This document shows positions 1 to 64,000 of a DNA stretch of 64,000 nucleotides, one piece after another (within the stretch, counting starts at the first letter, position 1; each line of letters begins with the position of its first letter). The notes under the pieces are model-generated. The model had not been told where the DNA came from and did no database searches. It saw nothing but the letters and a program-made list of their open reading frames with translations. The position numbers and the translations under genes were made by a program. Source of the stretch: Candidatus Bathyarchaeota archaeon (GTDB lineage Archaea > Thermoproteota > Bathyarchaeia > TCS64). The stretch spans positions 2,187-66,186 of the forward strand of contig JAFGHP010000091.1 in NCBI GenBank assembly GCA_016930055.1. The letters run 5' to 3'.

Positions 1-1057
1 CTTCGATTAATTTCTGCGTCACGCGCCATTTACTTGAAGGAATTTTGTTAAATGTACCTGTCCCTGAGCAGGGTGGATCAAGAATAATAAGATTAACTTC
101 TTCGGTAGGAATCTTATAATCACTAGTAGCATCAACTAGCATTGATTCTGCGTTAGTTACTCCCATCTTATTTATAAGTCTCTTCCATGAGGCAAGCCTC
201 CTTGAATTTGAGTCAATTGATATAATCTTGCCCTGGTTACTCATAATTGCAGCGAGATGACTTGTTTTAACACCGGGGGCAGCACAGACATCAAGTACAA
301 TATCATTTTGTTTAGGTGCAGCAACCTCACTCACAAGTATACTAGCTTTATCCTGAAGAATGAAAATACCCTCCCTATAGGGTTTAGTGCTTGTTAGACC
401 CGTTGAGTCTCCGAGTAAACAATAAGTGTGATTGAGTTCAGGTACAACCTTAAACTGAAAACCTTTGCTTGTAAGCCAATTAATGACTGCATCGTCTCCT
501 TTCAATTGATTTACACGAACGTATTTGGGGGCGTCAATTGGCTGGATAAGATCAGCTGCAGTTTGTTCATCAAAGGTTCTATAAAGATAATTCACATACC
601 AAAGGGGAAGGAAGTTTTTATACGCTAATTTTTCCTCCCTGCTTAGTTGACCCCAAGGAATTTTTAGAGATGAAATCAGATTAATAGTAGTCAATATTGA
701 TTTGAGTTTTTTATCATCTAAAACATTCCTTATTTGATTAATAAACTGTTGACTTTCAATGTGAGAACATTCAGTATAGTGTATCATATAGGTGTAGAGT
801 CTAAGAAAACTCCTAAGACCAACTTCTAAACGCTCAAGAAGATGTGATTCAAGAGTTAAGTTGATCAGGTAGTCAATTGTATTTTTCCTTTTTAATACAG
901 CGTATAGAATATTACTTGCTTGGTTTGAGACTTCGTTGTTCTTGATTTTGAGCTTTTTGAATGTCTTTCTGAGCGCTGAGTCTTCATTCTTTCCATCCAA
1001 CTCAACCCAGTTGAGAGCTTCAAGAGCTACAAACCAAGCTTCACTCAAAATAGTCAC
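1..1057 (-). CDS. NOL1/NOP2/Sun-family RNA cytosine-C5 methyltransferase, truncated at the window start. It begins with a GTG start near 1057. The C-terminus and stop codon lie outside the window.
   Basis: The reverse-strand translation gives a NusB-like N-terminus (VTILSEAWFVALEALNWV...). The SAM motif DVCAAPGVKTS and the catalytic motif ILDPPCSGTGT are both present. The ORF track omits it because the stop is off-window. Confidence 0.75.
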   Translation of the reverse strand, partial: MTILSEAWFVALEALNWVELDGKNEDSALRKTFKKLKIKNNEVSNQASNILYAVLKRKNTIDYLINLTLESHLLERLEVGLRSFLRLYTYMIHYTECSHIESQQFINQIRNVLDDKKLKSILTTINLISSLKIPWGQLSREEKLAYKNFLPLWYVNYLYRTFDEQTAADLIQPIDAPKYVRVNQLKGDDAVINWLTSKGFQFKVVPELNHTYCLLGDSTGLTSTKPYREGIFILQDKASILVSEVAAPKQNDIVLDVCAAPGVKTSHLAAIMSNQGKIISIDSNSRRLASWKRLINKMGVTNAESMLVDATSDYKIPTEEVNLIILDPPCSGTGTFNKIPSSKWRVTQKLIE

Positions 1058-1163
1058 TGATCTATTAGAATGTAATAATGGAGGTATAGAATAAATATTA
1101 ATATTTGAAGTTTTAATCTGTGTTTAAGTTATTCTATATGCGAAAATATTGAATAATTTTAAT

Positions 1164-1418
1164 TTAATAAGGTATACTCCAATGGCTAAATCTATCATTA
1201 GATACCCAAAATCCACCTATTTGTTTAACTTTTTTATTAAATCTACTCCACTCCGATCTTGTCAACCTTTGTGGCTTAACAGTAATATAACCTGACTTTT
1301 GCATTAGTACAGTGACTTTAGTCATCAAGTCTTGGGGTAGATAACTTTTTACCTCTATAAGTATTGATTTTGAAGACCCAATTTTGTAGCTTTTTTTTAG
1401 ATCATTTATTTGATACAT
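1164..1418 (-). CDS. Hypothetical small protein of 84 aa.
   Basis: ORF only. No motif recognised. Confidence 0.35.
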   Translation of the reverse strand: MYQINDLKKSYKIGSSKSILIEVKSYLPQDLMTKVTVLMQKSGYITVKPQRLTRSEWSRFNKKVKQIGGFWVSNDRFSHWSIPY

Positions 1419-1444
1419 TTTAGTTACTTTCCATACGACAGATA

Positions 1445-1966
1445 TTAACCACTTTTAGATAAAAATCCCCGCGCTTTCTTTGAGATCTGGCGTCTATCTC
1501 TTCTTCCAGTAATGATCTCGTTATGTTTTAAAACTCTTTGAATGCTTTTATCAAGCTTCATTATAGCTAAATACTCTTTTTTTGATCCCATAATTAAGTT
1601 AAGCTCGGGTTTATAATAGTTAATCATGTTTTCGAAGGTCTTCTCTTGAATAGTTTTCCCTGTCATGAGATGGAACCTTTTTTCTCTTGCATTACTTATT
1701 AACTGTTTTTTCTTTAATAAACGTGATTCCCGGTCTATGTAAGCCTGTTTGAGTTCAGAGTCTCTATTGTACTTCATGTACTTGATATCTTTCAATACCC
1801 TCCATCTATCAACCCCCATTTTTTCAGCAATCTCTAATGGTGTTAGATCTTGGTCAATTCCTTCTAGGATCATCATTCGACGCTCTTCTGGACTACTTAT
1901 TTCATTTATCATTTTTCTTTCATCTCCTCCTAAATAAAAAACTATTAATCGTAAACTCCTCACCAA
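1445..1966 (-). CDS. HTH-domain protein with a sigma-70 region-4-like or terminase-small-like helix-turn-helix. Possibly derived from a mobile element.
   Basis: The segment SSPEERRMMILEGIDQDLTPLEIAEKMGVDRWRV resembles a region-4-type HTH. The rest of the protein is basic and Lys/Arg-rich. Confidence 0.4.
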   Translation of the reverse strand: MVRSLRLIVFYLGGDERKMINEISSPEERRMMILEGIDQDLTPLEIAEKMGVDRWRVLKDIKYMKYNRDSELKQAYIDRESRLLKKKQLISNAREKRFHLMTGKTIQEKTFENMINYYKPELNLIMGSKKEYLAIMKLDKSIQRVLKHNEIITGRRDRRQISKKARGFLSKSG

Positions 1967-2026
1967 CTCTATTTAATGGTATATGTGAGGAAAGGTCGAA
2001 TCCCTTATACCCATTTTTAACCTAAT

Positions 2027-2181
2027 TATTTCATGTCTAAATTTATCTCTGTGACCCACTTCTCAACAGCTTCTTCGACAGCTTTCGAGAGGTCGCCTTT
2101 TTTTCCACCAAATCTCTCAATCGTTTTAAACCTTAGTTTCTTCTCAAGCTCGTCCGTGATTAATACACTGATTCGACCCAT
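2027..2181 (-). pseudogene. Ribbon-helix-helix (CopG/RHH) small protein that appears interrupted by a frameshift in a T6/A6 homopolymer.
   Basis: As sequenced the frame gives MGRISVLITDELEKKLRFKTIERFGGKK.... After a +1 shift in the A6 tract at about 2095-2100 it continues GDLSKAVEEAVEKWVTEINLDMK. Together that is a clean beta-alpha-alpha RHH pattern. Confidence 0.3.
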
Positions 2182-2914
2182 CTTTATCTCAACTTTAATT
2201 TTTTAACCAGCACTCGCTAGATATTCTTCCAGTAAGCAAAGTAGTTTATTTTCAGAGTTTCTTTTCTTCTTGTTTTCATTCATCATTCACCTTGCTTATC
2301 CACAAGTACAATTATGTGTATAATCACTTATAAAGATATGTTACTAGATCAATAAGAAAATATGTGTTTATTGGATTTATTTATTTTTTAACGTCTTTTG
2401 ACGTAATTAAAAGCTTTAAGATAAATATTAGAAACTTTAGTTAATAAATGGAGAAGAACATCAATTGGACATTTTTAGCTGGATTCTTATAGCCTTCGGA
2501 ATTATAATTGGAGTACTAATAGTCAGAGAACAAATAACAAAGAGGATGATGAAGAAGAGCTCAACTAATGGTATTAGATAGAATAACTATAAGGATCAGT
2601 GACTTGTTAAAAAACCAAGTTATAAGGTTTCAAGACCTAAAAATTAATTATGATATAGTAATAAATATGGATCCTATCTGGGAAAAGGTCGAAAGCATTA
2701 TTGTCTGAGGCTTAGCTTCATATGAGATGAGAGATATCTTAATAGTGATCTGTTCAAGAGAAAAAGGTTCAATATACACAGAGGTTGTCTGAGAGCTGGA
2801 ACGACCAAGATTTAATAGTCAGCATCAAAGGTTGTTAATTCATCAAACTTGTAAATAAATAATAAATATCAATTTTACTACGGTTTCTGTAGACCTTATG
2901 GAGAAGATTTAGGT

Positions 2915-3274
2915 TTGAGTGCATATGACTTATCCATTAAAAAAGTAGCTGAGACATCTGAAATACCTATAGGAAAAATGAAGGTTGTTAAGATGAAAGA
3001 GAAGGACATACTTGTAGCTAATGTTAACGGAAATTTCTATGCGATAGATAATCACTGTACCCATGAAGGTGGAAACCTTTCTAAAGGTTCACTAGATGGT
3101 AATATTGTAACCTGTCCTCTTCATGGTTCAAAATTTGATGTAACCACTGGAAAAGACCTCTCTAAACCCAAATCCTGGTTCCAAACACACAAAACCATAG
3201 ACACAAAAACTTATGAAGTAAAAGTTAAGGGAAATGACATTCTAGTATACCAACGAAGTTCATGGGGTGTGTAA
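2915..3274 (+). CDS. Rieske [2Fe-2S] domain protein.
   Basis: The CTHEGG box and the CPLHGSKF box are the CxH...CxxH Rieske ligands. Confidence 0.8.
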   Translation: MSAYDLSIKKVAETSEIPIGKMKVVKMKEKDILVANVNGNFYAIDNHCTHEGGNLSKGSLDGNIVTCPLHGSKFDVTTGKDLSKPKSWFQTHKTIDTKTYEVKVKGNDILVYQRSSWGV

Positions 3275-3683
3275 TACTATATCGATAAATAAGTCAATTA
3301 ACAAGATTGTTTTCTCCACCCATCCTTAATAATTCCTTTTTTGGTTTTGGGTTATAATTTTTATTTTTTTTTATTTATATTAAATAGTGAGATAAGCTAT
3401 TAATTACAAAATTTATTTAATAAGCTACTTAATTGTTGAAGTGAATCATAATTAATACTTAGCAATTTACATAATATTTATTGTTAAGATAATTTTTGGG
3501 TGCCTTTATAAAGTATCCAATAAAATAAGTATATTCAAAACCCCTGTTGAAAAACGGTAAAAAAAGGGTTAAAATCTTAAAACAGCATAAAAAACATGCT
3601 CACGAAGAGGAAGATCCCTGATAACATGGATTGAAATAGAGATATGCTTAAAGACGAGGGGGGACATGTCCCTTTAGACTTTA

Positions 3684-3971
3684 ATGTTAACTAGTAAGCA
3701 AAGACAGAATCTTAAAAGTTTGGCTCATTCATTGGATCCAGTTATTCGTATTGGTAAGAATGGTTTAACAGAGCAGAGTTTAGTTACTATTGAAAAAGCG
3801 TTAGCTGATCATCAGTTGATTAAGATAAAATTTCTTGATTTTAAAGATGAGAAAAATAATTTTATTAAAAGTATTGAAGAGCGTACTGATGCGGTGCTTA
3901 TAGAGGTTATAGGAAATGTAGTAATTTTATTTAAGGAAAATCCAGACTCTGAGAAGCAACTAATTTATTAA
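3684..3971 (+). CDS. YhbY/CRM-domain RNA-binding protein.
   Basis: KQRQNLKSLAHSLDPVIRIGKNGLT... is the CRS1/YhbY signature. Confidence 0.7.
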   Translation: MLTSKQRQNLKSLAHSLDPVIRIGKNGLTEQSLVTIEKALADHQLIKIKFLDFKDEKNNFIKSIEERTDAVLIEVIGNVVILFKENPDSEKQLIY

Positions 3972-4023
3972 ATTATTAGGTTACAATTTTAAATAACTCA
4001 AGTATATTTTAAATGAATATTTA

Positions 4024-4491
4024 ATGAAGTTCGACCAAAAAGACTTGAAAATCATTCGAAGTTTGCAGCGTGATGCTAGAATAAATTTTGCCGAAATAGC
4101 CAAAGAATGTGATGTTTCTATAGATACGGTGATTAAACGTTTTAATCGGCTTAAAAAAAATGGTATAGTTAAGGGAACAACGATTCTTATTAATCCTAGA
4201 TTACTAAATTTTGAATGTATAGCTAGTTTCGAGGTTGATGTAGATCCAGGAGAGTTAGCATCGGTTATAGTACAAGTGAGGGAACAACCGGGAATAATAT
4301 TTTGTACTGCTACTGTTGGGATGCATAATATGTTTGCTGTTTCACTACAGAAATCAATGAAGGACCTGAGTAGTTTAAAGGAAAATCTGAAAGCCCTTAC
4401 CCATGTTCGAGATATTCAGACCAGTATTTGGGTTGAGGAAATTTTGCTGTGCCCACAAAATTTTGAGTTAGATAAACTTACAAAGAGGTGA
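4024..4491 (+). CDS. Lrp/AsnC-family transcriptional regulator.
   Basis: N-terminal HTH (LDxxDxxILxxLQxDAR-like segment) followed by a RAM domain. It sits in tandem with the next gene. Confidence 0.85.
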   Translation: MKFDQKDLKIIRSLQRDARINFAEIAKECDVSIDTVIKRFNRLKKNGIVKGTTILINPRLLNFECIASFEVDVDPGELASVIVQVREQPGIIFCTATVGMHNMFAVSLQKSMKDLSSLKENLKALTHVRDIQTSIWVEEILLCPQNFELDKLTKR

Positions 4492-4495
4492 TTTT

Positions 4496-4954
4496 TTGGA
4501 AGATGTAGATAAAAAAATTTTGGAAGAACTAACAAAAGATGCTAGAACAAGTTTCAGAAAAATCGCTAAAATGATTGATAAATCTCCTGATACAATTATT
4601 AATCATTACGAAAAATTAAAAAAAATCGGTCTGATTAGGGGGTCTACTATCATTGTTAATCCTCAAAGAATAAATTATGAAGGTATGGCCGCTTTCCAGA
4701 TTGATGTTTCAACTGATAAAACTAAAAAAATTGACATAAATAATATTCTTGATACATTGATTAAAATGCCAAACATTATAATGGCTACAAAAACTGTTGG
4801 TGACCATGATCTTTTAGCTATTGGTGTAATTCATGATTTTGATCATTTGATGAAGATAAATGAAGAGATATCTGAGATTAAAGGAATAAAAAACATTCAA
4901 ACATCTCTTTGGGCTAGTGGTGAAGAGATTTGTTCAAAATATTTTATTGTTTAA
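4496..4954 (+). CDS. Lrp/AsnC-family transcriptional regulator, second copy.
   Basis: Same architecture as the preceding gene, with a 4-nt gap between them. Confidence 0.85.
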   Translation: MEDVDKKILEELTKDARTSFRKIAKMIDKSPDTIINHYEKLKKIGLIRGSTIIVNPQRINYEGMAAFQIDVSTDKTKKIDINNILDTLIKMPNIIMATKTVGDHDLLAIGVIHDFDHLMKINEEISEIKGIKNIQTSLWASGEEICSKYFIV

Positions 4955-5546
4955 ATGCAGCCATAACTGTATATCCACTTTTCTTTTCAAGAACTTCATA
5001 ACTTCCAAAGTATTTTACTAAGTAATCAGACAATCTTTTTCCACCTTTATTAGATTGAACCACCAATTGTAAACTTCCTTTGGGTTCTAGATGAGAATCT
5101 GCACCATATATTAAAGGCTCAATAACTTTTTTCATTCCGGAAGATATTGGTGGATTACTTAATACAACATTAAAAAGAATATTTTTGACAGGCTCATAAA
5201 GGTCACCCTGTAATATCTTAATTTTATTTAAATCATTTAGTTTAATATTTTCATTTGTTAATTCAATTGCCCTCATATTCAAATCAGTCATCCAAATATT
5301 GAGGTCAGGATTTAATTTGGCTGCAACAATACCTATTGGACCATATCCACATCCAATATCTAATAAATTACCTTTTTTAGGTAAAACCATTGTTTCAATC
5401 AGTATTCTAGTCCCATTATCAATTCTTTTAGGACTGAAAACCCCTGAATTTGTTATAAACTGAAAACTGTTACCACGCAATGTACATTTTAAAAGACCTC
5501 GCCTCTCTTTCGAAGTAGGTTTTATTGTGTAATAATGTTCAGACAC
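4944..5546 (-). CDS. Class I SAM-dependent methyltransferase with a small MTS domain, RsmC/MJ0882-like.
   Basis: Motif I is DIGCGYGPIG. The NPP motif is VVLSNPPI. Confidence 0.7.
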   Translation of the reverse strand: MSEHYYTIKPTSKERRGLLKCTLRGNSFQFITNSGVFSPKRIDNGTRILIETMVLPKKGNLLDIGCGYGPIGIVAAKLNPDLNIWMTDLNMRAIELTNENIKLNDLNKIKILQGDLYEPVKNILFNVVLSNPPISSGMKKVIEPLIYGADSHLEPKGSLQLVVQSNKGGKRLSDYLVKYFGSYEVLEKKSGYTVMAAFKQ

Positions 5547-5549
5547 GGG

Positions 5550-6530
5550 TCACCACGTTTTAGGGTATGTTCCTCTTATCATTATCACTCTTTCAGGCGA
5601 TGCAGCTATACCATGATCTGCTTTAAGCATATCATCACTTGACATTTCTGCACGCATTAATGATATTGCTTCGTCTCTTTGAGTCATAACTGCTACTAGT
5701 CCATTAAGTTCAATTCCAGACTCGAACCTGAGAATTCCTGGCATCGCTAGTTGTGCACCAGTACAAATTGCTTCAACTGCGGAATCTCGAATCCATATAT
5801 GAGGCAATAAACTCAAAGCATCTTCAATTGGATAAATCATTTTCATTAAAGGTTTTTCATCACCTTCTTTCATTAAATCTAAAGCATCAACTAAGTCATA
5901 AAACGTAACAGCTTGAGACTCAATAAAAGGACCACTTCTTGTACGTCTCAATTCATGCATATGAGCACCACAACCCAAAAGTTCTCCAACATCTGCACAT
6001 AGTTTTCTTATATATGTACCACTTTGGCAACTTACCTTAAATAACCAGTTTCTACCATCACCCTCCAAATAATCAATGTTATAAATTGTTCTTATCCTAA
6101 GACGTCTACTTACAGCTGATCTAAGGGGAGGCCTTTGATATATTTCACCGATAAATAGTTTAAGAGTATTAACCACCTGGTTTTCGCTTACATTTTCATG
6201 CGTTCGCATTATTGTCACATATTCTTTTCCAGAGTCTAATAATGCTTGAACAATTTTTGTTGAATCCTCAAGACACACAGGTAGAACACCGGTTACATTA
6301 GGATCTAATGTACCACCATGACCCACATGATCTATCTCCATTAATTTCTTAATCCACGCAGCAACTTCGTGACTTGTTGGTCCAGGTACTTTATCAATAA
6401 TTATCAACCCACGTTTTATTTTTTGCTGAAGATTACGTTGCTCAGGAGGAAGACCCAAATTTAAATTAACATCTTCTTCTGCACGTGCATAAATCGTTCT
6501 TTTATTCTCCCAAGCAGGTTTAATTAACAT
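5550..6530 (-). CDS. cbf5: tRNA/rRNA pseudouridine synthase Cbf5, of the TruB family with a PUA domain.
   Basis: HVGHGGTLDP is the TruB catalytic Asp motif. A C-terminal PUA region is present and the length fits. Confidence 0.9.
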   Translation of the reverse strand: MLIKPAWENKRTIYARAEEDVNLNLGLPPEQRNLQQKIKRGLIIIDKVPGPTSHEVAAWIKKLMEIDHVGHGGTLDPNVTGVLPVCLEDSTKIVQALLDSGKEYVTIMRTHENVSENQVVNTLKLFIGEIYQRPPLRSAVSRRLRIRTIYNIDYLEGDGRNWLFKVSCQSGTYIRKLCADVGELLGCGAHMHELRRTRSGPFIESQAVTFYDLVDALDLMKEGDEKPLMKMIYPIEDALSLLPHIWIRDSAVEAICTGAQLAMPGILRFESGIELNGLVAVMTQRDEAISLMRAEMSSDDMLKADHGIAASPERVIMIRGTYPKTW

Positions 6531-6658
6531 CTATATCGAAACCAGAATTGCCACCCACATCTATAAGCATGGCGAAATTTTTAATAAAAAACTACTATGA
6601 TCAAGCTTTTAAACGAAAACATAATTAACAAAATCAATAAAAAATTTAAAAAAATTAA

Positions 6659-7429
6659 TCATTTAGAAATTTTTGTATGTAGTTTAGGTTCCCCCTTGAT
6701 TTTCTTAACTAATTTTAATGCACTTTCAACTGCCTCATCGGGACCATCAATAAGAAAAATTTTACAACCTTCTGCACCTTCGATTCCTCCTCCACCTATT
6801 GGTATAACTTCAACCCCAAAAAGTTCTTTAAAAGCTTCCATTTCGGTAATAACAACACCTTGAATTACCATCATTCCACATTTTAAATTCAATGATACAT
6901 CGATTTTGGTTTTTCCTATTCGAGGAACAATGCTATCTAAACTTATTGGAACTAGCTTCTCAAGACCTGCTGGGATAATGGTTGTTACACCATTTGCAGT
7001 TAAATGACCCCAAACAGATCCTATGGTTCCCCCACCTACGCCGTTAAGTAAGATTCCAGCTGCCCCAAAAGGATCTATTGCATTTGCGCCTTTAATAAAA
7101 ACATCATTTAGTCCCATTTTTGCAGCGTATTCACATAATTCACTGTTTTTAACAGTCTTACTTTTCCCTTTCTCTATCACATATGGATCAAGACGAGACT
7201 TAGGGTCCGTAATGTTTAACCCATTCTCTGTGACAACACCTGCTGTATACAACCCTTTTTCTTTAATTTCCTTCTCAAGAAGCTCTTCTACAACATAAGC
7301 ATTTGTTGTACCTGTAGCAATAACCACTATTCCTTCCTCTTTTGCTATCTGGATTAAATCCATTTGAGCAATCGCCTTAGCTATTAATCTTTTACCTTCA
7401 GCAGGCGTGAGTGAAACTTCCGCTAACAA
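6659..7429 (-). CDS. Conserved hypothetical protein with glycine-rich loops.
   Basis: Gly-rich loops GVGGGTIGSVWG and IPIGGGGIEG are present. No family confidently recognised. Confidence 0.4.
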   Translation of the reverse strand: MLAEVSLTPAEGKRLIAKAIAQMDLIQIAKEEGIVVIATGTTNAYVVEELLEKEIKEKGLYTAGVVTENGLNITDPKSRLDPYVIEKGKSKTVKNSELCEYAAKMGLNDVFIKGANAIDPFGAAGILLNGVGGGTIGSVWGHLTANGVTTIIPAGLEKLVPISLDSIVPRIGKTKIDVSLNLKCGMMVIQGVVITEMEAFKELFGVEVIPIGGGGIEGAEGCKIFLIDGPDEAVESALKLVKKIKGEPKLHTKISK

Positions 7430-7658
7430 TCAGTTTCCTCCAAATATGATTTTAAAAGGGAAAGAGACCATAAAAACTTAGCTGAAGAAATATTTTACAA
7501 AAATAAAAGGGAAAAATTGTTGTAATACCATAAGACCAAGATAATATGTGACATTATTGTTCACTGTCCCTAATTGAGTTAAACTCGTTAAGATGGGATC
7601 GTTTTTTCCCTTGTATTGTCCCTAGAGAGTCAATGTAAACAGACGAAAAAAAGTAGCA

Positions 7659-8456
7659 TTATACAGCATTTTGCTCGGCTAATGCTTCAGAAAAAATTTC
7701 ACCAAATTCTGTTAAACTAATCACTTTCATTTTACTACCTTTCTCAGCATCGATTAAACCCTTAAGTTCTAGTCTATTCACTATTCGGCTAAACCTGTTC
7801 CTTAAAGTACTTGAAGCAGCTTTATAACCGAACCATCTAATGATGTCACTAATTGATTCAGCTTCTCCTCCATTTTCACGTAAAAGAACCAACAATTTTT
7901 TTTCACGTTCCCATTCTTTTTCCTCATGTTTAGTACTAGGTTCTAGTCTATATCCTGGGAGCTGAATTTCTGTTGGCTCTCTACTAGGTTGGTTTCTTGC
8001 ATTTTCGAACCAAATATTGAATTTTTCGTCCCCAATTTGACCATTGACATACCAAGCAGGTTTATCTGATGAAACAGAATAAACACGGGCATTTCTAAAC
8101 ATAAGAGCCACAGTTAAGGCTACGCCCTGTGTAATATTAGTAGTACTTGTAACATCAATTAATACTTCTTCACCTGCTGCTCTTGCTTTACTAACCACAC
8201 TGTATAATACTTTGAATGCAGATCTATGATTCATTGGGTCATACCCAAGCATTTCTGGGTCCAGAATTTCGAGTTTATCTTTTAATTCTTCAGCGTTTTT
8301 ATGACTCATGTAACTAAATACACCCGTTTCATCATTTGCTTGAACATTACTATATAGTAAATACAAGTTAGTAATTCCATGTATTTTGCTCCAATAGCGT
8401 ATTCCATCAAAATGGCGACGGAAATAAGTACCTACAAGACAGATGATGATTGTCAT
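7659..8456 (-). CDS. Putative transcriptional regulator with an N-terminal Rossmann-like sensor domain (possibly CARF-like) and a C-terminal winged HTH.
   Basis: The C-terminus LLVLLRENGGEAESISDIIRWFGY...RLELKGLIDAEKG is wHTH-like. The layout resembles Csa3, but no CRISPR is nearby. Confidence 0.4.
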   Translation of the reverse strand: MTIIICLVGTYFRRHFDGIRYWSKIHGITNLYLLYSNVQANDETGVFSYMSHKNAEELKDKLEILDPEMLGYDPMNHRSAFKVLYSVVSKARAAGEEVLIDVTSTTNITQGVALTVALMFRNARVYSVSSDKPAWYVNGQIGDEKFNIWFENARNQPSREPTEIQLPGYRLEPSTKHEEKEWEREKKLLVLLRENGGEAESISDIIRWFGYKAASSTLRNRFSRIVNRLELKGLIDAEKGSKMKVISLTEFGEIFSEALAEQNAV

Positions 8457-8709
8457 ATTTGATCAGGTTTCTCCTGATTTTAATGAATTAAATATAATAC
8501 TGGATTAATATATAAGTTATTCTAGACATTATATATTTATTTGTATATTATTACATTTATTTAAGACAATCATCATTATTATCATATAATATTTAATTGT
8601 TCTAAAAAACATTATTATTAGTATTATAAAATTAATAATTATATTTAATTAGAACGATTATCGAATATTTTCCTATCTAGTTTAATGTTCTCCATCGGAG
8701 GTACTATAA

Positions 8710-8982
8710 ATGACACAAACAAACTCTGCTTTAAGGATTTACTCCCTTCCTGATTGTCCAAAATGTGATGTTTTAAAAAAATGGTTAAAGAATCAAGATA
8801 TAATTTTTGAAAGCAAATGGTTTGATACGGAAGCTCAGACAGAGTTTGTTATGAAAAATATGTTTGGAAACCCCCCTATTTTAGAGTTAAATGAAAAATG
8901 TGTATCTGCAGAGGAAATGTTTCCTGAGGGGATATTAAATGAAATTGTTGTGAGGGAGCTGCTTGGGATTGAAGAAGGGTAA
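8710..8982 (+). CDS. NrdH/glutaredoxin-like redoxin.
   Basis: The DCPKCD active-site motif sits in a thioredoxin-fold-sized protein. It lies immediately upstream of nrdD. Confidence 0.6.
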   Translation: MTQTNSALRIYSLPDCPKCDVLKKWLKNQDIIFESKWFDTEAQTEFVMKNMFGNPPILELNEKCVSAEEMFPEGILNEIVVRELLGIEEG

Positions 8983-9001
8983 AGATCTACCCCCAGGTCA
9001 A

Positions 9002-11227
9002 ATGGCTATTGATCAATTCTACAAAGCTGAAAGGCTTTATAGAGGCATGCCAATGGTTCGAACTACTGATGGCTATCTTGTACCTTGGGATAAAAACAGA
9101 ATTATTGAACAACTTCAAAGAGAAACAGCATTAGCTAAAACAATGTTTGATATGGAGCCTTTAAACGGGCTTAAAGCTGAAAAGGTAGCTAACGCTGTTG
9201 AGAAGCGTATCAGATTAATTAAACCAAAATATGTCTCTGGTCCTATGATTAGAGAAATTGTTAACAATGTTTTACTCGATTGGAGTGAACAGGAGGGTAT
9301 GCCTGAATTACAAATATATCGTAATATTCTTACTCGTGTTGGTGTACCCGTGCCTGATGCGTACGAAATTGACACAGGTACAGGATTTGAATCAAAAGAA
9401 AACGCTAACCTCCAACCTAATCCAGAGACGGTTCATAAGAAGAAAGCAGACAGGTTAAGCAAAGAACAATATCTCCTCTTAATGGATCCCACATTAGCTA
9501 CAGCACACCATCAAGGAGATATTCATATTCATACACTCGAATATTTTGGGTCCAGACCTTTTTGCCAAGATTGGGATCTCCGATATTTCCTTTATTATGG
9601 TTTGATACCTGATGGGTCAGGATTCCGTAGTAGTGTTGCAGGCCCAGCAAAACAACCCGAAGTAGCTATTTTACATAGTGTAAAAGTGCTTGCTGCAGGA
9701 CAAACAAACTTCAGTGGAGGCCAAGGGTTCATGTACTATACAATGTTCTTGGCACCCTTTTTAAGAGGTCTTCCGTATGAAAGGGTAAAACAACTTGCTC
9801 AAATGATGTTTTATGAACTTACTCAAACTTATGTTACTCGTGGAGGCCAATTAGTTTTTAGTAACATCCAACTTCCAATGGGAGTGCCAAAAATATGGCA
9901 AAATGTTCCAGTAGTAATGAAAGGTCGTGTTGGACCCGATACTTATGGAAGTTATGAAGATGAAGTTCAGACATTTTTCAGAGCAATAACAGAGGTTTCT
10001 TTGGAAGGTGATTTCTGGGGTAAACCCTTCAACTTCCCTAAAAACGAAAATTATGTTTCACCTGAATTCTTTAAACCAGAATATGATGACCTTTGGATGC
10101 TGGTTCATAAAAGTGTAGGTAAATTTGGTGCCCCCTATTTTGATAACATGCTTCCAACATATCGTGGTTATGGTAATGGAATAAGTTGCTACCAATGTTG
10201 CGCATATCAATTCGCTAACACACCACAAACTGATCCTAAATTTCATGAAAAATTGTATTTTGAGGAGGGGCAACATTTCAGCATGGGAGGATGGCAAGTA
10301 GTTTCAATTAACATGCCTCGTCTCGCATACCGAGCTAATGGTGATTATGATAAATTATTAGAAGCAGCTCAAGAAAATATGAGATTAGCCGTAGAAGTCT
10401 TTAAAGCAAAACAAAATTGGATGCATAAAGCAATCGATAATAAAATGGTTCCTTTTGCCACTCAAACTCCGCGTGACCCAGTAACAGGTAAACTTGCTCC
10501 ACCTGCTGTTGATTTCAGTGAGCTTGTAAGTGTAATAGGAGTTGTTGGTATAAATGAAATGTTACAACATTTCACTGGAAAAGAATTACATGAAAGTGAC
10601 GACTCAGTTCGAGTAGCTATTAAGCTGCTTCTAGATATGGAAAAATACCGAAAAGGACTTGAAATGAGAAATGGCTTCAAAATTATGTTAGCTAGAACTC
10701 CTGCAGAAAGTACTGCTCAAACTTTTGCTATCAGCGATTTAGTTTCACCACAATACAAAAAATATGCACAGAAAGTAGTAAAAGGTGATGTTGAAGGTAG
10801 TTTAGCTTTAGTGAAGGGAAAAAGAGATTTACCTGTATATTATAGCAATGGAACACATACATATGTAGGTGCAAAAATTTCTCTTGGCAAAAAATTGGAT
10901 ATTGAACACAAATTCTTCCCTATTTTAAGTGGAGGAAATATTTTCCATGCTTGGCTTGGAGAATCATGCAGTGACCCAGAAGCACTTTATAAATTAACAC
11001 AAAGGATTTGCAGAAATACCCAAATAGGTTACTTTAGCTATACTAAAGATCTTACAGTTTGTAGTAAATGTCAGTCTACAAACACAGGCTTACTACAAAA
11101 TTGTCCCACATGCGGATCAGACAGTGTTAAATGGTGGAGTCGAATTACTGGTTATTATACTGATGTTACGGGTTGGAATGAAGGAAAACGTCAAGAATTA
11201 ATGGATCGTTATAGAGTAACAATATAA
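9002..11227 (+). CDS. nrdD: Anaerobic ribonucleoside-triphosphate reductase, class III.
   Basis: The C-terminal glycyl-radical motif is SRITGYY. A Zn ribbon CSKCQ...CPTCGS and a CCAYQF segment are present. I prefer the ATG at 9002 over the TTG at 8963 chosen by the ORF tool. Confidence 0.9.
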   Translation: MAIDQFYKAERLYRGMPMVRTTDGYLVPWDKNRIIEQLQRETALAKTMFDMEPLNGLKAEKVANAVEKRIRLIKPKYVSGPMIREIVNNVLLDWSEQEGMPELQIYRNILTRVGVPVPDAYEIDTGTGFESKENANLQPNPETVHKKKADRLSKEQYLLLMDPTLATAHHQGDIHIHTLEYFGSRPFCQDWDLRYFLYYGLIPDGSGFRSSVAGPAKQPEVAILHSVKVLAAGQTNFSGGQGFMYYTMFLAPFLRGLPYERVKQLAQMMFYELTQTYVTRGGQLVFSNIQLPMGVPKIWQNVPVVMKGRVGPDTYGSYEDEVQTFFRAITEVSLEGDFWGKPFNFPKNENYVSPEFFKPEYDDLWMLVHKSVGKFGAPYFDNMLPTYRGYGNGISCYQCCAYQFANTPQTDPKFHEKLYFEEGQHFSMGGWQVVSINMPRLAYRANGDYDKLLEAAQENMRLAVEVFKAKQNWMHKAIDNKMVPFATQTPRDPVTGKLAPPAVDFSELVSVIGVVGINEMLQHFTGKELHESDDSVRVAIKLLLDMEKYRKGLEMRNGFKIMLARTPAESTAQTFAISDLVSPQYKKYAQKVVKGDVEGSLALVKGKRDLPVYYSNGTHTYVGAKISLGKKLDIEHKFFPILSGGNIFHAWLGESCSDPEALYKLTQRICRNTQIGYFSYTKDLTVCSKCQSTNTGLLQNCPTCGSDSVKWWSRITGYYTDVTGWNEGKRQELMDRYRVTI

Positions 11228-11280
11228 CTACATACACAACTTTTACTAACCAATAATAACATTTCATTTTATCGATTGAA

Positions 11281-12411
11281 TTGTTATATGCGGGTTTTAA
11301 TGTACAAGATCTACCTACACCAGTACTTCTTCTTGACTTGGAAAAATTTAATTGGAATATAGAGAAAATGTTTGCTTTCTCAAAAAAAGTTGGTGTAAAC
11401 ATACGTCCTCATGCTAAAACGTTCAAATCAGCTGCTATTTGTAACCGGCTCATAGAAGCAGGGGCAATTGGGATTATGACACAAAAGTTGAGTGAAGCAG
11501 ATGTATTATTGAACAGTGGAATACTTTATGGAAATAAGAATATATTAATTAGTCAAGAACTTACAGACCCTAGCAAAATAGAATGTTTAGTTGGATATAA
11601 TGTTGCTATGGAAGAGGGAAAAGTATTAACAAGTCTCGATGATTTACGTGAAGCTGAAATTATTAATAAAATAGCTGAACGTTGGGGTACAAAGCAGCAT
11701 GTTATTATAGAAATGAGTCATGGACGTTGTGGAACACCACCAGGACAACCAACAGTTGATTTAGCTAAGAAGATCCAAAAAATGCCTAGTCTCGTTTTTA
11801 GAGGTATTTATGGTTATGAAAATCCTGTAAAACAAGAAGTAGCATTACAAAGGAATAAACAAACAGTAGATACAGCTAATATGATACGTGAAGCAGGTAT
11901 TCCCGTAGAAATAGTAAGTGCTGGAAGTACAGCAACATATGAAGTTACTGGAACATACCCAGGGATAACCGAAATTGAACCGGGAAGCTTCGTTTTTGGG
12001 GTTGGCCCAGAAGGCTCAGGATACGGATGGAAGGCAGAAAATAACGTCTACTTCAAAAATAGTTTAAGTGTTCTTACTTCGATTATTAGCACCACTCATG
12101 AAGATAGAGTAGTAACTGACGCTGGTTCAAAAGTTTTTGGTGCACCAAACACAGGTGTGGTTCCTCCAGTTTTAGCTTACATGAATAACGAAAGAATAGG
12201 CTTTGAAAGAGCAGGATTCAGTGAAGAACACTGTACATTACAATTTAAGGAAGGTAGTGAAGAACGTAAAAAACTTCATTGGGGACAAAAAATTTCTTTA
12301 ACACCAAACCATTGCTGTACTACAGTTAACCAACACGAAAAAATATTTGTAATAAAAAACAACAAAGTAGTCACAGTGTGGCCAATCACTGCTCGCGGAA
12401 TGTATCTATAA
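11281..12411 (+). CDS. PLP-dependent enzyme of the D-serine dehydratase-like / D-threonine aldolase family, with an alanine-racemase-type domain.
   Basis: RPHAKTFK is the PLP-Lys motif. There is no in-frame ATG, so I take the TTG start. Confidence 0.7.
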   Translation: MLYAGFNVQDLPTPVLLLDLEKFNWNIEKMFAFSKKVGVNIRPHAKTFKSAAICNRLIEAGAIGIMTQKLSEADVLLNSGILYGNKNILISQELTDPSKIECLVGYNVAMEEGKVLTSLDDLREAEIINKIAERWGTKQHVIIEMSHGRCGTPPGQPTVDLAKKIQKMPSLVFRGIYGYENPVKQEVALQRNKQTVDTANMIREAGIPVEIVSAGSTATYEVTGTYPGITEIEPGSFVFGVGPEGSGYGWKAENNVYFKNSLSVLTSIISTTHEDRVVTDAGSKVFGAPNTGVVPPVLAYMNNERIGFERAGFSEEHCTLQFKEGSEERKKLHWGQKISLTPNHCCTTVNQHEKIFVIKNNKVVTVWPITARGMYL

Positions 12412-12454
12412 TAGCATTAATATCTAAATCAAACAATTTTAATTAGGAAACAAA

Positions 12455-12832
12455 ATGAATCCTTATGGTAGTATAACGTTTTTCTATTATAATGACTTGA
12501 AGAAAGCAAATGAATTTTATCAAAATAAGTTACAGTTTACTAAAGTTATTGATGTTGATTTTGCCCAAGTCTATAAAATTTGTGAAGGAGTACATGTTGG
12601 ACTCGTAGATGGTCAAAGGGGAAGTATTAGACCATCAATCGATAAACCAGTAATGTTGAGTCTCTTTGTACAAGATTTAAATGAATGGTATAAAAGAATC
12701 AAGGAAAAAGGAGTAGAAATTTCTAAACCGGTTGAACCTCCTTATTTGAAAATACGTGTTTCAATGTTTAAAGATCCAGAGGGGTATATTATAGAATTAT
12801 TAGAATGGATAATGAAGCCTTACGGTAAATAA
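12455..12832 (+). CDS. VOC/glyoxalase-family protein.
   Basis: Size and pattern fit a beta-alpha-beta-beta-beta module; the identification is heuristic. Confidence 0.6.
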   Translation: MNPYGSITFFYYNDLKKANEFYQNKLQFTKVIDVDFAQVYKICEGVHVGLVDGQRGSIRPSIDKPVMLSLFVQDLNEWYKRIKEKGVEISKPVEPPYLKIRVSMFKDPEGYIIELLEWIMKPYGK

Positions 12833-12878
12833 AACTATATAAACGAATCCTTTTTTTGGTCAAAATCTATTTTTAAGT

Positions 12879-13457
12879 ATGCAACTCTCAGGCAAATATA
12901 TTTTCAAATATTTAATCACTTTATTTGCCACAACATATTTTTTTTATATTATCCCCAGTAGCTGGATTGAACAATTGACAGCGGGGTCTTCGGTTTTTTT
13001 ATTACGCTTTTTTAATTTTAATTCTAATTGGTTATTTGAAGAGGGTATTACTTATTTAACATTAGAGGGACAACGTATGGTTTCCGTTATAATTATTCGT
13101 GAATGCACAGCACTAAATGTAATAGGAATAATGATTGGTTTAATTTTACCTTTAAAAGTTGGTTTATATCAAAAAACTAAGGGTATGGTTTTTTCAGTAG
13201 TAACATTATTTTTATTAAATATTCCTAGAATCGTCTTAACTTTATATTTGACAGCTTATGATGTTGCTCCTTTTACCTTATTAGACAATCGCAATCTTGA
13301 AACGTTTCATTATCCGATTAGCTTTCTATTTGGTGTAATAGGCGTAATCTTTGTTACACTATCGTTAAATCGATGGATTATTCCCGAACTTGGTGAAACT
13401 TTGATTGATTTTGTGAATTATTTTCAGATAAAATTATGTAATTATAACACTTCATAG
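12879..13457 (+). CDS. Exosortase/archaeosortase-family membrane protein, short form.
   Basis: Polytopic TM protein. IIIRECTALNVIG resembles the sortase Cys box, and Arg and Asn positions are present. Confidence 0.5.
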   Translation: MQLSGKYIFKYLITLFATTYFFYIIPSSWIEQLTAGSSVFLLRFFNFNSNWLFEEGITYLTLEGQRMVSVIIIRECTALNVIGIMIGLILPLKVGLYQKTKGMVFSVVTLFLLNIPRIVLTLYLTAYDVAPFTLLDNRNLETFHYPISFLFGVIGVIFVTLSLNRWIIPELGETLIDFVNYFQIKLCNYNTS

Positions 13458-13605
13458 AAAGTTCAAAAATAAATTTACTATTTAAATAATTCATCAGTAA
13501 TATACAATTCAGAATTATTATTTGAGATCGGTGTTAAAAATAATACAAACTCAATACACGTGATGCAGAACTGATTTATTCATACCTATGTAATATTGAT
13601 CTGAC

Positions 13606-14310
13606 ATGAATAAGGAAATTCAGGGGATCCTCTTTGATTTTGGGGGAACATTATATGACTATTATCCAGCGAATTCTGTCATTTGGTCACGTATAGCAAA
13701 AAGACTAGGCGCAGAAATCCCACCAGATGATCCACGTATTTGGATAGGGATGCGAAAACAATCTATTGAAGCTACTAAGCGAGCCAAGCCCTTTTCTACG
13801 CTGTCACGCGAAGAGATACACACATTGAATCTTCATGTCCTCGCTGCTATGGGTATTGACGAAAAAGGAACAATTGAAATAATTAGTGAGGAATTTAATA
13901 AAAGAGGACACGGATATCGGATCAATCCTGAAAGTAAAGAAACACTTGAAAAAATTTACTCAATTGGCCTAAAAATTGGCCTAGTATCTAATTGTCCTTC
14001 AAAATTTGGGAAACCTCGACGAATGATCATCGAAGAAGATGGAATATCACATTATTTTTGTGCAATAATTCTCTCGGGTGAAGTAGGATATGAAAAACCT
14101 GAAAAAGAGATTTTTAATATTGCATTAGACTCGCTTGGACTACATGACGCTTCAAAGGTCATGATCGTCGGGGATTCTCTTTTAGCTGACGTAATAGGTG
14201 CACAAAATGCTGGGTTAATTCCTGTTCTCTATGACCCATTGGGCTTTCACTCCGGAGAGAATGTTATTACGATCCAAAAATTATCAGAAATATTCAGGTA
14301 TCTGAAGTAA
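13606..14310 (+). CDS. HAD-superfamily hydrolase.
   Basis: FDFGGTL is the DxG motif I. VGDSLLADVIGAQNAG is motif IV. Confidence 0.8.
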   Translation: MNKEIQGILFDFGGTLYDYYPANSVIWSRIAKRLGAEIPPDDPRIWIGMRKQSIEATKRAKPFSTLSREEIHTLNLHVLAAMGIDEKGTIEIISEEFNKRGHGYRINPESKETLEKIYSIGLKIGLVSNCPSKFGKPRRMIIEEDGISHYFCAIILSGEVGYEKPEKEIFNIALDSLGLHDASKVMIVGDSLLADVIGAQNAGLIPVLYDPLGFHSGENVITIQKLSEIFRYLK

Positions 14311-14398
14311 TGTAGATTTGGATTTAGGGATTAAATGTTGAACCCTTTTTTAGATAAAATTATAAAGAATATTTTAGGTTTTAATTAATGAAAAGACA

Positions 14399-14701
14399 TT
14401 AAGTCTTTTTCTTGGAGGTCTTTTTGTCTGGTTGGAGAGTTATACTAATAACTGAGACGTTTCTTGTGCCGCCTGTATCTCCGGGAAGTTCTTCTGTTCC
14501 TATTTCGATTATAGGTTTACTTACTCCAGAGAGGAATTTGTTTCTGCATATCTCAGCGACGTCTACAGCACTACTTATTGCTTGACCTCGTGCTTTCAAA
14601 ACAACTCCTTCTCCACCATTAGTATTGTATGCGGTTAGTACTGCAAGTACATAATTCATGGCTGGTTTGTTACCGATGTAAATGATGCTTTCTTCACTCA
14701 T
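14399..14701 (-). CDS. alba: Alba DNA/RNA-binding protein.
   Basis: [16 protein letters not shown]...[19 protein letters not shown] is the Alba signature. Confidence 0.9.
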
Positions 14702-14855
14702 AAAGTATCATTTTAGTTTTACCTATTAGATATAAAAATGTTCAGACAAAAAGAAGCAAAATAATAAAGAATATCTGAAAAACCCATTTAAACAAATGGT
14801 TTTAATCAAGTTTTTCGTAAGGTTAACATGCTTAATTAATAATAATAAAATAGTG

Positions 14856-15458
14856 ATGAGTATGTTTCAGAGAATAACAACATATTTTGAAGAAGGCGGA
14901 AATGAAAATACAGAGGAAACAATTAATGCAACTATTAAGGCATTAAAAGAATTAGAGATTAAGAAAGTTGTAGTAGCAAGTACAAGTGGTGATTCTGGTG
15001 TTAAAGTCGCTGAATCTTTAAAAAATTTTGATATAAAAGTAATAGTGGTTGGTCATCAATATGGTTTCACAACCCCTCCTCAGAAATTCAAAACTGAAAA
15101 TTTAAAACGTTTAAAAGAATTGGGGGCTGAAGTATATCTTGGTTCAGATGTCTTAACTAATAGTATAAGACAAAGAGAACGTCTTGGTCATAGTAGCTTG
15201 AGTATAATAACTCAAATTTTATCTACTTTAAAATTAAAAGTTAACATTGAAATAGTATTAAAAGCAACTGACGCAGGTCTATTATCTCCTGGTGAAAGAT
15301 GCGTTAGTTTAGCTGGAAGCCATTCTGGTTTAGATACTTCAGTAGTTTTTGATGCAAACCAAACAGCAAACATACTAGAAATTAAAATGAGAGAAATCAT
15401 TGCTATACCTATTACTAGAGAAAAAGCGAATGCAACATATATGCAAAACAGAAAATAA
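14856..15458 (+). CDS. Conserved hypothetical protein, possibly pyruvate-kinase C-terminal alpha/beta-domain-like.
   Basis: ORF only. The tool's start at 14796 adds a hydrophobic leader, and the internal Met at about 14856 is the more likely start. Confidence 0.4.
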   Translation: MSMFQRITTYFEEGGNENTEETINATIKALKELEIKKVVVASTSGDSGVKVAESLKNFDIKVIVVGHQYGFTTPPQKFKTENLKRLKELGAEVYLGSDVLTNSIRQRERLGHSSLSIITQILSTLKLKVNIEIVLKATDAGLLSPGERCVSLAGSHSGLDTSVVFDANQTANILEIKMREIIAIPITREKANATYMQNRK

Positions 15459-15558
15459 TAATAAAATCACTAAAATAAGTGATGTCAGAATAAACAAGAA
15501 ATCAATTTTTTAAAAATTTTAAGTTAAAAGTTTTATTCAGTAAGAATATAAATAGATT

Positions 15559-16011
15559 ATGTTAATTGAAGAGAAGTTAATTCAACTCGGATTAAAACTA
15601 CCAGAACCGCCCGACCCAAAAGGTAACTATGTTGGTACAAAATTTGCAGGAAACACTGCTTATAGTTGTGGTCAAGGACCTTTTTCAACTACTAAAAGGG
15701 GTTTAATAGGAAGAGATCTTACACTAGATGAAGGCTATAAAGCAGCTCAAGAAACTTGTTTAAATTGTCTTGCTCAACTAAAGAAGCATTTAGGTAGTTT
15801 AGATCGAATCAAGCAAATTCTTCATGTAGTTGGCTATATCAATAGTGCAGAAGGTTTTATGGATCAACCAAAAGTATTGAATGGGTACACTGATCTTTTA
15901 GTTAAATTATATGGAGATCCTGAAGGAAAACCAGCAAGAGCAGCGATACCTGTTCATCATCCAGGTTGGATAGCTGTAGAAGCTTATATGGTCGTTGAAT
16001 TGGTTAATTGA
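15559..16011 (+). CDS. RidA/YjgF-family protein.
   Basis: The N-terminal P.P.G.Y...G...Y.SGQ pattern and the C-terminal PARAAIPV...VEA pattern both fit. Confidence 0.65.
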   Translation: MLIEEKLIQLGLKLPEPPDPKGNYVGTKFAGNTAYSCGQGPFSTTKRGLIGRDLTLDEGYKAAQETCLNCLAQLKKHLGSLDRIKQILHVVGYINSAEGFMDQPKVLNGYTDLLVKLYGDPEGKPARAAIPVHHPGWIAVEAYMVVELVN

Positions 16012-16305
16012 AAAATTTATTAATATTAAATATTTTTTAAAATGTGTTAAAATATGAGATGATTAATCCGCTCTTTAATTAAACCTATTTCACAAAGATA
16101 TAGGGGATATAGTCCAATAATGGGTAGTTTTTTAAATGATTTGAACAAAATAGAAGAATACTTATAACAAAGAAATATTTCTGAAGCAAAGGTCTCAACT
16201 TCTAATCTCTAAAATTTATTGAATCAATATAGAGAACATATATTTGATTTATTAAACAAATTCGATAAAATAAAATAGAAATAGATGAATTGATATAAAA
16301 TTTTT

Positions 16306-16608
16306 TTATCTTCTCTGCATGCCATTAGCAATCATTAACAAAGCTATAACAATTAGGAACAATGGCCATAACTTATCCCATGATAACCACGGATATACAT
16401 CACCTAATAAGGAAGCGACTCCAATTAATAAAATGAATACACCAATAATTATTGTCCAAGTAGTACCTGATCTTCCACCGAAACAAACATCATTTTGATC
16501 ATATCTCCTTGTTTGACGATAAGATTGTGGAGTTAATGAGGCTCCACAGTTACTACAATTTAATGCATCATCAGGATTTTCTTTTCCACATTTTGTACAG
16601 TATACCAT
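16306..16608 (-). CDS. Zinc-ribbon membrane protein.
   Basis: N-terminal CTKCG...CSNCG ribbon followed by two TM helices. It is the last gene of the rSAM operon. Confidence 0.5.
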   Translation of the reverse strand: MVYCTKCGKENPDDALNCSNCGASLTPQSYRQTRRYDQNDVCFGGRSGTTWTIIIGVFILLIGVASLLGDVYPWLSWDKLWPLFLIVIALLMIANGMQRR

Positions 16609-16657
16609 TTCGTATCATATGGTATGAATTAACATCTCTTATGAAAAGATTACTACT

Positions 16658-17317
16658 TTAATCATCTTTAATAAAAGACTCTGCACATTTTAAACCACAA
16701 TTGGTACATATTTTTATATGTTCTTCATTAGAAAGGATTATTCTTGTTAATATAAGAAAAACGGTTAAAGCTAGAAAATAAGCTTCAACAAATACATTGC
16801 TTAATAAAACTTCAGTACCTAATAACGTTAGAAAAGCACCGATCACAAAACCAACATTCAAGAAAAAATGTAAAAAAGGATTATCGCTATCGATTTGATA
16901 TTGAAGTAGGCCAAACAATATTAAAAAAGAACCTAATAAAGGGTATATAAATCCAGACTCTATGTTGAATTTTTTTATTATTAAAAACAAACTTAAAATT
17001 ATTGAAATTGTTCCACCAGTTGCTAAACCTAAACAACCAGCACAATATTTTTTCCCAATAATTTTTATGGTATGCGAAAAAAAATATTGACAGTTTGGAT
17101 GATGACCTGAGTAATTTATATTACTTCTAATAATAACTCCTTTCGACAAAGAAGGATAAAATGCTAAAATAGTTCCAATCATGCAAATTAAGATAAAAAT
17201 AATCCAAATTATTTGTCTTTCAAATAATGGACTAACTAAATATTTGTTATTAAACAACATTATCCAAAGAAGTAGTAATCCAGATATTGAGATAGCTAAC
17301 GATTGTTTTCCTCTCAA
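16658..17317 (-). CDS. DUF2085-like polytopic membrane protein with conserved Cys/His motifs.
   Basis: HHPNCQYFFSH and CAGCLGLATGG are conserved. There is a C-terminal CTNCGLKC box. Confidence 0.5.
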   Translation of the reverse strand: MRGKQSLAISISGLLLLWIMLFNNKYLVSPLFERQIIWIIFILICMIGTILAFYPSLSKGVIIRSNINYSGHHPNCQYFFSHTIKIIGKKYCAGCLGLATGGTISIILSLFLIIKKFNIESGFIYPLLGSFLILFGLLQYQIDSDNPFLHFFLNVGFVIGAFLTLLGTEVLLSNVFVEAYFLALTVFLILTRIILSNEEHIKICTNCGLKCAESFIKDD

Positions 17318-17318
17318 A

Positions 17319-17888
17319 TTACTTCATCTTCAAGATTTTTTCTTTAATTAGTCTAGTAAAATTAGGTACAATAAATGGTGTCTGGTGTTTATAGATTCTA
17401 TATTCTTCACCAAAACGAACTTCAAGATGGGGTTCTTCTCGTAACTTTACTATTAATATGTTTAACATAACTATTGTTAATGGAATAATAATTGACATTG
17501 TTAATGATTGAAACATGATTCCCATACCACACGGCAGCATTGAATAACCTAAAATCATTGGATTACGAGTATAAGCATAAAGGCCTGTAGTCACTAACTT
17601 TTTTGATTGAGAATTACTCTGCAACTCTCCCCAAGGTAGCCCATAACCTAAGTTATACAATAAACGTGTTGATTTAAGTCCAATAAATAACCCTGAAAAA
17701 AAAATTAATGTACCAAATATTAAATTATAAGGAAAATTCGGAAATTTTGGTAATCTAAATAATTCATCTAAAAAAGAACCTAATGAAAAAGTGATTATTG
17801 GAGCAAAAACAAATATTAAAAGATAAAGAATTAGCGTACTTTTTTTAATTTTAGGTAATTCCATAGAATTTATACGCATATTCTTCAA
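17319..17888 (-). CDS. Isoprenylcysteine carboxyl / phospholipid methyltransferase-family (ICMT/PEMT) membrane methyltransferase.
   Basis: LVTTGLYAYTRNPMILG...EEPHLEVRFGEEYRIYKHQTP is the ICMT signature. Confidence 0.7.
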   Translation of the reverse strand: MKNMRINSMELPKIKKSTLILYLLIFVFAPIITFSLGSFLDELFRLPKFPNFPYNLIFGTLIFFSGLFIGLKSTRLLYNLGYGLPWGELQSNSQSKKLVTTGLYAYTRNPMILGYSMLPCGMGIMFQSLTMSIIIPLTIVMLNILIVKLREEPHLEVRFGEEYRIYKHQTPFIVPNFTRLIKEKILKMK

Positions 17889-17889
17889 C

Positions 17890-19332
17890 CTAGAATAAAT
17901 TCTGTAATCTTGTGATAATAGCTTGTTTAGCTAAGTATTGATAAGTACGACGTACATATAAGTTATCAGATGTAATTCCTCGGTATCTTCTTGACCAATT
18001 TCCGAAAAAATCATTATAACAGCGATGTAATTCCTCTTGAACTTCATTTCGAGAAAGTGTTTCTGTAGGCATTATAGCATGTATCATATCATAGTTTGCC
18101 CAATTTTTATCTTCAATCCAATTATTTTGTTTTGCTTTTTCAAATATTTCTGTGCCAGGATAGGGGGTTAGAACCATAAAAGTAGCTAAATCAGGATCTA
18201 ACCAATCAGCATAATCTCTTAAAATTTGTATTGATTCTTTTGTATCTTTTCTATTTCCGATTATAAAAGTTCCTTGACTAAATATACCATTTTTTCTAAG
18301 TAATTCAACGGTTTCTTTTGCTACGGATTTATTAATACCAGTTCTTCTAAACGCTTTTAAAATATCAGTATCAGAAGTATCAAAACCTAATAACATCCAT
18401 ACATTACCAGATTTTCTTATTTTAGGTAACAATTCAGAGTTTTTAATTATATCATCGCACCTAGCTTGGCAGAACCATGATATTTCTAATCCTCTTTCAA
18501 GAATTAAATCACAAATTTTACTTGTTCTTTTATCTAAAGTAAAGTAATCGTCAGTAAACCAAAAAAATTTGCTACCAAACTGGGTATATATCTTTTCAAT
18601 TTCGTCAACAATCCTTTCAGGTGATTTTTGTCTATGGGTCTGTTTCCAAAAAGGTGATTGAGTACAGTAAGTACAATTATAACTGCATCCTCTTGATCCC
18701 TCAATTATTGCAAATGGTACACTTTTATCAGCCATTAAAGAGAAATAATATCCATTCATATGTTTTTTAACAAAATGGTAACCAGGATAAGGTAAAGAGT
18801 TAAGATCAGGTATTAATGGTCTGTCAGGTGTACTAATAATTTCATTATTTAATCTATAAGTGATTCCTAAAACATCCTTTTTTTCTTTACCGTTTTTAAT
18901 CATTTCAATAACTTCTTTTAAGGTCTCTTCTCCTTCACCACGAATAATATAATCAATTTCAGGATATGTTTCAAGACTTTCTTCAGGCAAAGCAGAGAAA
19001 TGTTGTCCACCTACAATTGTGATTATTTTGGGATCAATTTTTTTTGCTATCTGTGCTACTCTAGCTGATAAATAGACATTACATGTTGAAAGCCCACTTG
19101 GAGCAATAACATCTGGTTTCTCTGATTTTATTTTATTTTCTAAATCAGTCCAATTAAAGCCTTCAGCTTGGCTATCAATAACTTTGATATCGACATCATT
19201 ACATTTTTCTTCTAAATATGCAGCTAAAGTTAAAATTCCAAAAGGGGGAGGAATATATTGACCCATAACAAACCAAAAATCCTTTGGTGGTTCAATGAAA
19301 AGGACTCTCAATATTTTACACCTAATATACAT
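17890..19332 (-). CDS. B12-binding-domain radical SAM protein, class B.
   Basis: An N-terminal cobalamin-binding Rossmann domain is followed by the EGSRGCSYNCTYC CxxxCxxC motif. Confidence 0.85.
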   Translation of the reverse strand: MYIRCKILRVLFIEPPKDFWFVMGQYIPPPFGILTLAAYLEEKCNDVDIKVIDSQAEGFNWTDLENKIKSEKPDVIAPSGLSTCNVYLSARVAQIAKKIDPKIITIVGGQHFSALPEESLETYPEIDYIIRGEGEETLKEVIEMIKNGKEKKDVLGITYRLNNEIISTPDRPLIPDLNSLPYPGYHFVKKHMNGYYFSLMADKSVPFAIIEGSRGCSYNCTYCTQSPFWKQTHRQKSPERIVDEIEKIYTQFGSKFFWFTDDYFTLDKRTSKICDLILERGLEISWFCQARCDDIIKNSELLPKIRKSGNVWMLLGFDTSDTDILKAFRRTGINKSVAKETVELLRKNGIFSQGTFIIGNRKDTKESIQILRDYADWLDPDLATFMVLTPYPGTEIFEKAKQNNWIEDKNWANYDMIHAIMPTETLSRNEVQEELHRCYNDFFGNWSRRYRGITSDNLYVRRTYQYLAKQAIITRLQNLF

Positions 19333-19380
19333 TAATCAAGATATTTTCACACAATAAATGTTTCCAGATAACCTAAGTAG

Positions 19381-20253
19381 TTAATTGTAAATAATTTCAC
19401 CATTTTTCGAAATAGTAGCTTTTGCATACCTTAGAGCCCAACAACTAATAACAACACCAACTGGTAAACTAGCAGGGTGTCTAGCAGTAAACTCAACATG
19501 TAAATCCAAAACAGTTGGACCTTCACCTAAACCCATCGCACCAATCTCAAGTTGATTCAATTTTGTTAAAAGTTCCTCCTCTATGGCAGCTATATTTGAA
19601 TTACTATTTCTTTTTTTGAATGGTTTTAATAATGCTTTTTTTGCTAGTAACATACAAAGATCTTCACTACCACCAACACCGACACCAACAAAATATGGGG
19701 GACATCCTAAAGAACCTGCATCTGCAACTGCTTCTATAATAAATTTTTTCACACCAACAATGCCTAAACCAGGTTTAATCATTTTATGCACAGATACATT
19801 ACTACTTCCTCCCCCTTTAGGCATAACAATAATCTCTAATTTATCTCCGGATACTAGCTCTAAATAAATTATGGGAATATTTCCATCTTCACTAGTATTA
19901 TCACCCGTATTACCTTTGAATATGTCTACAGAGTTCGGTCGAAGAGGAATTTTTTCAGTCGCTCTTCTTGTAGCTGTTCTAAGGATTTTTTTAAGGTTAG
20001 AACGAATCGGAAAATCGTCGCCTAAAGTTATAATATATGATATTACACCAGTATCTTGGCAAATAGGGCATTCAGATTTTTTTGCTAGTTCGGAATTTGT
20101 TATCATACTTCTTAATTGTGCTTGACCAACTGCTCCATTTGTTGTAGTCAATATTTTTTTTAATTCTTCTAAGAATTCCGTAGGTAGTTCAGTAACTGAT
20201 TTTTTTAATAATTCAACAGCCGTATCTTCAACTATTTTTTCAAGGTTAATCAT
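19381..20253 (-). CDS. fumA: Class I (Fe-S) fumarate hydratase / tartrate dehydratase, alpha subunit.
   Basis: The ECPICQDTG cluster motif is present, and the length and surrounding pattern fit the FumA N-terminal domain. Confidence 0.8.
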   Translation of the reverse strand: MINLEKIVEDTAVELLKKSVTELPTEFLEELKKILTTTNGAVGQAQLRSMITNSELAKKSECPICQDTGVISYIITLGDDFPIRSNLKKILRTATRRATEKIPLRPNSVDIFKGNTGDNTSEDGNIPIIYLELVSGDKLEIIVMPKGGGSSNVSVHKMIKPGLGIVGVKKFIIEAVADAGSLGCPPYFVGVGVGGSEDLCMLLAKKALLKPFKKRNSNSNIAAIEEELLTKLNQLEIGAMGLGEGPTVLDLHVEFTARHPASLPVGVVISCWALRYAKATISKNGEIIYN

Positions 20254-20846
20254 TTCATTTCACTGATCAGTTTTTCTTTTTTATTGTTTACATTACTCAG
20301 AATTTTTGCAGTAAGATTAGAACCATGTGAATCTATGGTGACAATCATTGGTCCAAAGTTTTCCACTTCATATACCCATAAACATTCAGGCATCCCCAAT
20401 TCGTCCAACCAATAATAATTTTTAACTTTTTTTATTCCCTGAGCTGCTAATAATGCGGCACCACCTGTAAAAGAACCATAAATACAACCAAATTTTCGAC
20501 ACGCATTAACTGTACGTTCACCCATACCGCCTTTCCCTATAAGTACTGAAGGACGATAATATTCAATAAAAAGATCTTCAAACATCTCCATTCTATCACT
20601 AGTTGTTGGACCAGCAGCTACAACTTTCCATTCATTTTCTGTTTTCTTCATTATTGGTCCACAATGAAAAATTGCTAATCCTTTAAATTCGATTGGTGAC
20701 CTATTTCCTGATTCGTATAGTTCAATTGCTTTTTTATGAGCTTCATCACGAGCCGTTACAATTGTTCCAGAAATAAAAAAAACATCACCAATTTCGAGTT
20801 TCCTTACTTCAAATTCAGGTATAGGAGTCATTAAATGATATTCCAT
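20250..20846 (-). CDS. fumB: Class I fumarate hydratase, beta subunit.
   Basis: GTIVTARDEAHKK...IFHCGP fits the beta subunit. It overlaps fumA by 4 nt, suggesting translational coupling. Confidence 0.8.
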   Translation of the reverse strand: MEYHLMTPIPEFEVRKLEIGDVFFISGTIVTARDEAHKKAIELYESGNRSPIEFKGLAIFHCGPIMKKTENEWKVVAAGPTTSDRMEMFEDLFIEYYRPSVLIGKGGMGERTVNACRKFGCIYGSFTGGAALLAAQGIKKVKNYYWLDELGMPECLWVYEVENFGPMIVTIDSHGSNLTAKILSNVNNKKEKLISEMK

Positions 20847-21081
20847 GTTTTAATCGTCAGAAATATAATTATACTTTAAGATTATGAGTTTTCTTATTAG
20901 AAAAGAAATTAAATTAATGGGATAACTGTTTTAAATCATTAATTGTCTATAAAGTCTACATAATTTTTAAGGATTTTTAATTATTTATTTTAGTTGAACA
21001 ACGTTAGAATATAATAAAGTTAATTGCTTACTCTTATTCTAATGAAAAAATATAAAATCTTGTAGTTAAAGGGGGTATAAG
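20847..21081. promoter_or_regulatory. Divergent AT-rich intergenic promoter region between fumB on the minus strand and the hdrC-like / frdABhdrA operon on the plus strand.
   Basis: 235 bp, about 80% AT. A GGGGGT Shine-Dalgarno sits 6 nt before the ATG at 21082. No specific TATA/BRE is assigned. Confidence 0.3.
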
Positions 21082-21501
21082 ATGTCTTCTGAAAACTCGG
21101 GGCAAATCCTTAAAATAAATGCGGAAAATAAAGAATTTAAAGAAAAAATTCAAGATTTAAGCGGAGAAAAAATTGACCTATGTTTCCAGTGTGGAGCATG
21201 TAGTTCAGGATGTCCAATGGTACAAGAGATGGATTATTTACCATCAAAAATTATTAGAATGTCTCAATTAGGTTTAAAAGAAGTTTTATCAAGTAAAACT
21301 ATTTGGGTCTGTACAACTTGCTTTAATTGTGAAGTTAGATGCCCAAGAGGAATAGACATAGCAAATGTAATGGAAGCTATTCGTCAGGTGGTTTTAAGAC
21401 AAAAGTTTGACAAAGTTAACATCGATATGCTTACACCAGAGGAACTTAGAGAACTCCCCCAAATTGCTATAGTCAGTAATCTTAGGAAACTTACAGCGTG
21501 A
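21082..21501 (+). CDS. HdrC-like 4Fe-4S dicluster protein.
   Basis: CFQCGACSSGCP and CTTCFNCEVRCP are the two cluster motifs. Confidence 0.75.
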   Translation: MSSENSGQILKINAENKEFKEKIQDLSGEKIDLCFQCGACSSGCPMVQEMDYLPSKIIRMSQLGLKEVLSSKTIWVCTTCFNCEVRCPRGIDIANVMEAIRQVVLRQKFDKVNIDMLTPEELRELPQIAIVSNLRKLTA

Positions 21502-21507
21502 TGTACT

Positions 21508-22410
21508 ATGAGGTTAGCATATTATCCAGGATGTACACTTAAAACAACTGCAAAAAGTTTTGATATCTCAACATTAGAAAGCTCTAAAACATTAGGTATT
21601 GATCTGATTGAACCTGAGAGGTGGAATTGCTGTGGAACAGTTCATGCCCTCTCTAAAGATGATGTTATGCACCATTTGGCACCAATCCGTAATTTACTCA
21701 GGATAGAAGAAATGAAAAAGACAGGTATTGTTGAAGAGAGTAAAGTAATAACTGTTTGTGCAATGTGTTACAATACCCTGAAAAGAGCTAATCTAGTTTT
21801 TAATTCTGATTCCGATAAAGTAAAAAAAATTAATGAAAACATGGAAAACGAATCTTCAGTTTATAACGGATCTGTACAAGTGGAGCATTTATTGGAAACA
21901 ATAAAACATCAAGGATGGGATAACCTTAGAAATAAGGTCAAAATTCCATTAAAAGATCTTAAAGTTGCACCATATTATGGATGCTTATTATTAAGACCAA
22001 GAGGTCTAGGCATAGATAATGCCGATAAACCATCAATAATGGAAGATATGATAAGAGCATTGGGTGCTGAACCCATAGACTTTGCTTATAAACAAAAATG
22101 TTGTGGAAGTTATCATACAGTATTTATGAAAGAAAGGGTAGCTGATTTAAGTTATAAAATATTAAATCAAGCAAAAATTGCTGGCGCAGAAATAATAGTT
22201 ACTGCTTGTCCTCTATGTGAATTTAATTTAAGTCATCGGCAAACAGAAATTATTAAAAATAGAAGTGAGTTTAAAGAATTCCCAGTTATATACTTCACCC
22301 AATTAATAGCTTTAGCATTAGGGCTAAAAGAGGATTCAATGGTTTTTGGGGAAAATAAAACTGACCCAAGACCTCTCTTCAAGTATAAGGGTTTTTTAAA
22401 GGAGATATAA
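21508..22410 (+). CDS. HdrB-like protein with two CCG domains; an SdhE/TfrB-type subunit.
   Basis: The two Cys-rich repeats are YYPGC...CCGT...CAMC and YYGC...CCGS...CPLCEF. Confidence 0.8.
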   Translation: MRLAYYPGCTLKTTAKSFDISTLESSKTLGIDLIEPERWNCCGTVHALSKDDVMHHLAPIRNLLRIEEMKKTGIVEESKVITVCAMCYNTLKRANLVFNSDSDKVKKINENMENESSVYNGSVQVEHLLETIKHQGWDNLRNKVKIPLKDLKVAPYYGCLLLRPRGLGIDNADKPSIMEDMIRALGAEPIDFAYKQKCCGSYHTVFMKERVADLSYKILNQAKIAGAEIIVTACPLCEFNLSHRQTEIIKNRSEFKEFPVIYFTQLIALALGLKEDSMVFGENKTDPRPLFKYKGFLKEI

Positions 22411-22412
22411 AA

Positions 22413-23102
22413 ATGTCAAAAAACAACAACGATTTTGTTACCATCTATGTAATGGGAAAAAAACAGAAAGTTCCAGCAGACCTCACAATAATGAAAGCAA
22501 TGGAATATGCAGGTCATCAATTTATTAGAGGATCAGGTTGTAGAGGAGGCTTCTGTGGAGCATGTGCAACAGTATATAGAATGAGGGGAAGTTACAAACT
22601 TCAAGGAGCCCTAGCTTGTCAGAAACAAGTTGAAGAGGGAATGATTATTGCTCAGATTCCTTTTAGTCCATCTGAAAAAATTACTTATAAATTAAATGAA
22701 ATTAAAGCAAATGCAAATACTTTCCTAGAATATTTCCCTGAAATTGCTCGATGTTTGTCATGCAATACTTGTACAAAAGCATGTCCTCAAGATATTATGG
22801 TAATGGATTATGTACAAGCAGCTCTTCGAGGCGACATCAAATTAGCTGCAAAGTTAAGTTTTGATTGTTTAGGATGTGGCTTATGTGCAATGAGGTGCCC
22901 TGCAGAGATTGTGCCTTATAATATTGGGCAATTAGCTAGAAGACTTGAATCAAAATATATTGAAGGACCAACAGAGCAAGTGCTTTCAAGATGTGAAGAA
23001 ATTAAAGAAGGAAAATATGACAAAGAAATTGAATCTCTCAAAAATGCTGACAAAGAGACTTTAATTAAACTCTATAATTCAAGGGAGATGAAAAATGAAT
23101 GA
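22413..23102 (+). CDS. frdB: Succinate dehydrogenase / fumarate reductase iron-sulfur subunit.
   Basis: The 2Fe-2S box is CRGGFCGACA. The 4Fe-4S boxes are CLSCNTCTKACP and CLGCGLCAMRCP. Confidence 0.85.
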   Translation: MSKNNNDFVTIYVMGKKQKVPADLTIMKAMEYAGHQFIRGSGCRGGFCGACATVYRMRGSYKLQGALACQKQVEEGMIIAQIPFSPSEKITYKLNEIKANANTFLEYFPEIARCLSCNTCTKACPQDIMVMDYVQAALRGDIKLAAKLSFDCLGCGLCAMRCPAEIVPYNIGQLARRLESKYIEGPTEQVLSRCEEIKEGKYDKEIESLKNADKETLIKLYNSREMKNE

Positions 23103-24751
23103 GTGATTTTAAAAGTGGTTATCCTGAATATATGCAAGAAAGCCTAAAAAAAGTATCAGAAACAAGATCTAGTAGATTTGGTAAAGAATTTACTCCAATG
23201 ACTGCAGAACAACGTATACAAATACTAGAAAAATTTCATCCAGATTGGAAACCTCAAATGAAACGAGGTTTAAAAATTGGGCCAAGTAAGGGTATGTTGA
23301 TACCTCATGAGGTAGCTGACATTATTGAATCTCATTCAATGATAAAACATGATGAAATTGATCTAACTAAAATCGATTATGATTTAGATGTTTTAATTAT
23401 TGGGGGAGGAGGGGCAGGTCTAAGTGCTGGCATATTAGCAAAAGAGTCAGGTATACCAGCTGATAAAATTCTACTTGTTCAAAAACTGAGACTAGGGGAC
23501 GCAAACAGTAAAATGGCTCAAGGCGGAATTCAAGCTGCAGACACCTCAATAGATAACCCTGCAATTCATTACCTTGATGTAATTGGGGGAGGACACTATG
23601 CAAATAAACCTGACCTTGTTGAAGCTTTAGTAAAAGACGCTCCGGATGTAATAAAATGGCATGAATCTCTAGGAGTTATGTATGATAAAAATCCTGATGG
23701 TACAATGTTAGAGATTGCGGGAGGAGGAACAAGCAGGAACAGAATGCACAGTTGCAAAGATTATACAGGGCTTGAACTCACTCGTGTGGTTCTTGATGAA
23801 TTTATTAATAAAGAAATAGGATACACAGAATTCACAAGTGCTGTAGAATTATTAATGGATGATAAAGAACAGGTTGCTGGAGCTGTATTATACGATTTAG
23901 AGACAAAAGAATATCATATCGCTAGATCAAAAAGCACAATTTTAGCTACAGGAGGTTTCGGTAGATTACACATCCAAGGATTTGCCACAACTAATCATTA
24001 TGGTGCAACTGGTGATGGTATAGTTATGGCGTATCGTACAGGCGCAATTTTAAGGGATTTGGATTCGACCCAATATCATCCTACAGGCGCAGCTTTTCCA
24101 GAACAAATTGTTGGACAACTAGCAACAGAAAAATTACGTGGTAGAGGAGCACAACCAGTTAACAAATATGGAGAACTTTTTGTATACCATTTAGAACCAA
24201 GAGACATCGAGTCAAGTAGCTATATTCGAGAATGTTATGAAAGAGATAACGGAATAGTTACTCCGACAGGAATGAAAGCAGTTTGGCTTGATACACCCAT
24301 GATAGAAAAAGTAAATGGATCTGGAACAATAGAAAGAGAGTTTGCTGCAATGTTCCGAAATTTTAACAGATGGGGAATAGATATTAGAAAAGAACCCATG
24401 CTTGTCTTTCCAACACTTCATTACCAGAACGGTGGAGTAGAAATAAACGCAAACACGGAAACAAATATTGCTGGGCTTCTTTGTGCGGGTGAAGTCTGCG
24501 GAGGAGTACATGGGAAAAACCGTTTAATGGGAAATAGTCAACTCGAAATCTATGTTTTTGGGCGTAGAGCGGGAAGAGCTGCTGCTAAAAGAGCTTCAAA
24601 AACCAATTTGGGTGAACTGAATCTTAACCATGTTAAAAGATATGATAAATGGCTTGAAGAAGCAGGTATAATTACTGAAAGAAAAAGTCCAATAATATTA
24701 CCTGAATATCGTGGCGAAAAAACACTGAGTCACCAGTTAAAAATTATGTAG
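23099..24751 (+). CDS. frdA: Fumarate reductase / succinate dehydrogenase flavoprotein subunit. It carries a roughly 95-aa N-terminal extension. The FAD site lacks the His that would link FAD covalently.
   Basis: VLIIGGGGAGLSAG is the FAD Rossmann motif. Ser-Lys-Met-AQGGI occupies the place of Ser-His-Thr. The active-site region HYLD...GGHY is present. The start overlaps frdB by ATGA. Confidence 0.85.
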   Translation: MSDFKSGYPEYMQESLKKVSETRSSRFGKEFTPMTAEQRIQILEKFHPDWKPQMKRGLKIGPSKGMLIPHEVADIIESHSMIKHDEIDLTKIDYDLDVLIIGGGGAGLSAGILAKESGIPADKILLVQKLRLGDANSKMAQGGIQAADTSIDNPAIHYLDVIGGGHYANKPDLVEALVKDAPDVIKWHESLGVMYDKNPDGTMLEIAGGGTSRNRMHSCKDYTGLELTRVVLDEFINKEIGYTEFTSAVELLMDDKEQVAGAVLYDLETKEYHIARSKSTILATGGFGRLHIQGFATTNHYGATGDGIVMAYRTGAILRDLDSTQYHPTGAAFPEQIVGQLATEKLRGRGAQPVNKYGELFVYHLEPRDIESSSYIRECYERDNGIVTPTGMKAVWLDTPMIEKVNGSGTIEREFAAMFRNFNRWGIDIRKEPMLVFPTLHYQNGGVEINANTETNIAGLLCAGEVCGGVHGKNRLMGNSQLEIYVFGRRAGRAAAKRASKTNLGELNLNHVKRYDKWLEEAGIITERKSPIILPEYRGEKTLSHQLKIM

Positions 24752-24759
24752 GGATTAAA

Positions 24760-27132
24760 ATGTCTTACAGCCCTAAAATCGGAGTTTGGTTATGTGAATG
24801 TGGCGGAAATATAGGTGATGTAGTAGACACTCAAAAAGTAATGGATGAGATAAAAAATCAAGTTCAATTTGTAAAACGTGAACGATACTTATGTAGTAAA
24901 CCAAGTATAGACACAATTAAAGAGATAATCAAAAACGAGAAACTAGAAAGAATAGTTTTAGCTTGTTGTACTCCAAAAATGCATAGAGAAACTTTTTTAA
25001 AAAATGTGATAGAAGAAGGAATAAACCCAGCGTTTCTCGAAATAGTAAATGTTCGTGAACAATGTAGCTGGGTTCATAAAAAAGATCCTGAAGGAGCTAC
25101 TTTGAAAAGTCTGGATCTTATAAAAGGAGCTATATCTCGAATTAAGGAATCAAAAGAGTTACACACAAAACAAATGCATGTCACACAAGAAGTACTAGTC
25201 ATTGGAGGAGGAGTTGCAGGTATTACAACTAGTCTAAGGTTAAGTGAATATGGGCTGAAAGTTCATTTAATTGAAAAAAGTCCAAGCATTGGGGGGCATA
25301 TGATCCAATACCCCAAAGTGTTCCCAACTCTAGACTGCAGTCAATGCATTTTGACACCAAAAATGGCTAGTATAGCTCAGAGCAGTAATATCAATCTCAA
25401 AACATATTCTGAAGTAAAAGAAGTTACCGGGTCACCGGGTAATTTTAATGTAAAAATTTGGGTTAAACCAAGAGGTGTAGATGTCGAAAAATGTATAGGA
25501 TGTGGGGAATGTAGTAGAGTCTGTCCTGTAGAAGCTCCTTCGGAATATGATGAAAGAATTGGAAAAAGGAAAGCAGCCTACATTCCTTTTCCTCAAAGCG
25601 TACCTAGCGTTTATACAATTGATTTTGATAATTGTGTCAGATGTGGTCTTTGTGCAGCGAATTGCCCTCGAGAAGCAATTGACCTCAATGATGAAGGGAA
25701 AATTGAGGAATTAAATGTTGGTGCAATAGTCTTAGCAACAGGTTTTGAATTATTTGATTTAACAAATTTAGTCAATTATGGTTATGGAAGATATCCTAAT
25801 GTAATTACTAGTCTAGAAATGGAACGTATACTAGATGTTAATGGCCCAACAGGAAGCCAGTTGATTGTTCCTAAGACAGGTAGACAAGTTAAAAGTGTTG
25901 TATATGTTTTATGTGCTGGAAGTAGGGACACAGAGGTTGGTCAACCATACTGTAGTAGAGTCTGTTGTCTTTACAGCATGAAGCAAGCTCAACTATTAAG
26001 AGATAGAGGAGTTGATGTCTGGATAAATTATATCGATATACGTTCTCCAGGACGAAGATACGAAGAATTTTATCGTTTAACGCAAGAAAAAGGTGTAAAT
26101 TTTGTTAAAGGAAAAGTAACAGAAATTGAACCAAATGGAGAACAAGTATTAGTAAGATCAGAGGAAATGATGTTAAATAAAATGATGGAAAATGTTGTTG
26201 ACTTAGTAGTTCTTTCACCACCAATCATTAGTTCAGAAGATACAGCTAAGCTATCTGAAATGCTTAAAGTACCAATAGATGAAGACAAGTTCGTTTTAGA
26301 AAAACATCCTAAACTTGATCCAGTGGCTACTAAAAGAGACGGTGTATTTGCAGCTGGTGCAGTTATTGGACCCAAAGACATTCAGTCAACAACTGCAGAA
26401 GCAGAAGGAGCTGCCATGAAAGTAGTTAATTTTCTAGGTATGGCAAGAATAATTGAAGCAAATAAGGCATATTTAGCTAGAAATGAACTATGCGATGGGT
26501 GTGGTAAATGTAAAAAAATATGCCCAGAATCAGCAATTACAATTGTTGAGGATAAACCGGTTTTTAATGAGATTACCTGTTCTGGTTGTGGGGCATGTAT
26601 ACCTGAATGCCCACAAAACGCTCTTGATCAAGAAGGTTTAACTGACATCCAAATTCAAACCCAAATTAAAGGCATATTAAATGATACGAAAGCACCACTA
26701 AAAATAATTGCATTTGTCGAAAAAGAAGTTGTTTACACTGCAATTGATTTAGCAGGACTAGCCAGATTAAGTTATGCTAGTAGTATAAGAATAATTCCTA
26801 TGCCTTCTTTAGCTAGAATCAAATTAGAGCATATACTCTATGCTTTTTCTTATGGTGCAGATGGTGTAATGATGTTAGAAGCTCCTATACATGAAGGCCC
26901 ATATGGGAATGCTCATAAAATTTCAGAGGAAAGAGCTGAAGAATATAAATGGGCTTTAGAAGATTATGAGATAGATAGTAGTAGATTATGGTATAGTAGA
27001 GTATATGTTCCTGATTGGAGAAAACTAGAACGAATTTTTAACACGTTTCATGAAATGGTAGAATCGGAAGACCCAATCGAAGGAAACCAAAGAGGAAAAA
27101 TACTAAAAAATTTATTAAAAATAAAAGATTAA
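24760..27132 (+). CDS. hdrA: Heterodisulfide reductase subunit A-like flavoprotein with a C-terminal cysteine-less MvhD-like domain.
   Basis: An N-terminal Cys domain (IGVWLCECGG) is followed by an FAD domain (VIGGGVAGITT). An inserted ferredoxin and a C-terminal ferredoxin (CDGCGKCKKICP, CSGCGACIPECP) are present. The tail aligns to MvhD with all Cys substituted. Confidence 0.85.
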   Translation: MSYSPKIGVWLCECGGNIGDVVDTQKVMDEIKNQVQFVKRERYLCSKPSIDTIKEIIKNEKLERIVLACCTPKMHRETFLKNVIEEGINPAFLEIVNVREQCSWVHKKDPEGATLKSLDLIKGAISRIKESKELHTKQMHVTQEVLVIGGGVAGITTSLRLSEYGLKVHLIEKSPSIGGHMIQYPKVFPTLDCSQCILTPKMASIAQSSNINLKTYSEVKEVTGSPGNFNVKIWVKPRGVDVEKCIGCGECSRVCPVEAPSEYDERIGKRKAAYIPFPQSVPSVYTIDFDNCVRCGLCAANCPREAIDLNDEGKIEELNVGAIVLATGFELFDLTNLVNYGYGRYPNVITSLEMERILDVNGPTGSQLIVPKTGRQVKSVVYVLCAGSRDTEVGQPYCSRVCCLYSMKQAQLLRDRGVDVWINYIDIRSPGRRYEEFYRLTQEKGVNFVKGKVTEIEPNGEQVLVRSEEMMLNKMMENVVDLVVLSPPIISSEDTAKLSEMLKVPIDEDKFVLEKHPKLDPVATKRDGVFAAGAVIGPKDIQSTTAEAEGAAMKVVNFLGMARIIEANKAYLARNELCDGCGKCKKICPESAITIVEDKPVFNEITCSGCGACIPECPQNALDQEGLTDIQIQTQIKGILNDTKAPLKIIAFVEKEVVYTAIDLAGLARLSYASSIRIIPMPSLARIKLEHILYAFSYGADGVMMLEAPIHEGPYGNAHKISEERAEEYKWALEDYEIDSSRLWYSRVYVPDWRKLERIFNTFHEMVESEDPIEGNQRGKILKNLLKIKD

Positions 27133-27204
27133 CGAAATAAAATTTTTTATTTAAAAATTAACCCCATAACAACTATTATATGTTCAAAAATTTTAGAGAA
27201 ATAC

Positions 27205-28542
27205 ATGAGTAACTCCGTAGAAGAAGAATTATTGAAAAAGGCTCAAAAATGGAGTTCAGTAGCTTCTCCTCTTCATAAATTTTATTCAGGAAAAGTTGAA
27301 GTAATGCCCAAATGCATTATTAATAGTCTAAATGATTTTAATATTTGGTATACTCCTGGAGTAGCTCAAGTTTGTCAGGAGATTGAAAAAGATAAAGAAA
27401 AAGCATATGATTACACAAGTAAATGGAATTATGTTGCAGTAGTGAGTGACGGAACACGTGTACTTGGTCTTGGAGATATAGGCTCCCATGGTAGTTTACC
27501 TGTGATGGAGGGTAAAGCACTTTTATTCAAATACTTAGGAGGGGTTGATGCTTTTCCTATTTGTTTAGGTACAAAAAATCCTGATGAAATAATTCAAGCA
27601 GTAAAATGGATCGAACCAAGTTTTGGCGGAATAAATCTAGAAGATCTTTCAAGCCCAAAATGTTTCTACATATTGGACAATCTTAGAAAAGAGATGCCTA
27701 TACCAGTTTGGCATGATGATCAGCAAGGTACAGCTGCAGTAATTCTTGCAGGTGCAATTAACGCACTTAAATTGGTGGGTAAAAAACTAAAAGAGGCTCG
27801 TTTTACTATTGTAGGTGCGGGAGCTGCAAATACTCGTACTTTTTATGTTTTACAAGCAGCAGGTGTTGATACAAAAAATATTATGATAACTGACAGTTCT
27901 GGGATTTTGAGTTATACAAGAGACGATTTGAAGGGAAGTTATAAATGGGATTTGGCTTTAAAATCGAATCCTGAGGGATTAGAAGGAGATATTAGAGACG
28001 CTGTTAAAGGAAGCGATATTCTAATTGCTGCAAGCCGATCAGGCCCTAACACAATATTGAAAGAGGATCTAAAGGAAATGGCATCAAATGCTATAGTTTT
28101 TGCTTGTGCAAATCCAATTCCAGAAATATGGCCATGGGAAGCAAAGAAAGCAGGGATTAGAGTGTTTGCTACGGGTCGAAGCGACTTTCCTAATCAAGTA
28201 AATAATAGTCTTGTATTTCCAGCTATATTTAGAGGAGCATTGGATGTAAGAGCCAAAACGATAAGCGATGAAATGTGTATATCTTCAGCCATAGCTTTAG
28301 CAAAATATGCAGAAGATAAAGGGTTACATGAGGAGTATATTATACCAAAAATGGATGAGTGGGAAATATATCCTATCCAAGCTACTGAAACAGGATTGAC
28401 AGCCATTAATCAAGGTTTATCAAGAAGAAAATTATCTAGAGAAGAATTATTTAATAATTCACAAAATATTATAAAAAGAACTCAAGACATAGTTAAACTT
28501 TTAATAAAAAACGAATTTATCAAACCTCTTCCTTCAATTTAA
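27205..28542 (+). CDS. NAD(P)-dependent malic enzyme.
   Basis: [12 protein letters not shown] and TIVGAGAAN are the NAD-site motifs, and the length is right. Confidence 0.85.
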
Positions 28543-28777
28543 TAAGAGTTTATTCAGTTACTACAATATCAAATAAAAATATCATTAATTCAATAATTAG
28601 TCTCTAAGAATCTAAAACTAGATATACTACAATTTCACGGATAGTGTAAAATAAACTTGGAGAAGAAAAATTGATTCAAATAAAAACAAAATATGAGGTT
28701 AAAAGAAATACTAGAAAATTTTTAAACACTAAAAACAGTTTGGATTAATACAATAATATTAGCTATGAGGTCATCTA

Positions 28778-31777
28778 ATGAAACCTGTCCTAGTTATTGG
28801 CGGTGGCATCACTGGTATCCAGACTTCTTTGGATCTAGCAAATAGAGGAATTAAAGTTCACCTTATAGAAAAAACATCAAGTATAGGAGGAGTAATGTCC
28901 CAACTTGATAAAACTTTTCCTACAAACGATTGCTCAATGTGTATTCTAGCTCCCAAAATGATCGAGTGTTCCCGAAATGAAAACATAAAGATTCACACTA
29001 TGAGTGAAGTCATTGAAATAAAAGGGGAAGCAGGGGATTTTAAAGTAAAAATAATCGAACACCCTAGGTCTGTTGATGTCGAGAAATGCACTGGTTGCGG
29101 TATTTGTTCAGAGAAATGCCCCATTAAAGTAAGAAGCGAGTATCAATCTGGAACAGGTTATCGTAAAGCAATATATTTACCATTTCCACAAGCTGTTCCA
29201 CTTATCGCAACTATTGATAGAACTAATTGTTTATGGTTTAGTAAAGAGATTTGTCGAATATGTGAAAAATTTTGTCCATCTAAGGCAATTAATTATGATC
29301 AAGTAGAAACTATCTCTGAAATTGAAGTTGCTAGTATTGTTTTAGCACAAGGAGCTGAAGCTTTTAATCCAGAGGTATTAACTGAGTATGGTTATGGGGT
29401 TTATCCCAACGTAGTAACTTCTTTGGAATTTGAACGCATTATGAGTGCAACTGGTCCTTTTAATGGTCAAATCTTACGTTCAAGTGATAAAATTAAACCA
29501 AAAAAAATTGCTTTTTTACAATGTATTGGTAGCAGAGATAGTAGAGTAGGGAATTCGTATTGCAGTAGTGTTTGTTGTATGTATGCAATTAAAGAAGCAG
29601 TTATAGCTCAAGAACATGATCCTAATTTAGATACCACAATTTTCTTTATTGATATTAGGGCATTTGGTAAAGAATTTGAAGACTATTACACTCAAGCTGA
29701 AAAGGGAAATAAAATTAGATTTATAAGAAGTAGAATATCAAGTATCGAAGAAATTCCAGAAACAAAAAATCTTGAAATATCATATGAATCAAATGGAGAA
29801 ATTAAGAAAGAAATTTTTGATATGATAATTTTAAGCGTAGGTTTAGAACCTCCTAAAGAATTGAATAATTTTTCACTATCTATTGATTTAAAGTTAAATA
29901 AATATGGATTTGTACAAACAGAGAATTTTTCGCCAGTCGATACTTCATTACCAGGAATATATGTTGCTGGTGTTTTAAGCGGACCAAAAGATATTCCAGA
30001 TAGTATTTCTCAAGCATCAGCAGCAGCTGTAAGAGCTGCAAGTAATTTAAGGATAGAATATGAAGAAACTAATTATTCAATTTATCAAGAAAAAAATGTT
30101 GAAGATAAAATTCCTAGAATAGGTGTATTTGTTTGTCATTGTGGTACAAATATTGGTAGCGTTGTAGATGTCCCTAGTGTCGTTGAATATGTAAAAAATC
30201 TTCCAAATGTTATATACGCTGAAGAAAATTTATTCACATGCAGCCAAGACACGCAGAAAAAGATAATTCATTTAATTAAAGAACATGAACTGAACAGAAT
30301 TGTAGTAGCAAGTTGTTCACCAAGAACTCATGAAGCTCTTTTCCAAGCTACTTTACAGGAAGCAGGGTTAAATCCATATTTATTTGAAATGGCGAATATC
30401 CGAGATCAATGTAGCTGGGTACACATGCATGAACATGAGAAAGCCACTCAGAAAGCTAAAGATCTTGTAAGAATGGCAATATCTAAAGCTAGGTTATTAA
30501 AACCGTTAACAAAACCTGTAACAAATGTAACACAATCTGCTTTAGTAATTGGTGGAGGCATTAGTGGTATTACTGCTGCTCTGGAGATTGCTGACCAAGG
30601 TTATTTAGTCCATTTAGTAGAAAAAGAAGGTGAATTGGGCGGTAATTTTAAGAAAATAAAATATCTGCCTTCAGGTGATGATCCTGAAAAGTTCCTGAAA
30701 AATTTAAAATCACAAGTTAGTGAAAATAAAAATATAATAACGCATCTTAATTCAAAAATTAATAGTATTTTCGGTTATTTAGGAAATTTTGAATCTGTAA
30801 TCAGTAAAGATAAAGAAACAACCCGGATAAAACATGGCGTAGTTATTGTAGCAACGGGTGGTCTAGAATATAAACCCAAAGAATATCTATATGGTACCCC
30901 AGGTATTATAACCCAATTAGAATTTGAAGAATTATTAAGCAAAAGCTACAAACCAGAAAGCATTGTAATGATACAATGTGTGGGTAGCCGGTGTGAAGAA
31001 CGTAGTTATTGTAGTCGTATATGTTGTACAGGTGCAATAAGTAATGCTTTAAAAGCTAAGGAATTAAATCCTGATTCTGAAATATTTATTTTATTTAAAG
31101 ATATTAGAACCTATGGCTTCAAAGAAGATTATTATAGAGAAGCTGCAGAAAAGGGAATAATTTTCATTAGATATGATGACGAAAATAAACCAGAAGTAAG
31201 TAATGATGGTAAAATAAAAATTAATGTTTTAGATCCTGTACTTAAACAAAAACTAGTTATAAACCCTGAAGTATTAGTTTTAAGCTCAGCAATTATACCA
31301 CAAGAAGATTCAAAAGAATTATCAGGGATTTTAAAAGTGCCACTTAGTAAAGATGGCTTCTTTTTAGAAGCTCACATGAAGTTAAGGCCTCTTGATTTCG
31401 CTACTGAAGGAATATTTTTGTGTGGCCTTGCCCATGCACCAAAAACAATTGATGAATGTATTAGTCAAGCTCTTGGTGCTGCAGCTCGCTCCATAACAAT
31501 TCTAAGTAAAAAAGAAATTGAAACTGAAGGAGTCATAGCGATAGTAGATGAAAAAATTTGTTGTGGATGTCAATTATGTCTAAATGTCTGTGAATATAAT
31601 GCAATTGAGATTAGAAATATAGAGGGTAAAATGCGAAGCCATATTATTCCTGAAATTTGTAAAGGATGTGGAGTATGTGCTGCAACATGCCCGAGTGGAG
31701 CTATTACAATTGGGCATTTCACCGATGATGAGATTTTAAGTCAAATAAAAAATGCTTTCAAAGAGGTAATTGCATGA
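28778..31777 (+). CDS. hdrA: Tandem-duplicated HdrA-like flavoprotein of 999 aa.
   Basis: There are two FAD Rossmann motifs, LVIGGGITGIQT and LVIGGGISGITA. An internal HdrA N-domain (IGVFVCHCGTN) and ferredoxin boxes are present. Confidence 0.85.
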   Translation: MKPVLVIGGGITGIQTSLDLANRGIKVHLIEKTSSIGGVMSQLDKTFPTNDCSMCILAPKMIECSRNENIKIHTMSEVIEIKGEAGDFKVKIIEHPRSVDVEKCTGCGICSEKCPIKVRSEYQSGTGYRKAIYLPFPQAVPLIATIDRTNCLWFSKEICRICEKFCPSKAINYDQVETISEIEVASIVLAQGAEAFNPEVLTEYGYGVYPNVVTSLEFERIMSATGPFNGQILRSSDKIKPKKIAFLQCIGSRDSRVGNSYCSSVCCMYAIKEAVIAQEHDPNLDTTIFFIDIRAFGKEFEDYYTQAEKGNKIRFIRSRISSIEEIPETKNLEISYESNGEIKKEIFDMIILSVGLEPPKELNNFSLSIDLKLNKYGFVQTENFSPVDTSLPGIYVAGVLSGPKDIPDSISQASAAAVRAASNLRIEYEETNYSIYQEKNVEDKIPRIGVFVCHCGTNIGSVVDVPSVVEYVKNLPNVIYAEENLFTCSQDTQKKIIHLIKEHELNRIVVASCSPRTHEALFQATLQEAGLNPYLFEMANIRDQCSWVHMHEHEKATQKAKDLVRMAISKARLLKPLTKPVTNVTQSALVIGGGISGITAALEIADQGYLVHLVEKEGELGGNFKKIKYLPSGDDPEKFLKNLKSQVSENKNIITHLNSKINSIFGYLGNFESVISKDKETTRIKHGVVIVATGGLEYKPKEYLYGTPGIITQLEFEELLSKSYKPESIVMIQCVGSRCEERSYCSRICCTGAISNALKAKELNPDSEIFILFKDIRTYGFKEDYYREAAEKGIIFIRYDDENKPEVSNDGKIKINVLDPVLKQKLVINPEVLVLSSAIIPQEDSKELSGILKVPLSKDGFFLEAHMKLRPLDFATEGIFLCGLAHAPKTIDECISQALGAAARSITILSKKEIETEGVIAIVDEKICCGCQLCLNVCEYNAIEIRNIEGKMRSHIIPEICKGCGVCAATCPSGAITIGHFTDDEILSQIKNAFKEVIA

Positions 31778-32190
31778 CGGATTTTGAGCCAAAAATTATT
31801 GGTTTTTTATGCAATTGGTGTAGTTACGCTGGAGCAGATCTTGCAGGAGTAAGTAGGTTTCAATATCCACCAAATATGAGACAAATCAGAGTAATGTGTA
31901 GTGGACGAATTCATCCAAGTTTTATCCTTCAAGCTTTCAAAGAAGGAGCAGATGGAGTGCTTGTTGCTGGTTGCCATACACCAAACGATTGCCATTATAT
32001 TTCTGGAAATTTTAAAACAGAACGCCGTGTAGCTATTCTAAAAAAATTATTAGAACAATTAGGCTTAGAACCAGAAAGGCTTAGACTTGAATGGATTAGC
32101 GCGTCTGAAGGCGAAAAATTTTCCAAAACAGTATTAGAAATGACTAATGAGCTCCGAAAACTTGGACCAAGCCCAATCAAAGAGGAGTAA
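31774..32190 (+). CDS. mvhD: Methyl-viologen-reducing hydrogenase delta subunit.
   Basis: IIGFLCNWCSYAGADLAG...CSGRI...GCHTPNDCHY is the MvhD signature. Confidence 0.85.
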   Translation: MTDFEPKIIGFLCNWCSYAGADLAGVSRFQYPPNMRQIRVMCSGRIHPSFILQAFKEGADGVLVAGCHTPNDCHYISGNFKTERRVAILKKLLEQLGLEPERLRLEWISASEGEKFSKTVLEMTNELRKLGPSPIKEE

Positions 32191-32192
32191 AA

Positions 32193-32696
32193 ATGACTGA
32201 AATAATTTTTAATGAAGATACAAAACGTTTCAGAGATAGTATCCTAAAAATTGGTGGGGCTGAAAGGCTCATGTTATGTTATCAGTGTGGTACATGCACT
32301 AATGATTGCCCGGTAGCCAAACGTATTGAAGAGTTCCGTCCCAGAAATATTGCTAGATTAGCTATGTTTGGCCAGAAACAACAATTGTTTTCAAGCGATC
32401 TTTTGTGGCTTTGTGCAGGATGTTATACATGTTATGAACACTGTCCCCAAAAAGTACATGTTTCTGAGATAATATCAGCACTAAGAAGATTAGCATTTAT
32501 TGAAGGAAAAATACATCCAACAATAAAATCTCTGTTAACAGCATTATCGCGTTATGGTTATATTATGGAAATAGGAGAATTTGAAAATGAACTTAGAGAA
32601 GAAGAAAATTTACCACCAGCACCTGAACCTGCAATTAATGAAATCTCAACAATAATGGAAAAAACTGGAACATTAAAAAAAGTTGGAGGGAACTAA
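32193..32696 (+). CDS. hdrC: Heterodisulfide reductase subunit C.
   Basis: CYQCGTCTNDCP and CAGCYTCYEHCP are the two cluster motifs. Confidence 0.85.
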   Translation: MTEIIFNEDTKRFRDSILKIGGAERLMLCYQCGTCTNDCPVAKRIEEFRPRNIARLAMFGQKQQLFSSDLLWLCAGCYTCYEHCPQKVHVSEIISALRRLAFIEGKIHPTIKSLLTALSRYGYIMEIGEFENELREEENLPPAPEPAINEISTIMEKTGTLKKVGGN

Positions 32697-33567
32697 TTTT
32701 CTAAAGTATGCGTTTTTTGTAGGATGCACAACTCTTGGTCGTCTCCCTGGATACGAAAAATCTACTCGTAAACTTGCTGCAACACTTGGAATAGAATTGG
32801 TTGACATGCCTAATTCAAGTTGTTGTGGTACAACATATATGGAAGGAGTCGATGAATTAACTGCTTTAAGTTTAGCAGCAAGAAACATATGCATTGCAGA
32901 GGATATGGGCTTAAACATTTTAACAATATGTAATGGATGTACTGAAACTTTAACAAAAACTAATAAAATATTAAAAGAAAATCCTGAAAAATTAAAAAAA
33001 GTAAATGAAATACTTAAAGATACAGGAAGAGAATTTAAAGGAACAGTTGAAATAAAGCATCTATTAAGAATTTTAAAAGAAGACTATGGTTTAGAAAATT
33101 TAAAGAAAGCTATTGTTAAACCCTACAAAAGTCTAAAGGTAAGCACCCATTATGGATGCCATTTACTGAGACCATCAGATGTCATGAGTTATGATGATCC
33201 CAATCAACCAACTTCAATGGATGAAATCATTGAAATAACAGGGGCAAAAAGCGTTCAATATCCCGGAAAAATGGATTGCTGTGGAGGCCCGATTATGGGA
33301 ATAAGAGAAGACGTAACTTGGGCTATGGGACTAGAAAAGATTGAGGTTGTTAACAAATATGCCCAAGCACTGGTCACATCATGTCCCTTCTGTTTTATTT
33401 CCTATGAAAGAGCTCAATTGATGATTGACAACCAAAAAAAGTTACCAATTATACATCTCCCACAAATTTTGGGACTCAGCTTAGGTTTATCTGAAGAGGA
33501 TATAGGATTAAGGGATAACAAAATAGATTCTTCTTTTTTAAAAAATAATTTGGAGGCTCGAAAATAA
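32683..33567 (+). CDS. hdrB: Heterodisulfide reductase subunit B, with two CCG domains.
   Basis: The two repeats are FFVGC...SCCGT...CNGC and THYGCH...DCCGG...CPFCF. Confidence 0.85.
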   Translation: MEGTNFLKYAFFVGCTTLGRLPGYEKSTRKLAATLGIELVDMPNSSCCGTTYMEGVDELTALSLAARNICIAEDMGLNILTICNGCTETLTKTNKILKENPEKLKKVNEILKDTGREFKGTVEIKHLLRILKEDYGLENLKKAIVKPYKSLKVSTHYGCHLLRPSDVMSYDDPNQPTSMDEIIEITGAKSVQYPGKMDCCGGPIMGIREDVTWAMGLEKIEVVNKYAQALVTSCPFCFISYERAQLMIDNQKKLPIIHLPQILGLSLGLSEEDIGLRDNKIDSSFLKNNLEARK

Positions 33568-34532
33568 ATAAATTAAACTTTGGTTTTTACTGGGCTGCAA
33601 GTTGTGGAGGATGCGAAATCGCAGTTTTAGATATAGATGAAAAAATTCTTGAAATATTGGAGATAGCGGATATTGTTTTCTGGCCAGTTGCCATGGATAT
33701 CAAATATAAAGAAGTTGAAAATATGTTGGATGGTTACATTGATGTATGTTTCTTCAATGGAGCAATTCGAAATTCAGAACAAGAATATCTAGCAAAATTA
33801 TTGAGAAGGAAATCAAAAATCTTGATCGCTTTCGGAGCTTGTGCACAGTTAGGAGGAATCCCAGGATTAGCAAACATATTTAGTGCAGAAGAAATCTTCG
33901 AAACAATATATCATAGCACTCCTTCAACCAACAATACTTTAAAAATTGAACCGAATGAATCAACAAAAATTGTCGAAGGCATATTAGAGCTACCAACATT
34001 TTATGATGAAGTTAAACCTCTCGATAAAATTGTGCAAGTTGATTATTATATTCCAGGATGTCCACCACCACCTAAATTGATTATTCAAGCAGTAGAAGCA
34101 ATAAGATCGAATAAACTTCCTCCAAAAGGGAGTATTCTTGCACCAGAAATAGCGGTTTGTGATGAATGCCCTAGAAAAAAAGAAGATAAAAAAATTTCAG
34201 AGATTAAAAGGGTGTTAGATTTTGTACCAGATTCTGAAAAATGTCTTTTAGAACAGGGTATAATATGCATGGGACCAGCAACTAGGGGTGGATGCGATGC
34301 TAAATGTATTCAAGCAAACATGCCATGTACAGGATGTGGTGGACCTTGTCCAAACATAGAGGAGCAAGGAGCAGCAATGATTAGTGCTCTGAGTACGGTT
34401 TTAGGAATAGGAGAAGAAAAAGACGAAAATTATTCAGTTAATAATTTAATTTCGCAACTCAAGGATCCATTAGGAACTTTCTATAAGTATACTTTACCAT
34501 CATCAATAATTAAAAAAAGGTATAAAAAATGA
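33564..34532 (+). CDS. mvhG: [NiFe] hydrogenase small subunit of the F420-non-reducing Mvh type. The start codon appears to be ATA, so the coordinate is uncertain.
   Basis: The N-terminal NFGFYWAASCGGCEIAVLD box lies upstream of the TTG the ORF tool used. Distal cluster motifs CMGPATRGGCDAKC and CTGCGGPCP are present. Confidence 0.8.
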   Translation: MNKLNFGFYWAASCGGCEIAVLDIDEKILEILEIADIVFWPVAMDIKYKEVENMLDGYIDVCFFNGAIRNSEQEYLAKLLRRKSKILIAFGACAQLGGIPGLANIFSAEEIFETIYHSTPSTNNTLKIEPNESTKIVEGILELPTFYDEVKPLDKIVQVDYYIPGCPPPPKLIIQAVEAIRSNKLPPKGSILAPEIAVCDECPRKKEDKKISEIKRVLDFVPDSEKCLLEQGIICMGPATRGGCDAKCIQANMPCTGCGGPCPNIEEQGAAMISALSTVLGIGEEKDENYSVNNLISQLKDPLGTFYKYTLPSSIIKKRYKK

Positions 34533-35986
34533 AAACAATTACAATTGATCCAATTACTAGGCTTGAAGGCCATGGAAAAATAACCATCTTCCTAAATAAA
34601 GAAGGAGATGTTGAGAACGCGTTTCTTCAGATTCCGGAATTACGTGGATTCGAAAAATTCTGTGAAGGAAGGCGTGCTGAGGATATGCCAATAATCACTC
34701 CAAGAATATGTGGTGTATGTCCTGTAGCTCATCATTATGCTGCAACTAAGGCGCTTGACGCTGCATTCGAAGTGAAACCAACTGAAACCGCTAAGAAACT
34801 TAGGGAATTAATGTATATGGGTTATATTATTTATGATCATATTCTTCATTTCTATTTTCTTGGAGGACCAGACTTTATTGTTGAACCAGGTTCCCCTGCT
34901 ACTGAAAGAAATGTCTTTGGTGTATTTAAAAAAGTTGGATTAGATGTCGGTAAAGAAGTTATTAAACACCGTGCATATGGACAAAAAATTACTGAAATTA
35001 TTGGAGGTAAAGCAACTCACCCAACTTGTGGGATCCCAGGAGGTATAAGTAAAGGTTTAACAGAAGATGAACGCATCAAAATTGAAGACATGGCAAAAAG
35101 CAGCATCAATTTTTCTAAATTTACCTTAGAAATTTTTGATAAAATTATTTTAAAAAATTCTAATTATCTAGATTTAATAAATGATAATTCCTTTAAATTA
35201 GATTCATACAACATGGGTTTAGTAGATTCTTATAATAATGTCAATTTTTATGAAGGCGTTCTTCGAGTAACGGATCAAAAAGATCATGAAATTAGTAGAT
35301 TTAAAGCAGAAGATTACCTAAATCATATTGAAGAGCATGTAGAGTCTTGGACATATAGCAAGTTTGTTTATTTAAAAAAAATTGGTTGGAAAGGGCTTAT
35401 TGCTGGAACTGAAAGTGGTGTATATAGAGTAGGTCCACTAGGAAGATTAAATGTAGCAGAAGGTTTTGCTACTCCTCTAGCAAATAATGAGTATAAGCGG
35501 ATGTTCAAAACATTTGGCGTAAAACCTATACAATCAACTTTAGCGTTTCATTGGGCTCGAATAATAGAGCTGCTTTATGCCTCAGAAAGAGCTTTAGAAT
35601 TGGTTCTAGATAAAAACATTACAAATACAGATTTAAAGAATCCAATAGGTAAACCAAGTGAAGGAGTAGGAGTTGTGGAAGCTGCAAGGGGTGTCTTAAT
35701 CCATCACTATAAACTTGACAATGAAGCGATCATTAAAAAAGCTAACCTCATTGTAGCGACAACAAACAACTACGCTGATATTTGTATTAGTATACGTGAT
35801 GCAGCTAGGAAAGTTATTCAAAAAGGGAAGGTTTCTGAGGGACTTTTAAATCAAATAGAAATGGCTTTCAGAGCATATGATCCATGTTTTGGATGTAGTA
35901 CTCATAGTCTACCAGGTAATAGTCCCCTTACTGTAATGATATATAATTCTGAGAAAAAATTAATTAAAGAATTAAAGAGGAATTAG
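34529..35986 (+). CDS. mvhA: [NiFe] hydrogenase large subunit.
   Basis: The N-terminal RICGVCPVAHH and the C-terminal DPCFGCSTHS are the Ni-Fe ligand boxes. A C-terminal tail is present for protease cleavage. Confidence 0.9.
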   Translation: MKTITIDPITRLEGHGKITIFLNKEGDVENAFLQIPELRGFEKFCEGRRAEDMPIITPRICGVCPVAHHYAATKALDAAFEVKPTETAKKLRELMYMGYIIYDHILHFYFLGGPDFIVEPGSPATERNVFGVFKKVGLDVGKEVIKHRAYGQKITEIIGGKATHPTCGIPGGISKGLTEDERIKIEDMAKSSINFSKFTLEIFDKIILKNSNYLDLINDNSFKLDSYNMGLVDSYNNVNFYEGVLRVTDQKDHEISRFKAEDYLNHIEEHVESWTYSKFVYLKKIGWKGLIAGTESGVYRVGPLGRLNVAEGFATPLANNEYKRMFKTFGVKPIQSTLAFHWARIIELLYASERALELVLDKNITNTDLKNPIGKPSEGVGVVEAARGVLIHHYKLDNEAIIKKANLIVATTNNYADICISIRDAARKVIQKGKVSEGLLNQIEMAFRAYDPCFGCSTHSLPGNSPLTVMIYNSEKKLIKELKRN

Positions 35987-35989
35987 TTT

Positions 35990-36430
35990 TTGCGAGGACT
36001 AGTTATTGGAATAGGAAACATTCTAAGAACAGATGATGGTGTTGGATTACATACTTTAAAAAAAATAAAGAAGATTCTACCAGACTTTGATACCGTTGAT
36101 GTAGGTTTAGGGAGTATAGAAATTCTTGATCATATACAGGGTTATGATTTGATTTTCATTATTGATGCAATTGAAACTGGTGGAAAACCGGGTACAGTGT
36201 ATAAAATAGATCTTTCAAAAAATCAAGTTCCCCCAGAAATAAATTATAGTCATGGAATCGATATAGTTACAACATTAAAATTAGGGCAATTATTTGTAGA
36301 TAAACTCCCAAAAATAATTTTGTTAGCTGTAGAAGCTGAAGATGTTTTAACATTCAGTGAAGAATTAACACCGAAAGTAAAAAAAGCAATCAAAGAAATT
36401 ATAAAAGAAATTAATAATTATAGTAAATAA
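35990..36430 (+). CDS. Hydrogenase maturation endopeptidase of the HycI/FrhD/HyaD family.
   Basis: GIGNILRTDDGVG fits, the size fits, and it sits directly after the large subunit. TTG start. Confidence 0.75.
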   Translation: MRGLVIGIGNILRTDDGVGLHTLKKIKKILPDFDTVDVGLGSIEILDHIQGYDLIFIIDAIETGGKPGTVYKIDLSKNQVPPEINYSHGIDIVTTLKLGQLFVDKLPKIILLAVEAEDVLTFSEELTPKVKKAIKEIIKEINNYSK

Positions 36431-36538
36431 TATTTAATATTAAAAATGTTTGAAAAATAACCATCTTTTTATTAAAAGCTATTTTATTCAAGTTTTAAAG
36501 CGCTAAATTATTATTATCTTCAAGATATAAATGAGTTT

Positions 36539-36970
36539 ATGGTAAGAATCGAAGGCAATGAATTCCCTGATGATCTTTATTATCACAGAGAACATATGTG
36601 GATTAAAAATGAAGGTTCAATGATTCGAGTCGGATACAATGATTGGGCTCAACAAACCGCCGGAAAAATTTTAAGTCTTAAAGCCAGAAAAGCTGGAGCA
36701 AATATTGATGCAGGAAAAACATTAGGCAGCATTGAAAGTGGAAAATGGGTAGGAAGTTTAAAACTACCAGTTTCTGGTGAGTTAGTACAAATAAATCAAG
36801 AAGTACTTAAAGATCCTTCACTGATTAACAAAGATCCTTACGGTGAAGGTTGGGTTGCATTAATAAAACCCTCAAAATTAGCTGAGGAAATAAAAAACCT
36901 AATTCCTGGAAAAGATAAAGCAACCTTAGAGGCATGGCTTAAAGAAGAAAAAGTGAAGAATAAGCAATAG
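36539..36970 (+). CDS. GcvH-like lipoyl-carrier protein.
   Basis: Aligns along its length with glycine-cleavage H protein. The lipoyl-Lys region is SIESGKWVGSLKLPVSGELV, and the C-terminus contains DPYGEGW. Confidence 0.8.
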   Translation: MVRIEGNEFPDDLYYHREHMWIKNEGSMIRVGYNDWAQQTAGKILSLKARKAGANIDAGKTLGSIESGKWVGSLKLPVSGELVQINQEVLKDPSLINKDPYGEGWVALIKPSKLAEEIKNLIPGKDKATLEAWLKEEKVKNKQ

Positions 36971-37056
36971 GTTGGATAACTTTAGAAGAATGGCGCTTAC
37001 TTGATCTAGGTTATGTTGAGCCCTTTATTGCTCAAACATTCTATGAAGCAGTTGCT

Positions 37057-38061
37057 ATGACTGTGGAGAAAGAGGAGAGTCCAAACACACTAATTTTGTT
37101 ACTACCAGCATCCCCTTACGCATGTATTGGATACCATCAAGATCTTGAAAAAGAAATAGATTTACAATATTTAAAGAAGAAACAAATTCCAGTTATTAGA
37201 AGAAGCCAAGGAGGAGGAGCTACCTACTTAGATAGTAACCAGATTTTTTATCAAATAATCTCTAAAAAAAGTCAGGTTATCCCAAAAAAAATTAATGAAT
37301 TGTTCGAAAAAATGTTAAAAGTAACAGTAGAGACCTATCGAGCCCTTGGAGTACCTGCAGAGTTTAAACCTTTAAATGATGTAATTGTTAACGGAAAAAA
37401 AATTTCAGGGAATGGAGCCAGCAGTCATTCCTCCACAACGATTCTTGTTGGGAATATTATTATAGATTTAAATTATGAGCAAATGGCGCGGGTTCTAAAA
37501 GTATCTGATGAGAAATTTAGAGATAAAATAGCTAAAAGTATGGTGGAGTGGGTTACTAGTTTAAAGCGTGAATTAGATGTAATTCCTTCAGTTGAAATAA
37601 TTAAAGAAAAATATAAGGAAATGTTCCAAAAACAATTAGGTCTTAAATTAATCAAAGCTAGTCCTACAAATGAAGAGTGGAAAATTTTTAATGAACAGAT
37701 TCTACCTCAGAATCTTAGTTATGAATGGTTATATATGGAGCCCCCAATTTCCTTAAAAAGTAGAAGCATAAAAATAGCTCATGAGGTAAAAATAGTCGAA
37801 GTCGAGTATAAAGTTGCGAAACTTATACGAATAAGAGCTGAAATTTTTGGGGAATATATTACGAATATTCAAATACGTGGAGATTTTTTTGTTGTACCTA
37901 AAGAGTCAATAAAAATTCTTGAAGAAAAACTAGTTGGGTGTAAAATCGATGATATGAATATTAAAAAAGTTATTGAAGATTTTTATAAACACAATAATGT
38001 TGATACTCCCGGGATCACTTCAAGAGATTTTATTCAAGCAATTTTAAAAATAAATAAGTGA
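37057..38061 (+). CDS. lplA: Lipoate-protein ligase A-family protein, with catalytic and C-terminal domains.
   Basis: RRSQGGGATYLD is the BPL/LPL catalytic motif. Confidence 0.8.
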   Translation: MTVEKEESPNTLILLLPASPYACIGYHQDLEKEIDLQYLKKKQIPVIRRSQGGGATYLDSNQIFYQIISKKSQVIPKKINELFEKMLKVTVETYRALGVPAEFKPLNDVIVNGKKISGNGASSHSSTTILVGNIIIDLNYEQMARVLKVSDEKFRDKIAKSMVEWVTSLKRELDVIPSVEIIKEKYKEMFQKQLGLKLIKASPTNEEWKIFNEQILPQNLSYEWLYMEPPISLKSRSIKIAHEVKIVEVEYKVAKLIRIRAEIFGEYITNIQIRGDFFVVPKESIKILEEKLVGCKIDDMNIKKVIEDFYKHNNVDTPGITSRDFIQAILKINK

Positions 38062-38143
38062 TTAAAATAATCTAAAAAAATTTATTAAATAATATTTGAT
38101 TAGAAAATTATTTAACATCTAAAGTTTAAGATGGTTTGTTAGT

Positions 38144-38662
38144 ATGTCAAGCGTTCAAATGATTCTAATTAAAACAGAACTTGGAGATATTAAAGCAGAA
38201 ATAAACCTTGAAAAAGCCCCAATCACATCTACAAATTTCTTACGATATGTAGATAACAGACTCTATGATGGTACAACTTTTTTTAGGGCAGTTACAAAAG
38301 AAGCGTCTTTCCCAAACCAAAATGTACCAATCGAAGTTATTCAAAGTGGTCAAGTACCCAAAGAAAAAGAATATCCACCTATTGAACATGAGACCACAGA
38401 AAAAACAGGTCTAAAACATGTTGAAGGCGCAATTTCAATGTCTAGAGGAAAACCAGGTAGTGCAACGTCAAGTTTCTTTTTCTGTTTAAGGGACGAACCT
38501 GAGTTAGATTATGGTGGACAAAGAAATGCTGATGGGCAAGGTTTTTCAGCTTTCGGAAAGATAGTTTCTGGAATAGAAGTAGCTAAAAAAATACATGAAC
38601 AACCTAGGGAAGGGCAGAGATTAAAGCTACCAATAGGTATAATTTCTATTTCAAGAATCTAA
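38144..38662 (+). CDS. Cyclophilin-type peptidyl-prolyl isomerase, divergent.
   Basis: The blocks KAPITSTNFLRYV...YDGTTFFRAV, GAISMSRG and FSAFGKIVSG match cyclophilin. Confidence 0.7.
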   Translation: MSSVQMILIKTELGDIKAEINLEKAPITSTNFLRYVDNRLYDGTTFFRAVTKEASFPNQNVPIEVIQSGQVPKEKEYPPIEHETTEKTGLKHVEGAISMSRGKPGSATSSFFFCLRDEPELDYGGQRNADGQGFSAFGKIVSGIEVAKKIHEQPREGQRLKLPIGIISISRI

Positions 38663-39114
38663 TTTTTGATTAAATCTTTTATTTTTCCGATCTTTTCAAT
38701 TTTTTCTGGTTTATTATTAAAAATTAAATGTAGATAAATTTCTGTATCAATATGGTTTGGTAATGAGAATAGAAATTCTTTATCACCGAAGTATATTGCT
38801 TCAATTACTAAAGGGAGTTCTCGTTTAAAGATGACTTCTCGAAAATTTTCTGTTCCAAATATTAAACCTCCACTTATATGACAATAAAGATGTAATTTAT
38901 AGTAATTGTCATCTTGGATAAATTCAGCTAAAACCTCATCACGCATTAATCGTGTATATAATCCTGAAATTTGTTTATTATTATATTCTGACGCTATTGT
39001 TAGATATAAGTCGCCACTTAAGTCAGAATGTGTTAAAGTATATTTACGATTAGCGTTAAAACCAAGTTCTTTATTTATTGTTACATGAAGTTTTTGTGGG
39101 TTTAATCTATTCAA
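38659..39114 (-). CDS. Hypothetical protein.
   Basis: ORF only. Confidence 0.3.
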   Translation of the reverse strand: MNRLNPQKLHVTINKELGFNANRKYTLTHSDLSGDLYLTIASEYNNKQISGLYTRLMRDEVLAEFIQDDNYYKLHLYCHISGGLIFGTENFREVIFKRELPLVIEAIYFGDKEFLFSLPNHIDTEIYLHLIFNNKPEKIEKIGKIKDLIKN

Positions 39115-39176
39115 TCTATGAAAGATTAGTAACAGCGGTTAATATTTAATATCCAAAAATTAAAAGATTAGTGAAA

Positions 39177-41033
39177 TTATATTCTGAGTTTTTTTAGAGC
39201 TTCATCAACGTCTTCAAGTCCTAAAGATTTTAATTCAGTTGAAGTAGGTATACCTTTTTCATCCCAGCCCATAGCTTCATATGCGTCTTTTCTTTCAATC
39301 ATCAATTGGTCTCTATTAGGGGCAGAGCCTTTAAAGGGTCCACTAGGTAATGGGATATACCATCTAGGGGGATTATCATCGTGGATTTCTGGTTCCCAGA
39401 ATAAATCTGGTCCACCTAGCAATAGAACGGCGCGTTGTATCTGTATTATTCTTCTACCATTGATATTAGTCCATTCTTCTGCATTCATATCCCAACCTGT
39501 TACTGCTTTATAGAAGTCCCATTCAATATTTCTTAATCCTGAGGGCCCAGATATTGTGCAATAAACTAAGGAGTCTCCTATTGCGCTTCTGGCTTCACTC
39601 ATAGGAGGCCTAGGGATTGAAGTATGATCACCACCCTGAACTGAAAGTGCGTAGCCCAGATAAGGGAAGTGAGATCCGGTTCTAATTCCATGTGCACCAA
39701 CTTCTATTCCTTTATATTGAATAGCATATTGCAGTGCATCAACATTCTTCATCTTTGATATTTCTATAGCTGCCCTGTAAGTTCCTTCTGCTAAGATATT
39801 ACCAATTCCTCTACGTTCAACGATAAGTTTAACTAAATCTGTCATTGCTTGAGGATCCCCCCATCTGGGTTCAATCCCATCAAAATCTTCTTTAGTTAAT
39901 ATACCCCTCTGGAAAAGTTCTGCAGCAAAACCAATTGTGTTAGCTGAGTTTATGCCACTCATACCAACATCATCTATTAAACTAGACATATATACAACTC
40001 CATCAGGATCAAAAATCCCTAAGTTTGTACCACAATATGCTTCAAGTTCATAATCAGGACTATCTGTAATTGCACCTTTCAAGGGTCCAACTTTTACTAC
40101 ACTTATTTTCATACAGGATTTACAGCACCCATAATCACTCCAAAAACGCTTTACCCAGTTTCTAGTTTCATATTGTACTATCCCCATACTTTTTTTGTTG
40201 TGCCATTCTTCCTGCCAGTTTCTAACTGGTTCAGCACTACTTTGGGCACCTGTAGAATACCCCATCGAAGCAGTTCCCCAGTTACGTTCTTGGGGATTAG
40301 AAAATTGAGTACTCCAACATTTATGAATAAGTTCAGTAAGCATTTTCTGATCATATACATCAGGTAATTTACCAGTTCCTTTAGCTACAAGCGCTTTAAG
40401 ATTTTTTGAGCCCATTACTGCACCATAACCACCGTAGCCACAAGCGTGAGTCCATTTCTGCATAATTGCTGCGTTTCTAACTAAATTTTCCCCGGCTTGA
40501 CCAATATATAGTAGAGCAGGTTCTTTCCATAAACCATAGTTTGGTTTTCTTTTCTGAAGAAGCTCTCTTACTTCTTTATTTACTTCTTTTATAGTATTTT
40601 TTCCATCTAACCCCCATAGTTTTGAGGCATCTCTAATTTCAACGCCGTCATCAGTTACGAGAAGATATACCGGCGTCTCAGATTTACCTTTAACAATAAT
40701 ACCATCATAACCAGCACATTTCAGTTCCATTGGAAATTCACCCGCAGCAGTAGAACCAACAATTCCATTCGAAAGAGGAGATTTTCCTGTGCAACAAATC
40801 CTCATACCATAAATATATCCAGTTAAAGGCCCTGTAAGTGCAAGTAGTAAATTATCTGGACCCAAGGGATCAATGGTCTGCCATTTTGATCCTAAACGAT
40901 CCCATAATATTTTTACACCTAGACCTCGTCCACCAACATATTCTTTTAAAATTTTTTCATTTATATGTAAATCAGAAATTTTACTTATCGAAAGATCTAC
41001 TTCAGCAATTTTTCCAGTGTATCCATATGTCAT
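39177..41033 (-). CDS. aor: Tungsten-containing aldehyde:ferredoxin oxidoreductase-family protein.
   Basis: The N-terminus YGYTGKIAEVDLS...GGRGLGVKIL closely matches AOR. 618 aa. Confidence 0.85.
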   Translation of the reverse strand: MTYGYTGKIAEVDLSISKISDLHINEKILKEYVGGRGLGVKILWDRLGSKWQTIDPLGPDNLLLALTGPLTGYIYGMRICCTGKSPLSNGIVGSTAAGEFPMELKCAGYDGIIVKGKSETPVYLLVTDDGVEIRDASKLWGLDGKNTIKEVNKEVRELLQKRKPNYGLWKEPALLYIGQAGENLVRNAAIMQKWTHACGYGGYGAVMGSKNLKALVAKGTGKLPDVYDQKMLTELIHKCWSTQFSNPQERNWGTASMGYSTGAQSSAEPVRNWQEEWHNKKSMGIVQYETRNWVKRFWSDYGCCKSCMKISVVKVGPLKGAITDSPDYELEAYCGTNLGIFDPDGVVYMSSLIDDVGMSGINSANTIGFAAELFQRGILTKEDFDGIEPRWGDPQAMTDLVKLIVERRGIGNILAEGTYRAAIEISKMKNVDALQYAIQYKGIEVGAHGIRTGSHFPYLGYALSVQGGDHTSIPRPPMSEARSAIGDSLVYCTISGPSGLRNIEWDFYKAVTGWDMNAEEWTNINGRRIIQIQRAVLLLGGPDLFWEPEIHDDNPPRWYIPLPSGPFKGSAPNRDQLMIERKDAYEAMGWDEKGIPTSTELKSLGLEDVDEALKKLRI

Positions 41034-41560
41034 TTTGTTAATTCCTCTCCCTTTTCTCCGTAAAGGTTTATAGCAATATTTTTGGTAAGTTCTTCTGGAT
41101 TGATAGAATAAAGATCATAATTAATTGATGTACTTCTAGTTCCCATCATAATGCATCCATAGCTACATGCTTTAACACATTCAGGTTCTCCACCACAAAG
41201 ATCACAAATCACTATATGGTTTTTTTCTGGATGCATGTGTGGGACTTGTCCAGGGCATGCTTTTATACAAGCACCACAAGCTATGCATTTTTCTTCATCT
41301 ACAATAACTGCTCCCGTTTTCTCATCAACCGATAAAGCTTTTGTAGGGCAAACTCCAACACAGGGATAATCACTACATTGGGTGCATACATGTGGAACTT
41401 CTGCACCTGGTACCAACATGAACACTCTAATCCTGGAGGACTCGGGCCAGATACGTCCCTCGTGTTTAAGACTGCAAGCTATTTCACATAGTCTACAACC
41501 ACTACACTTTAAATAATCTCTAACAATCCAAGGTTTCTGAATAGGCATTGGTCTGCTCAA
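41030..41560 (-). CDS. 4Fe-4S poly-ferredoxin-like electron-transfer subunit, AorA-type partner of AOR.
   Basis: Four Cys boxes are present: CSGCRLCEIAC, CTQCSDYPCVGVCP, CIACGACIKACP and CDLCGG..CVKAC. It overlaps aor by 4 nt. Confidence 0.75.
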   Translation of the reverse strand: MSRPMPIQKPWIVRDYLKCSGCRLCEIACSLKHEGRIWPESSRIRVFMLVPGAEVPHVCTQCSDYPCVGVCPTKALSVDEKTGAVIVDEEKCIACGACIKACPGQVPHMHPEKNHIVICDLCGGEPECVKACSYGCIMMGTRSTSINYDLYSINPEELTKNIAINLYGEKGEELTK

Positions 41561-41651
41561 ATCTATAATCTATGTATTTACCAATCATGGAATATGGACT
41601 TTTCCATTAATAATGCAATAAATTTTTAATTTTAAGACTCTGAGAATTAAT

Positions 41652-41894
41652 TTGGAAAGGTTGATTGAATTAACTATTCGTCTTTATGGCGATTTAAAAA
41701 ATAAGTTACAAATTAAAAATAAATTAATTATTAATTTAGAATCAAATTTAAAAATAATTGATTTAATCAAAAAATTAGACTTAACCCAAGACGATGTTTT
41801 TGTAACATTAGTAAATAGTAAAGCAGTAAATTTTGAATATAAATTAAAAGAAGGCGATATAATAGACATTTTTCCATCCTTAATTGGAGGCTAG
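41652..41894 (+). CDS. MoaD/ThiS/SAMP-type ubiquitin-like sulfur carrier ending in Gly-Gly.
   Basis: 80 aa, predicted beta-grasp, with a C-terminal ...FPSLIGG-stop. TTG start. Confidence 0.55.
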   Translation: MERLIELTIRLYGDLKNKLQIKNKLIINLESNLKIIDLIKKLDLTQDDVFVTLVNSKAVNFEYKLKEGDIIDIFPSLIGG

Positions 41895-42000
41895 TGTAAA
41901 ACCATATTATAATTAAAGAAATTTTTACATTTTTGACAGTTTTTTAGGTTTAATTATATTTTTAGTCGCAACAAATTTATCGTAATTCAAACATATTTTA

Positions 42001-43200
42001 TTGATGTCTGTAAAAGATCTTGTTAGAAATGAATTAAAGCAACGTGTCCAAGTTTCATCAACAAGGCAGAGATATGTTGATCCACCTAATATGATTAGTT
42101 TGGCAGCGGGTGACCCAAACTTTCTATTGCCAGACTATATTGCTGATGCTATAAGTGCTGCAATAAAGGGTGGATGTAACCATTATTGTTTTGGTGATGA
42201 AGCCGAATTAAAAGAAGCTATAAGCAATTATTACAGTAAATATGGTTATAAAGCTCCACCAAACCTTATTACGATCACAAGTGGTGGAAACCCCAGCTTA
42301 AATCAAGCCTATGCAGCGATATTAAATGCAGGAGATGAAAACATAACCCCTGATCCCTCTTATGGTGGGGGTGGAGGAATGATGCGGTATCTTTCTGTTA
42401 AGAATGTGCATGCACCAATGAAAAAAGTAAACGGACTTTTCCGTATAGATCTTGAAGCCCTTAAGAAAGCAATTACCCCAAAAACTAAGTCGTTATATCT
42501 TGATAATCCGGGAAACCCATCAGGAGCAGTTTTTACTAAAGAAGAACTCAAAGGAATAGCTGATTTAGCAATTGATCATAACTTTTTTGTTGTTTCTGAT
42601 GAAACATATTCAGAATATGTTTGGGATGGTCACAAACACGAATGCTTAATTGCTATACCCGGAATGGAAAATAGAACTCTAGTATGTATGGCAATGACAA
42701 AAATGTATTCATGGGCAGGAATGAGAACAGGTTGGGTTATTACAGGTCCAGAATTAGCACCATATGTTGCTAGTGCTCCTTCGGGATCAGTCTCTTGGCC
42801 AATACAAAAAGGGGCAGTAAAAGCTCTAACTGAAGGCTATGAATATGTAGAAACAATCAAAAAAGAATATGAAGAAAGATTAGATTATGCAACTAAAAGG
42901 TTAAACGAACTCCCAGGAATCAAATGTACTAAACCTGAGGGCGCTTTCTATCTATTTCCAGATATTTCAGGTACAGGAATGACATCACAAGAATTCGGTG
43001 AAAAGTTACGTGAAGAAGAAGCAATACGCATTTCAGGTAGCATGTATGGTCCAGGGAATGCTAAAGGACATATACGTCTATCAATGATAGTTCCATTATC
43101 TTACCAAAAGACTCCTTCATGGTATGAAGTAACAAAAGACAAAACTTTAGAATCAGCTATGGATCGCATAGAAAAATTTGTTAAAAGACATGTAAAATAA
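42001..43200 (+). CDS. Class I/II PLP-dependent aminotransferase, aspartate/aromatic-type.
   Basis: NPGNPSG and the PLP-Lys box TKMYSWAGMRTGW are present. Confidence 0.85.
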   Translation: MMSVKDLVRNELKQRVQVSSTRQRYVDPPNMISLAAGDPNFLLPDYIADAISAAIKGGCNHYCFGDEAELKEAISNYYSKYGYKAPPNLITITSGGNPSLNQAYAAILNAGDENITPDPSYGGGGGMMRYLSVKNVHAPMKKVNGLFRIDLEALKKAITPKTKSLYLDNPGNPSGAVFTKEELKGIADLAIDHNFFVVSDETYSEYVWDGHKHECLIAIPGMENRTLVCMAMTKMYSWAGMRTGWVITGPELAPYVASAPSGSVSWPIQKGAVKALTEGYEYVETIKKEYEERLDYATKRLNELPGIKCTKPEGAFYLFPDISGTGMTSQEFGEKLREEEAIRISGSMYGPGNAKGHIRLSMIVPLSYQKTPSWYEVTKDKTLESAMDRIEKFVKRHVK

Positions 43201-43532
43201 AGTCCCTTTAATTTTTTTTATTATATTTAATTATAGTTTATTCAATGGAAAATTTCTAATAAACTGAACGATTTTTTTACATTTTAGAAAAAATATTTAA
43301 AAATATTCTATTAATTGAAAATATGTTTTTCTGTAAATAAAATATTTTAAACATTTAAAAATCGAATTAATCTAAAAAGTTTTTAAATATAAAGAAAAAT
43401 ACATGAATAATTAAAAAATAATTAATAAAAAAGTATAGAAATTACTCATATTTTTAAATTTAATAGGAGTAGTGATACAGTTTAAAAGTCCATAACATCT
43501 TTAAGAATCAGTCATTATTAAATTTTTATGTA

Positions 43533-44261
43533 ATGACTATAATTCATAAAAAGCATAGAGGTATTACATCTCTTGTAATTATAGTTTTTATGTTAGTGTT
43601 TTTATCTTCTGCTTCAGCTGTCTACCTATTTACTGATGTTTTTAAACCTAAAAATGAAGAAATGACTGGTTCATCATTAGATTCTATTAAAGTTTTAAAT
43701 GATGCTTTCAATGATCTTGAAAAAAGTGGATGTACTATTGTTGAAGTGGAATCAATGCCAAGTGGTTCAATAGAATTGTTAAATTCATATTCAGATTTTA
43801 AAAATTCGCTAAAAACACAAACAGTATATTGTTTTGCCGAATCAAATAGATGTTCCATTTTTTTTGAAAAAGATAATAAAATATTTGTATGGTCTCCTCA
43901 AAAATGGGAAAAAATAAAGTTAATTAAAGAAAGTTGCGACCTTCAGACTCCAGGTTGGTTAATAACACTAGAAATTAAAAATTCCGGTAACGGTCCCATA
44001 CAAATTTCAAAAATTTATGTAGCAGGCGACGAAATTGCTGGTATTAATTTTAATACTGATAATTATGTCCCACTTTCTACTTCTTGTACTATTAAAAATA
44101 ATGTGAGTTTAGAACCTAATGAAAAAATTATTTTAGAAATTAGAGTAAGTAATTATTATAAATATCTCAAAATTGGCTCAGTGTGTGAAATAAAAATATA
44201 TACAATATCAGGTTACTCTATTAAAAGAATAATAAATTTTGTATCAAATAATAATAACTAA
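43533..44261 (+). CDS. Putative type IV pilin-like surface protein with a class III signal-peptide-like N-terminus.
   Basis: N-terminal basic stretch HKKHRG followed by a hydrophobic helix ITSLVIIVFMLVF. Confidence 0.35.
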   Translation: MTIIHKKHRGITSLVIIVFMLVFLSSASAVYLFTDVFKPKNEEMTGSSLDSIKVLNDAFNDLEKSGCTIVEVESMPSGSIELLNSYSDFKNSLKTQTVYCFAESNRCSIFFEKDNKIFVWSPQKWEKIKLIKESCDLQTPGWLITLEIKNSGNGPIQISKIYVAGDEIAGINFNTDNYVPLSTSCTIKNNVSLEPNEKIILEIRVSNYYKYLKIGSVCEIKIYTISGYSIKRIINFVSNNNN

Positions 44262-44337
44262 TCATTCTTATGAAATTTCATAATATATATTTTCTATCCA
44301 TAATAGGTTAATTAAAGGATTTATTAAATTTTCATTA

Positions 44338-45504
44338 ATGAGACAGAAATTATTGTTAGTAATCGGATTATTGCTTGGAGTTCTATTAACAATCGCCTGC
44401 TCTAATTTTATTGATACTAATGTTTTTAATTTTAATGGGAAAAAAGTAAATGAACTCACAGAAATTAATGAGATTTTAACAAATGAATTAAATTATCTTA
44501 GAGAACAATATGAAGAACTTTTAGAAAATTATACTCAACTCCAGTTAAAATATTATATGAACATTAGTCAAGAGGATAAAAGTTTAATAAATAATGAATT
44601 AATTTATGAAGGAAAAGGCATTAATAGAAATTATTCTTGGTATTTTAATTATAATAAATGGACATTATCATTGTCAATTCCTGAAGAATTATATATTTAT
44701 TATAAAACTCTATCAAGAACCCCTTCCTCAGATTATTCCATATATGTTACACATCCTTATGATGATGTATATATTGACTTATTGTTAGTAAAATTAAATG
44801 AAATATCTGTTTTAAATGGGTTTTCTGATTTTAATAAAATTGGTTTAGTAATTTCATTTATTCAAAGCCTTCAATATACATCTGATTCAATATCTACTGG
44901 ATATGATGAATACCCACGTTACCCAATAGAGACTTTAGTAGATTATGGTGGAGACTGTGAGGATACATCAATTTTAGCAGCAGCACTTTTTAAAGCTCTG
45001 GGAAAAGAAGTCGTTTTATTAATGTTGCCAAATCATCTTGCAGTGGGAATTGCTGAAGTAACAAGTCAAGGATATTATTACCAATATAATGGAAAAGACT
45101 ACTATTATCTGGAAACAACTGGTGAAGGCTGGGATATTGGAGAATTACCTGAAGAATATCAAGAGTCTACAGCTAAAATTTTTGAACTTCTTCCTATACC
45201 TGTTATTTTTCATACTTGGGTTTCAACTTGGGAATTCTCAAAAATAATACTTACAATAACAGTTGAAAACTTAGGAACAGCTATAGCTCAAAATTATTAT
45301 GTTGAAGCAGGCTTTGATGCAGGTAATGATTCTTGGTGGAATTCTCAGAAAAGCCAGTATTTTAATATAACAATTGATGGAAAAATTAAATTAACATTAG
45401 TTCTTCAACCACCTAAAAATCAATATACAAGACTAATTGTACAGATTTTAAATTCAGAGAGTAAATGTGTTGATATCAGTTACTCTAAATGGTTTACTAC
45501 TTAA
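44338..45504 (+). CDS. Transglutaminase-like (papain-fold) domain lipoprotein.
   Basis: Signal peptide with a lipobox-like LLTIAC. DYGGDCEDTS carries the Cys of the core, and PNHLAVG the His. Confidence 0.6.
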   Translation: MRQKLLLVIGLLLGVLLTIACSNFIDTNVFNFNGKKVNELTEINEILTNELNYLREQYEELLENYTQLQLKYYMNISQEDKSLINNELIYEGKGINRNYSWYFNYNKWTLSLSIPEELYIYYKTLSRTPSSDYSIYVTHPYDDVYIDLLLVKLNEISVLNGFSDFNKIGLVISFIQSLQYTSDSISTGYDEYPRYPIETLVDYGGDCEDTSILAAALFKALGKEVVLLMLPNHLAVGIAEVTSQGYYYQYNGKDYYYLETTGEGWDIGELPEEYQESTAKIFELLPIPVIFHTWVSTWEFSKIILTITVENLGTAIAQNYYVEAGFDAGNDSWWNSQKSQYFNITIDGKIKLTLVLQPPKNQYTRLIVQILNSESKCVDISYSKWFTT

Positions 45505-45519
45505 TCTAAATCATTTTGT

Positions 45520-48500
45520 TTAAGTTAAAACAAATAAATCATTATTAAAAATTATTTTACCCTCACTTATCATATCTTCGAGAATATTTGAAATTGTTTC
45601 AAATGTTTTCTGAGTTTTTTTTATTTTATAAATTTTTAGCGTTTGTTGAATTAATGAGTTTATACCTAATCCTAAACTGTGTTCTAATATTTTTTCAATA
45701 GCTATCATAATTTCTTCAGGTGCAATATACTCAATTTTACGAATTGTATTTTTTCTTCCCTCTTTGGGGATTCTAAGTTTAGCTATTTTATTTTTTGATG
45801 CCCACAAAAAATCTTCACTTTTAAAGATTTTATCTTTTTTTATTAACTCGTTAAGAGTATTATAAAAAATATTTTTATGTTTAAAAGTTACTGGTTTGAC
45901 TTTTAAAAGATTATTTGAACGTTTATAAGCTAATTCTTGATGTATTGGTTCTTCTACTTCAACTAATTTTGGTAATAATTGTAAAATTTCTTGTTTATAA
46001 AAGCGTTCATAAAGGGTTTTTTGATCTTTTTTTATTTTATTAAATGTAATTTTTGGAGTAATATCAGTTATAACATATTCTACTGCTCCTGGTAGTTTAG
46101 AACTTTCAAGTTCTGTAATTATTTTATAATTGATTTTATTTATTGTTTCTTTTTTGTTTTTACTAATATTTAATTTTCTGATATTTCTTGATTCTTCAGC
46201 TTGTTTTAATGCTTGAGAAAGACGATCTATTTCAGAAGAATGTCTTATAACCCATTCTGGTGACCAAATTCTATAAATGTTCCAACCCATATTTTCCAAT
46301 ATTTGTATTCTTAACCGATCTCTATCTCTTACAGTTGGAATGGATGAATAGTATTCTCCATCAATTAAAATTCCTAAAATGTATTTTTCTGGCTCTTCTT
46401 TAATTTTCACACCAATATCTATTTTAAGTCTACTTTCACCAATATTTGTAACAGCTACATATCCAAGTTTCCGTATCTCTTCTACAACTTCTTTTTCAAT
46501 ATCTGTCACGTCTTCGGGTTTAGATATTATTGCATTGAACCTTTTTTGTAGTTGAGTCTCAGCATATTGTAAATATTCATGTAAGCATTTTATACCTAAA
46601 GAATTTGTAGAATTAACATTAATATCGCTTGATTTAATTGAACTAACAAGAATTACTTTTTCTTTTGCTCGAGTAATTGCTACATTTAAGCGACGTTCAC
46701 CACCTTCTTTGTTTAATGGACCAAAATTAAGGGTCATAATTTTATTTTTATCGTAACCGTATCCTACGCTAATTATCATTACATCTCTTTCATCACCTTG
46801 AACATTCTCAAGATTCTTAACGAAAAAACCTTGTAACCTATCTTCTTGAATGAATTTTCCATAGTCACCATTATTTTTTAAACGGTTTTCAATTTCATCT
46901 TTAACACAGTTCATCTGGTTTATGCTAAATGTTACAACTCCTAGAGACTTATTAGGAGTTTTTTTAAAGTGATTGAACACTAAATCTGCGACAACCTCAG
47001 CTTCAGTGAAATTAGTTCTAGTTCCTCCTCGATCATATAAGCCATTTTGAACATGAACAAAGTCTATACCTAAATCTTCTCCTTGATGTATTGCTGAAGG
47101 AAAGAGAATTAATTTTCCATCATAAAATTTGTTATTTGAAAAAGAAATTAAAGAATCATGTTTGCTTCGATAATGCCATTGTAACATTTTAGTTGGTAAG
47201 CCAATTGACATACACTCATCAAGTACACTATCATAGACACCGATATCTTCACTATTTTCATCCCAATCATTATCTGTATCAGCTACATATTGGAAGAATG
47301 GGGTAGGAGGAAGTTGTTTATTATCTCCAGCAACTATTAGACAGTCTCCTCTATAAATTGCTCCAACAGAGTCTTCAGTGAATATTTGTGATGCTTCATC
47401 AAATATGACTAAATCAAAATGTAATCTTTCGGGAATAACGAATTGACTTACACTTATTGGACTCATTAATAAACAGGGTTTTAATTTTCGTATAAGATTA
47501 GGTATTTTATCAAAAAGATGACGTATAGGCATTTGTCTCCTTTTCTTTGCAGCTTCTCTCAGGAGAATGCTGATTTCAGAATCTGATGCTTCTACAAAAA
47601 TACCCTGAGGTTTATTTGTATTAGCAATTTCAATAATCTTATTTGGAGATGTTTCAATTAAGACTTTATCAAGATTAATAAAATCCTGAACAATATAATT
47701 GTGATCTTTAACTCTAAAATTTTTTAAATTAATATCGTCTTCAAGAAATTGTGTAAGCAAACCATTAAAAATTGATTTCTTAAAAACATCAACAATAATA
47801 TTTTTATCAATTTTTTTCTCGTAAATCTGTGTTAAAAACTGATCAAATCCTTCATCACATAGTTTTTTGGATGTATCATTAAAATCAACCCAGTATTGAA
47901 GATCGTCTATTCTTGATAAAAATTGATCTGCCACATTAAGAACTTCATATAAATACAAATCATTTGGATTATTATTCCAAAATTGTTTTGTAAAACGATA
48001 ATTTAATTCGTTAATTGATTGTTTAATTAATTTTAGATTCTGTTCTAATTTCAATTGGATCCTATTTAATGAAGGATCTGTAACTTTTTGTATTAGTTCA
48101 TTTGAAGGAGGAGAATCTAATAATAATAAAAAGCTGCGGGTCCAATCAATGCTTTCAATAACTTTTGTCCAATCTGTAGAAATTCCGTGATAAAGATTTC
48201 CATAAATTTGCTTTAAACTAAACGTTTTTTTAGCTTCATCAGATTCAAAGTCTTGTATTTTTTCTGTTTTTTTGAGGTCATCAATCAATTGGTTAAAACT
48301 TGAAGGTAAATCAGATATTTTAGTAATTAAAGCTGGCTGACTTGTATTATTTAAAATCTTAAGAAGCAGATTAAGTTCTGTTGCCCATTTTTCTAATTCA
48401 TATAGGCTTGCTTCAGTTAAGGGGGTATTGGTATTAGGGATTTTTATTGGTAATAATTCTTTTAGATTTTTTTTATCAGCCATCCAAGAATTCAGATTAC

Positions 48501-51096
48501 TTTTCAGTGTTTTTACTTGTTCTAATAATTCTTTTTTTGGAACTGTGCCTACACATATATTATCACGTAGTTTTTTTGAAGCTCTAGTTTTTTTCAGAAT
48601 TTTAAGAATATATTTTGCGTTTTTAATAGCTTCCTCTATACTTTGGAATTTTATATTCTCTTTACTATAATAAACTCCTAGAATTTTTTTATTTATTTCT
48701 TGTTCTTTTTCAACCTTCTCGTAGAGTTTCTTTAATTCTTTTACTGAAATTAAATCTTGAATTATTGAATCAGGTATATTACCGTTTTTAGTAACTTTAG
48801 ATATTTCTTCTTTAATTCTGTAATATGAAGGTCTGAAATATCTAAAGAGTGATGACCCTGGTCCTTCTAGATATGCAATTATGTTTTCGAGGTCAAGATC
48901 TAGTATATTATCTTTATAAATATCTAATTTTTTTTCTAATTCATTTTTACGATCATGATCTTTCTTTATGTTTTGATAGATGTTTTCAACTTTTTTTATA
49001 GTTGATCGTTCCAGCCAACTTGGTTCAGGTTTATTTGGAGATTCGCATAGTTCAGTTAATTTTAAGATTTTTCTAATTTGATTGATAGAAAGATCATCTG
49101 TTTTTAAATCTAAATTATAAATAATGTTTTGTGTTGAATTTATCCAAAAAGGTATATATTTTAAAGTATTTTGGAGAAAATTCATTAAATTAACTATATC
49201 TTTCAATAAACCTCCATCATCATGTTTAGGATTTTGGAGGAGGTGCTTTGCATTAATCCAAGCTTCTAAAATTTTGTCTGAAGACCCTTTAGGTAATGAA
49301 CGAAATCTACTATCATATTTATTTTCTAGATCTTTTCTTAAAGTCCAGTATTGGTCCCACTCAATTTTAGTTTTTTCTGTTTCTTGTTTAAGTTTGAATA
49401 AATCAGTGGTTGTTAACCATTCGGTTGGTGGGTATGGAGTTGAATTTATTAAATTTGCTAGCCTTTGAAGTTTATCATATTCTTCAATTTTTTCAGGGAG
49501 TTCCAAATTAAGTATTGAACAGAATTCTTCAGTTTCTAATAGTAGAGAATTCGATGATGCAATTATTGTGGTGAGAAGATTAACCCAATCAGAACGTACC
49601 TCATTAGAATATTTCTGTACTTTCGCATCTTTCCATGGGAAAGAAGATCCCTCCTCAATAACTATCCAACTGTTTGCTAACCTTCTTACTTGTTCTTCTA
49701 AAATAAAAAATGTTTTTTGATTAAATTTATCGAAATCAGTGTATCCGGAGGGTATTTCTGGAATATGTCTTAATTTAGTAAGTTCATTTAAAATTTGATA
49801 AGCTGAATAATTTGATGGGTCCCTTAATTTGTGGAGGGAGGTAACATATTCATTCAATTGTATTTTACGAGTTTTTAATCTCTCAATATCTTCGGGTGAA
49901 CTAATTTTACCAGGTTTTAGATGCTCAGTTAGTACTCTGTTTAATTCATTAATAACCTCACGTTTATTTGCTTTGTAACTATGAAGTTCTAGGCAATATT
50001 CCTCAAGGTTTCTATCTTTTAACCTATTATACACTACTTCTAATGCAGCCATTTTTTCACTTACGAATAGAACGCTTTTACCTGCAGCAACGTATTCAGA
50101 GATAATATTTGCTATTGTCTGACTTTTTCCCGTTCCTGGTGGTCCATGCATAATGAAAGATTGACCTTGAAGAGCATATTGTATACATAGTTGTTGACTA
50201 CTATCAGCGTCAAGAATTTGATAGGTTTTATTTAGATCATTTTTTTGGTCTAAGTCTTCAATTTTGGGTAAATTTTTTTTAATTAAACCTTCAATGGGAA
50301 TTTTTGATAAGGATTTTATTATTGGGTGTTTCTCTATTAAATTAAAATTTTCTGTAAGATCTTGATATATTGCTAATTTTGAAAAAGAAAATAAACCTAA
50401 GTAACAAGAATTTTCAATTATCCAATTATATTCATTTAAAATTTGCTTTAAATTTATCAAATAAAACGAAGGTTGGAATTCATCATTCTCGTTTATTAAA
50501 GGGGGAAGATTAATATCATAATCATATTTTAGTTTAAGTTTCAAAGCAGGATTTACTATAAGATCTTCTTCTACTGGAGGGACTTTTATTTTGTATGGAG
50601 ATCTTGTTGATTCTTTAATTAACTCAATAGGAGTCATTAAAATTGGTGAAAACGTTTCTTGTTTACTTTCCTTATCAATCCATTTTAAGATTCCATATGT
50701 AATATAAAGAATTCTTATTCCTCTCTCCGTGTATTCAGAGGAAGATCGTCGTTTTAAATTCTTCAAGATCCTATCAATTTGTGTTGCATCAGACCATCCA
50801 GGAAGTAGAACTAAATTTTTCCTAGGTTTACTTTTATCTGAATAAAAATTATTAAGTGGTGGTTGCCATAGTTCCCAATCTTTTTCTTTTATTATTAATC
50901 TATCAAATATAATATCTATATCAGGTGATACAATGTTTATAGTTGAGGTTTTTGTTGGTTGAAAATATATTGATCTATTTCTCCTTGAAAGATCTATTAG
51001 CTTTAATTTCCATTCATCAATTCGTTTAGCAACCTGTTGAGGTTCTTGGGATAGTAATGCAACCACCTCTAGAAACGGAATAGTTATTCTCACCAA
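45520..51096 (-). CDS. Giant protein of 1858 aa with four regions. They are an N-terminal DUF4011-like region, a Upf1-like SF1 helicase (AAA_11/AAA_12), a Vsr/DUF559 endonuclease-like domain and a C-terminal DUF3320-like region. The architecture is Hhe-like.
   Basis: Walker A is HGPPGTGKSQT. Motif II/III-like blocks are VAGDNKQLPP and GDERDVMIISVGYG, and VAITRAKEKVILV follows. A downstream block (...GYVAVTNIGESRLKIDIGV...MGWNIYRIWSPEWV) is Vsr/DUF559-like. Confidence 0.8.
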   Translation of the reverse strand: MVRITIPFLEVVALLSQEPQQVAKRIDEWKLKLIDLSRRNRSIYFQPTKTSTINIVSPDIDIIFDRLIIKEKDWELWQPPLNNFYSDKSKPRKNLVLLPGWSDATQIDRILKNLKRRSSSEYTERGIRILYITYGILKWIDKESKQETFSPILMTPIELIKESTRSPYKIKVPPVEEDLIVNPALKLKLKYDYDINLPPLINENDEFQPSFYLINLKQILNEYNWIIENSCYLGLFSFSKLAIYQDLTENFNLIEKHPIIKSLSKIPIEGLIKKNLPKIEDLDQKNDLNKTYQILDADSSQQLCIQYALQGQSFIMHGPPGTGKSQTIANIISEYVAAGKSVLFVSEKMAALEVVYNRLKDRNLEEYCLELHSYKANKREVINELNRVLTEHLKPGKISSPEDIERLKTRKIQLNEYVTSLHKLRDPSNYSAYQILNELTKLRHIPEIPSGYTDFDKFNQKTFFILEEQVRRLANSWIVIEEGSSFPWKDAKVQKYSNEVRSDWVNLLTTIIASSNSLLLETEEFCSILNLELPEKIEEYDKLQRLANLINSTPYPPTEWLTTTDLFKLKQETEKTKIEWDQYWTLRKDLENKYDSRFRSLPKGSSDKILEAWINAKHLLQNPKHDDGGLLKDIVNLMNFLQNTLKYIPFWINSTQNIIYNLDLKTDDLSINQIRKILKLTELCESPNKPEPSWLERSTIKKVENIYQNIKKDHDRKNELEKKLDIYKDNILDLDLENIIAYLEGPGSSLFRYFRPSYYRIKEEISKVTKNGNIPDSIIQDLISVKELKKLYEKVEKEQEINKKILGVYYSKENIKFQSIEEAIKNAKYILKILKKTRASKKLRDNICVGTVPKKELLEQVKTLKSNLNSWMADKKNLKELLPIKIPNTNTPLTEASLYELEKWATELNLLLKILNNTSQPALITKISDLPSSFNQLIDDLKKTEKIQDFESDEAKKTFSLKQIYGNLYHGISTDWTKVIESIDWTRSFLLLLDSPPSNELIQKVTDPSLNRIQLKLEQNLKLIKQSINELNYRFTKQFWNNNPNDLYLYEVLNVADQFLSRIDDLQYWVDFNDTSKKLCDEGFDQFLTQIYEKKIDKNIIVDVFKKSIFNGLLTQFLEDDINLKNFRVKDHNYIVQDFINLDKVLIETSPNKIIEIANTNKPQGIFVEASDSEISILLREAAKKRRQMPIRHLFDKIPNLIRKLKPCLLMSPISVSQFVIPERLHFDLVIFDEASQIFTEDSVGAIYRGDCLIVAGDNKQLPPTPFFQYVADTDNDWDENSEDIGVYDSVLDECMSIGLPTKMLQWHYRSKHDSLISFSNNKFYDGKLILFPSAIHQGEDLGIDFVHVQNGLYDRGGTRTNFTEAEVVADLVFNHFKKTPNKSLGVVTFSINQMNCVKDEIENRLKNNGDYGKFIQEDRLQGFFVKNLENVQGDERDVMIISVGYGYDKNKIMTLNFGPLNKEGGERRLNVAITRAKEKVILVSSIKSSDINVNSTNSLGIKCLHEYLQYAETQLQKRFNAIISKPEDVTDIEKEVVEEIRKLGYVAVTNIGESRLKIDIGVKIKEEPEKYILGILIDGEYYSSIPTVRDRDRLRIQILENMGWNIYRIWSPEWVIRHSSEIDRLSQALKQAEESRNIRKLNISKNKKETINKINYKIITELESSKLPGAVEYVITDITPKITFNKIKKDQKTLYERFYKQEILQLLPKLVEVEEPIHQELAYKRSNNLLKVKPVTFKHKNIFYNTLNELIKKDKIFKSEDFLWASKNKIAKLRIPKEGRKNTIRKIEYIAPEEIMIAIEKILEHSLGLGINSLIQQTLKIYKIKKTQKTFETISNILEDMISEGKIIFNNDLFVLT

Positions 51097-51547
51097 ATAA
51101 GACTTTATTTTATGTCAAAAAGTATTTAGGAATAGTTTTTATAATCAAATGTTTAAATTCTATTATTTTATGTATAAAATATTGATGTATTCATATAATA
51201 TTTGGTATAAATTTACTTAATATGCAAAAAAGTGGTAAATATTTACTAAAGATTTTGTTTTAATTATTTTATTTTTTCTTAAAACAATATTTAAATTAAT
51301 TTATGAAGTTTAAACATAAATACGTTTTTATTATCAAAAAAAATATGTTAAAATGATTATTAATTTTATTTTGAATTTATATAATTGTATAAATTTTTCA
51401 GCTTATCAAATAATTGATAAAAAAAAGTATCTTGTTATTTTTAAATTAATTAGATTTTTTTTTAATTTATTTATTTTTAAAATTTTTAAAATACTAGCAA
51501 GTCTTTTAACTATTATATGCTTGTGATTGTTAGAGAGGTAAAATCTA
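51097..51547. promoter_or_regulatory. Divergent AT-rich intergenic region of about 450 bp between the Hhe-like gene on the minus strand and tldD on the plus strand.
   Basis: Greater than 85% AT. A GAGAGGT Shine-Dalgarno sits before the tldD ATG. Confidence 0.3.
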
Positions 51548-52990
51548 ATGCAAGAATTAGCTGAAAAAGGGTTAGATAAAGCGTTAAAATTAGGAGTTGA
51601 ATATGCAGATGTAAGAGTTATTGAAAGTGAACGAAGAACTATCAGTGTAAAAGATGGTAAACCAGATAAGCTTTCACATACCCTAGGTTCAGGTTTTGGA
51701 GTAAGAGCAATTGTTAATGGTGGGTGGGGATTTGCTGGTTCACGGGAAATGACCCAAGAAGCAATCCATAAAACTGTTGAACAAGCATTTAGAATAGCGA
51801 AAGCAAGTGCTTTAACCACTAAGAAAAAAGTAAAATTAGTTGAAGTACCCTCAATAACGGCATCATATGAAACCAAAATAGTTAAAGATCCTATTTCAGT
51901 TCCTTTAGAGGAAATACTTGAAATCTTGATCTCAGCTGATCGTTCTTTTAGAGATAAAAGTCCTCATGTTAGATCAACTTCTAGTCAAATAGATGCTAGG
52001 AGAGAAGTTAAATATACATTGACATCAGAGGGAACACGGATTTCACAAAAAATTTACTTATGTGGTGGTGAAGGTAGAGGAATAGTTAGAGGAAATGGAC
52101 AAACCCAAAAAAGGACATATGAAATTAATTATGGTTCAAGAGGTTATGAAAACATTGAAGAAGTAGACCTGTCTGCTCGTGCATCTCAAGCAGCTATAGA
52201 AGCGGAGTCCTTACTTTATGCAGAGGTTTGTCCTACAGAAACCAAATCAGATATAATATTAGATGATTCAAACCTAGCATTACAAATTCATGAAACCATA
52301 GGTCATGGTTCAGAACTTGACCGTGTTCTTGGTACAGAAGTCGATTATGCAGGAATGAGTTTCTTAACACCAGATAAAAAAGGAAATTTCAGATATGGTT
52401 CAAAATACGTAAATTTTGTGGCTGATGCAACTATTGAAGGAGCTGCAGGTTCTTTTGGTTTTGATGACGAAGGAGTACCTGCTAAAATGGTTGATCTTGT
52501 AAAGAATGGTATTTTTGTTGGTTATCAGTCTTCAAGAGAAACTGCTGCTGAGATAGGTGATAAAACGAGTAGTGGAGCAATGAAGGCTTCATCTCCTTTA
52601 AATCTTCCTTTAGTTAGAATGACAAACATTAATCTCCTCCCTGGAGAATGGAAAAGTGAAGAAATTATTGAAGACACAAAAGAAGCTATTTTGATGCGTG
52701 GACAAAACTTGTATTCTGTAGATCAGATGCGTCTAAATTTTCAATTTGGTCCGGAGATAGGTTGGTTAATTAAAAACGGCGAAATAACTAAAGTAATAAG
52801 AAATCCCAGTTATACAGCGATGAGTTATGATTTTTGGGGAAGTGTCGATGCTGTAGCGAAAGATGACTGGAAAATGTATTCTGTGAATGGTTGTGCAAAA
52901 GGAAAACCCGTCCAAGGAATAATTGTAGGACATGGGGGTAGTTGCACCCGATTTAGAAATATCAGAGTAGGAGTTAAGGGAGGTAATTGA
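51548..52990 (+). CDS. tldD: TldD-family metalloprotease.
   Basis: HETIGHGSELD is the HExxxH motif. The N-terminal domain is of PmbA/TldD type. Confidence 0.85.
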   Translation: MQELAEKGLDKALKLGVEYADVRVIESERRTISVKDGKPDKLSHTLGSGFGVRAIVNGGWGFAGSREMTQEAIHKTVEQAFRIAKASALTTKKKVKLVEVPSITASYETKIVKDPISVPLEEILEILISADRSFRDKSPHVRSTSSQIDARREVKYTLTSEGTRISQKIYLCGGEGRGIVRGNGQTQKRTYEINYGSRGYENIEEVDLSARASQAAIEAESLLYAEVCPTETKSDIILDDSNLALQIHETIGHGSELDRVLGTEVDYAGMSFLTPDKKGNFRYGSKYVNFVADATIEGAAGSFGFDDEGVPAKMVDLVKNGIFVGYQSSRETAAEIGDKTSSGAMKASSPLNLPLVRMTNINLLPGEWKSEEIIEDTKEAILMRGQNLYSVDQMRLNFQFGPEIGWLIKNGEITKVIRNPSYTAMSYDFWGSVDAVAKDDWKMYSVNGCAKGKPVQGIIVGHGGSCTRFRNIRVGVKGGN

Positions 52991-54355
52991 ATGAGTTTAT
53001 TAGACATTTCAAAATGGGCTATTGAAGAAGCGATGCGATTAGGGGTCTACCAAGTTGAAGTGACTGCTAATTCTTCGCTAGATACTACAACAAGATTCAC
53101 AAAAAATGCGATACACCAAAATTTAGCATCACATAATCAAAGTTTAAGCGTTAAAGTTATTATGCAGGATAAAAAATCAGGGATATCACTTGTCAATTCA
53201 ATAGATAAGAAGATAATAAAAAGTGGAATAGAAAGAGCAATTAGCATGGCTAAAGTATCATTATCTGATCCAGATTTCAAAACTATGCCTGAACCAAAAA
53301 ATATTACACCAATAAAAGGGATATATTATAATGAAACTGCTGAATATGATCCTGAAGAGAAAGCAAAAAGTGTAAAATTTTTAATTGACACAGCAGCCGA
53401 TTATAATAAAAATATCAAATGGTCAGCAGGTTTATTTACAACCCAAGTAACCAAACTCGCAATAGCTAATTCATTAGGAGTAGGAGTAGAAACAGAATAT
53501 ACCAATTCTTCTATTGAAATTATTACCAAAGCTCAAACTATAGGAACAGAAGGATCAGGATTTGCAGTAGATAGAAAACGAAATGCAAAAGAGATTGATT
53601 TTTATAATGTTGCTTTGAATGCAGCTGAAGATGCAGTAAGTACGATGAACCCAAGAAGAATACCTATAGGAGAATATGAAGCAATTTTTAGGCCTGAAGC
53701 AACTACATTATTTATTGATTATGTAGGTAGCTTAGGTTTTTCAGCTAAAGCATATAATGATGGTCAAAGTTTCTTAATTGGTAAATTAGGTACACAAGTC
53801 TTAAACAATAAACTCACTATATGGGATAATGGAAGAGATCTTTCCACATATATGCCTCAAGCTTTCGATGGTGAAGGAGTACCAAAAAGAGCAATAATGC
53901 TACTTAATGGAGGAGTACCAGAAAATCTGTGTTATGATAATTATACAGCATTAAAATTTGGTAAAGAAAGTACAGGTCACGCACCCATTAGTTTTGGAGG
54001 ACCTCGGGATTCACCTACACCTATACATAAAATTGTAGACAGCGGAGATGCTACTAGTGATGAAATGATTCAAGAAACAAAGAAAGGTGTCTTAATCACT
54101 CGTTTCTGGTATGTTAGAACAATAAGACCAGATCAAGGTACAATTAGCGGTATGACATGTGATGGTATATGGTATATAGAAAATGGTGAAATAAAACACC
54201 CAAGTCAACAAATGAGATTTACGGATTCTTTTGTAAGGGTATTACAAAATATTGATTTAATAGGAAATAAATCAACAGTAAAAGTTACACCTTCGTCTAC
54301 TTTACCAATGTTAAAAACCGCGAACTTTAGGTTTACAGGACATACAGAGTTTTAA
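52991..54355 (+). CDS. TldE/PmbA-family partner protein.
   Basis: Paralog fold lacking the HExxxH motif. It lies immediately adjacent to tldD. Confidence 0.75.
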   Translation: MSLLDISKWAIEEAMRLGVYQVEVTANSSLDTTTRFTKNAIHQNLASHNQSLSVKVIMQDKKSGISLVNSIDKKIIKSGIERAISMAKVSLSDPDFKTMPEPKNITPIKGIYYNETAEYDPEEKAKSVKFLIDTAADYNKNIKWSAGLFTTQVTKLAIANSLGVGVETEYTNSSIEIITKAQTIGTEGSGFAVDRKRNAKEIDFYNVALNAAEDAVSTMNPRRIPIGEYEAIFRPEATTLFIDYVGSLGFSAKAYNDGQSFLIGKLGTQVLNNKLTIWDNGRDLSTYMPQAFDGEGVPKRAIMLLNGGVPENLCYDNYTALKFGKESTGHAPISFGGPRDSPTPIHKIVDSGDATSDEMIQETKKGVLITRFWYVRTIRPDQGTISGMTCDGIWYIENGEIKHPSQQMRFTDSFVRVLQNIDLIGNKSTVKVTPSSTLPMLKTANFRFTGHTEF

Positions 54356-54507
54356 AATAATTTTTTTATTTAAATTTATTTTAAACCATTTTAATTAATT
54401 ATCTATAAAAAATATTGTTTGAAGATTTTTTCATATTTTAAATGATCAAGCTTTTATGCAAAGAGAAATAAAGCCAATATAACAAATTATTTTAAAGGTA
54501 ATTAAAT

Positions 54508-56289
54508 TTGGTTTCAGTAATGAAATGGGATCTTTCAACTCTTATTGATAATTCTGATACAAGCTATATCTTGAACAAATTTGAAGATATGAATATAGAA
54601 GCTGTTAAAATAAATCAAAAATATAAAGGTAAGATATCAAGTTTTAATGCTGAAGAACTTTTAAATTTGTTACTGGAACAAGAGAGATACACAATAAATT
54701 TTGAAGGTGAAGTACTTTATAGTCAACTTCTATACTCTGCAAATTCACTAGATCATAAAGCTAAACAGCTAAATGAAGCAGTTAAAAACACTTTGACGAA
54801 AGTAGGTCAAGAATTAGCTTTCATCGAAATCGAGCTTGGTAATTTAATTAAAAATAAAATAGAAATAATCGATGAACCAATATTAATTGAATATAAACAT
54901 TATCTCGAAAAAATAAATAGAAAAACTCCTCACTTATTAACAGAGGAAGAAGAAAAAATAGTTATTTCTAAAGATTTGAATGGAATAAATGCTTGGAGTC
55001 AGCTTCAGGGAGATTGGTTAAGTACACGTCGTTTCAAAATCATTATTGAAGGAATAGAAAAAATTCTAACTTATGGTGAAATCATCAGTTTATATCAAAG
55101 TAAAAATCGTGAGCTTAGAAAAGAAGCGAATAAAATTGTTTATGAAAAACTAGGTGAAGATGAAATTTTATGGGCAACAGCAATACGATCTGTATGTAAT
55201 GATCATCTTTTAATGTGTAATTTACGTAAATTTCCATCACCATTAACTCAAAGTTTGATAGCTAACGATGTAAAAGAAGAAGAAATCAATGCTTTGCTTA
55301 ATGTAATTGAAAAAAATGTCCAAATTTATAAAAGGTATCTAAATATTAAAGCAAAAATAATGGGTTTACCAAAACTTGGTAATTGGGATATAATAGCACC
55401 TTTACCCAATGGCTATGAGAAAGATTACTCATGGGAAGAAAGCAGACTGATAGTTACAGAAGCTTACAAGAAGTTTGATCCTGAGTGGGGTTTATGGATC
55501 GAAGAAATGTATAATCAAAAACATTTAGATGGTGAACCAAGAGATGGAAAACAAAGTGGTGCTTTTTGTGCAACATGGTTAAGTGGTAAATCAGCATATG
55601 TTTTACAAACTTTTAACAATAAAATTGGTGATGTTTATACTCAAGCACATGAACTCGGTCATGCAATCCATGCTTATCTTGGAACCCGTAATCAAAGTCC
55701 ATTAAATAATGAAATTGGTAGTTGTATTGCAGAGTGTGGAAGTGTATTTGGAGAACTTTTACTTACTGATAAGTTATTAGAAGAGGCAAAAACGAGGGAG
55801 GAAAAACAATCTATTCTAGCTAGTGTTTTAGATGAGTTTGGAATGGCAGCATTCCAAGTATCTGCAAGATTTTGGTTCGAGCAAAGTATATATGATTCAA
55901 TTAAAAAAGGAGTTTTTTTGGATGGAGAAACCGTAGCTGAATTATGGACATCAGCAAGAAACAAAATATATGGTGATACAGTTGAGTGGCTACCTGAAAT
56001 GAAATGGGAATGGACTATGAAACAACACTACTATATTCCTAATTATAGATTCTATAATTATCCATATGTATTTGCTCAATTGTTTGTTTTTTCATTATAT
56101 AGGATCTATAAAGAACAGGGTCCAATATTTTTGCCTAAAATGAGAACACTCTTAGCGGCAGGAAGCAGCAGATCTCCAGAAGATTTAGCTAAAGAACTTG
56201 GTTTTGATATAACTCAAGAAGAATTCTGGAATAAAGGTATAAAACAAGCAGAAGAATTTATGGATCAGTTAGAAGAAACCTTGGTTTAA
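54508..56289 (+). CDS. pepF: M3B oligoendopeptidase F-family protein.
   Basis: TQAHELGHAIH is the HExxH motif. About 590 aa. Confidence 0.8.
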   Translation: MVSVMKWDLSTLIDNSDTSYILNKFEDMNIEAVKINQKYKGKISSFNAEELLNLLLEQERYTINFEGEVLYSQLLYSANSLDHKAKQLNEAVKNTLTKVGQELAFIEIELGNLIKNKIEIIDEPILIEYKHYLEKINRKTPHLLTEEEEKIVISKDLNGINAWSQLQGDWLSTRRFKIIIEGIEKILTYGEIISLYQSKNRELRKEANKIVYEKLGEDEILWATAIRSVCNDHLLMCNLRKFPSPLTQSLIANDVKEEEINALLNVIEKNVQIYKRYLNIKAKIMGLPKLGNWDIIAPLPNGYEKDYSWEESRLIVTEAYKKFDPEWGLWIEEMYNQKHLDGEPRDGKQSGAFCATWLSGKSAYVLQTFNNKIGDVYTQAHELGHAIHAYLGTRNQSPLNNEIGSCIAECGSVFGELLLTDKLLEEAKTREEKQSILASVLDEFGMAAFQVSARFWFEQSIYDSIKKGVFLDGETVAELWTSARNKIYGDTVEWLPEMKWEWTMKQHYYIPNYRFYNYPYVFAQLFVFSLYRIYKEQGPIFLPKMRTLLAAGSSRSPEDLAKELGFDITQEEFWNKGIKQAEEFMDQLEETLV

Positions 56290-56421
56290 TAATAATATAA
56301 TTTTTAAATAATTCATTTTTAAACATAATTAAATTACCTTTTTGAAACCAATTGTTTAAATATATAAAAGTGACATTTGAAGGAACCAAATTTCAAAGAT
56401 TTTGTATATTGAGGAAATAAT

Positions 56422-57711
56422 TTGACAGAAACGAAAAAAGAGATTGGGATAGGAATTCTCAGAGGAAACCTTTTCTGGCTTGTTATTTGTCAATGCATTT
56501 GGCAATTTACTGTTAATATTCCTCGTCCATATTTACCATTATATATTAAATTATTAGGAGGCACTTCCGCAGATATTGGATTAACTAACTCAATGGCTAC
56601 TCTAGCTGGTTTATTTTTATATCCATTAGGAGGATTCATAGCAGATAAAACTGGCCGAGTGAAAATTGTTGGAATAGCAACAATTTTTTATGCTTTTAGT
56701 TTCATACCATTTGCTTTTGCACAAAACTGGCAAACTCTAGCTGCAGCTAGTTTCTTTCAACAATTAGTATTATTTTACGCTCCAATACTAACTGTTTTAC
56801 AAGCTGATTCTATGCCAGCAGGAATGAGAAGCCAGGGTTTCGCTATCGCTATGTCAATTCCTGCTGCATTGGGAATAATTTCACCTTATGTGGGAGGATA
56901 TTTAGTCGATACATTAGGTATTGGTCGCGCAATGAATATTACATACCTAGTCGGTTTCGGTGCAGGACTTCTAGTAGCTGTATTAAGATGGGTTAAACTT
57001 ACTGAAACATTGGATGTTTCAAATATAGAGAAAATTAATTTCAGAAACATACCAAAATTACTTATAGATTCTTATAAAAGTTTTTTTGAGACAATTAAGT
57101 GGATGCCTACAGCAATTCGAGACTTAGCAATATTACAAATGTTAAAGGTATTCTTTGTTGGTATCGCAGGATCATTTTGGATAGTATATGCAACAGATAT
57201 TATTGGATTATCCGCATATTGGTGGGGATTAACATCAGCAATCTCTGGAACAGCTAGGTTATTATTTTCTTATCCTGTGGGTAGAGTTCTTGATCGTGTA
57301 GGAAGAAGTAAATTAATTAAACCAGCTTTATTGATTACACCTTTTATGCCATTATACTTTTTACAAATTGTAGATCACTATCAACTAATATTTTTAGTTA
57401 TACTTATGGCAGGAGTTAACGCATTCCTAATGCCTGGTTTCCAGTCACTTCTTGCAGATTATACTCCACGAGAAAGAAGAGGTCGCGTTACATCTGCTGT
57501 TGGTGGTGGACAATTTTATGTGGATATCAGAGGTGGACAATTGGGTGGAGGCATGCTTCTATTTATTCCTCAAGCAATTGCTCAGTTTATAAGTGGACAA
57601 TTGTATAGTACAAATCCGACCTATCCATTCTATGCAATGTCTTTGGGACTATTAATTACAACAATATGGGCTTGGATAAAGGTTAAAGATCCTGAGAAAC
57701 TATTTGTTTAA
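56422..57711 (+). CDS. MFS transporter.
   Basis: Twelve TM segments predicted by eye. GGFIADKTGR is motif A. Confidence 0.75.
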   Translation: MTETKKEIGIGILRGNLFWLVICQCIWQFTVNIPRPYLPLYIKLLGGTSADIGLTNSMATLAGLFLYPLGGFIADKTGRVKIVGIATIFYAFSFIPFAFAQNWQTLAAASFFQQLVLFYAPILTVLQADSMPAGMRSQGFAIAMSIPAALGIISPYVGGYLVDTLGIGRAMNITYLVGFGAGLLVAVLRWVKLTETLDVSNIEKINFRNIPKLLIDSYKSFFETIKWMPTAIRDLAILQMLKVFFVGIAGSFWIVYATDIIGLSAYWWGLTSAISGTARLLFSYPVGRVLDRVGRSKLIKPALLITPFMPLYFLQIVDHYQLIFLVILMAGVNAFLMPGFQSLLADYTPRERRGRVTSAVGGGQFYVDIRGGQLGGGMLLFIPQAIAQFISGQLYSTNPTYPFYAMSLGLLITTIWAWIKVKDPEKLFV

Positions 57712-57779
57712 AGAAATATTTAAAAAAATAAATTAGTCAAAAATTTATGAATTTAGACAACAAATTTGTATTGATATAA

Positions 57780-58211
57780 TTAATTAACAACTACATTTTC
57801 TAAATCAAAATATCTTTTGGCTAAAAACCTGATTTTTTTAATATTTTCTCCATTTTTACCGATAGCTATGCCTTTATCTTTAGGATCCACATTTACCATT
57901 GCTATTTTGTGACCGTCCATTCGATCGACTAATCTAATATCCTTTACTTTAGCAGGTTTCAATGCATTACGTAGGAATTTGTCTGGGTCTTCCATATATT
58001 CAAAAATCTCAACTTGTTTATTGGTCATTGAACGGAAACGTCTTATTTTATCTCCACCTTTCCCAACAGCAAGTCCGACTTCACCTTTTCTAACAGTAAA
58101 AAGAATTGTTTCTCCATCAATAATACAGTCCACTATGGTGGCTCCTGTCATATTTTGTAAAAGTTGTATAAACTTCATCTCATTTTCTGTAATTTTTACA
58201 TTACTAAGCAT
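57780..58211 (-). CDS. nusA: Archaeal NusA-like transcription termination factor with two KH domains.
   Basis: GKGG and GKNG KH loops are present. Its position downstream of rpoA and rpl30e is the expected one. Confidence 0.8.
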   Translation of the reverse strand: MLSNVKITENEMKFIQLLQNMTGATIVDCIIDGETILFTVRKGEVGLAVGKGGDKIRRFRSMTNKQVEIFEYMEDPDKFLRNALKPAKVKDIRLVDRMDGHKIAMVNVDPKDKGIAIGKNGENIKKIRFLAKRYFDLENVVVN

Positions 58212-58212
58212 C

Positions 58213-58527
58213 TTATTTTTTCACCAAATCAAGAATTTTAGAGTCACCAGGTTCGGTTATCACCATAGCAGATACTGGAAAAGGTTTTCCACATAATGTA
58301 CCCAAATCAATACTATCTTTTGGATGTGCCATTATAGGCGTATTGGAAAGTTTTCCATAATTCAAAATAGTCTCCCGCATTTTAATCGGGCAGTTGTTGC
58401 TGACTATTGCCAGCTTTGCTCTACCTCTACGCAACTCCCGTACTGAAACTTTAGATCCTACCTGGACCTTCCCAGTGGAGAGTGCGAGTCTCAGCTCATT
58501 ATCTATGCTACTCATCGCGTTTTCCAC
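58213..58527 (-). CDS. rpl30e: Ribosomal protein L30e.
   Basis: LALSTGKVQVGSK...RGRAKLAIVSNNCP...LCGKPFPVSAMVI is the L30e signature. It overlaps the rpoA 3' end by 20 nt. Confidence 0.85.
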   Translation of the reverse strand: MENAMSSIDNELRLALSTGKVQVGSKVSVRELRRGRAKLAIVSNNCPIKMRETILNYGKLSNTPIMAHPKDSIDLGTLCGKPFPVSAMVITEPGDSKILDLVKK

Positions 58528-61500
58528 CCATTGTCATAAACAATTCCACGCTACCTGTTCCAAGGGGCATGGATTGTCCTACAATAATATTTTCGATTAC
58601 ACCTTTAAGGGGATCGATTTCTCCACGTAAAGCAGCGGCTACAAGGTGTTGTATGGTTAACTCGAATGCTGCACGAGCTAGTACACTGCTTTTTTCTCCA
58701 CTTATTCCATGTCTACCAATTTGTTGGACTTCGCCAGTTTTTGTCATAATATCTGATACAAGCATTACGTGTCTAACATCAACGTCTAGTCCTTGTTCTT
58801 CCAGAACTGCGTGTGCTTCTTTTATTAATGAGTTCCTTGCTGCTTCTATTCCAAGTATTTCAGCTATTTCGTGTATGTTATTAGTTGTTGTTCTTAGAGG
58901 ATCTACACCTTCAATATTTATAACGCCCTCAAGGTTGCTTCCATCGGTTCGGATTATCCATTCTCCTTCTTCTTGTACTGTTAAAACACGTTTTATTTCA
59001 GGAATTCCACGTATTTTAAATGCCATTACTGATTGTATTAGTAATTCTGGGTTTCCTGTTTTCTCTTCATCTAAACTTATTAGATATGTTCCATCACTTT
59101 GTTTTTCGAATTTTGTGGTTATTGCATCTTCAACATCTTTTTCAGAAATTCCTAATGAACTCATTCGTTCAGAATCAAAACTAATTTTTATTCCATTTAA
59201 ATTAAAATCAACATTTATTTCGTCAACGACGTCGTCAATTGTAGTATAAGTAAGTTTTTGTGCTACTTCTCGAGCTAGTTTTTCGCTCTTTCTGTGTCTC
59301 ATATCTAGGTGTATAGTCATTACAGGTGTTGATGGAGTTCTTCTAGCATCAACGATCTCAATTAAACGCGGTAACCCAAGAGTAACATTCTGTTCTGCAA
59401 CACCAGCATAATGGAAGGTACGTAGTGTCATTTGAGTACCGGGTTCTCCGATGCTTTGAGCTGCAAGAATTCCTACTGCTTCACCTGGTTCTACAAGACT
59501 ATAATCATAGTTTTTAAGAACAGCTTCGAGTACTTCGTTTAAACCTGATTCTGTCATTTCTGCTGTTGATAACTCTTTTTTAAGAGAATCTATCACACTT
59601 GGTGGTAATTGTCTTAGTAATTCAGTTATCTTATTTTCAATGAATTCATTGGAAACAGTTTTACCTTTTTTCATTGTTATTTTAATTCGATCTATTAATT
59701 GTGTTGTATTTACTGCTTTACCATGGTCACTTTTACTTGGATCTATCCCATCTTCACCATATTTGAATTGAATAATATCACCGATACTATTCCTTACTGT
59801 TCCATCGTATTCTACTCTAAGGTGTTCTAAAGCGTTGATTAATCTACGTTGCATGTATCCACTTTGTTGTGTTCTTACTGCAGTATCAACTAATCCTTCT
59901 CGTCCACCCATGCTATGGAAAAAGTATTCTAAAGGAGTTAATCCATCTCTATAACAATTATATACAAACCCTCTTGCTTGTGGTGTTGCATCATCATCTT
60001 TAAAATGGCTCAGTGTTCTATTCTCGTATCCCCTCATTATTCGTTTACCACGAATAGCTTGTTGACCAACACTACCCATCATCTGACCAATGTTTAAGCT
60101 ACTACCACGAGCACCACTTCTTGTCATTATTATTCCAGCGTTACCCATTCCGAGTCCTTGTTCAACTGTTTCGCCTGCTTTGTCACGAGCTTGTGCTAAT
60201 TCATTCATGACTTTTATTTCAAAGGTTTCTTGAAGGCTTTGACCGGGTAGTCGATCTAGTTGCCCAGTAGAGTATTGTTCGATAAGATTCTCAACACTTC
60301 GCTCCATTTTTCTCATTACATTATTAATCGTGTTTCTTTCTTTTTCTGGAATAATTAACTCATCCATACTGTAACTGAATCCATGAATACTTAAGAAACT
60401 GTTAATTAATCTAGTAATGCTGTTGAGGAAATCATGACCAATGTCTGTACCGTAGTCTTTAATGATTCTATGGAAAATTGTTTCTGCTCGTTCAGCTCCA
60501 ATGGAGTTTTTATCAATAACTCCTGTCAATAGTTCTCCACTATCAATCATTACATAAGCATCATATTCACATTGTTCTCTGGCACATATTGGGCAATGGC
60601 GACAAATATTCGCGCGACTAACAAAACTGAAGTCCTTTGGTAAAAATAGACTAAAGATTTGTTTCCCAGTCCATAAATGTTCTGGGATTTTAACATGAGG
60701 TTCAGGAATTTCTCCTTTATATCCTGCATGAGCTAAAAGTTTTCCAACATCTGATGCAGTTAATAAAGTATCTTTTCGTGTTAACAGATATGCACCACTT
60801 ATGAAGTCCTTTGTAGCTCCAATGATTGGTGCCCCATACCTTGGAGATAGAATTTGGTCTTGTACCTGCATTAAGAGCCTTGATTCAGTCTGAGCTTCTT
60901 TACTTTGAGGTATGTGGAGATTCATTTCGTCTCCATCAAAATCTGCGTTGTAAGGTGGGCATACAGCTAAGTGCATTCTGAAAGTCTTGTATGGTAAAAC
61001 ACGAACTCTATGAGCCATTATGCTCATTCTATGGAGCGAAGGCTGCCTATTGAAAAGAGCGATATCACCATCCTTAAGATGACGTTCGACTATAAATCCA
61101 GGTTCAAGAGTATCTGCAATCCCGCTTCTTTCAGTTACAAATTCTAGACGTATCCTTTTTTGGTCAGGTCTTATAACATATAGGGCACCAGGATGCTTAT
61201 ATGGTCCATTGATCACGAGACGTTTCATTTCTTCACTATTACGTGATGTAACAATGTCAGGAACTGTTAACCTAACTGCAATAGCTACAGGCACACCAAC
61301 CTCATTGATATCTAAATTAGGATCGGGACTTATTACGGTACGAGCAGAATAGTCTACACGTTTACCTGAAAGATTACCTCTAAACCTACCTTCTTTTCCT
61401 TTTAGTCTCTGAGCAAGACTTTTTAGTGTTCTTCCACTTCGATGTCTAGCTGGAGGAATACCTGATACTTCATTATTGAAATATGTTGTAACATGGTATT

Positions 61501-62368
61501 GTAATAGTTCTGATAGATCTTCAATTATTAATGTGGGGGCACCAGCATCAATATTTTCTCGTAATCTTTGATTAATTCTAATGATATCTACAAGTTTATG
61601 TGTTAAATCATCTTCAGCTCTAATACCTGACTCAAGAATTATACTTGGACGAACATCTACAGGCGGTACTGGTAATACCTGTAAAATCATCCATTCAGGT
61701 CGAGCTACTTCTGGCTCAAAATCTAGAATGGTTAAGTCTTCATCAGGTATTCTTTCAAACCATTCCCTTATCATATTAGCGGTTAATCTTCTAGCGGATT
61801 CATCACTTTCATCTGCTTCAAGTTCTGAATTCTCTACAATTTCCTCTTCTTCTCCAGTTTCTGATTCATAGAATGTAGTTGGTTTAGCAAATTTTATGTT
61901 AGTTTGAAGCATACCACAATGCGGACACTCTTTACCCCTTTTATATTTCTTAGCTTGTTTAAGGATCTCATTTATTGTTTCATCACTAACTTTTCCAAAA
62001 AGTTTTAGATCCTCTTCTTTTCTTTTAAGGAAAAATTCGATTTCTTCGTCTTTGAGAAGAACTCTCCCACAACCACGACATGTAGCAGTTAATAGACGAT
62101 ATATTTGTTTAGCAAATTCAACGTGAATAACAGGAACAGCCAATTCAATGTGACCAAAATGACCAGGGCAATTAATCGCAATATTTCCACATGTTTGGCA
62201 ACGTTGCCTAGGTTCTAAGGTCCCTAAACGGTGATCCATTAAACCACTAGCAATTGGTGCACCATCTTCATCATAAGTATCCGATGTTTGTATTTCAACA
62301 GCTGATAGTTTTCTAATTTCATCAGGTGGAAGTAAACCAAATTTAATTGCATCAATTAATTTACTCAT
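58508..62368 (-). CDS. rpoA: DNA-directed RNA polymerase largest subunit, with A' and A'' fused in one ORF of 1286 aa.
   Basis: Clamp Zn motifs sit at the N-terminus. The NADFDGDEMN active site is present. Reading continues through the usual A'/A'' split point into VEPGEAVGILAAQSIGEPGTQMTLRTFHYAGV with no stop. Confidence 0.9.
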   Translation of the reverse strand: MSKLIDAIKFGLLPPDEIRKLSAVEIQTSDTYDEDGAPIASGLMDHRLGTLEPRQRCQTCGNIAINCPGHFGHIELAVPVIHVEFAKQIYRLLTATCRGCGRVLLKDEEIEFFLKRKEEDLKLFGKVSDETINEILKQAKKYKRGKECPHCGMLQTNIKFAKPTTFYESETGEEEEIVENSELEADESDESARRLTANMIREWFERIPDEDLTILDFEPEVARPEWMILQVLPVPPVDVRPSIILESGIRAEDDLTHKLVDIIRINQRLRENIDAGAPTLIIEDLSELLQYHVTTYFNNEVSGIPPARHRSGRTLKSLAQRLKGKEGRFRGNLSGKRVDYSARTVISPDPNLDINEVGVPVAIAVRLTVPDIVTSRNSEEMKRLVINGPYKHPGALYVIRPDQKRIRLEFVTERSGIADTLEPGFIVERHLKDGDIALFNRQPSLHRMSIMAHRVRVLPYKTFRMHLAVCPPYNADFDGDEMNLHIPQSKEAQTESRLLMQVQDQILSPRYGAPIIGATKDFISGAYLLTRKDTLLTASDVGKLLAHAGYKGEIPEPHVKIPEHLWTGKQIFSLFLPKDFSFVSRANICRHCPICAREQCEYDAYVMIDSGELLTGVIDKNSIGAERAETIFHRIIKDYGTDIGHDFLNSITRLINSFLSIHGFSYSMDELIIPEKERNTINNVMRKMERSVENLIEQYSTGQLDRLPGQSLQETFEIKVMNELAQARDKAGETVEQGLGMGNAGIIMTRSGARGSSLNIGQMMGSVGQQAIRGKRIMRGYENRTLSHFKDDDATPQARGFVYNCYRDGLTPLEYFFHSMGGREGLVDTAVRTQQSGYMQRRLINALEHLRVEYDGTVRNSIGDIIQFKYGEDGIDPSKSDHGKAVNTTQLIDRIKITMKKGKTVSNEFIENKITELLRQLPPSVIDSLKKELSTAEMTESGLNEVLEAVLKNYDYSLVEPGEAVGILAAQSIGEPGTQMTLRTFHYAGVAEQNVTLGLPRLIEIVDARRTPSTPVMTIHLDMRHRKSEKLAREVAQKLTYTTIDDVVDEINVDFNLNGIKISFDSERMSSLGISEKDVEDAITTKFEKQSDGTYLISLDEEKTGNPELLIQSVMAFKIRGIPEIKRVLTVQEEGEWIIRTDGSNLEGVINIEGVDPLRTTTNNIHEIAEILGIEAARNSLIKEAHAVLEEQGLDVDVRHVMLVSDIMTKTGEVQQIGRHGISGEKSSVLARAAFELTIQHLVAAALRGEIDPLKGVIENIIVGQSMPLGTGSVELFMTMGGKRDE

Positions 62369-64000
62369 TTATTCCACATCCTTAGCTAATTGTAAATTTG
62401 GAGAAAGACAGAGGCTTTGCATCTCCTGTAAAAGTAATTTAAACGCATAACTTATAGTAACAGCTTCGATTTCTCCTTTACCATCGCAGATTGGACAAAT
62501 ATATTTTCGTTGACGTTGATCAAAATAAGCTTGTTTTCCACATTTTTCACATACATAGATAGTATATGCATCAGATTCTTCCAGTAATCGATCTTTCAAT
62601 AACATTGCAGCTCCGTGACCTACTAAACAGTCACGTTCCATTTCTCCGAATCTCAGTCCACCGCCACGTGCTCTACCTTCGGTAGGTTGTCGAGTGAGCA
62701 TTTGTACTTGACCTCGAGCTCGGGCATGGATTTTGTCAACAACCATATGATGTAATTTTTGATAATATACTACTCCTATGAAAATCTCTGTATCAAATAC
62801 TTTTCCACTTTGTCCATCATACATTATTTCTCTTCCACCAGGGTGGAATCCGAGTTCAGTAAGAATCTCTGCTAAAGTTTTTGCATCCTCGTTATCAAAA
62901 GGAGTTCCATCAACCGATTCTCCTCGTACTGAAGCTGTTTTCCCAGCTAAACTTTCCATAAATTGACCTACAGTCATACGGCTTGGAAATGCATGTGGAT
63001 TAATTATGATATCAGGTATTGTACCATGTACACTAAAAGGCATATCTACTTGGGGAACCAACATTCCTATAACTCCTTTTTGACCATGGCGACTAACGAA
63101 TTTATCCCCTAATTCGGGTATTCTATTACTTCGAACTTTAACTTTGATTAATTGACTACCTTCAATATCTTTTGTAATAAAAACTCCATCAACAGTACCA
63201 TCCTCTGTAGGTCTTACTCCTACAGAAGTATCCCTTAATTGTGGACCACGAACCTCGAGGGTTCCATATTCTTCCATGAAACGGGGAGGACTAGTTCTTC
63301 CTATCAGTACATCTCCACCTTTTACTTCTGCTTCCATGGCAATTAGACCATCACTTTCTAAGTGCCTATAAGATTCAGCTCCATGATAACCTCTAATTCC
63401 TTCTTCAGGAATAGTAAGACGGTCTTTAGCTCCTCCAAGATACTGTTTACATTCTGCTTTATACATACGGAAGAAACTGCTATGACCTAAACCTCGTTCA
63501 ACCGCGCTTTTATTAAAAATGATTGCATCTTCCATATTGTAACCACTGCTACTTAAGACAGCAACTACAAAGTTTTGACCAGCAGGTCTATCATTATAAC
63601 CAATAACATCCATTGGTTTTGTCCTTACAACAGGTTTTTGAGGATAATGAAGTAAATGAGCTCGAGTGTCAGTTCTATCACGATAATTTAATGCATAAAT
63701 TCCAGGAGCCTGTTTAGCCATAGCACCTTGGTAAGTATTGCGCGGTGACTGATTATGTTCTGCATAAGGAATTATTGCTGCAGTAACACCAAGAATAGCA
63801 AATGAACAAATTTCTAAATGGGTATGTTCAGAGCTAAGTTTCTCAGATTCAATTGCGATATAAGCATTCTCTTCTTCTTCCGCGTCAAGATATTCAACAA
63901 TACCTTCTCTAACTAAATCACTCCATTGCCAACGACCTTCTCTCAAATTTCTTAAATGTCTTTGTTTTAATAGACATTTTCCGTCTTGTAGAATGATTAA
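62369..64000 (-). CDS. rpoB: DNA-directed RNA polymerase subunit B, C-terminal part. It may be the B' subunit or the end of an unsplit B. The N-terminus lies beyond the window end.
   Basis: A GDKF..RHGQKG-type region and the C-terminal Zn motif CEKCGK...CPICDG are present. The reading frame stays open to position 64000. Confidence 0.9.
   Translation of the reverse strand, partial: LIILQDGKCLLKQRHLRNLREGRWQWSDLVREGIVEYLDAEEEENAYIAIESEKLSSEHTHLEICSFAILGVTAAIIPYAEHNQSPRNTYQGAMAKQAPGIYALNYRDRTDTRAHLLHYPQKPVVRTKPMDVIGYNDRPAGQNFVVAVLSSSGYNMEDAIIFNKSAVERGLGHSSFFRMYKAECKQYLGGAKDRLTIPEEGIRGYHGAESYRHLESDGLIAMEAEVKGGDVLIGRTSPPRFMEEYGTLEVRGPQLRDTSVGVRPTEDGTVDGVFITKDIEGSQLIKVKVRSNRIPELGDKFVSRHGQKGVIGMLVPQVDMPFSVHGTIPDIIINPHAFPSRMTVGQFMESLAGKTASVRGESVDGTPFDNEDAKTLAEILTELGFHPGGREIMYDGQSGKVFDTEIFIGVVYYQKLHHMVVDKIHARARGQVQMLTRQPTEGRARGGGLRFGEMERDCLVGHGAAMLLKDRLLEESDAYTIYVCEKCGKQAYFDQRQRKYICPICDGKGEIEAVTISYAFKLLLQEMQSLCLSPNLQLAKDVE

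Follow-up and report, generated by a model that had tools for sequence, protein, structure and literature searches.

In Bathyarchaeia, Asgard archaea and other non-methanogens, soluble HdrABC occurs widely and is expressed at high levels, as a rule together with MvhADG. Such organisms make no CoM or CoB, and the disulfide on which their Hdr acts is repeatedly called unknown, as has been stated for Bathyarchaeia (Loh 2021, PMC7886697). The locus described here raises the question of whether that disulfide could be carried on a protein. It lies in a 64-kb stretch of DNA (the window) from a Candidatus Bathyarchaeota MAG, not from an Asgard host as an earlier, sequence-only reading had it, and it places the genes for a GcvH-like protein and a lipoate-protein ligase directly downstream of a Mvh-Hdr cluster (Table 1).

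Table 1 Features of the window discussed in the text, in order of position
Feature	Positions	Strand	Details
Class I fumarase, alpha and beta subunits	19381..20846	-	PF05681 and PF05683
Second Hdr module: HdrC1, HdrB1, Fe-S protein, TfrA-like fumarate-reductase flavoprotein, HdrA-MvhD fusion	21082..27132	+	
Malic enzyme	27205..28542	+	PF00390 and PF03949
HdrA (999 aa, duplicated HdrA2-like), MvhD, HdrC2, HdrB2	28778..33567	+	NCBIfam matches
MvhG and MvhA, small and large subunits of group 3c [NiFe] hydrogenase	33564..35986	+	VhuG 199 bits, VhuA 400 bits
[NiFe]-hydrogenase maturation endopeptidase, HycI/HyaD family	35990..36430	+	PF01750; TIGR00072 113.9 bits
LbpA-class ('KW-class') lipoyl carrier	36539..36970	+	143 aa, GCV_H fold, predicted lipoyl lysine K69 in ESGKWVG, 0 Cys
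Fused Lpl(AB)-type lipoate-protein ligase	36967..38061	+	LplA-B_cat and Lip_prot_lig_C; probable ATA start

The carrier gene is preceded on the same strand by hdrA-mvhD-hdrC-hdrB-mvhG-mvhA-hycI, and all six subunits of MvhADG-HdrABC are present in the window. The NCBIfam scores are 1025 bits for HdrA2 (cut-off 1100), 283 for HdrB (345), 103 for HdrC (160) and 144 for VhuD. HdrB2 retains two complete CCG cysteine motifs, C-x31-CC-x34-C-x2-C and C-x39-CC-x33-C-x2-C, and HdrB1 likewise has a complete double set. A tblastn search with the MvhG of a related locus (L170) aligns from 33564, and the probable start of mvhG is an ATA codon at this position that overlaps the hdrB stop, from which the gene would be complete. 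The 108-nt gap described earlier between hycI and gcvH, on the same strand, is correct, and it is AT-rich; a separate promoter for gcvH-lplA could lie within it. The corresponding gap is 23-30 nt in L170 and L174. An Rfam scan and a scan for bacterial promoters and terminators yielded no results that could be applied to an archaeon.

The 143-aa product of the carrier gene (NCBI MBN1683606.1) is, as had been read from the sequence, a GcvH-like protein: Pfam GCV_H (PF01597) spans residues 13-127 at 114 bits, the DPYGEGW block is present, and K69 aligns with the lipoyl lysine of the Thermus and Mycobacterium tuberculosis GcvH proteins (ESGK versus ESVK/ESTK). The source records annotate it as GcvH. 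A PDB search with the carrier at E <= 0.001 yielded no LbpA-like chain, and 13 of the 13 matches are labelled GcvH.

The gene that follows encodes a ligase, again as had been noted, with both expected domains (LplA-B_cat, PF21948, 145 bits; Lip_prot_lig_C, PF10437, 33.9 bits), the RRxxGGG motif in RRSQGGGATYLD and the active-site lysine region NGKKISGNGAS; its TIGR00545 score is 160, under the cut-off of 280. The ORF finder placed it at 37057-38061 (+, 334 aa), from the first ATG at 37057, and it was this call that gave rise to the 86-nt gap between gcvH and lplA in the sequence-only reading. That gap does not survive inspection, because the conserved ligase N terminus (WRLLDLG...AQTFYEAVA) is encoded in frame upstream of 37057, in a stretch devoid of ATG, GTG or TTG. 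The frame is open from 36964 onwards; an ATA codon at 36967-69 shares bases with the TAG stop of gcvH (ATAG), so that the two genes overlap by 4 nt. Homologues of the ligase are 361-367 aa long, and the LplA-B_cat match begins at profile position 17. The ligase thus very probably starts at this ATA, and the pairing of gcvH with lplA is retained in most relatives.

The fold, the length, the lipoyl-lysine hairpin and the DPYGEGW block are all shared with canonical GcvH (TIGR00527), from which the carrier differs in reading GKWVG instead of VK[AT]xSD, in having Met for Glu14, in a score under the cut-off and in the absence of linked gcvT or gcvP. The comparison was made over 107 dereplicated homologues, 55 of which represent the KW class and 52 the canonical one. 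Bacteroides GcvH proteins served as canonical controls; they formed the bulk of the matches listed in genome and metagenome scans with the GcvH protein (shared peptide KDPYGEGW), among which close relatives were few. The signature E-[ST]-[GAS]-K-W-[VAIL]-G, which was derived here and not taken from the literature, occurs in 54/55 KW-class representatives (one has Q for the leading E), a set that includes the LbpA-like proteins of L022-L034, and in 0/52 canonical ones. Both kinds of LbpA protein encoded at bacterial sHdr-type loci, LbpA1-like and LbpA2-like, carry it as well. Among the 120 homologues of the carrier listed, the named ones of which are from Bathyarchaeota/Bathyarchaeia, 119 have ESGKWVG. 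The canonical context, E-x-V-K-[AT]-x-S-D, is that of E. coli, Bacteroides and L042, where gcvT is 3 kb away, and within archaea it was found in 116/120 DPANN proteins, from a search seeded with the archaeal GcvH of L053 whose listed matches were all DPANN proteins.

The functional meaning of these positions can be gauged from the E. coli H protein, in which the aminomethyl-lipoyl arm is locked by Glu12, His13, Glu14, Ser67, Asp68 and Tyr70 (Zhang 2020, PMC7733448). At the equivalent positions the carrier keeps Glu12 and His13 and replaces Glu14 by Met, Ser67 by Gly, Asp68 by Ser and Tyr70 by Lys. Across the class, Glu14 is kept in 0/55 representatives as compared with 45/47 canonical ones, Ser67 is Gly in 55/55 and Asp68 is absent in 55/55. 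The carrier reaches 91.2 bits against the TIGR00527 GcvH equivalog, under its cut-off of 115.85 and virtually the same as an LbpA2-like protein encoded at a bacterial sHdr-type locus (91.1), while canonical L042 scores 134.5; the KW-class protein of L098 exceeds the cut-off at 128 bits. Overall identity and a neighbour-joining tree were also tried as class separators and rejected. Outside the motif the carrier is 39% identical to canonical GcvH and 40% to LbpA2-like proteins, and the split between KW-class and canonical proteins has a classical bootstrap of 12% and a transfer bootstrap of 0.91. Class assignment accordingly uses the signature positions and gene context, not the tree. The placement with LbpA that had been asked of phylogeny is therefore upheld by the signature, the cavity residues and the TIGR00527 score and left weak by the tree. 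Taken together, the shared E-[ST]-[GA]-K-W-[VA]-G signature, the lost aminomethyl-cavity residues and the 91.2-bit score support assignment of the carrier to an LbpA-like class, and not to the canonical glycine-cleavage H proteins.

The position of the carrier gene beside mvh-hdr is a real observation and exceeds chance: the arrangement is seen again in relatives with a GcvH of 68-74% identity (L007, L166-168, L170/171, L174-177 and L092); mvh-hdr precedes the carrier gene in L007, L166, L170 and L174. In neighbourhoods obtained mostly through exact-protein look-ups, 30/55 KW-class genes have a CCG or Mvh gene no more than 5 kb away, as compared with 2/52 canonical ones (Fisher p = 2.5e-9), and the Hdr neighbours of KW-class genes come in at least five unrelated architectures, which span archaea and bacteria. 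The conservation proposed for the adjacency was thus borne out in several independent forms. Seventeen loci of the Bathyarchaeia clade have at least 4 kb of upstream sequence: five carry mvh-hdr, five a DsrMK-like NarI and HdrD pair, two a nearby CCG protein (accompanied in L172 by a GlcD-like flavoprotein) and one HdrA-malic-HycI, and four (L002, L008, L087, L181) have no Hdr gene nearby. HMG-CoA reductase and Trm112 genes follow in the mvh-hdr, DsrMK-like and Hdr-less versions alike, which indicates that different CCG enzymes have been placed beside the same gcvH. The gene lies directly 3' of DsrM- and DsrK-like genes in L003, L005, L090, L091 and L178.

Could the carrier nonetheless be an ordinary glycine-cleavage H protein with a housekeeping ligase, its position next to mvh-hdr being inherited synteny without a functional link? 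The source annotation would agree with this, as would the NF002270 subfamily cut-off, which the carrier barely reaches (117.2 versus 117), the four related loci that lack an Hdr neighbour, and the glycine cleavage system and reductive glycine pathway of some Bathyarchaeia orders (Hou 2023); a gcvH-lplA pair is also what one expects if GcvH is the sole lipoylated protein. Against it stand the failed TIGR00527 equivalog cut-off, the missing Glu14, Ser67 and Asp68, a signature common to LbpA-like proteins of sHdr-type loci, whose characterised members cannot replace GcvH, and the recurrence of Hdr neighbours in unrelated architectures. A domain search of the window ORFs of at least 110 aa detected no GCV_T, GDC-P, Lpd, LipA/LipS, TusA or DsrE domain, in keeping with the earlier remark that gcvP and gcvT are missing from the window. 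No gcvT was found near KW-class genes in the first 173 of 181 loci probed with an approximate E. coli GcvT sequence; the sole match of this query, which covered flanking loci only, is L042. We consider the ordinary role unlikely. Where the question could be tested, the LbpA-like evidence and the recurrent Hdr link pointed neither to a canonical protein nor to an adjacency peculiar to this genome.

A different link to the hydrogenase is suggested by the hycI-gcvH-lplA trio, which is kept in L094 and L166 although the mvh genes are displaced and mvhA is not directly adjacent. A lipoyl protein might act in hydrogenase maturation, and the literature offers a precedent in the aminomethyl-lipoyl-H protein, which supplies the dithiomethylamine ligand of [FeFe]-hydrogenase. 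The enzyme encoded here, however, is a [NiFe] hydrogenase without this ligand, KW-class genes occur beside DsrMK-like or TfrA-Hdr clusters that have no hydrogenase (L003, L005, L098), and the aminomethyl cavity is lost, all of which makes such a role highly improbable.

A close precedent for the carrier itself is LbpA, which is essential for the sHdr pathway and unable to replace GcvH (Cao 2018, eLife, PMC6067878). As in sHdr-LbpA systems (Cao 2018; Tanabe 2023, PLoS Biol), a GcvH-fold carrier is encoded together with Hdr-like CCG proteins, and the dedicated Lpl(AB)-type ligase, the signature and the lost cavity residues are common to both. One may then ask whether a sulfur role came with it, in which the dihydrolipoyl arm would carry sulfane sulfur while Mvh-Hdr or DsrMK-like enzymes reduce polysulfide, S0 or organic persulfides with H2, or oxidise reduced sulfur. 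The signature shared with LbpA1- and LbpA2-like proteins is consistent with this, as are the DsrM/DsrK-like partners in some relatives, the substrate known for such enzymes being a sulfur species bound to a protein (DsrC). However, LbpA is marked by a strictly conserved cysteine close to each of its two ends; both are absent from GcvH (Cao 2018, PMC6067878) and have been proposed to bind sulfur, whereas neither the carrier nor 118 of the 120 homologues listed has any cysteine; some archaeal LbpAs also lack the hallmark residues (Cao 2018, PMC6067878). No TusA, DsrE or rhodanese gene and no LbpA1/LbpA2 pair was found in the window, the cluster is of the methanogen HdrABC and MvhADG type, with an HdrA of 999 aa instead of the short sHdrA, relatives have DsrMK-like or TfrA-linked versions, and the fumarate-pathway neighbours would be left unexplained. 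An sHdr-type system, to which the sequence-only reading had likened the locus, is therefore not what the window contains, and a sulfur role for the carrier seems to us improbable.

Those fumarate-pathway neighbours direct attention to the second Hdr module, upstream of the Mvh-Hdr genes. The flavoprotein encoded at 23099-24751 has its best match in TfrA (NF004900, 313 bits against a cut-off of 718), with L-aspartate oxidase models scoring similarly; the functions of TfrB are divided over 21082-23102, and fumarase is adjacent. In L098 and L100 the genes run malic enzyme-FumA-FumB-GcvH-LplA-HdrC-HdrB-HdrA-FeS-TfrA-like-HdrA in an operon-like array, all on the same strand and either overlapping or 3 nt apart. 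The window carries the same gene set across 19.4-38.1 kb, its second-module genes being 43-60% identical to their L098/L100 homologues. Fumarase homologues lie directly upstream of the KW-class gene in L098, L100, L015 and L019, and a malic-enzyme homologue lies immediately 5' of fumarase-GcvH in the first three of these loci. As partners of the carrier, the neighbourhoods favour the upstream TfrA-like/HdrBC/HdrA fumarate-reductase module at least as strongly as Mvh-Hdr.

On balance we lean towards a mechanism in which the LbpA-class carrier is lipoylated at K69 by its ligase and presents a lipoamide disulfide/dithiol as the substrate of HdrB-type subunits, in place of CoM-S-S-CoB. The reading is one of comparative genomics only. 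We observe which genes are present, to which class the protein belongs, that its neighbourhoods are conserved and recur, and that the CCG motifs are intact; from this we infer lipoylation, the reaction of HdrB with lipoamide, the direction of flow and any bifurcation. The translationally coupled ligase would lipoylate the carrier, and the protein-bound lipoamide would then cycle between disulfide and dithiol at HdrB-type (CCG, noncubane Fe-S) subunits, a part played in methanogens by CoM-S-S-CoB. In the most coherent circuit for the window, running from H2 through lipoyl-GcvH to fumarate, MvhAG would oxidise H2 and the electrons would pass via MvhD and HdrA to HdrC2B2 for reduction of lipoyl-GcvH. 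The HdrB1C1/Fe-S/TfrA-like module would subsequently re-oxidise dihydrolipoyl-GcvH and reduce fumarate, which malic enzyme and fumarase could supply. The two HdrA flavoproteins may provide sites for flavin-based bifurcation to ferredoxin. Compared with CoM-S-S-CoB, lipoamide (E0' ~ -290 mV) serves far less well as an acceptor in bifurcation. From textbook potentials (lipoamide -0.29 V) we calculate only about -7 kJ/mol at 1 bar H2 for 2 H2 + Fd(ox) + lipoamide, so that the opposite direction is conceivable, as is an energy-yielding step on the fumarate side.

The same potential lends itself to another arrangement, as a couple at -290 mV is better matched to releasing H2, by confurcation with ferredoxin, than to taking it up. 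The carrier might serve glycine cleavage, glycine synthase or another lipoate-dependent enzyme, with the Hdr modules standing in for a missing L protein; Hdr would then re-oxidise dihydrolipoyl-H to H2 or fumarate, or H2 would reduce lipoyl-H for reductive glycine synthesis. The window has no lpd, some Bathyarchaeia are reported to possess a reductive glycine pathway, and HdrB and HdrA encoded near LipS genes are likely lipoyl dithiolane oxidoreductases (Neti 2022, PMC9585515). However, the aminomethyl-cavity residues are replaced class-wide, neither gcvT nor gcvP is linked in the loci probed, and the genes that recur beside the carrier encode fumarase, malic enzyme and a TfrA-like protein, not enzymes of C1 or glycine metabolism. 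Replacement of the L protein is, in our estimation, rather unlikely, if perhaps slightly less so than the ordinary and sulfur roles.

The lipoamide shuttle that we favour is a variant of the sHdr-LbpA idea, with an anaerobic archaeal host and a proposed plain dithiol/disulfide shuttle in place of sulfur oxidation, and it has been hypothesised before, for Culexarchaeia. In Culexarchaeia, GcvH was found in an SdhA/HdrBC/HdrA2B2C2 cluster and suggested to coordinate an unknown disulfide (Kohtz 2022, ISME Commun, PMC9723716). That Ehe cluster likewise belongs to a non-methanogenic TACK archaeon and co-locates GcvH with HdrB, SdhA and HdrA2B2C2, but at its core are CdhA and a group 4 hydrogenase of the membrane-bound kind, whereas the window has soluble Mvh-HdrABC and a TfrA-like module; the Culexarchaeia report is without the sequence-class analysis, ligase linkage and cross-lineage survey given here. 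The methanogen MvhADG-HdrABC and TfrAB enzymes offer a parallel in which an H2-driven Hdr and a thiol-oxidising CCG fumarate reductase are connected by a thiol/disulfide shuttle. Here, by contrast, there is no mcr in the 64-kb window, all Hdr and Tfr scores lie under their equivalog cut-offs, and the proposed protein-bound lipoamide would have an E0' ~150 mV lower than CoM-S-S-CoB. A further analogue is DsrMK(JOP)-DsrC of sulfate reducers, where the substrate of an HdrD/DsrK-type CCG enzyme is a small sulfur redox group carried on a protein; DsrC uses two C-terminal cysteines, while the carrier has a predicted lipoyl-lysine arm on a GCV_H fold.

The locus thus provides a candidate, genetically linked disulfide for Hdr in non-methanogens, one that is directly testable in vitro, together with a simple signature that splits the carrier from true GcvH, two groups that automatic annotation merges; calls of 'glycine cleavage H protein' in metabolic reconstructions of such lineages may therefore mislead. 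A wider and more tentative proposal, which we regard as possible but doubtful, is that protein-bound lipoamide is a general thiol/disulfide currency of Hdr in non-methanogenic anaerobes, which here would run from Mvh-HdrABC to a TfrA-like HdrABC fumarate reductase. If this were true, the KW-class carrier would define a family of broad distribution, with members in Bathyarchaeia, Culexarchaeia, Altiarchaeota, Methanoperedens, Desulfarculaceae and Atribacterota-labelled MAGs; the LbpA of sulfur oxidisers would be one specialised branch of this family, and a lipoamide carrier might be a substrate of Hdr older than CoM/CoB. For the organism itself, the proposed coupling of H2 oxidation to fumarate reduction through lipoamide would amount to a soluble H2:fumarate pathway with up to two sites of flavin-based bifurcation.

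Directly downstream of the Mvh-Hdr module lie genes for a 143-aa lipoyl carrier (gcvH) and a lipoate-protein ligase (lplA), and the one-strand order proposed in the sequence-only reading is upheld in every assignment by Pfam and NCBIfam. The peptides quoted there, DPYGEGW and RRSQGGGATYLD, are both found in the encoded proteins, and the lipoyl-lysine region agrees with an alignment in which the lysine of the carrier's ESGK motif falls on the lipoyl-lysine position of GcvH from Thermus and M. tuberculosis. Glycine-cleavage P and T genes are, as claimed, missing from the window: among its ORFs of at least 110 aa, none has a GCV_T, GDC-P, Lpd, LipA/LipS or sulfurtransferase domain. The assumed Asgard host has to be abandoned, the carrier being identical to MBN1683606.1 (NCBI), a protein of a Candidatus Bathyarchaeota MAG, and its named close homologues all belonging to Bathyarchaeota or Bathyarchaeia. 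Both HdrB proteins of the window retain complete double CCG cysteine motifs, CCG being the HdrB/HdrD-type domain.

Features of the window, with positions, strands and supporting matches
Feature	Position	Strand	Remarks
B12-binding radical SAM protein, BchE/HpnJ-like, beside PEMT-family methyltransferase	17319-19332	-	253 bits to BchE, below cut-off; not LipS-like
Fumarate-linked Hdr module	19381-28542		
Class I fumarase	19381-20846	-	Homologue of L098 set
HdrC1-HdrB1-FeS-TfrA-like-HdrA/MvhD (HdrA-MvhD fusion)	21082-27132		Homologues of L098 set
Malic enzyme	27205-28542		Homologue of L098 set
HdrA	28778-31777	+	999 aa; Pfam and NCBIfam
MvhD, HdrC, HdrB, MvhG, MvhA	Between HdrA and HycI-type protease	+	Pfam and NCBIfam
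HycI-type protease	35990-36430	+	Pfam and NCBIfam
Carrier	36539-36970	+	143 aa; GCV_H match end to end, 114 bits
Ligase, as called	37057-38061	+	334 aa; catalytic domain 145 bits, C-terminal accessory domain
Staygreen-family protein (PF12638, Mg-dechelatase-like)	38659-39114	-	
Cyclophilin; aldehyde:ferredoxin oxidoreductase with Fe-S partner	39177-41560		Adjoin Staygreen-family gene
Two ORFs without Pfam matches	43533-45504		In GC-poor region
GC-poor region	44000-52000		GC drops to 25-29%
DUF4011/AAA_11/AAA_12/MTES_1575 helicase-nuclease	45520-51096	-	1858 aa; in GC-poor region
RNA polymerase, Rpb1 domains 1-5	58508-62368	-	One 1286-aa ORF

Elsewhere in the window, the GC-poor region is a possible mobile or defence island, and a Staygreen-family protein is encoded in this archaeon. 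Many archaea have RNA polymerase subunit A in two parts, A' and A''; here it appears unsplit, with the parts fused.

The reported 86-nt gap between gcvH and lplA proved to be an artefact, as the conserved ligase N terminus (WRLLDLG...AQTFYEAVA) lies in frame upstream of the called ATG, in a stretch with no ATG, GTG or TTG. The candidate start is an ATA at 36967-69 overlapping the gcvH stop (ATAG), and in two homologous loci (L166 and L007) lplA has ATA exactly at the position of ATG in other relatives. The same overlap with an upstream stop (ATAA) is seen for mvhG at 33564, where a canonical start is again missing; in a homologue the residue aligned with this ATA is Met1, and GGAGG precedes the codon by 7 nt. 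ORFs called from the first canonical codon lack 31 codons of mvhG and 30 of lplA. Both genes thus appear to begin at ATA codons overlapping upstream stops (33564-33567 and 36967-36970) and, judged from these overlaps and the missing canonical starts, gcvH and lplA are almost certainly translationally coupled.

An alignment of 193 GcvH homologues from 173 fetched loci with the window protein and, as reference, a presumed E. coli GcvH sequence is split into two classes by the lysine context. The canonical, glycine-cleavage context (E-x-V-K-[AT]-x-S-D) is found in E. coli, Bacteroides, an Atribacteria locus with gcvT 3 kb from gcvH (L042) and, among the matches listed, 116 of 120 DPANN archaeal proteins. 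The KW class, with Trp after the lipoyl lysine (E-[ST]-[GA]-K-W-[VA]-G), takes in the window protein and, among the matches listed, 119 of its 120 homologues. It also holds both the LbpA1-like and LbpA2-like lipoate-binding proteins of bacterial loci with the arrangement of sulfur-oxidiser sHdr systems (hdrC-hdrA-hdrC-hdrB, two lipoate-binding-protein genes and an Lpl(AB) ligase; L022, L023, L027, L028, L030, L034, L064, L109, L114), which were labelled from gene order and domain matches, not from named reference proteins. In the E. coli H protein the aminomethyl-lipoyl arm is held by Glu12, His13, Glu14, Ser67, Asp68 and Tyr70 (Zhang et al. 2020). Canonical representatives keep Glu14 (45/47), Ser67 (43/47) and Asp68 (42/47), whereas the KW class has lost Glu14 (0/55; Met in the window protein) and Asp68 (0/55) and carries Gly for Ser67 (55/55). 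Against the GcvH equivalog model (cut-off 115.85) the window protein falls short at 91.2 bits, with a near-identical 91.1 for an LbpA2-like protein of a bacterial sHdr-type locus and 134.5 for the canonical L042.

Phylogeny, suggested earlier for placing the carrier among GcvH and LbpA clades, goes part of the way: in a neighbour-joining tree without the motif columns all 39 KW representatives fall on one side, joined by four interlopers, all of them companion copies from Hdr or Lpl loci, but the split is poorly supported by classical bootstrap (12%) and fairly well by transfer bootstrap (0.91). These deep nodes were unresolved for Cao et al. (2018) as well. The two conserved cysteines that mark LbpA are missing from the window protein, as from some archaeal LbpAs (Cao et al. 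2018). An sHdr-like sulfur role is weakened by a carrier without cysteines and by the absence of sulfurtransferases from the window.

The adjacency to hdr genes, for which the sequence-only reading had proposed a synteny survey, recurs. Loci were gathered by resemblance to the carrier, without regard to context. After dereplication at 90% identity, 30 of 55 KW-class genes have a CCG-domain or Mvh gene no more than 5 kb away, as against 2 of 52 canonical ones (Fisher p = 2.5e-9, which overstates significance because related sequences are not independent); of these two, one is a third copy of the carrier, in an Hdr locus from an actinobacterium. Tandem GcvH-like pairs in Candidatus Methanoperedens (L031, L032, L035), one KW-class (ESAKWVG) and one divergent (ETIKAVS), have no CCG gene within 5 kb.

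Within the Bathyarchaeia clade we compared 17 distinct lineages (56-80% identity, 4 kb or more of sequence upstream). The order hdrA-mvhD-hdrCB-mvhGA-hycI-gcvH-lplA occurs in 5/17 (window, L007, L166, L170, L174), while another 5/17 have a DsrM-like cytochrome b and a DsrK/HdrD-like CCG protein directly upstream of the carrier (L003, L005, L090, L091, L178). A CCG protein is nearby in 2/17 (L011, and L172 with a GlcD-like flavoprotein too), HdrA/MvhD-malic enzyme-hycI-gcvH is found in 1/17 (L094), and 4/17 have no Hdr gene upstream (L002, L008, L087, L181). HMG-CoA reductase and Trm112 genes border the locus whether it is of mvh-hdr, DsrMK-like or Hdr-less type, so different CCG enzymes have been set beside the same carrier gene, a pattern that argues for selection and not inherited synteny; in L002, L003, L170, L174 and L178 these two genes adjoin the carrier whatever the Hdr module opposite. 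That the carrier is a canonical H protein beside Mvh-Hdr by chance is disfavoured by its signature, the lost cavity residues and these recurrent contexts, and a role in hydrogenase maturation would leave the loci without hydrogenase unexplained.

A further partnership is seen outside the Bathyarchaeia clade, at 43-45% identity, where L098 and L100 carry malic enzyme-fumarase alpha-fumarase beta-GcvH(KW)-LplA-HdrC-HdrB-HdrA-FeS-TfrA-like-HdrA on a single strand with overlaps or 3-nt gaps. Every member of the L098 set has homologues in the window (fumarase, HdrC1B1-FeS-TfrA-like-HdrA/MvhD, malic enzyme), where the fumarate-linked module comprises the genes that L098 and L100 carry in an operon-like array together with KW-class GcvH and LplA. 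Fumarase is also paired with a KW-class carrier in L015 (a MAG labelled Atribacterota) and L019 (Desulfarculaceae), and L159 has the order HdrA-HdrC-HdrB-GcvH. It is possible that Hdr substitutes for the L protein of a genuine glycine cleavage or glycine synthase system, although this does not square with the lost aminomethyl cavity or the fumarate-pathway partners.

In sulfur-oxidising sHdr systems, LbpA and its dedicated ligases are well established (Cao et al. 2018). HdrB and HdrA near LipS genes were noted as likely lipoyl oxidoreductases (Neti et al. 2022), and Kohtz et al. (2022) suggested the GcvH of an SdhA/HdrBC/HdrA2B2C2 cluster in Culexarchaeia as a possible bearer of the missing disulfide; the Hdr disulfide of Bathyarchaeia was called unclear by Loh et al. 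(2021). The literature searched makes no mention of a bathyarchaeial carrier tied to Mvh-HdrABC and DsrMK-like complexes, of the KW signature and cavity loss as a divide from GcvH, or of the recurrent fumarase/malic enzyme/TfrA-like partnership.

On this comparative evidence we propose that the ligase would lipoylate K69 of the carrier, whose lipoamide dithiol/disulfide would be the substrate of HdrB-type subunits. In this genome, H2 would reduce it via Mvh-HdrABC, and the TfrA-like/HdrB1C1 module would re-oxidise it, passing the electrons to fumarate. Such a cycle would parallel that of methanogens, in which CoM-S-S-CoB cycles between Mvh-Hdr and thiol:fumarate reductase. With textbook potentials for H2 (-414 mV), ferredoxin (about -500 mV) and fumarate (about +30 mV), and a quoted -290 mV for lipoamide, H2-driven bifurcation onto lipoamide yields only about -7 kJ/mol at 1 bar H2, and transfer from dihydrolipoamide to fumarate about -62 kJ/mol. 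It may thus be the HdrA/MvhD-TfrA-like complex that hosts the energy-yielding, possibly bifurcating step, with Mvh-Hdr catalysing a potentially reversible reaction.

What the first reader, a model, noticed from the sequence alone, without database searches (positions are those of the whole stretch)
45520..51096. Giant 1858-aa single-gene helicase-nuclease with the Hhe defence-system architecture
Domain order read from the sequence has four parts. The N-terminus has a DUF4011-like region. A Upf1-like SF1 helicase carries the HGPPGTGKSQT Walker A, a long insertion and motifs VAGDNKQLPP / GDERDVMIISVGYG / VAITRAKEKVILV. A Vsr/DUF559 restriction-endonuclease-like domain follows (...KIDIGV...MGWNIYRIWSPEWV). 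A DUF3320-like region forms the C-terminus. This is the composition I recall for HheA, the helicase plus Vsr-endonuclease single-gene antiphage system of Gao et al. 2020. Archaeal representatives are poorly studied. It sits in the most AT-rich part of the window and is flanked by spacers of about 450 and 15 bp.
Basis: partly seen in the sequence, partly recalled or inferred. Interest (0 to 1): 0.65.

Follow-up and report, generated by a model that had tools for sequence, protein, structure and literature searches.

The report
Archaeal Hhe/ProA-type helicase-nuclease gene
This is a real, intact 1858-residue gene in a Bathyarchaeota chromosome that fuses a motor protein (helicase) to a DNA-cutting domain; it belongs to a large, already catalogued family of single-gene candidate antiviral proteins, so it is a new archaeal member of a known kind rather than a new kind of system.

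Summary
The ORF at 45520-51096 (-) is real. Pfam finds DUF4011, a split Upf1-like SF1 helicase (AAA_11/AAA_12) and a Vsr-family nuclease. The nuclease model is MTES_1575, not DUF559. The DUF3320 match is sub-threshold (14.5 bits against a cutoff of 25).

The protein hits Hhe models strongly but fails NCBIfam's Hhe cutoff (782 of 2000 bits). It scores higher against two sister models: NCBIfam ProA (1232 of 1500 bits) and PADLOC candidate PDC-S37 (1312 bits, against 521 for Hhe). It is therefore a divergent member of the DUF4011 helicase-nuclease superfamily, on the ProA/PDC-S37 side, and not Hhe in the strict sense.

The host is a Bathyarchaeota MAG. Relatives are patchy across Bacteria and Archaea, occur on 578 plasmids, and sit in a different neighbourhood each time. 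No partner gene is conserved. The window shows no defence island, integrase, tRNA or flanking repeats, and the low GC is only modest.

An antiviral function is inferred from homology and was not shown. The verdict is a new member of a known kind, of low to moderate interest. One detail may deserve follow-up: a family-typical nuclease glutamate appears to have moved from E-x-D-G to D-G-E in this clade.

The parts
45520..51096 (-). Complete gene for the 1858-aa helicase-nuclease. The stop codon is 45520-45522. The start is TTG 51096 or GTG 51093.
50212..51096 (-). N-terminal alpha/beta domain, aa 1-295, containing Pfam DUF4011 (aa 32-189 = nt 50530-51003). Its function is unknown.
   Evidence: Pfam E 1.2e-25. 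AlphaFold2 model with pLDDT 78 and pTM 0.72. Foldseek found no significant match to any solved structure; the best hit had E 6e-3 and TM about 0.1.
49891..50205 (-). First half of helicase domain RecA1 (AAA_11, N-terminal part, aa 298-402). It carries Walker A GPPGTGKS (aa 318-325) and motif Ia LFVSEKMAA (aa 343-351).
   Evidence: PDB matches to IGHMBP2 and Upf1 in this stretch
47485..49890 (-). All-alpha insertion of about 800 aa (aa 403-1204) that splits RecA1. It sits in the stretch of the AAA_11 profile (positions about 118-211) that this protein leaves unmatched.
   Evidence: The AAA_11 profile is matched at positions 3-118 and then 211-253. AlphaFold2 on aa 385-1205 gives pLDDT 84 and pTM 0.43 and is entirely helical. 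Foldseek returns only generic coiled-coil arms such as MukB, JetC and SMC (E 1e-4, TM about 0.1). Conserved W, P and G positions run through the insertion across homologues.
47230..47484 (-). Second half of RecA1 (aa 1205-1289). It carries motif II DEAS (within VIFDEASQ, aa 1230-1237) and motif III VAGDNKQLPP (aa 1255-1264).
46639..47229 (-). Helicase domain RecA2 (AAA_12, aa 1290-1486). It carries motifs IV (HYRS), V (GDERDV) and VI (GGERRLNVAITRAK).
   Evidence: Pfam E 9.9e-19; PDB matches to Sen1, Upf1 and Dna2
46207..46497 (-). Vsr-family PD-(D/E)xK nuclease domain (Pfam MTES_1575, aa 1534-1630). It contains D1560, D1579-G1580-E1581, Y1583 and RDRDRLR...GW..RIW.
   Evidence: Pfam E 9.9e-25. 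These residues are conserved in 77 relatives. The Glu position is analysed. The family is described as a Vsr-family REase in PMC3710099. A weak match to RAP-domain chains appears.
45523..46206 (-). C-terminal tail (aa 1631-1858) with a degenerate DUF3320-like segment (aa 1695-1726 = nt 45919-46014). DUF3320 is reported to overlap winged-helix domains.
   Evidence: DUF3320 scores 14.5 bits against a cutoff of 25. Homologues and a ProA-passing protein have DUF3320 at the equivalent place. The wHTH assignment comes from PMC3710099.
51097..51547 (.). 451-bp spacer of 14% GC between the helicase gene and the divergently transcribed TldD gene. It presumably holds both promoters.
   Evidence: The promoter role is an inference; no archaeal promoter tool was available.
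43533..45504 (+). Two unannotatable genes convergent with the helicase gene: 242 aa with an N-terminal membrane segment, and 388 aa with a lipobox-like signal. They travel with the helicase in its closest relative. They are probably neighbours and not parts of the system.
   Evidence: No Pfam, PADLOC, PHROG or NCBIfam hit. The same order is found on L089, at 58% and 60% identity. They are absent next to more distant helicase homologues.

Best explanation
The gene encodes a stand-alone, single-polypeptide helicase-nuclease of the DUF4011 superfamily. That superfamily contains the validated E. coli system Hhe, the NCBI-named anti-phage protein ProA and the PADLOC candidate PDC-S37. This protein sits on the ProA/PDC-S37 side and lies in the chromosome of a Bathyarchaeota archaeon.

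Shown here:
- The gene is intact, with a complete set of SF1B (Upf1-like) helicase motifs.
- It has a Vsr-family nuclease domain that keeps the family-invariant residues.
- An all-helical insertion of about 800 aa splits RecA1.
- It has an N-terminal DUF4011 domain that matches no solved structure.
- It has a degenerate DUF3320/wHTH-type tail.
- It has its own 451-bp upstream region and no conserved partner gene.

Inferred mechanism: the protein acts alone against invading DNA from viruses or plasmids. The ATP-driven SF1B motor loads on abnormal DNA structures produced by virus replication or recombination, such as ssDNA or free ends. Translocation then brings the Vsr-type endonuclease to cut that DNA, or licenses it to cut. 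The C-terminal winged-helix region helps bind DNA. The long helical arm mediates self-association or keeps the nuclease inhibited until a trigger appears.

The trigger logic is borrowed from E. coli Hhe. There, knockouts of T7 DNA-metabolism genes behave as loss of triggers, and a nuclease point mutant loses defence.
For: Family assignment:
- PADLOC PDC-S37 scores 1312 bits (E = 0) and Hhe 521 bits.
- NCBIfam ProA scores 1232 bits and Hhe 782 bits.
- An Atlantibacter protein that passes the ProA cutoff (1642 bits) has the same five-part Pfam architecture.
- The window protein aligns end to end with relatives down to 26-35% identity.

Intact catalytic equipment.

Single-gene unit: neighbours differ in every homologue locus examined. 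The ProA-passing gene sits alone between mtlADR-yibL and lldPRD.

Accessory and mobile behaviour of the family:
- At least 590 matching stretches in GTDB species genomes, patchily spread over many bacterial and archaeal phyla.
- 578 plasmid records carry a relative, 219 of them conjugative. These include Haloferax, Halomontanus and Halalkalicoccus plasmids.
- Copies on Ralstonia megaplasmids are interrupted by IS elements.
- The helicase is absent from the TldD-PmbA locus of four relatives.
- The closest homologue has a different upstream flank.

Mechanistic precedent for Hhe:
- It carries a Vsr nuclease, is active against lambda, T3, T7 and PhiV-1, and is abolished by E1731A (10.1101/2022.06.16.496414).
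- T7 class II DNA-metabolism genes and Bas63 g40 act as triggers (10.1101/2024.10.10.617714).
- A phage-encoded inhibitor of Hhe exists (10.1101/2024.04.14.589459).
Against: - No experiment exists for any archaeal member, and I found no paper describing ProA or PDC-S37. PADLOC PDCs are stated to be largely unvalidated (PMC12988326).
- The protein is below both NCBIfam equivalog cutoffs.
- The window shows no defence-island context: 0 of 8 neighbours hit PADLOC. The flanks are housekeeping genes: TldD/PmbA, an M3 peptidase, an aminotransferase, AOR and an RNA polymerase cluster.
- There is no integrase, tRNA or bounding repeat, and the compositional deviation is modest.
- Full-length copies are common in Bathyarchaeia (the best 120 clusters). 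A DUF4011 gene is a core gene in P. aeruginosa (PMC10250203). A resident cellular role is therefore not excluded.
- The Glu of the family's E-x-D-G motif is Leu here, so nuclease activity is assumed and not certain.
Confidence: 0.62

Rival explanations
1. It is a resident genome-maintenance enzyme of Bathyarchaeia. On this reading it would be a Dna2-like or AddAB-like repair or replication-restart helicase-nuclease that only shares ancestry with defence proteins.
For: - The flanks are housekeeping genes and there are no adjacent defence genes.
- Many full-length, well-conserved copies occur in Bathyarchaeia, with strong conservation of motifs.
- The helicase core also resembles Dna2.
- A DUF4011 gene is core in P. 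aeruginosa (PMC10250203).
Against: - The genomic position differs in every relative examined.
- The family is frequent on conjugative plasmids and is often IS-disrupted.
- The distribution across phyla is patchy.
- The closest named relatives are anti-phage proteins.
Confidence: 0.2
2. It is an orthologue of E. coli Hhe (HheA) in the strict sense.
For: The domain order is the same, and the Hhe HMMs are matched over aa 106-1656 (E 1.7e-234; PADLOC Hhe E 1.3e-156).
Against: - It scores 782 bits against the curated cutoff of 2000.
- ProA and PDC-S37 score much higher, and do so in all five relatives tested.
- The last ~90 positions of the Hhe profile (1706-1797) are not matched, whereas the ProA match runs to profile position 1901 of 1903 (protein aa 1825 of 1858).
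Confidence: 0.05
3. It is a Upf1/Sen1/IGHMBP2-type RNA helicase involved in RNA surveillance or transcription termination.
For: The only solved structures with sequence similarity are IGHMBP2, Sen1, Upf1 and Dna2. TIGR00376 is hit at E 1.2e-27.
Against: - TIGR00376 scores 96.6 bits against a cutoff of 348.9.
- The similarity is confined to helicase motifs.
- The protein is fused to a Vsr-family DNA endonuclease and a DUF3320/wHTH tail.
- There is no conserved position and the distribution is not core-like.
Confidence: 0.03
4. It is a family member whose nuclease is crippled by loss of the E-x-D-G glutamate. It would then act only as a sensor or translocase, or be on the way to decay.
For: Position 1577 is Leu, whereas 59 of 77 relatives, including the ProA-passing protein, have Glu there.
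Against: - The ORF is intact over 5.6 kb.
- D1560, D1579, G1580, Y1583 and the RDRDRLR...GW..RIW block are all kept.
- Within the close clade, every sequence that lacks an acidic residue at 1577 has one at 1581: 24 with 1581 only, 7 with 1577 only, 1 with both and 0 with neither. This looks like a relocated catalytic residue and not a loss.
- Fourteen more distant relatives lack both acidic residues and are still full-length.
Confidence: 0.08

Closest known systems
ProA (NCBIfam NF058533, 'anti-phage protein ProA')
   Same: - It is the best-scoring curated family (1232 bits), and the match runs to profile position 1901 of 1903, protein aa 1825 of 1858.
- A protein that passes the cutoff (Atlantibacter, 1642 bits) has the same architecture: DUF4011, AAA_11, AAA_12, MTES_1575 and DUF3320, in about 1850 aa.
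- That protein also sits as a lone gene among housekeeping genes.
   Different: - The window protein is below the equivalog cutoff of 1500.
- Best-HSP (BLASTP) identity to that protein is only about 30%, over the C-terminal half (aa 965-1856).
- DUF3320 is degenerate (14.5 bits against 52 bits).
- The nuclease Glu is shifted (E-C-D-G-S in ProA, L-I-D-G-E here).
- The host is an archaeon.
- I could not find the publication behind the name, so what was shown experimentally for ProA is unknown to me.
PDC-S37 (PADLOC-DB v2 phage defence candidate, single gene; PDLC05009)
   Same: It is the top PADLOC hit, with E = 0 and 1312 bits, reaching the end of the model (positions 635-1541 of 1550 in the best stretch). 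It is a single-gene candidate, as found here.
   Different: The model is about 300 positions shorter than the protein, because the N-terminal and insertion region is longer here. PDCs are computational candidates, most of them unvalidated (PMC12988326). No text on PDC-S37 itself was found.
Hhe / HheA
   Same: It is a single-gene system with a DUF4011 N-terminus, an SF1 helicase and a Vsr-type nuclease. The HMMs match over most of the length. It is the only relative with published phenotypes, so it is the mechanistic model used here.
   Different: It scores 782 bits against a cutoff of 2000 and is outscored by ProA and PDC-S37. The last ~90 positions of the Hhe profile (1706-1797) are not matched. 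Hhe is from E. coli, while this protein is from Bathyarchaeota.
Upf1-like SF1B helicases with solved structures (IGHMBP2, Upf1, Sen1, Dna2)
   Same: The helicase motifs and the RecA1/RecA2 core are shared. Dna2 also combines an SF1B helicase with a PD-(D/E)xK nuclease.
   Different: Only the motor is shared (E 1e-13 to 1e-7). The 800-aa helical insertion, the DUF4011 domain, the C-terminal Vsr-type nuclease and the wHTH tail are absent from these proteins.
MTES_1575-type giant proteins (Anantharaman et al. 2013, PMC3710099)
   Same: They share the Vsr-family REase domain and DUF3320/wHTH modules fused to an SF1 helicase.
   Different: Those proteins also carry HEPN and transglutaminase domains, and neither is detected here.

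Membership tests
Hhe (strict sense) | Score at or above the NCBIfam NF042953 equivalog cutoff (2000 bits) | tested here: not met
   781.7 bits
Hhe (strict sense) | Hhe is the best-matching defence model | tested here: not met
   PADLOC gives PDC-S37 1312 bits and Hhe 521 bits. NCBIfam gives ProA 1232 bits and Hhe 782 bits.
Hhe (strict sense) | Architecture: DUF4011, SF1 helicase and Vsr-type nuclease in one polypeptide | tested here: met
   Pfam finds DUF4011, AAA_11, AAA_12 and MTES_1575. MTES_1575 is described as a Vsr-family REase (PMC3710099).
Hhe (strict sense) | Single-gene system with no obligatory partner | tested here: met
   No neighbour is conserved across homologue loci. Only the closest relative shares the two downstream genes.
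Hhe (strict sense) | Protects cells against phage, dependent on the nuclease | not testable with these tools
   Reported only for E. coli Hhe.
ProA (NCBIfam NF058533) | Score at or above the equivalog cutoff (1500 bits) | tested here: not met
   1231.8 bits. Bathyarchaeal, Bacteroidales, Xanthomonas and Planctomycetota relatives also fall short (1238-1487 bits). An Atlantibacter protein passes at 1642 bits.
ProA (NCBIfam NF058533) | Same domain architecture as a protein that passes the cutoff | tested here: met
   L059 has DUF4011 at 26-203, AAA_11, AAA_12 at 1290-1476, MTES_1575 at 1522-1619 and DUF3320 at 1683-1728. The window protein has them at 32-189, 298-402, 1290-1486, 1534-1630 and 1695-1726.
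ProA (NCBIfam NF058533) | C-terminal DUF3320 domain above the Pfam gathering score | tested here: inconclusive
   14.5 bits against a cutoff of 25. The position is equivalent to DUF3320 in P0022 (26.2 bits) and L059 (52 bits).
ProA (NCBIfam NF058533) | Experimentally shown anti-phage activity of the family | not testable with these tools
   No paper on ProA was found in the library.
PDC-S37 (PADLOC candidate) | Significant hit to PDLC05009 as the best PADLOC model, in a single gene | tested here: met
   E = 0, 1312.4 bits, top hit. The full PADLOC system-calling rules were not run.
Vsr / DUF559 nuclease | Pfam DUF559 match | tested here: not met
   No DUF559 hit at E<=0.1. MTES_1575 is matched instead at E 9.9e-25. 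A conserved RDRDRLR...GW..RIW block is present, and from memory it resembles the corresponding segment of E. coli Vsr; I did not test that resemblance.
Upf1/Sen1/IGHMBP2 RNA helicase orthologue | Score at or above the TIGR00376 cutoff (348.9 bits), with similarity beyond the motor | tested here: not met
   96.6 bits. PDB matches are limited to helicase motifs.
Defence island / mobile island | Adjacent known defence genes, integrase, tRNA target or bounding repeats | tested here: not met
   0 of 8 neighbours hit PADLOC. There are no tRNAs in the window, no integrase among the neighbours, and only low-complexity imperfect repeats.
Defence island / mobile island | Absent from the same position in related genomes | tested here: inconclusive
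   The TldD-PmbA loci of four relatives (82-59% identity) lack it, and the closest helicase homologue has a different upstream flank. However, synteny around TldD-PmbA is poor in general, and no genome of the same species was available.

The most novel reading that the evidence does not exclude
The Bathyarchaeial clade to which this protein belongs may be a functionally distinct archaeal subfamily and not just a divergent ProA. Two observations point that way.

First, the family's E-x-D-G glutamate has been replaced by a hydrophobic residue, and a glutamate has appeared two residues after the invariant Asp (D-G-E). This would be a relocated catalytic residue, and it could change metal geometry or substrate preference.

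Second, in the two closest genomes the gene travels as a three-gene AT-rich block with two exported or membrane proteins of unknown family. That block could be a unit linking a surface event to the cytoplasmic helicase-nuclease.
Probability: 0.1. Interest if true: 0.5.

Novelty: new member of a known kind. Interest (0 to 1): 0.3.

Why it matters
Archaeal antiviral defence beyond CRISPR and restriction-modification is poorly charted (PMC12988326). None of the papers I found reports a test of an archaeal member of this helicase-nuclease family. The locus adds a clean, intact Bathyarchaeota example and shows that the archaeal copies group with ProA/PDC-S37 and not with Hhe. That matters for annotation, because automated pipelines will leave this protein as a 'DUF4011 domain-containing protein'. 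No solved structure matched the N-terminal domain or the 800-aa helical arm. The apparent relocation of a nuclease glutamate gives a concrete mutagenesis test. None of this changes what is known about how such systems work.

Tried and rejected
- Literature: searches for PDC-S37 and ProA found nothing relevant. The origin of the ProA name and any experiments behind it remain unknown to me.
- Helical insertion: Foldseek returned only non-specific coiled-coil matches at TM about 0.1. I do not read these as homology to SMC proteins.
- ProA in E. coli: a DNA search of 5,426 E. coli genomes with the ProA-passing Atlantibacter gene found nothing. I could not obtain RefSeq context or an E. coli Hhe sequence, so no tree including Hhe seeds was built.
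- Island boundaries: the search for att-like direct repeats gave only imperfect AT-rich low-complexity pairs, which I rejected.
- Promoters: the sigma-70 promoter and terminator scanner was not used, because the host is an archaeon and the spacers are 14-20% GC.
- The two downstream genes: I considered them as system components and rejected the idea. They are conserved only in the closest relative, are absent beside homologues at 51-55% identity, and are convergently transcribed.
- Viral origin: PHROGs gave only a helicase-core match to a family of unknown function. The phage collection held one fecal contig with a full-length relative.
Full report
**1. The observation**

The window contains one uninterrupted reading frame at 45520..51096 on the minus strand. 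It encodes 1858 aa counted from a TTG. Public gene callers begin one codon later, at GTG 51093. An identical 1857-aa protein (P0001) is on record from a Logan assembly. The gene has 28% GC, so stop codons are frequent by chance, and a 5.6-kb open frame there cannot be accidental.

The two spacers are 451 bp (51097-51547, 14% GC) and 15 bp (45505-45519).

**2. Domain content**

Pfam gives four matches:
- DUF4011, aa 32-189 (E 1.2e-25)
- AAA_11, aa 298-402
- AAA_12, aa 1290-1486 (E 9.9e-19)
- MTES_1575, aa 1534-1630 (E 9.9e-25)

The AAA_11 profile is matched at positions 3-118 and resumes at positions 211-253 about 800 residues later.

- DUF559 gives no hit. The nuclease model that matches is MTES_1575, which its describers define as a new Vsr-family restriction-endonuclease-fold domain (PMC3710099). 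The block RDRDRLR...GW..RIW is present. From memory it resembles the equivalent segment of E. coli Vsr, but I did not test that resemblance.
- DUF3320 is only a sub-threshold match (14.5 bits, cutoff 25, aa 1695-1726). Full-length homologues at 39-46% identity and a ProA-passing protein do carry DUF3320 at the corresponding place. The tail is therefore homologous but degenerate. The same 2013 paper states that DUF3320 overlaps winged-helix domains.

**3. Which family**

Against PADLOC-DB the best model is the single-gene candidate PDC-S37 (E = 0, 1312 bits). Hhe comes second at 521 bits. Against NCBIfam the best model is 'anti-phage protein ProA' (1232 bits, cutoff 1500), followed by Hhe (782 bits, cutoff 2000). 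The protein is thus below both curated equivalog thresholds and is much nearer to ProA than to Hhe.

I checked whether this pattern is peculiar to the window protein by scanning five diverse relatives.
- All five score higher on ProA than on Hhe.
- Only an Atlantibacter protein passes the ProA cutoff (1642 bits).
- Xanthomonas (1487), a Bathyarchaeote (1394), Dysgonomonas (1358) and a Planctomycete (1238) fall short.

The Atlantibacter ProA has the same five-part Pfam architecture and almost the same length as the window protein. It sits alone between the mannitol operon with yibL and the lldPRD operon. ProA therefore also looks like a single-gene insertion among housekeeping genes.

The IGHMBP2-family model reaches 96.6 bits against a cutoff of 348.9. 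Solved structures match only the helicase motifs (E 1e-13 to 1e-7; IGHMBP2, Dna2, Sen1, Upf1). No structure of any Hhe or ProA relative is in the PDB copy.

**4. Host and distribution**

The divergently transcribed neighbour, a TldD protease, is 100% identical to an NCBI protein from 'Candidatus Bathyarchaeota archaeon'. The far flank holds the archaeal RpoA'-L7Ae-NusA cluster. The window is therefore a Bathyarchaeota MAG.

The best 120 protein clusters related to the helicase are nearly all full-length (about 1850-1900 aa). Those that carry a source name are from Bathyarchaeota. The nearest relative is only 63% identical.

In one genome per GTDB species, at least 590 stretches encode a relative. 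They come from Bathyarchaeia, methanogens (Methanobrevibacter, Methanosarcina, Methanobacterium and others), Planctomycetota, Bacteroidales, Clostridia, Chloroflexota, Xanthomonas, Sphingomonas, Actinoplanes and more. This is a patchy pattern that crosses both domains.

Plasmids and phages:
- 578 plasmid records carry a relative, 219 of them predicted to be conjugative. They include haloarchaeal plasmids.
- Several Ralstonia megaplasmid copies are broken by IS elements.
- Only one phage-collection record, a fecal contig, has a near-full-length copy.

**5. Context and the island question**

The immediate neighbours are as follows.
- On one side: TldD/PmbA, an M3 peptidase, an MFS transporter and the RNA polymerase cluster.
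- On the other side: two genes that hit nothing in Pfam, PADLOC, PHROGs or NCBIfam (242 aa and 388 aa), then an aminotransferase, a ferredoxin and an aldehyde:ferredoxin oxidoreductase.

None of eight neighbours hits a PADLOC model. The window has no tRNA or Rfam match, and no integrase appears among the neighbours. Repeats around the block are only imperfect AT-rich low-complexity pairs.

Gene-by-gene composition shows that the helicase and the two unannotated genes form a contiguous low-GC block. Their GC is 0.26-0.28 against 0.334 +/- 0.036, and their GC3 is 0.14-0.16 against 0.204 +/- 0.037. Several other genes in the window are just as AT-rich.

Homologues at 51-55% identity lie in completely different neighbourhoods and have no shared partner gene. 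The closest homologue (63%, L089) keeps the same three-gene order: helicase, then a 390-aa gene at 60% identity, then a 244-aa gene at 58% identity. Its upstream flank, however, is a kinase-like gene and not TldD.

Conversely, the TldD-PmbA pair is found in four relatives (82, 66, 62 and 59% identity; the last lies on a 2.3-Mb contig). None of them has the helicase in the DNA available around TldD-PmbA (10 kb each side where the contig allows; only 0.4-0.7 kb upstream in the closest relative), and the upstream gene is different each time.

This is what an accessory, relocatable gene would show. But synteny around TldD-PmbA is poor in general at these distances, and I had no genome of the same species. 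I therefore rate the island test as inconclusive and not as positive.

**6. Anatomy beyond Pfam**

An AlphaFold2 model of aa 1-295, built with 16 aligned sequences, has pLDDT 78 and pTM 0.72. It is a mixed alpha/beta domain that follows a long N-terminal helix. Foldseek against the PDB found nothing significant; the best hit had E 6e-3 and TM about 0.1.

A model of the insertion (aa 385-1205) has pLDDT 84 but pTM 0.43. It consists entirely of helices, many of them 25-35 residues long. The local structure is confident and the global arrangement is not. Foldseek returns only generic coiled-coil arms (MukB, JetC, SMC) at TM about 0.1. I take this as 'elongated helical arm' and not as homology. 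Conserved Trp, Pro and Gly positions run through the insertion in all aligned homologues, so it is a structured and selected part of the protein.

In the nuclease, several features are conserved across 77 relatives: D1560, D1579-G1580, Y1583, the RDRDRLR block and the GW..RIW block.

One position differs. In 59 of the 77 relatives, the ProA-passing protein among them, the invariant Asp is preceded by Glu (E-C-D-G). The window protein has L-I-D-G-E. Among 32 close Bathyarchaeial homologues the pattern is fully complementary:
- 24 lack an acidic residue at 1577 and have one at 1581.
- 7 have one at 1577 and lack one at 1581.
- 1 has both.
- None has neither.

Residues two before and two after the Asp on a beta-strand would point to the same side. 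A relocated catalytic glutamate is therefore a reasonable reading. It is essentially one clade-level change, and 14 more distant relatives lack both acidic residues, so it remains a hypothesis.

**7. Likely mechanism**

Shown: an intact SF1B-type motor, an intact-looking Vsr-family nuclease, a DNA-binding-type tail, no partner gene and its own upstream region.

Inferred: the protein acts alone on invading DNA. The only relatives with published phenotypes are E. coli Hhe proteins.
- The system protects against lambda, T3, T7 and PhiV-1, not against T4, and loses activity with a nuclease point mutation, E1731A (10.1101/2022.06.16.496414).
- In T7, knockouts of seven genes of the class II DNA-metabolism cluster behave as loss of triggers. 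The authors take this to mean that Hhe responds to what those genes do and not to the proteins themselves. In phage Bas63, g40 is toxic only when Hhe is present (10.1101/2024.10.10.617714).
- Phages encode inhibitors of Hhe.

By analogy I propose three steps. The helicase loads on replication or recombination intermediates of the invader. ATP-driven translocation then delivers or licenses the endonuclease. The helical arm and DUF4011 provide autoinhibition or oligomerisation.

My confidence that the protein belongs to this superfamily is high, about 0.9. My confidence that it functions in defence in this archaeon is moderate, about 0.6. The chief rival is a resident genome-maintenance role. 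That view is supported by the housekeeping context, by the abundance of full-length copies in Bathyarchaeia, and by the fact that a DUF4011 gene is a core gene flanking a defence hotspot in P. aeruginosa (PMC10250203).

**8. Comparison, novelty and verdict**

The protein works like Hhe and ProA and shares their architecture. It fails the curated membership thresholds of both, and it is best described as a divergent archaeal member of the ProA/PDC-S37 branch.

PADLOC's PDC entries are computational candidates, most of them unvalidated (PMC12988326). I found no paper on PDC-S37 or ProA. The family is already represented in PADLOC and NCBIfam, and public records already hold this very protein.

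This is therefore a new member of a known kind. Interest is low to moderate, at 0.3. What would reward follow-up:
- the absence of any tested archaeal member of the family
- the N-terminal domain and helical arm, which matched no solved structure
- the possible relocation of a catalytic residue

Noticed in passing
window 46348-46374 (aa 1575-1583, GILIDGEYY): The family-typical E-x-D-G glutamate is Leu here, and a Glu follows the invariant Asp-Gly (D-G-E). Among 32 close homologues the two positions are perfectly complementary: 24 with 1581 only, 7 with 1577 only, 1 with both and 0 with neither. This suggests a relocated catalytic residue. Fourteen distant relatives, such as Methanobrevibacter with GITTDGKMY, have neither.
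   Followed up: partly
window 44338-45504 (+), 388 aa: This gene is convergent with the helicase gene and separated from it by 15 bp. It has a lipobox-like N-terminus (LLTIAC) and a GGDCEDTS motif that is reminiscent, from memory, of transglutaminase-like cysteine proteases. It has no hit in Pfam, PADLOC, PHROGs or NCBIfam. A 60%-identical copy sits in the same position next to the closest helicase homologue (L089 6346-7518).
   Followed up: partly
window 43533-44261 (+), 242 aa: This protein has an N-terminal membrane segment and no family hit. It has the lowest GC of any gene in the window (0.261, GC3 0.136). A 58%-identical copy is conserved in L089 (7587-8321) as the third gene of the same block.
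   Followed up: partly
window 38659-39114 (-), 151 aa: This is a full-length match to Pfam Staygreen (PF12638, E 2e-32), a family I know as the plant chlorophyll Mg-dechelatase, here in an archaeal MAG. It is also one of the most AT-rich genes in the window (GC 0.263).
   Followed up: no
window 34529-38061: A NiFe-hydrogenase large-subunit-like gene lies next to a glycine-cleavage H protein and a lipoate-protein ligase. An aldehyde:ferredoxin oxidoreductase with its ferredoxin follows at 39177-41560. These were noted only as metabolic context.
   Followed up: no
L003 945-4386 (JGI 3300044800 contig, upstream of helicase homologue P0011): A 684-aa SMC_N/AAA_15/AAA_23 ATPase is followed by two small unannotated ORFs about 6 kb from the helicase homologue. 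It may be another defence-type system. This was the only defence-like neighbour seen in any homologue locus.
   Followed up: no
Ralstonia megaplasmids, e.g. CP052087.1 463193-471214 (H41), CP009763.1 (H22/H45): The ProA-like gene is split into 2-3 pieces by IS5 or IS701 family insertions in several strains, while other strains keep it intact.
   Followed up: no
L059 9587-15151 (Atlantibacter sp., NZ_DAMBQK010000019.1): The only protein I found that passes the ProA cutoff is inserted alone between yibL and lldP. A Fic-domain gene lies about 4 kb downstream. No similar DNA exists in 5,426 complete E. coli genomes.
   Followed up: partly
window 1-64000: No tRNA gene and no Rfam family at gathering threshold was found anywhere in 64 kb.
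   Followed up: no
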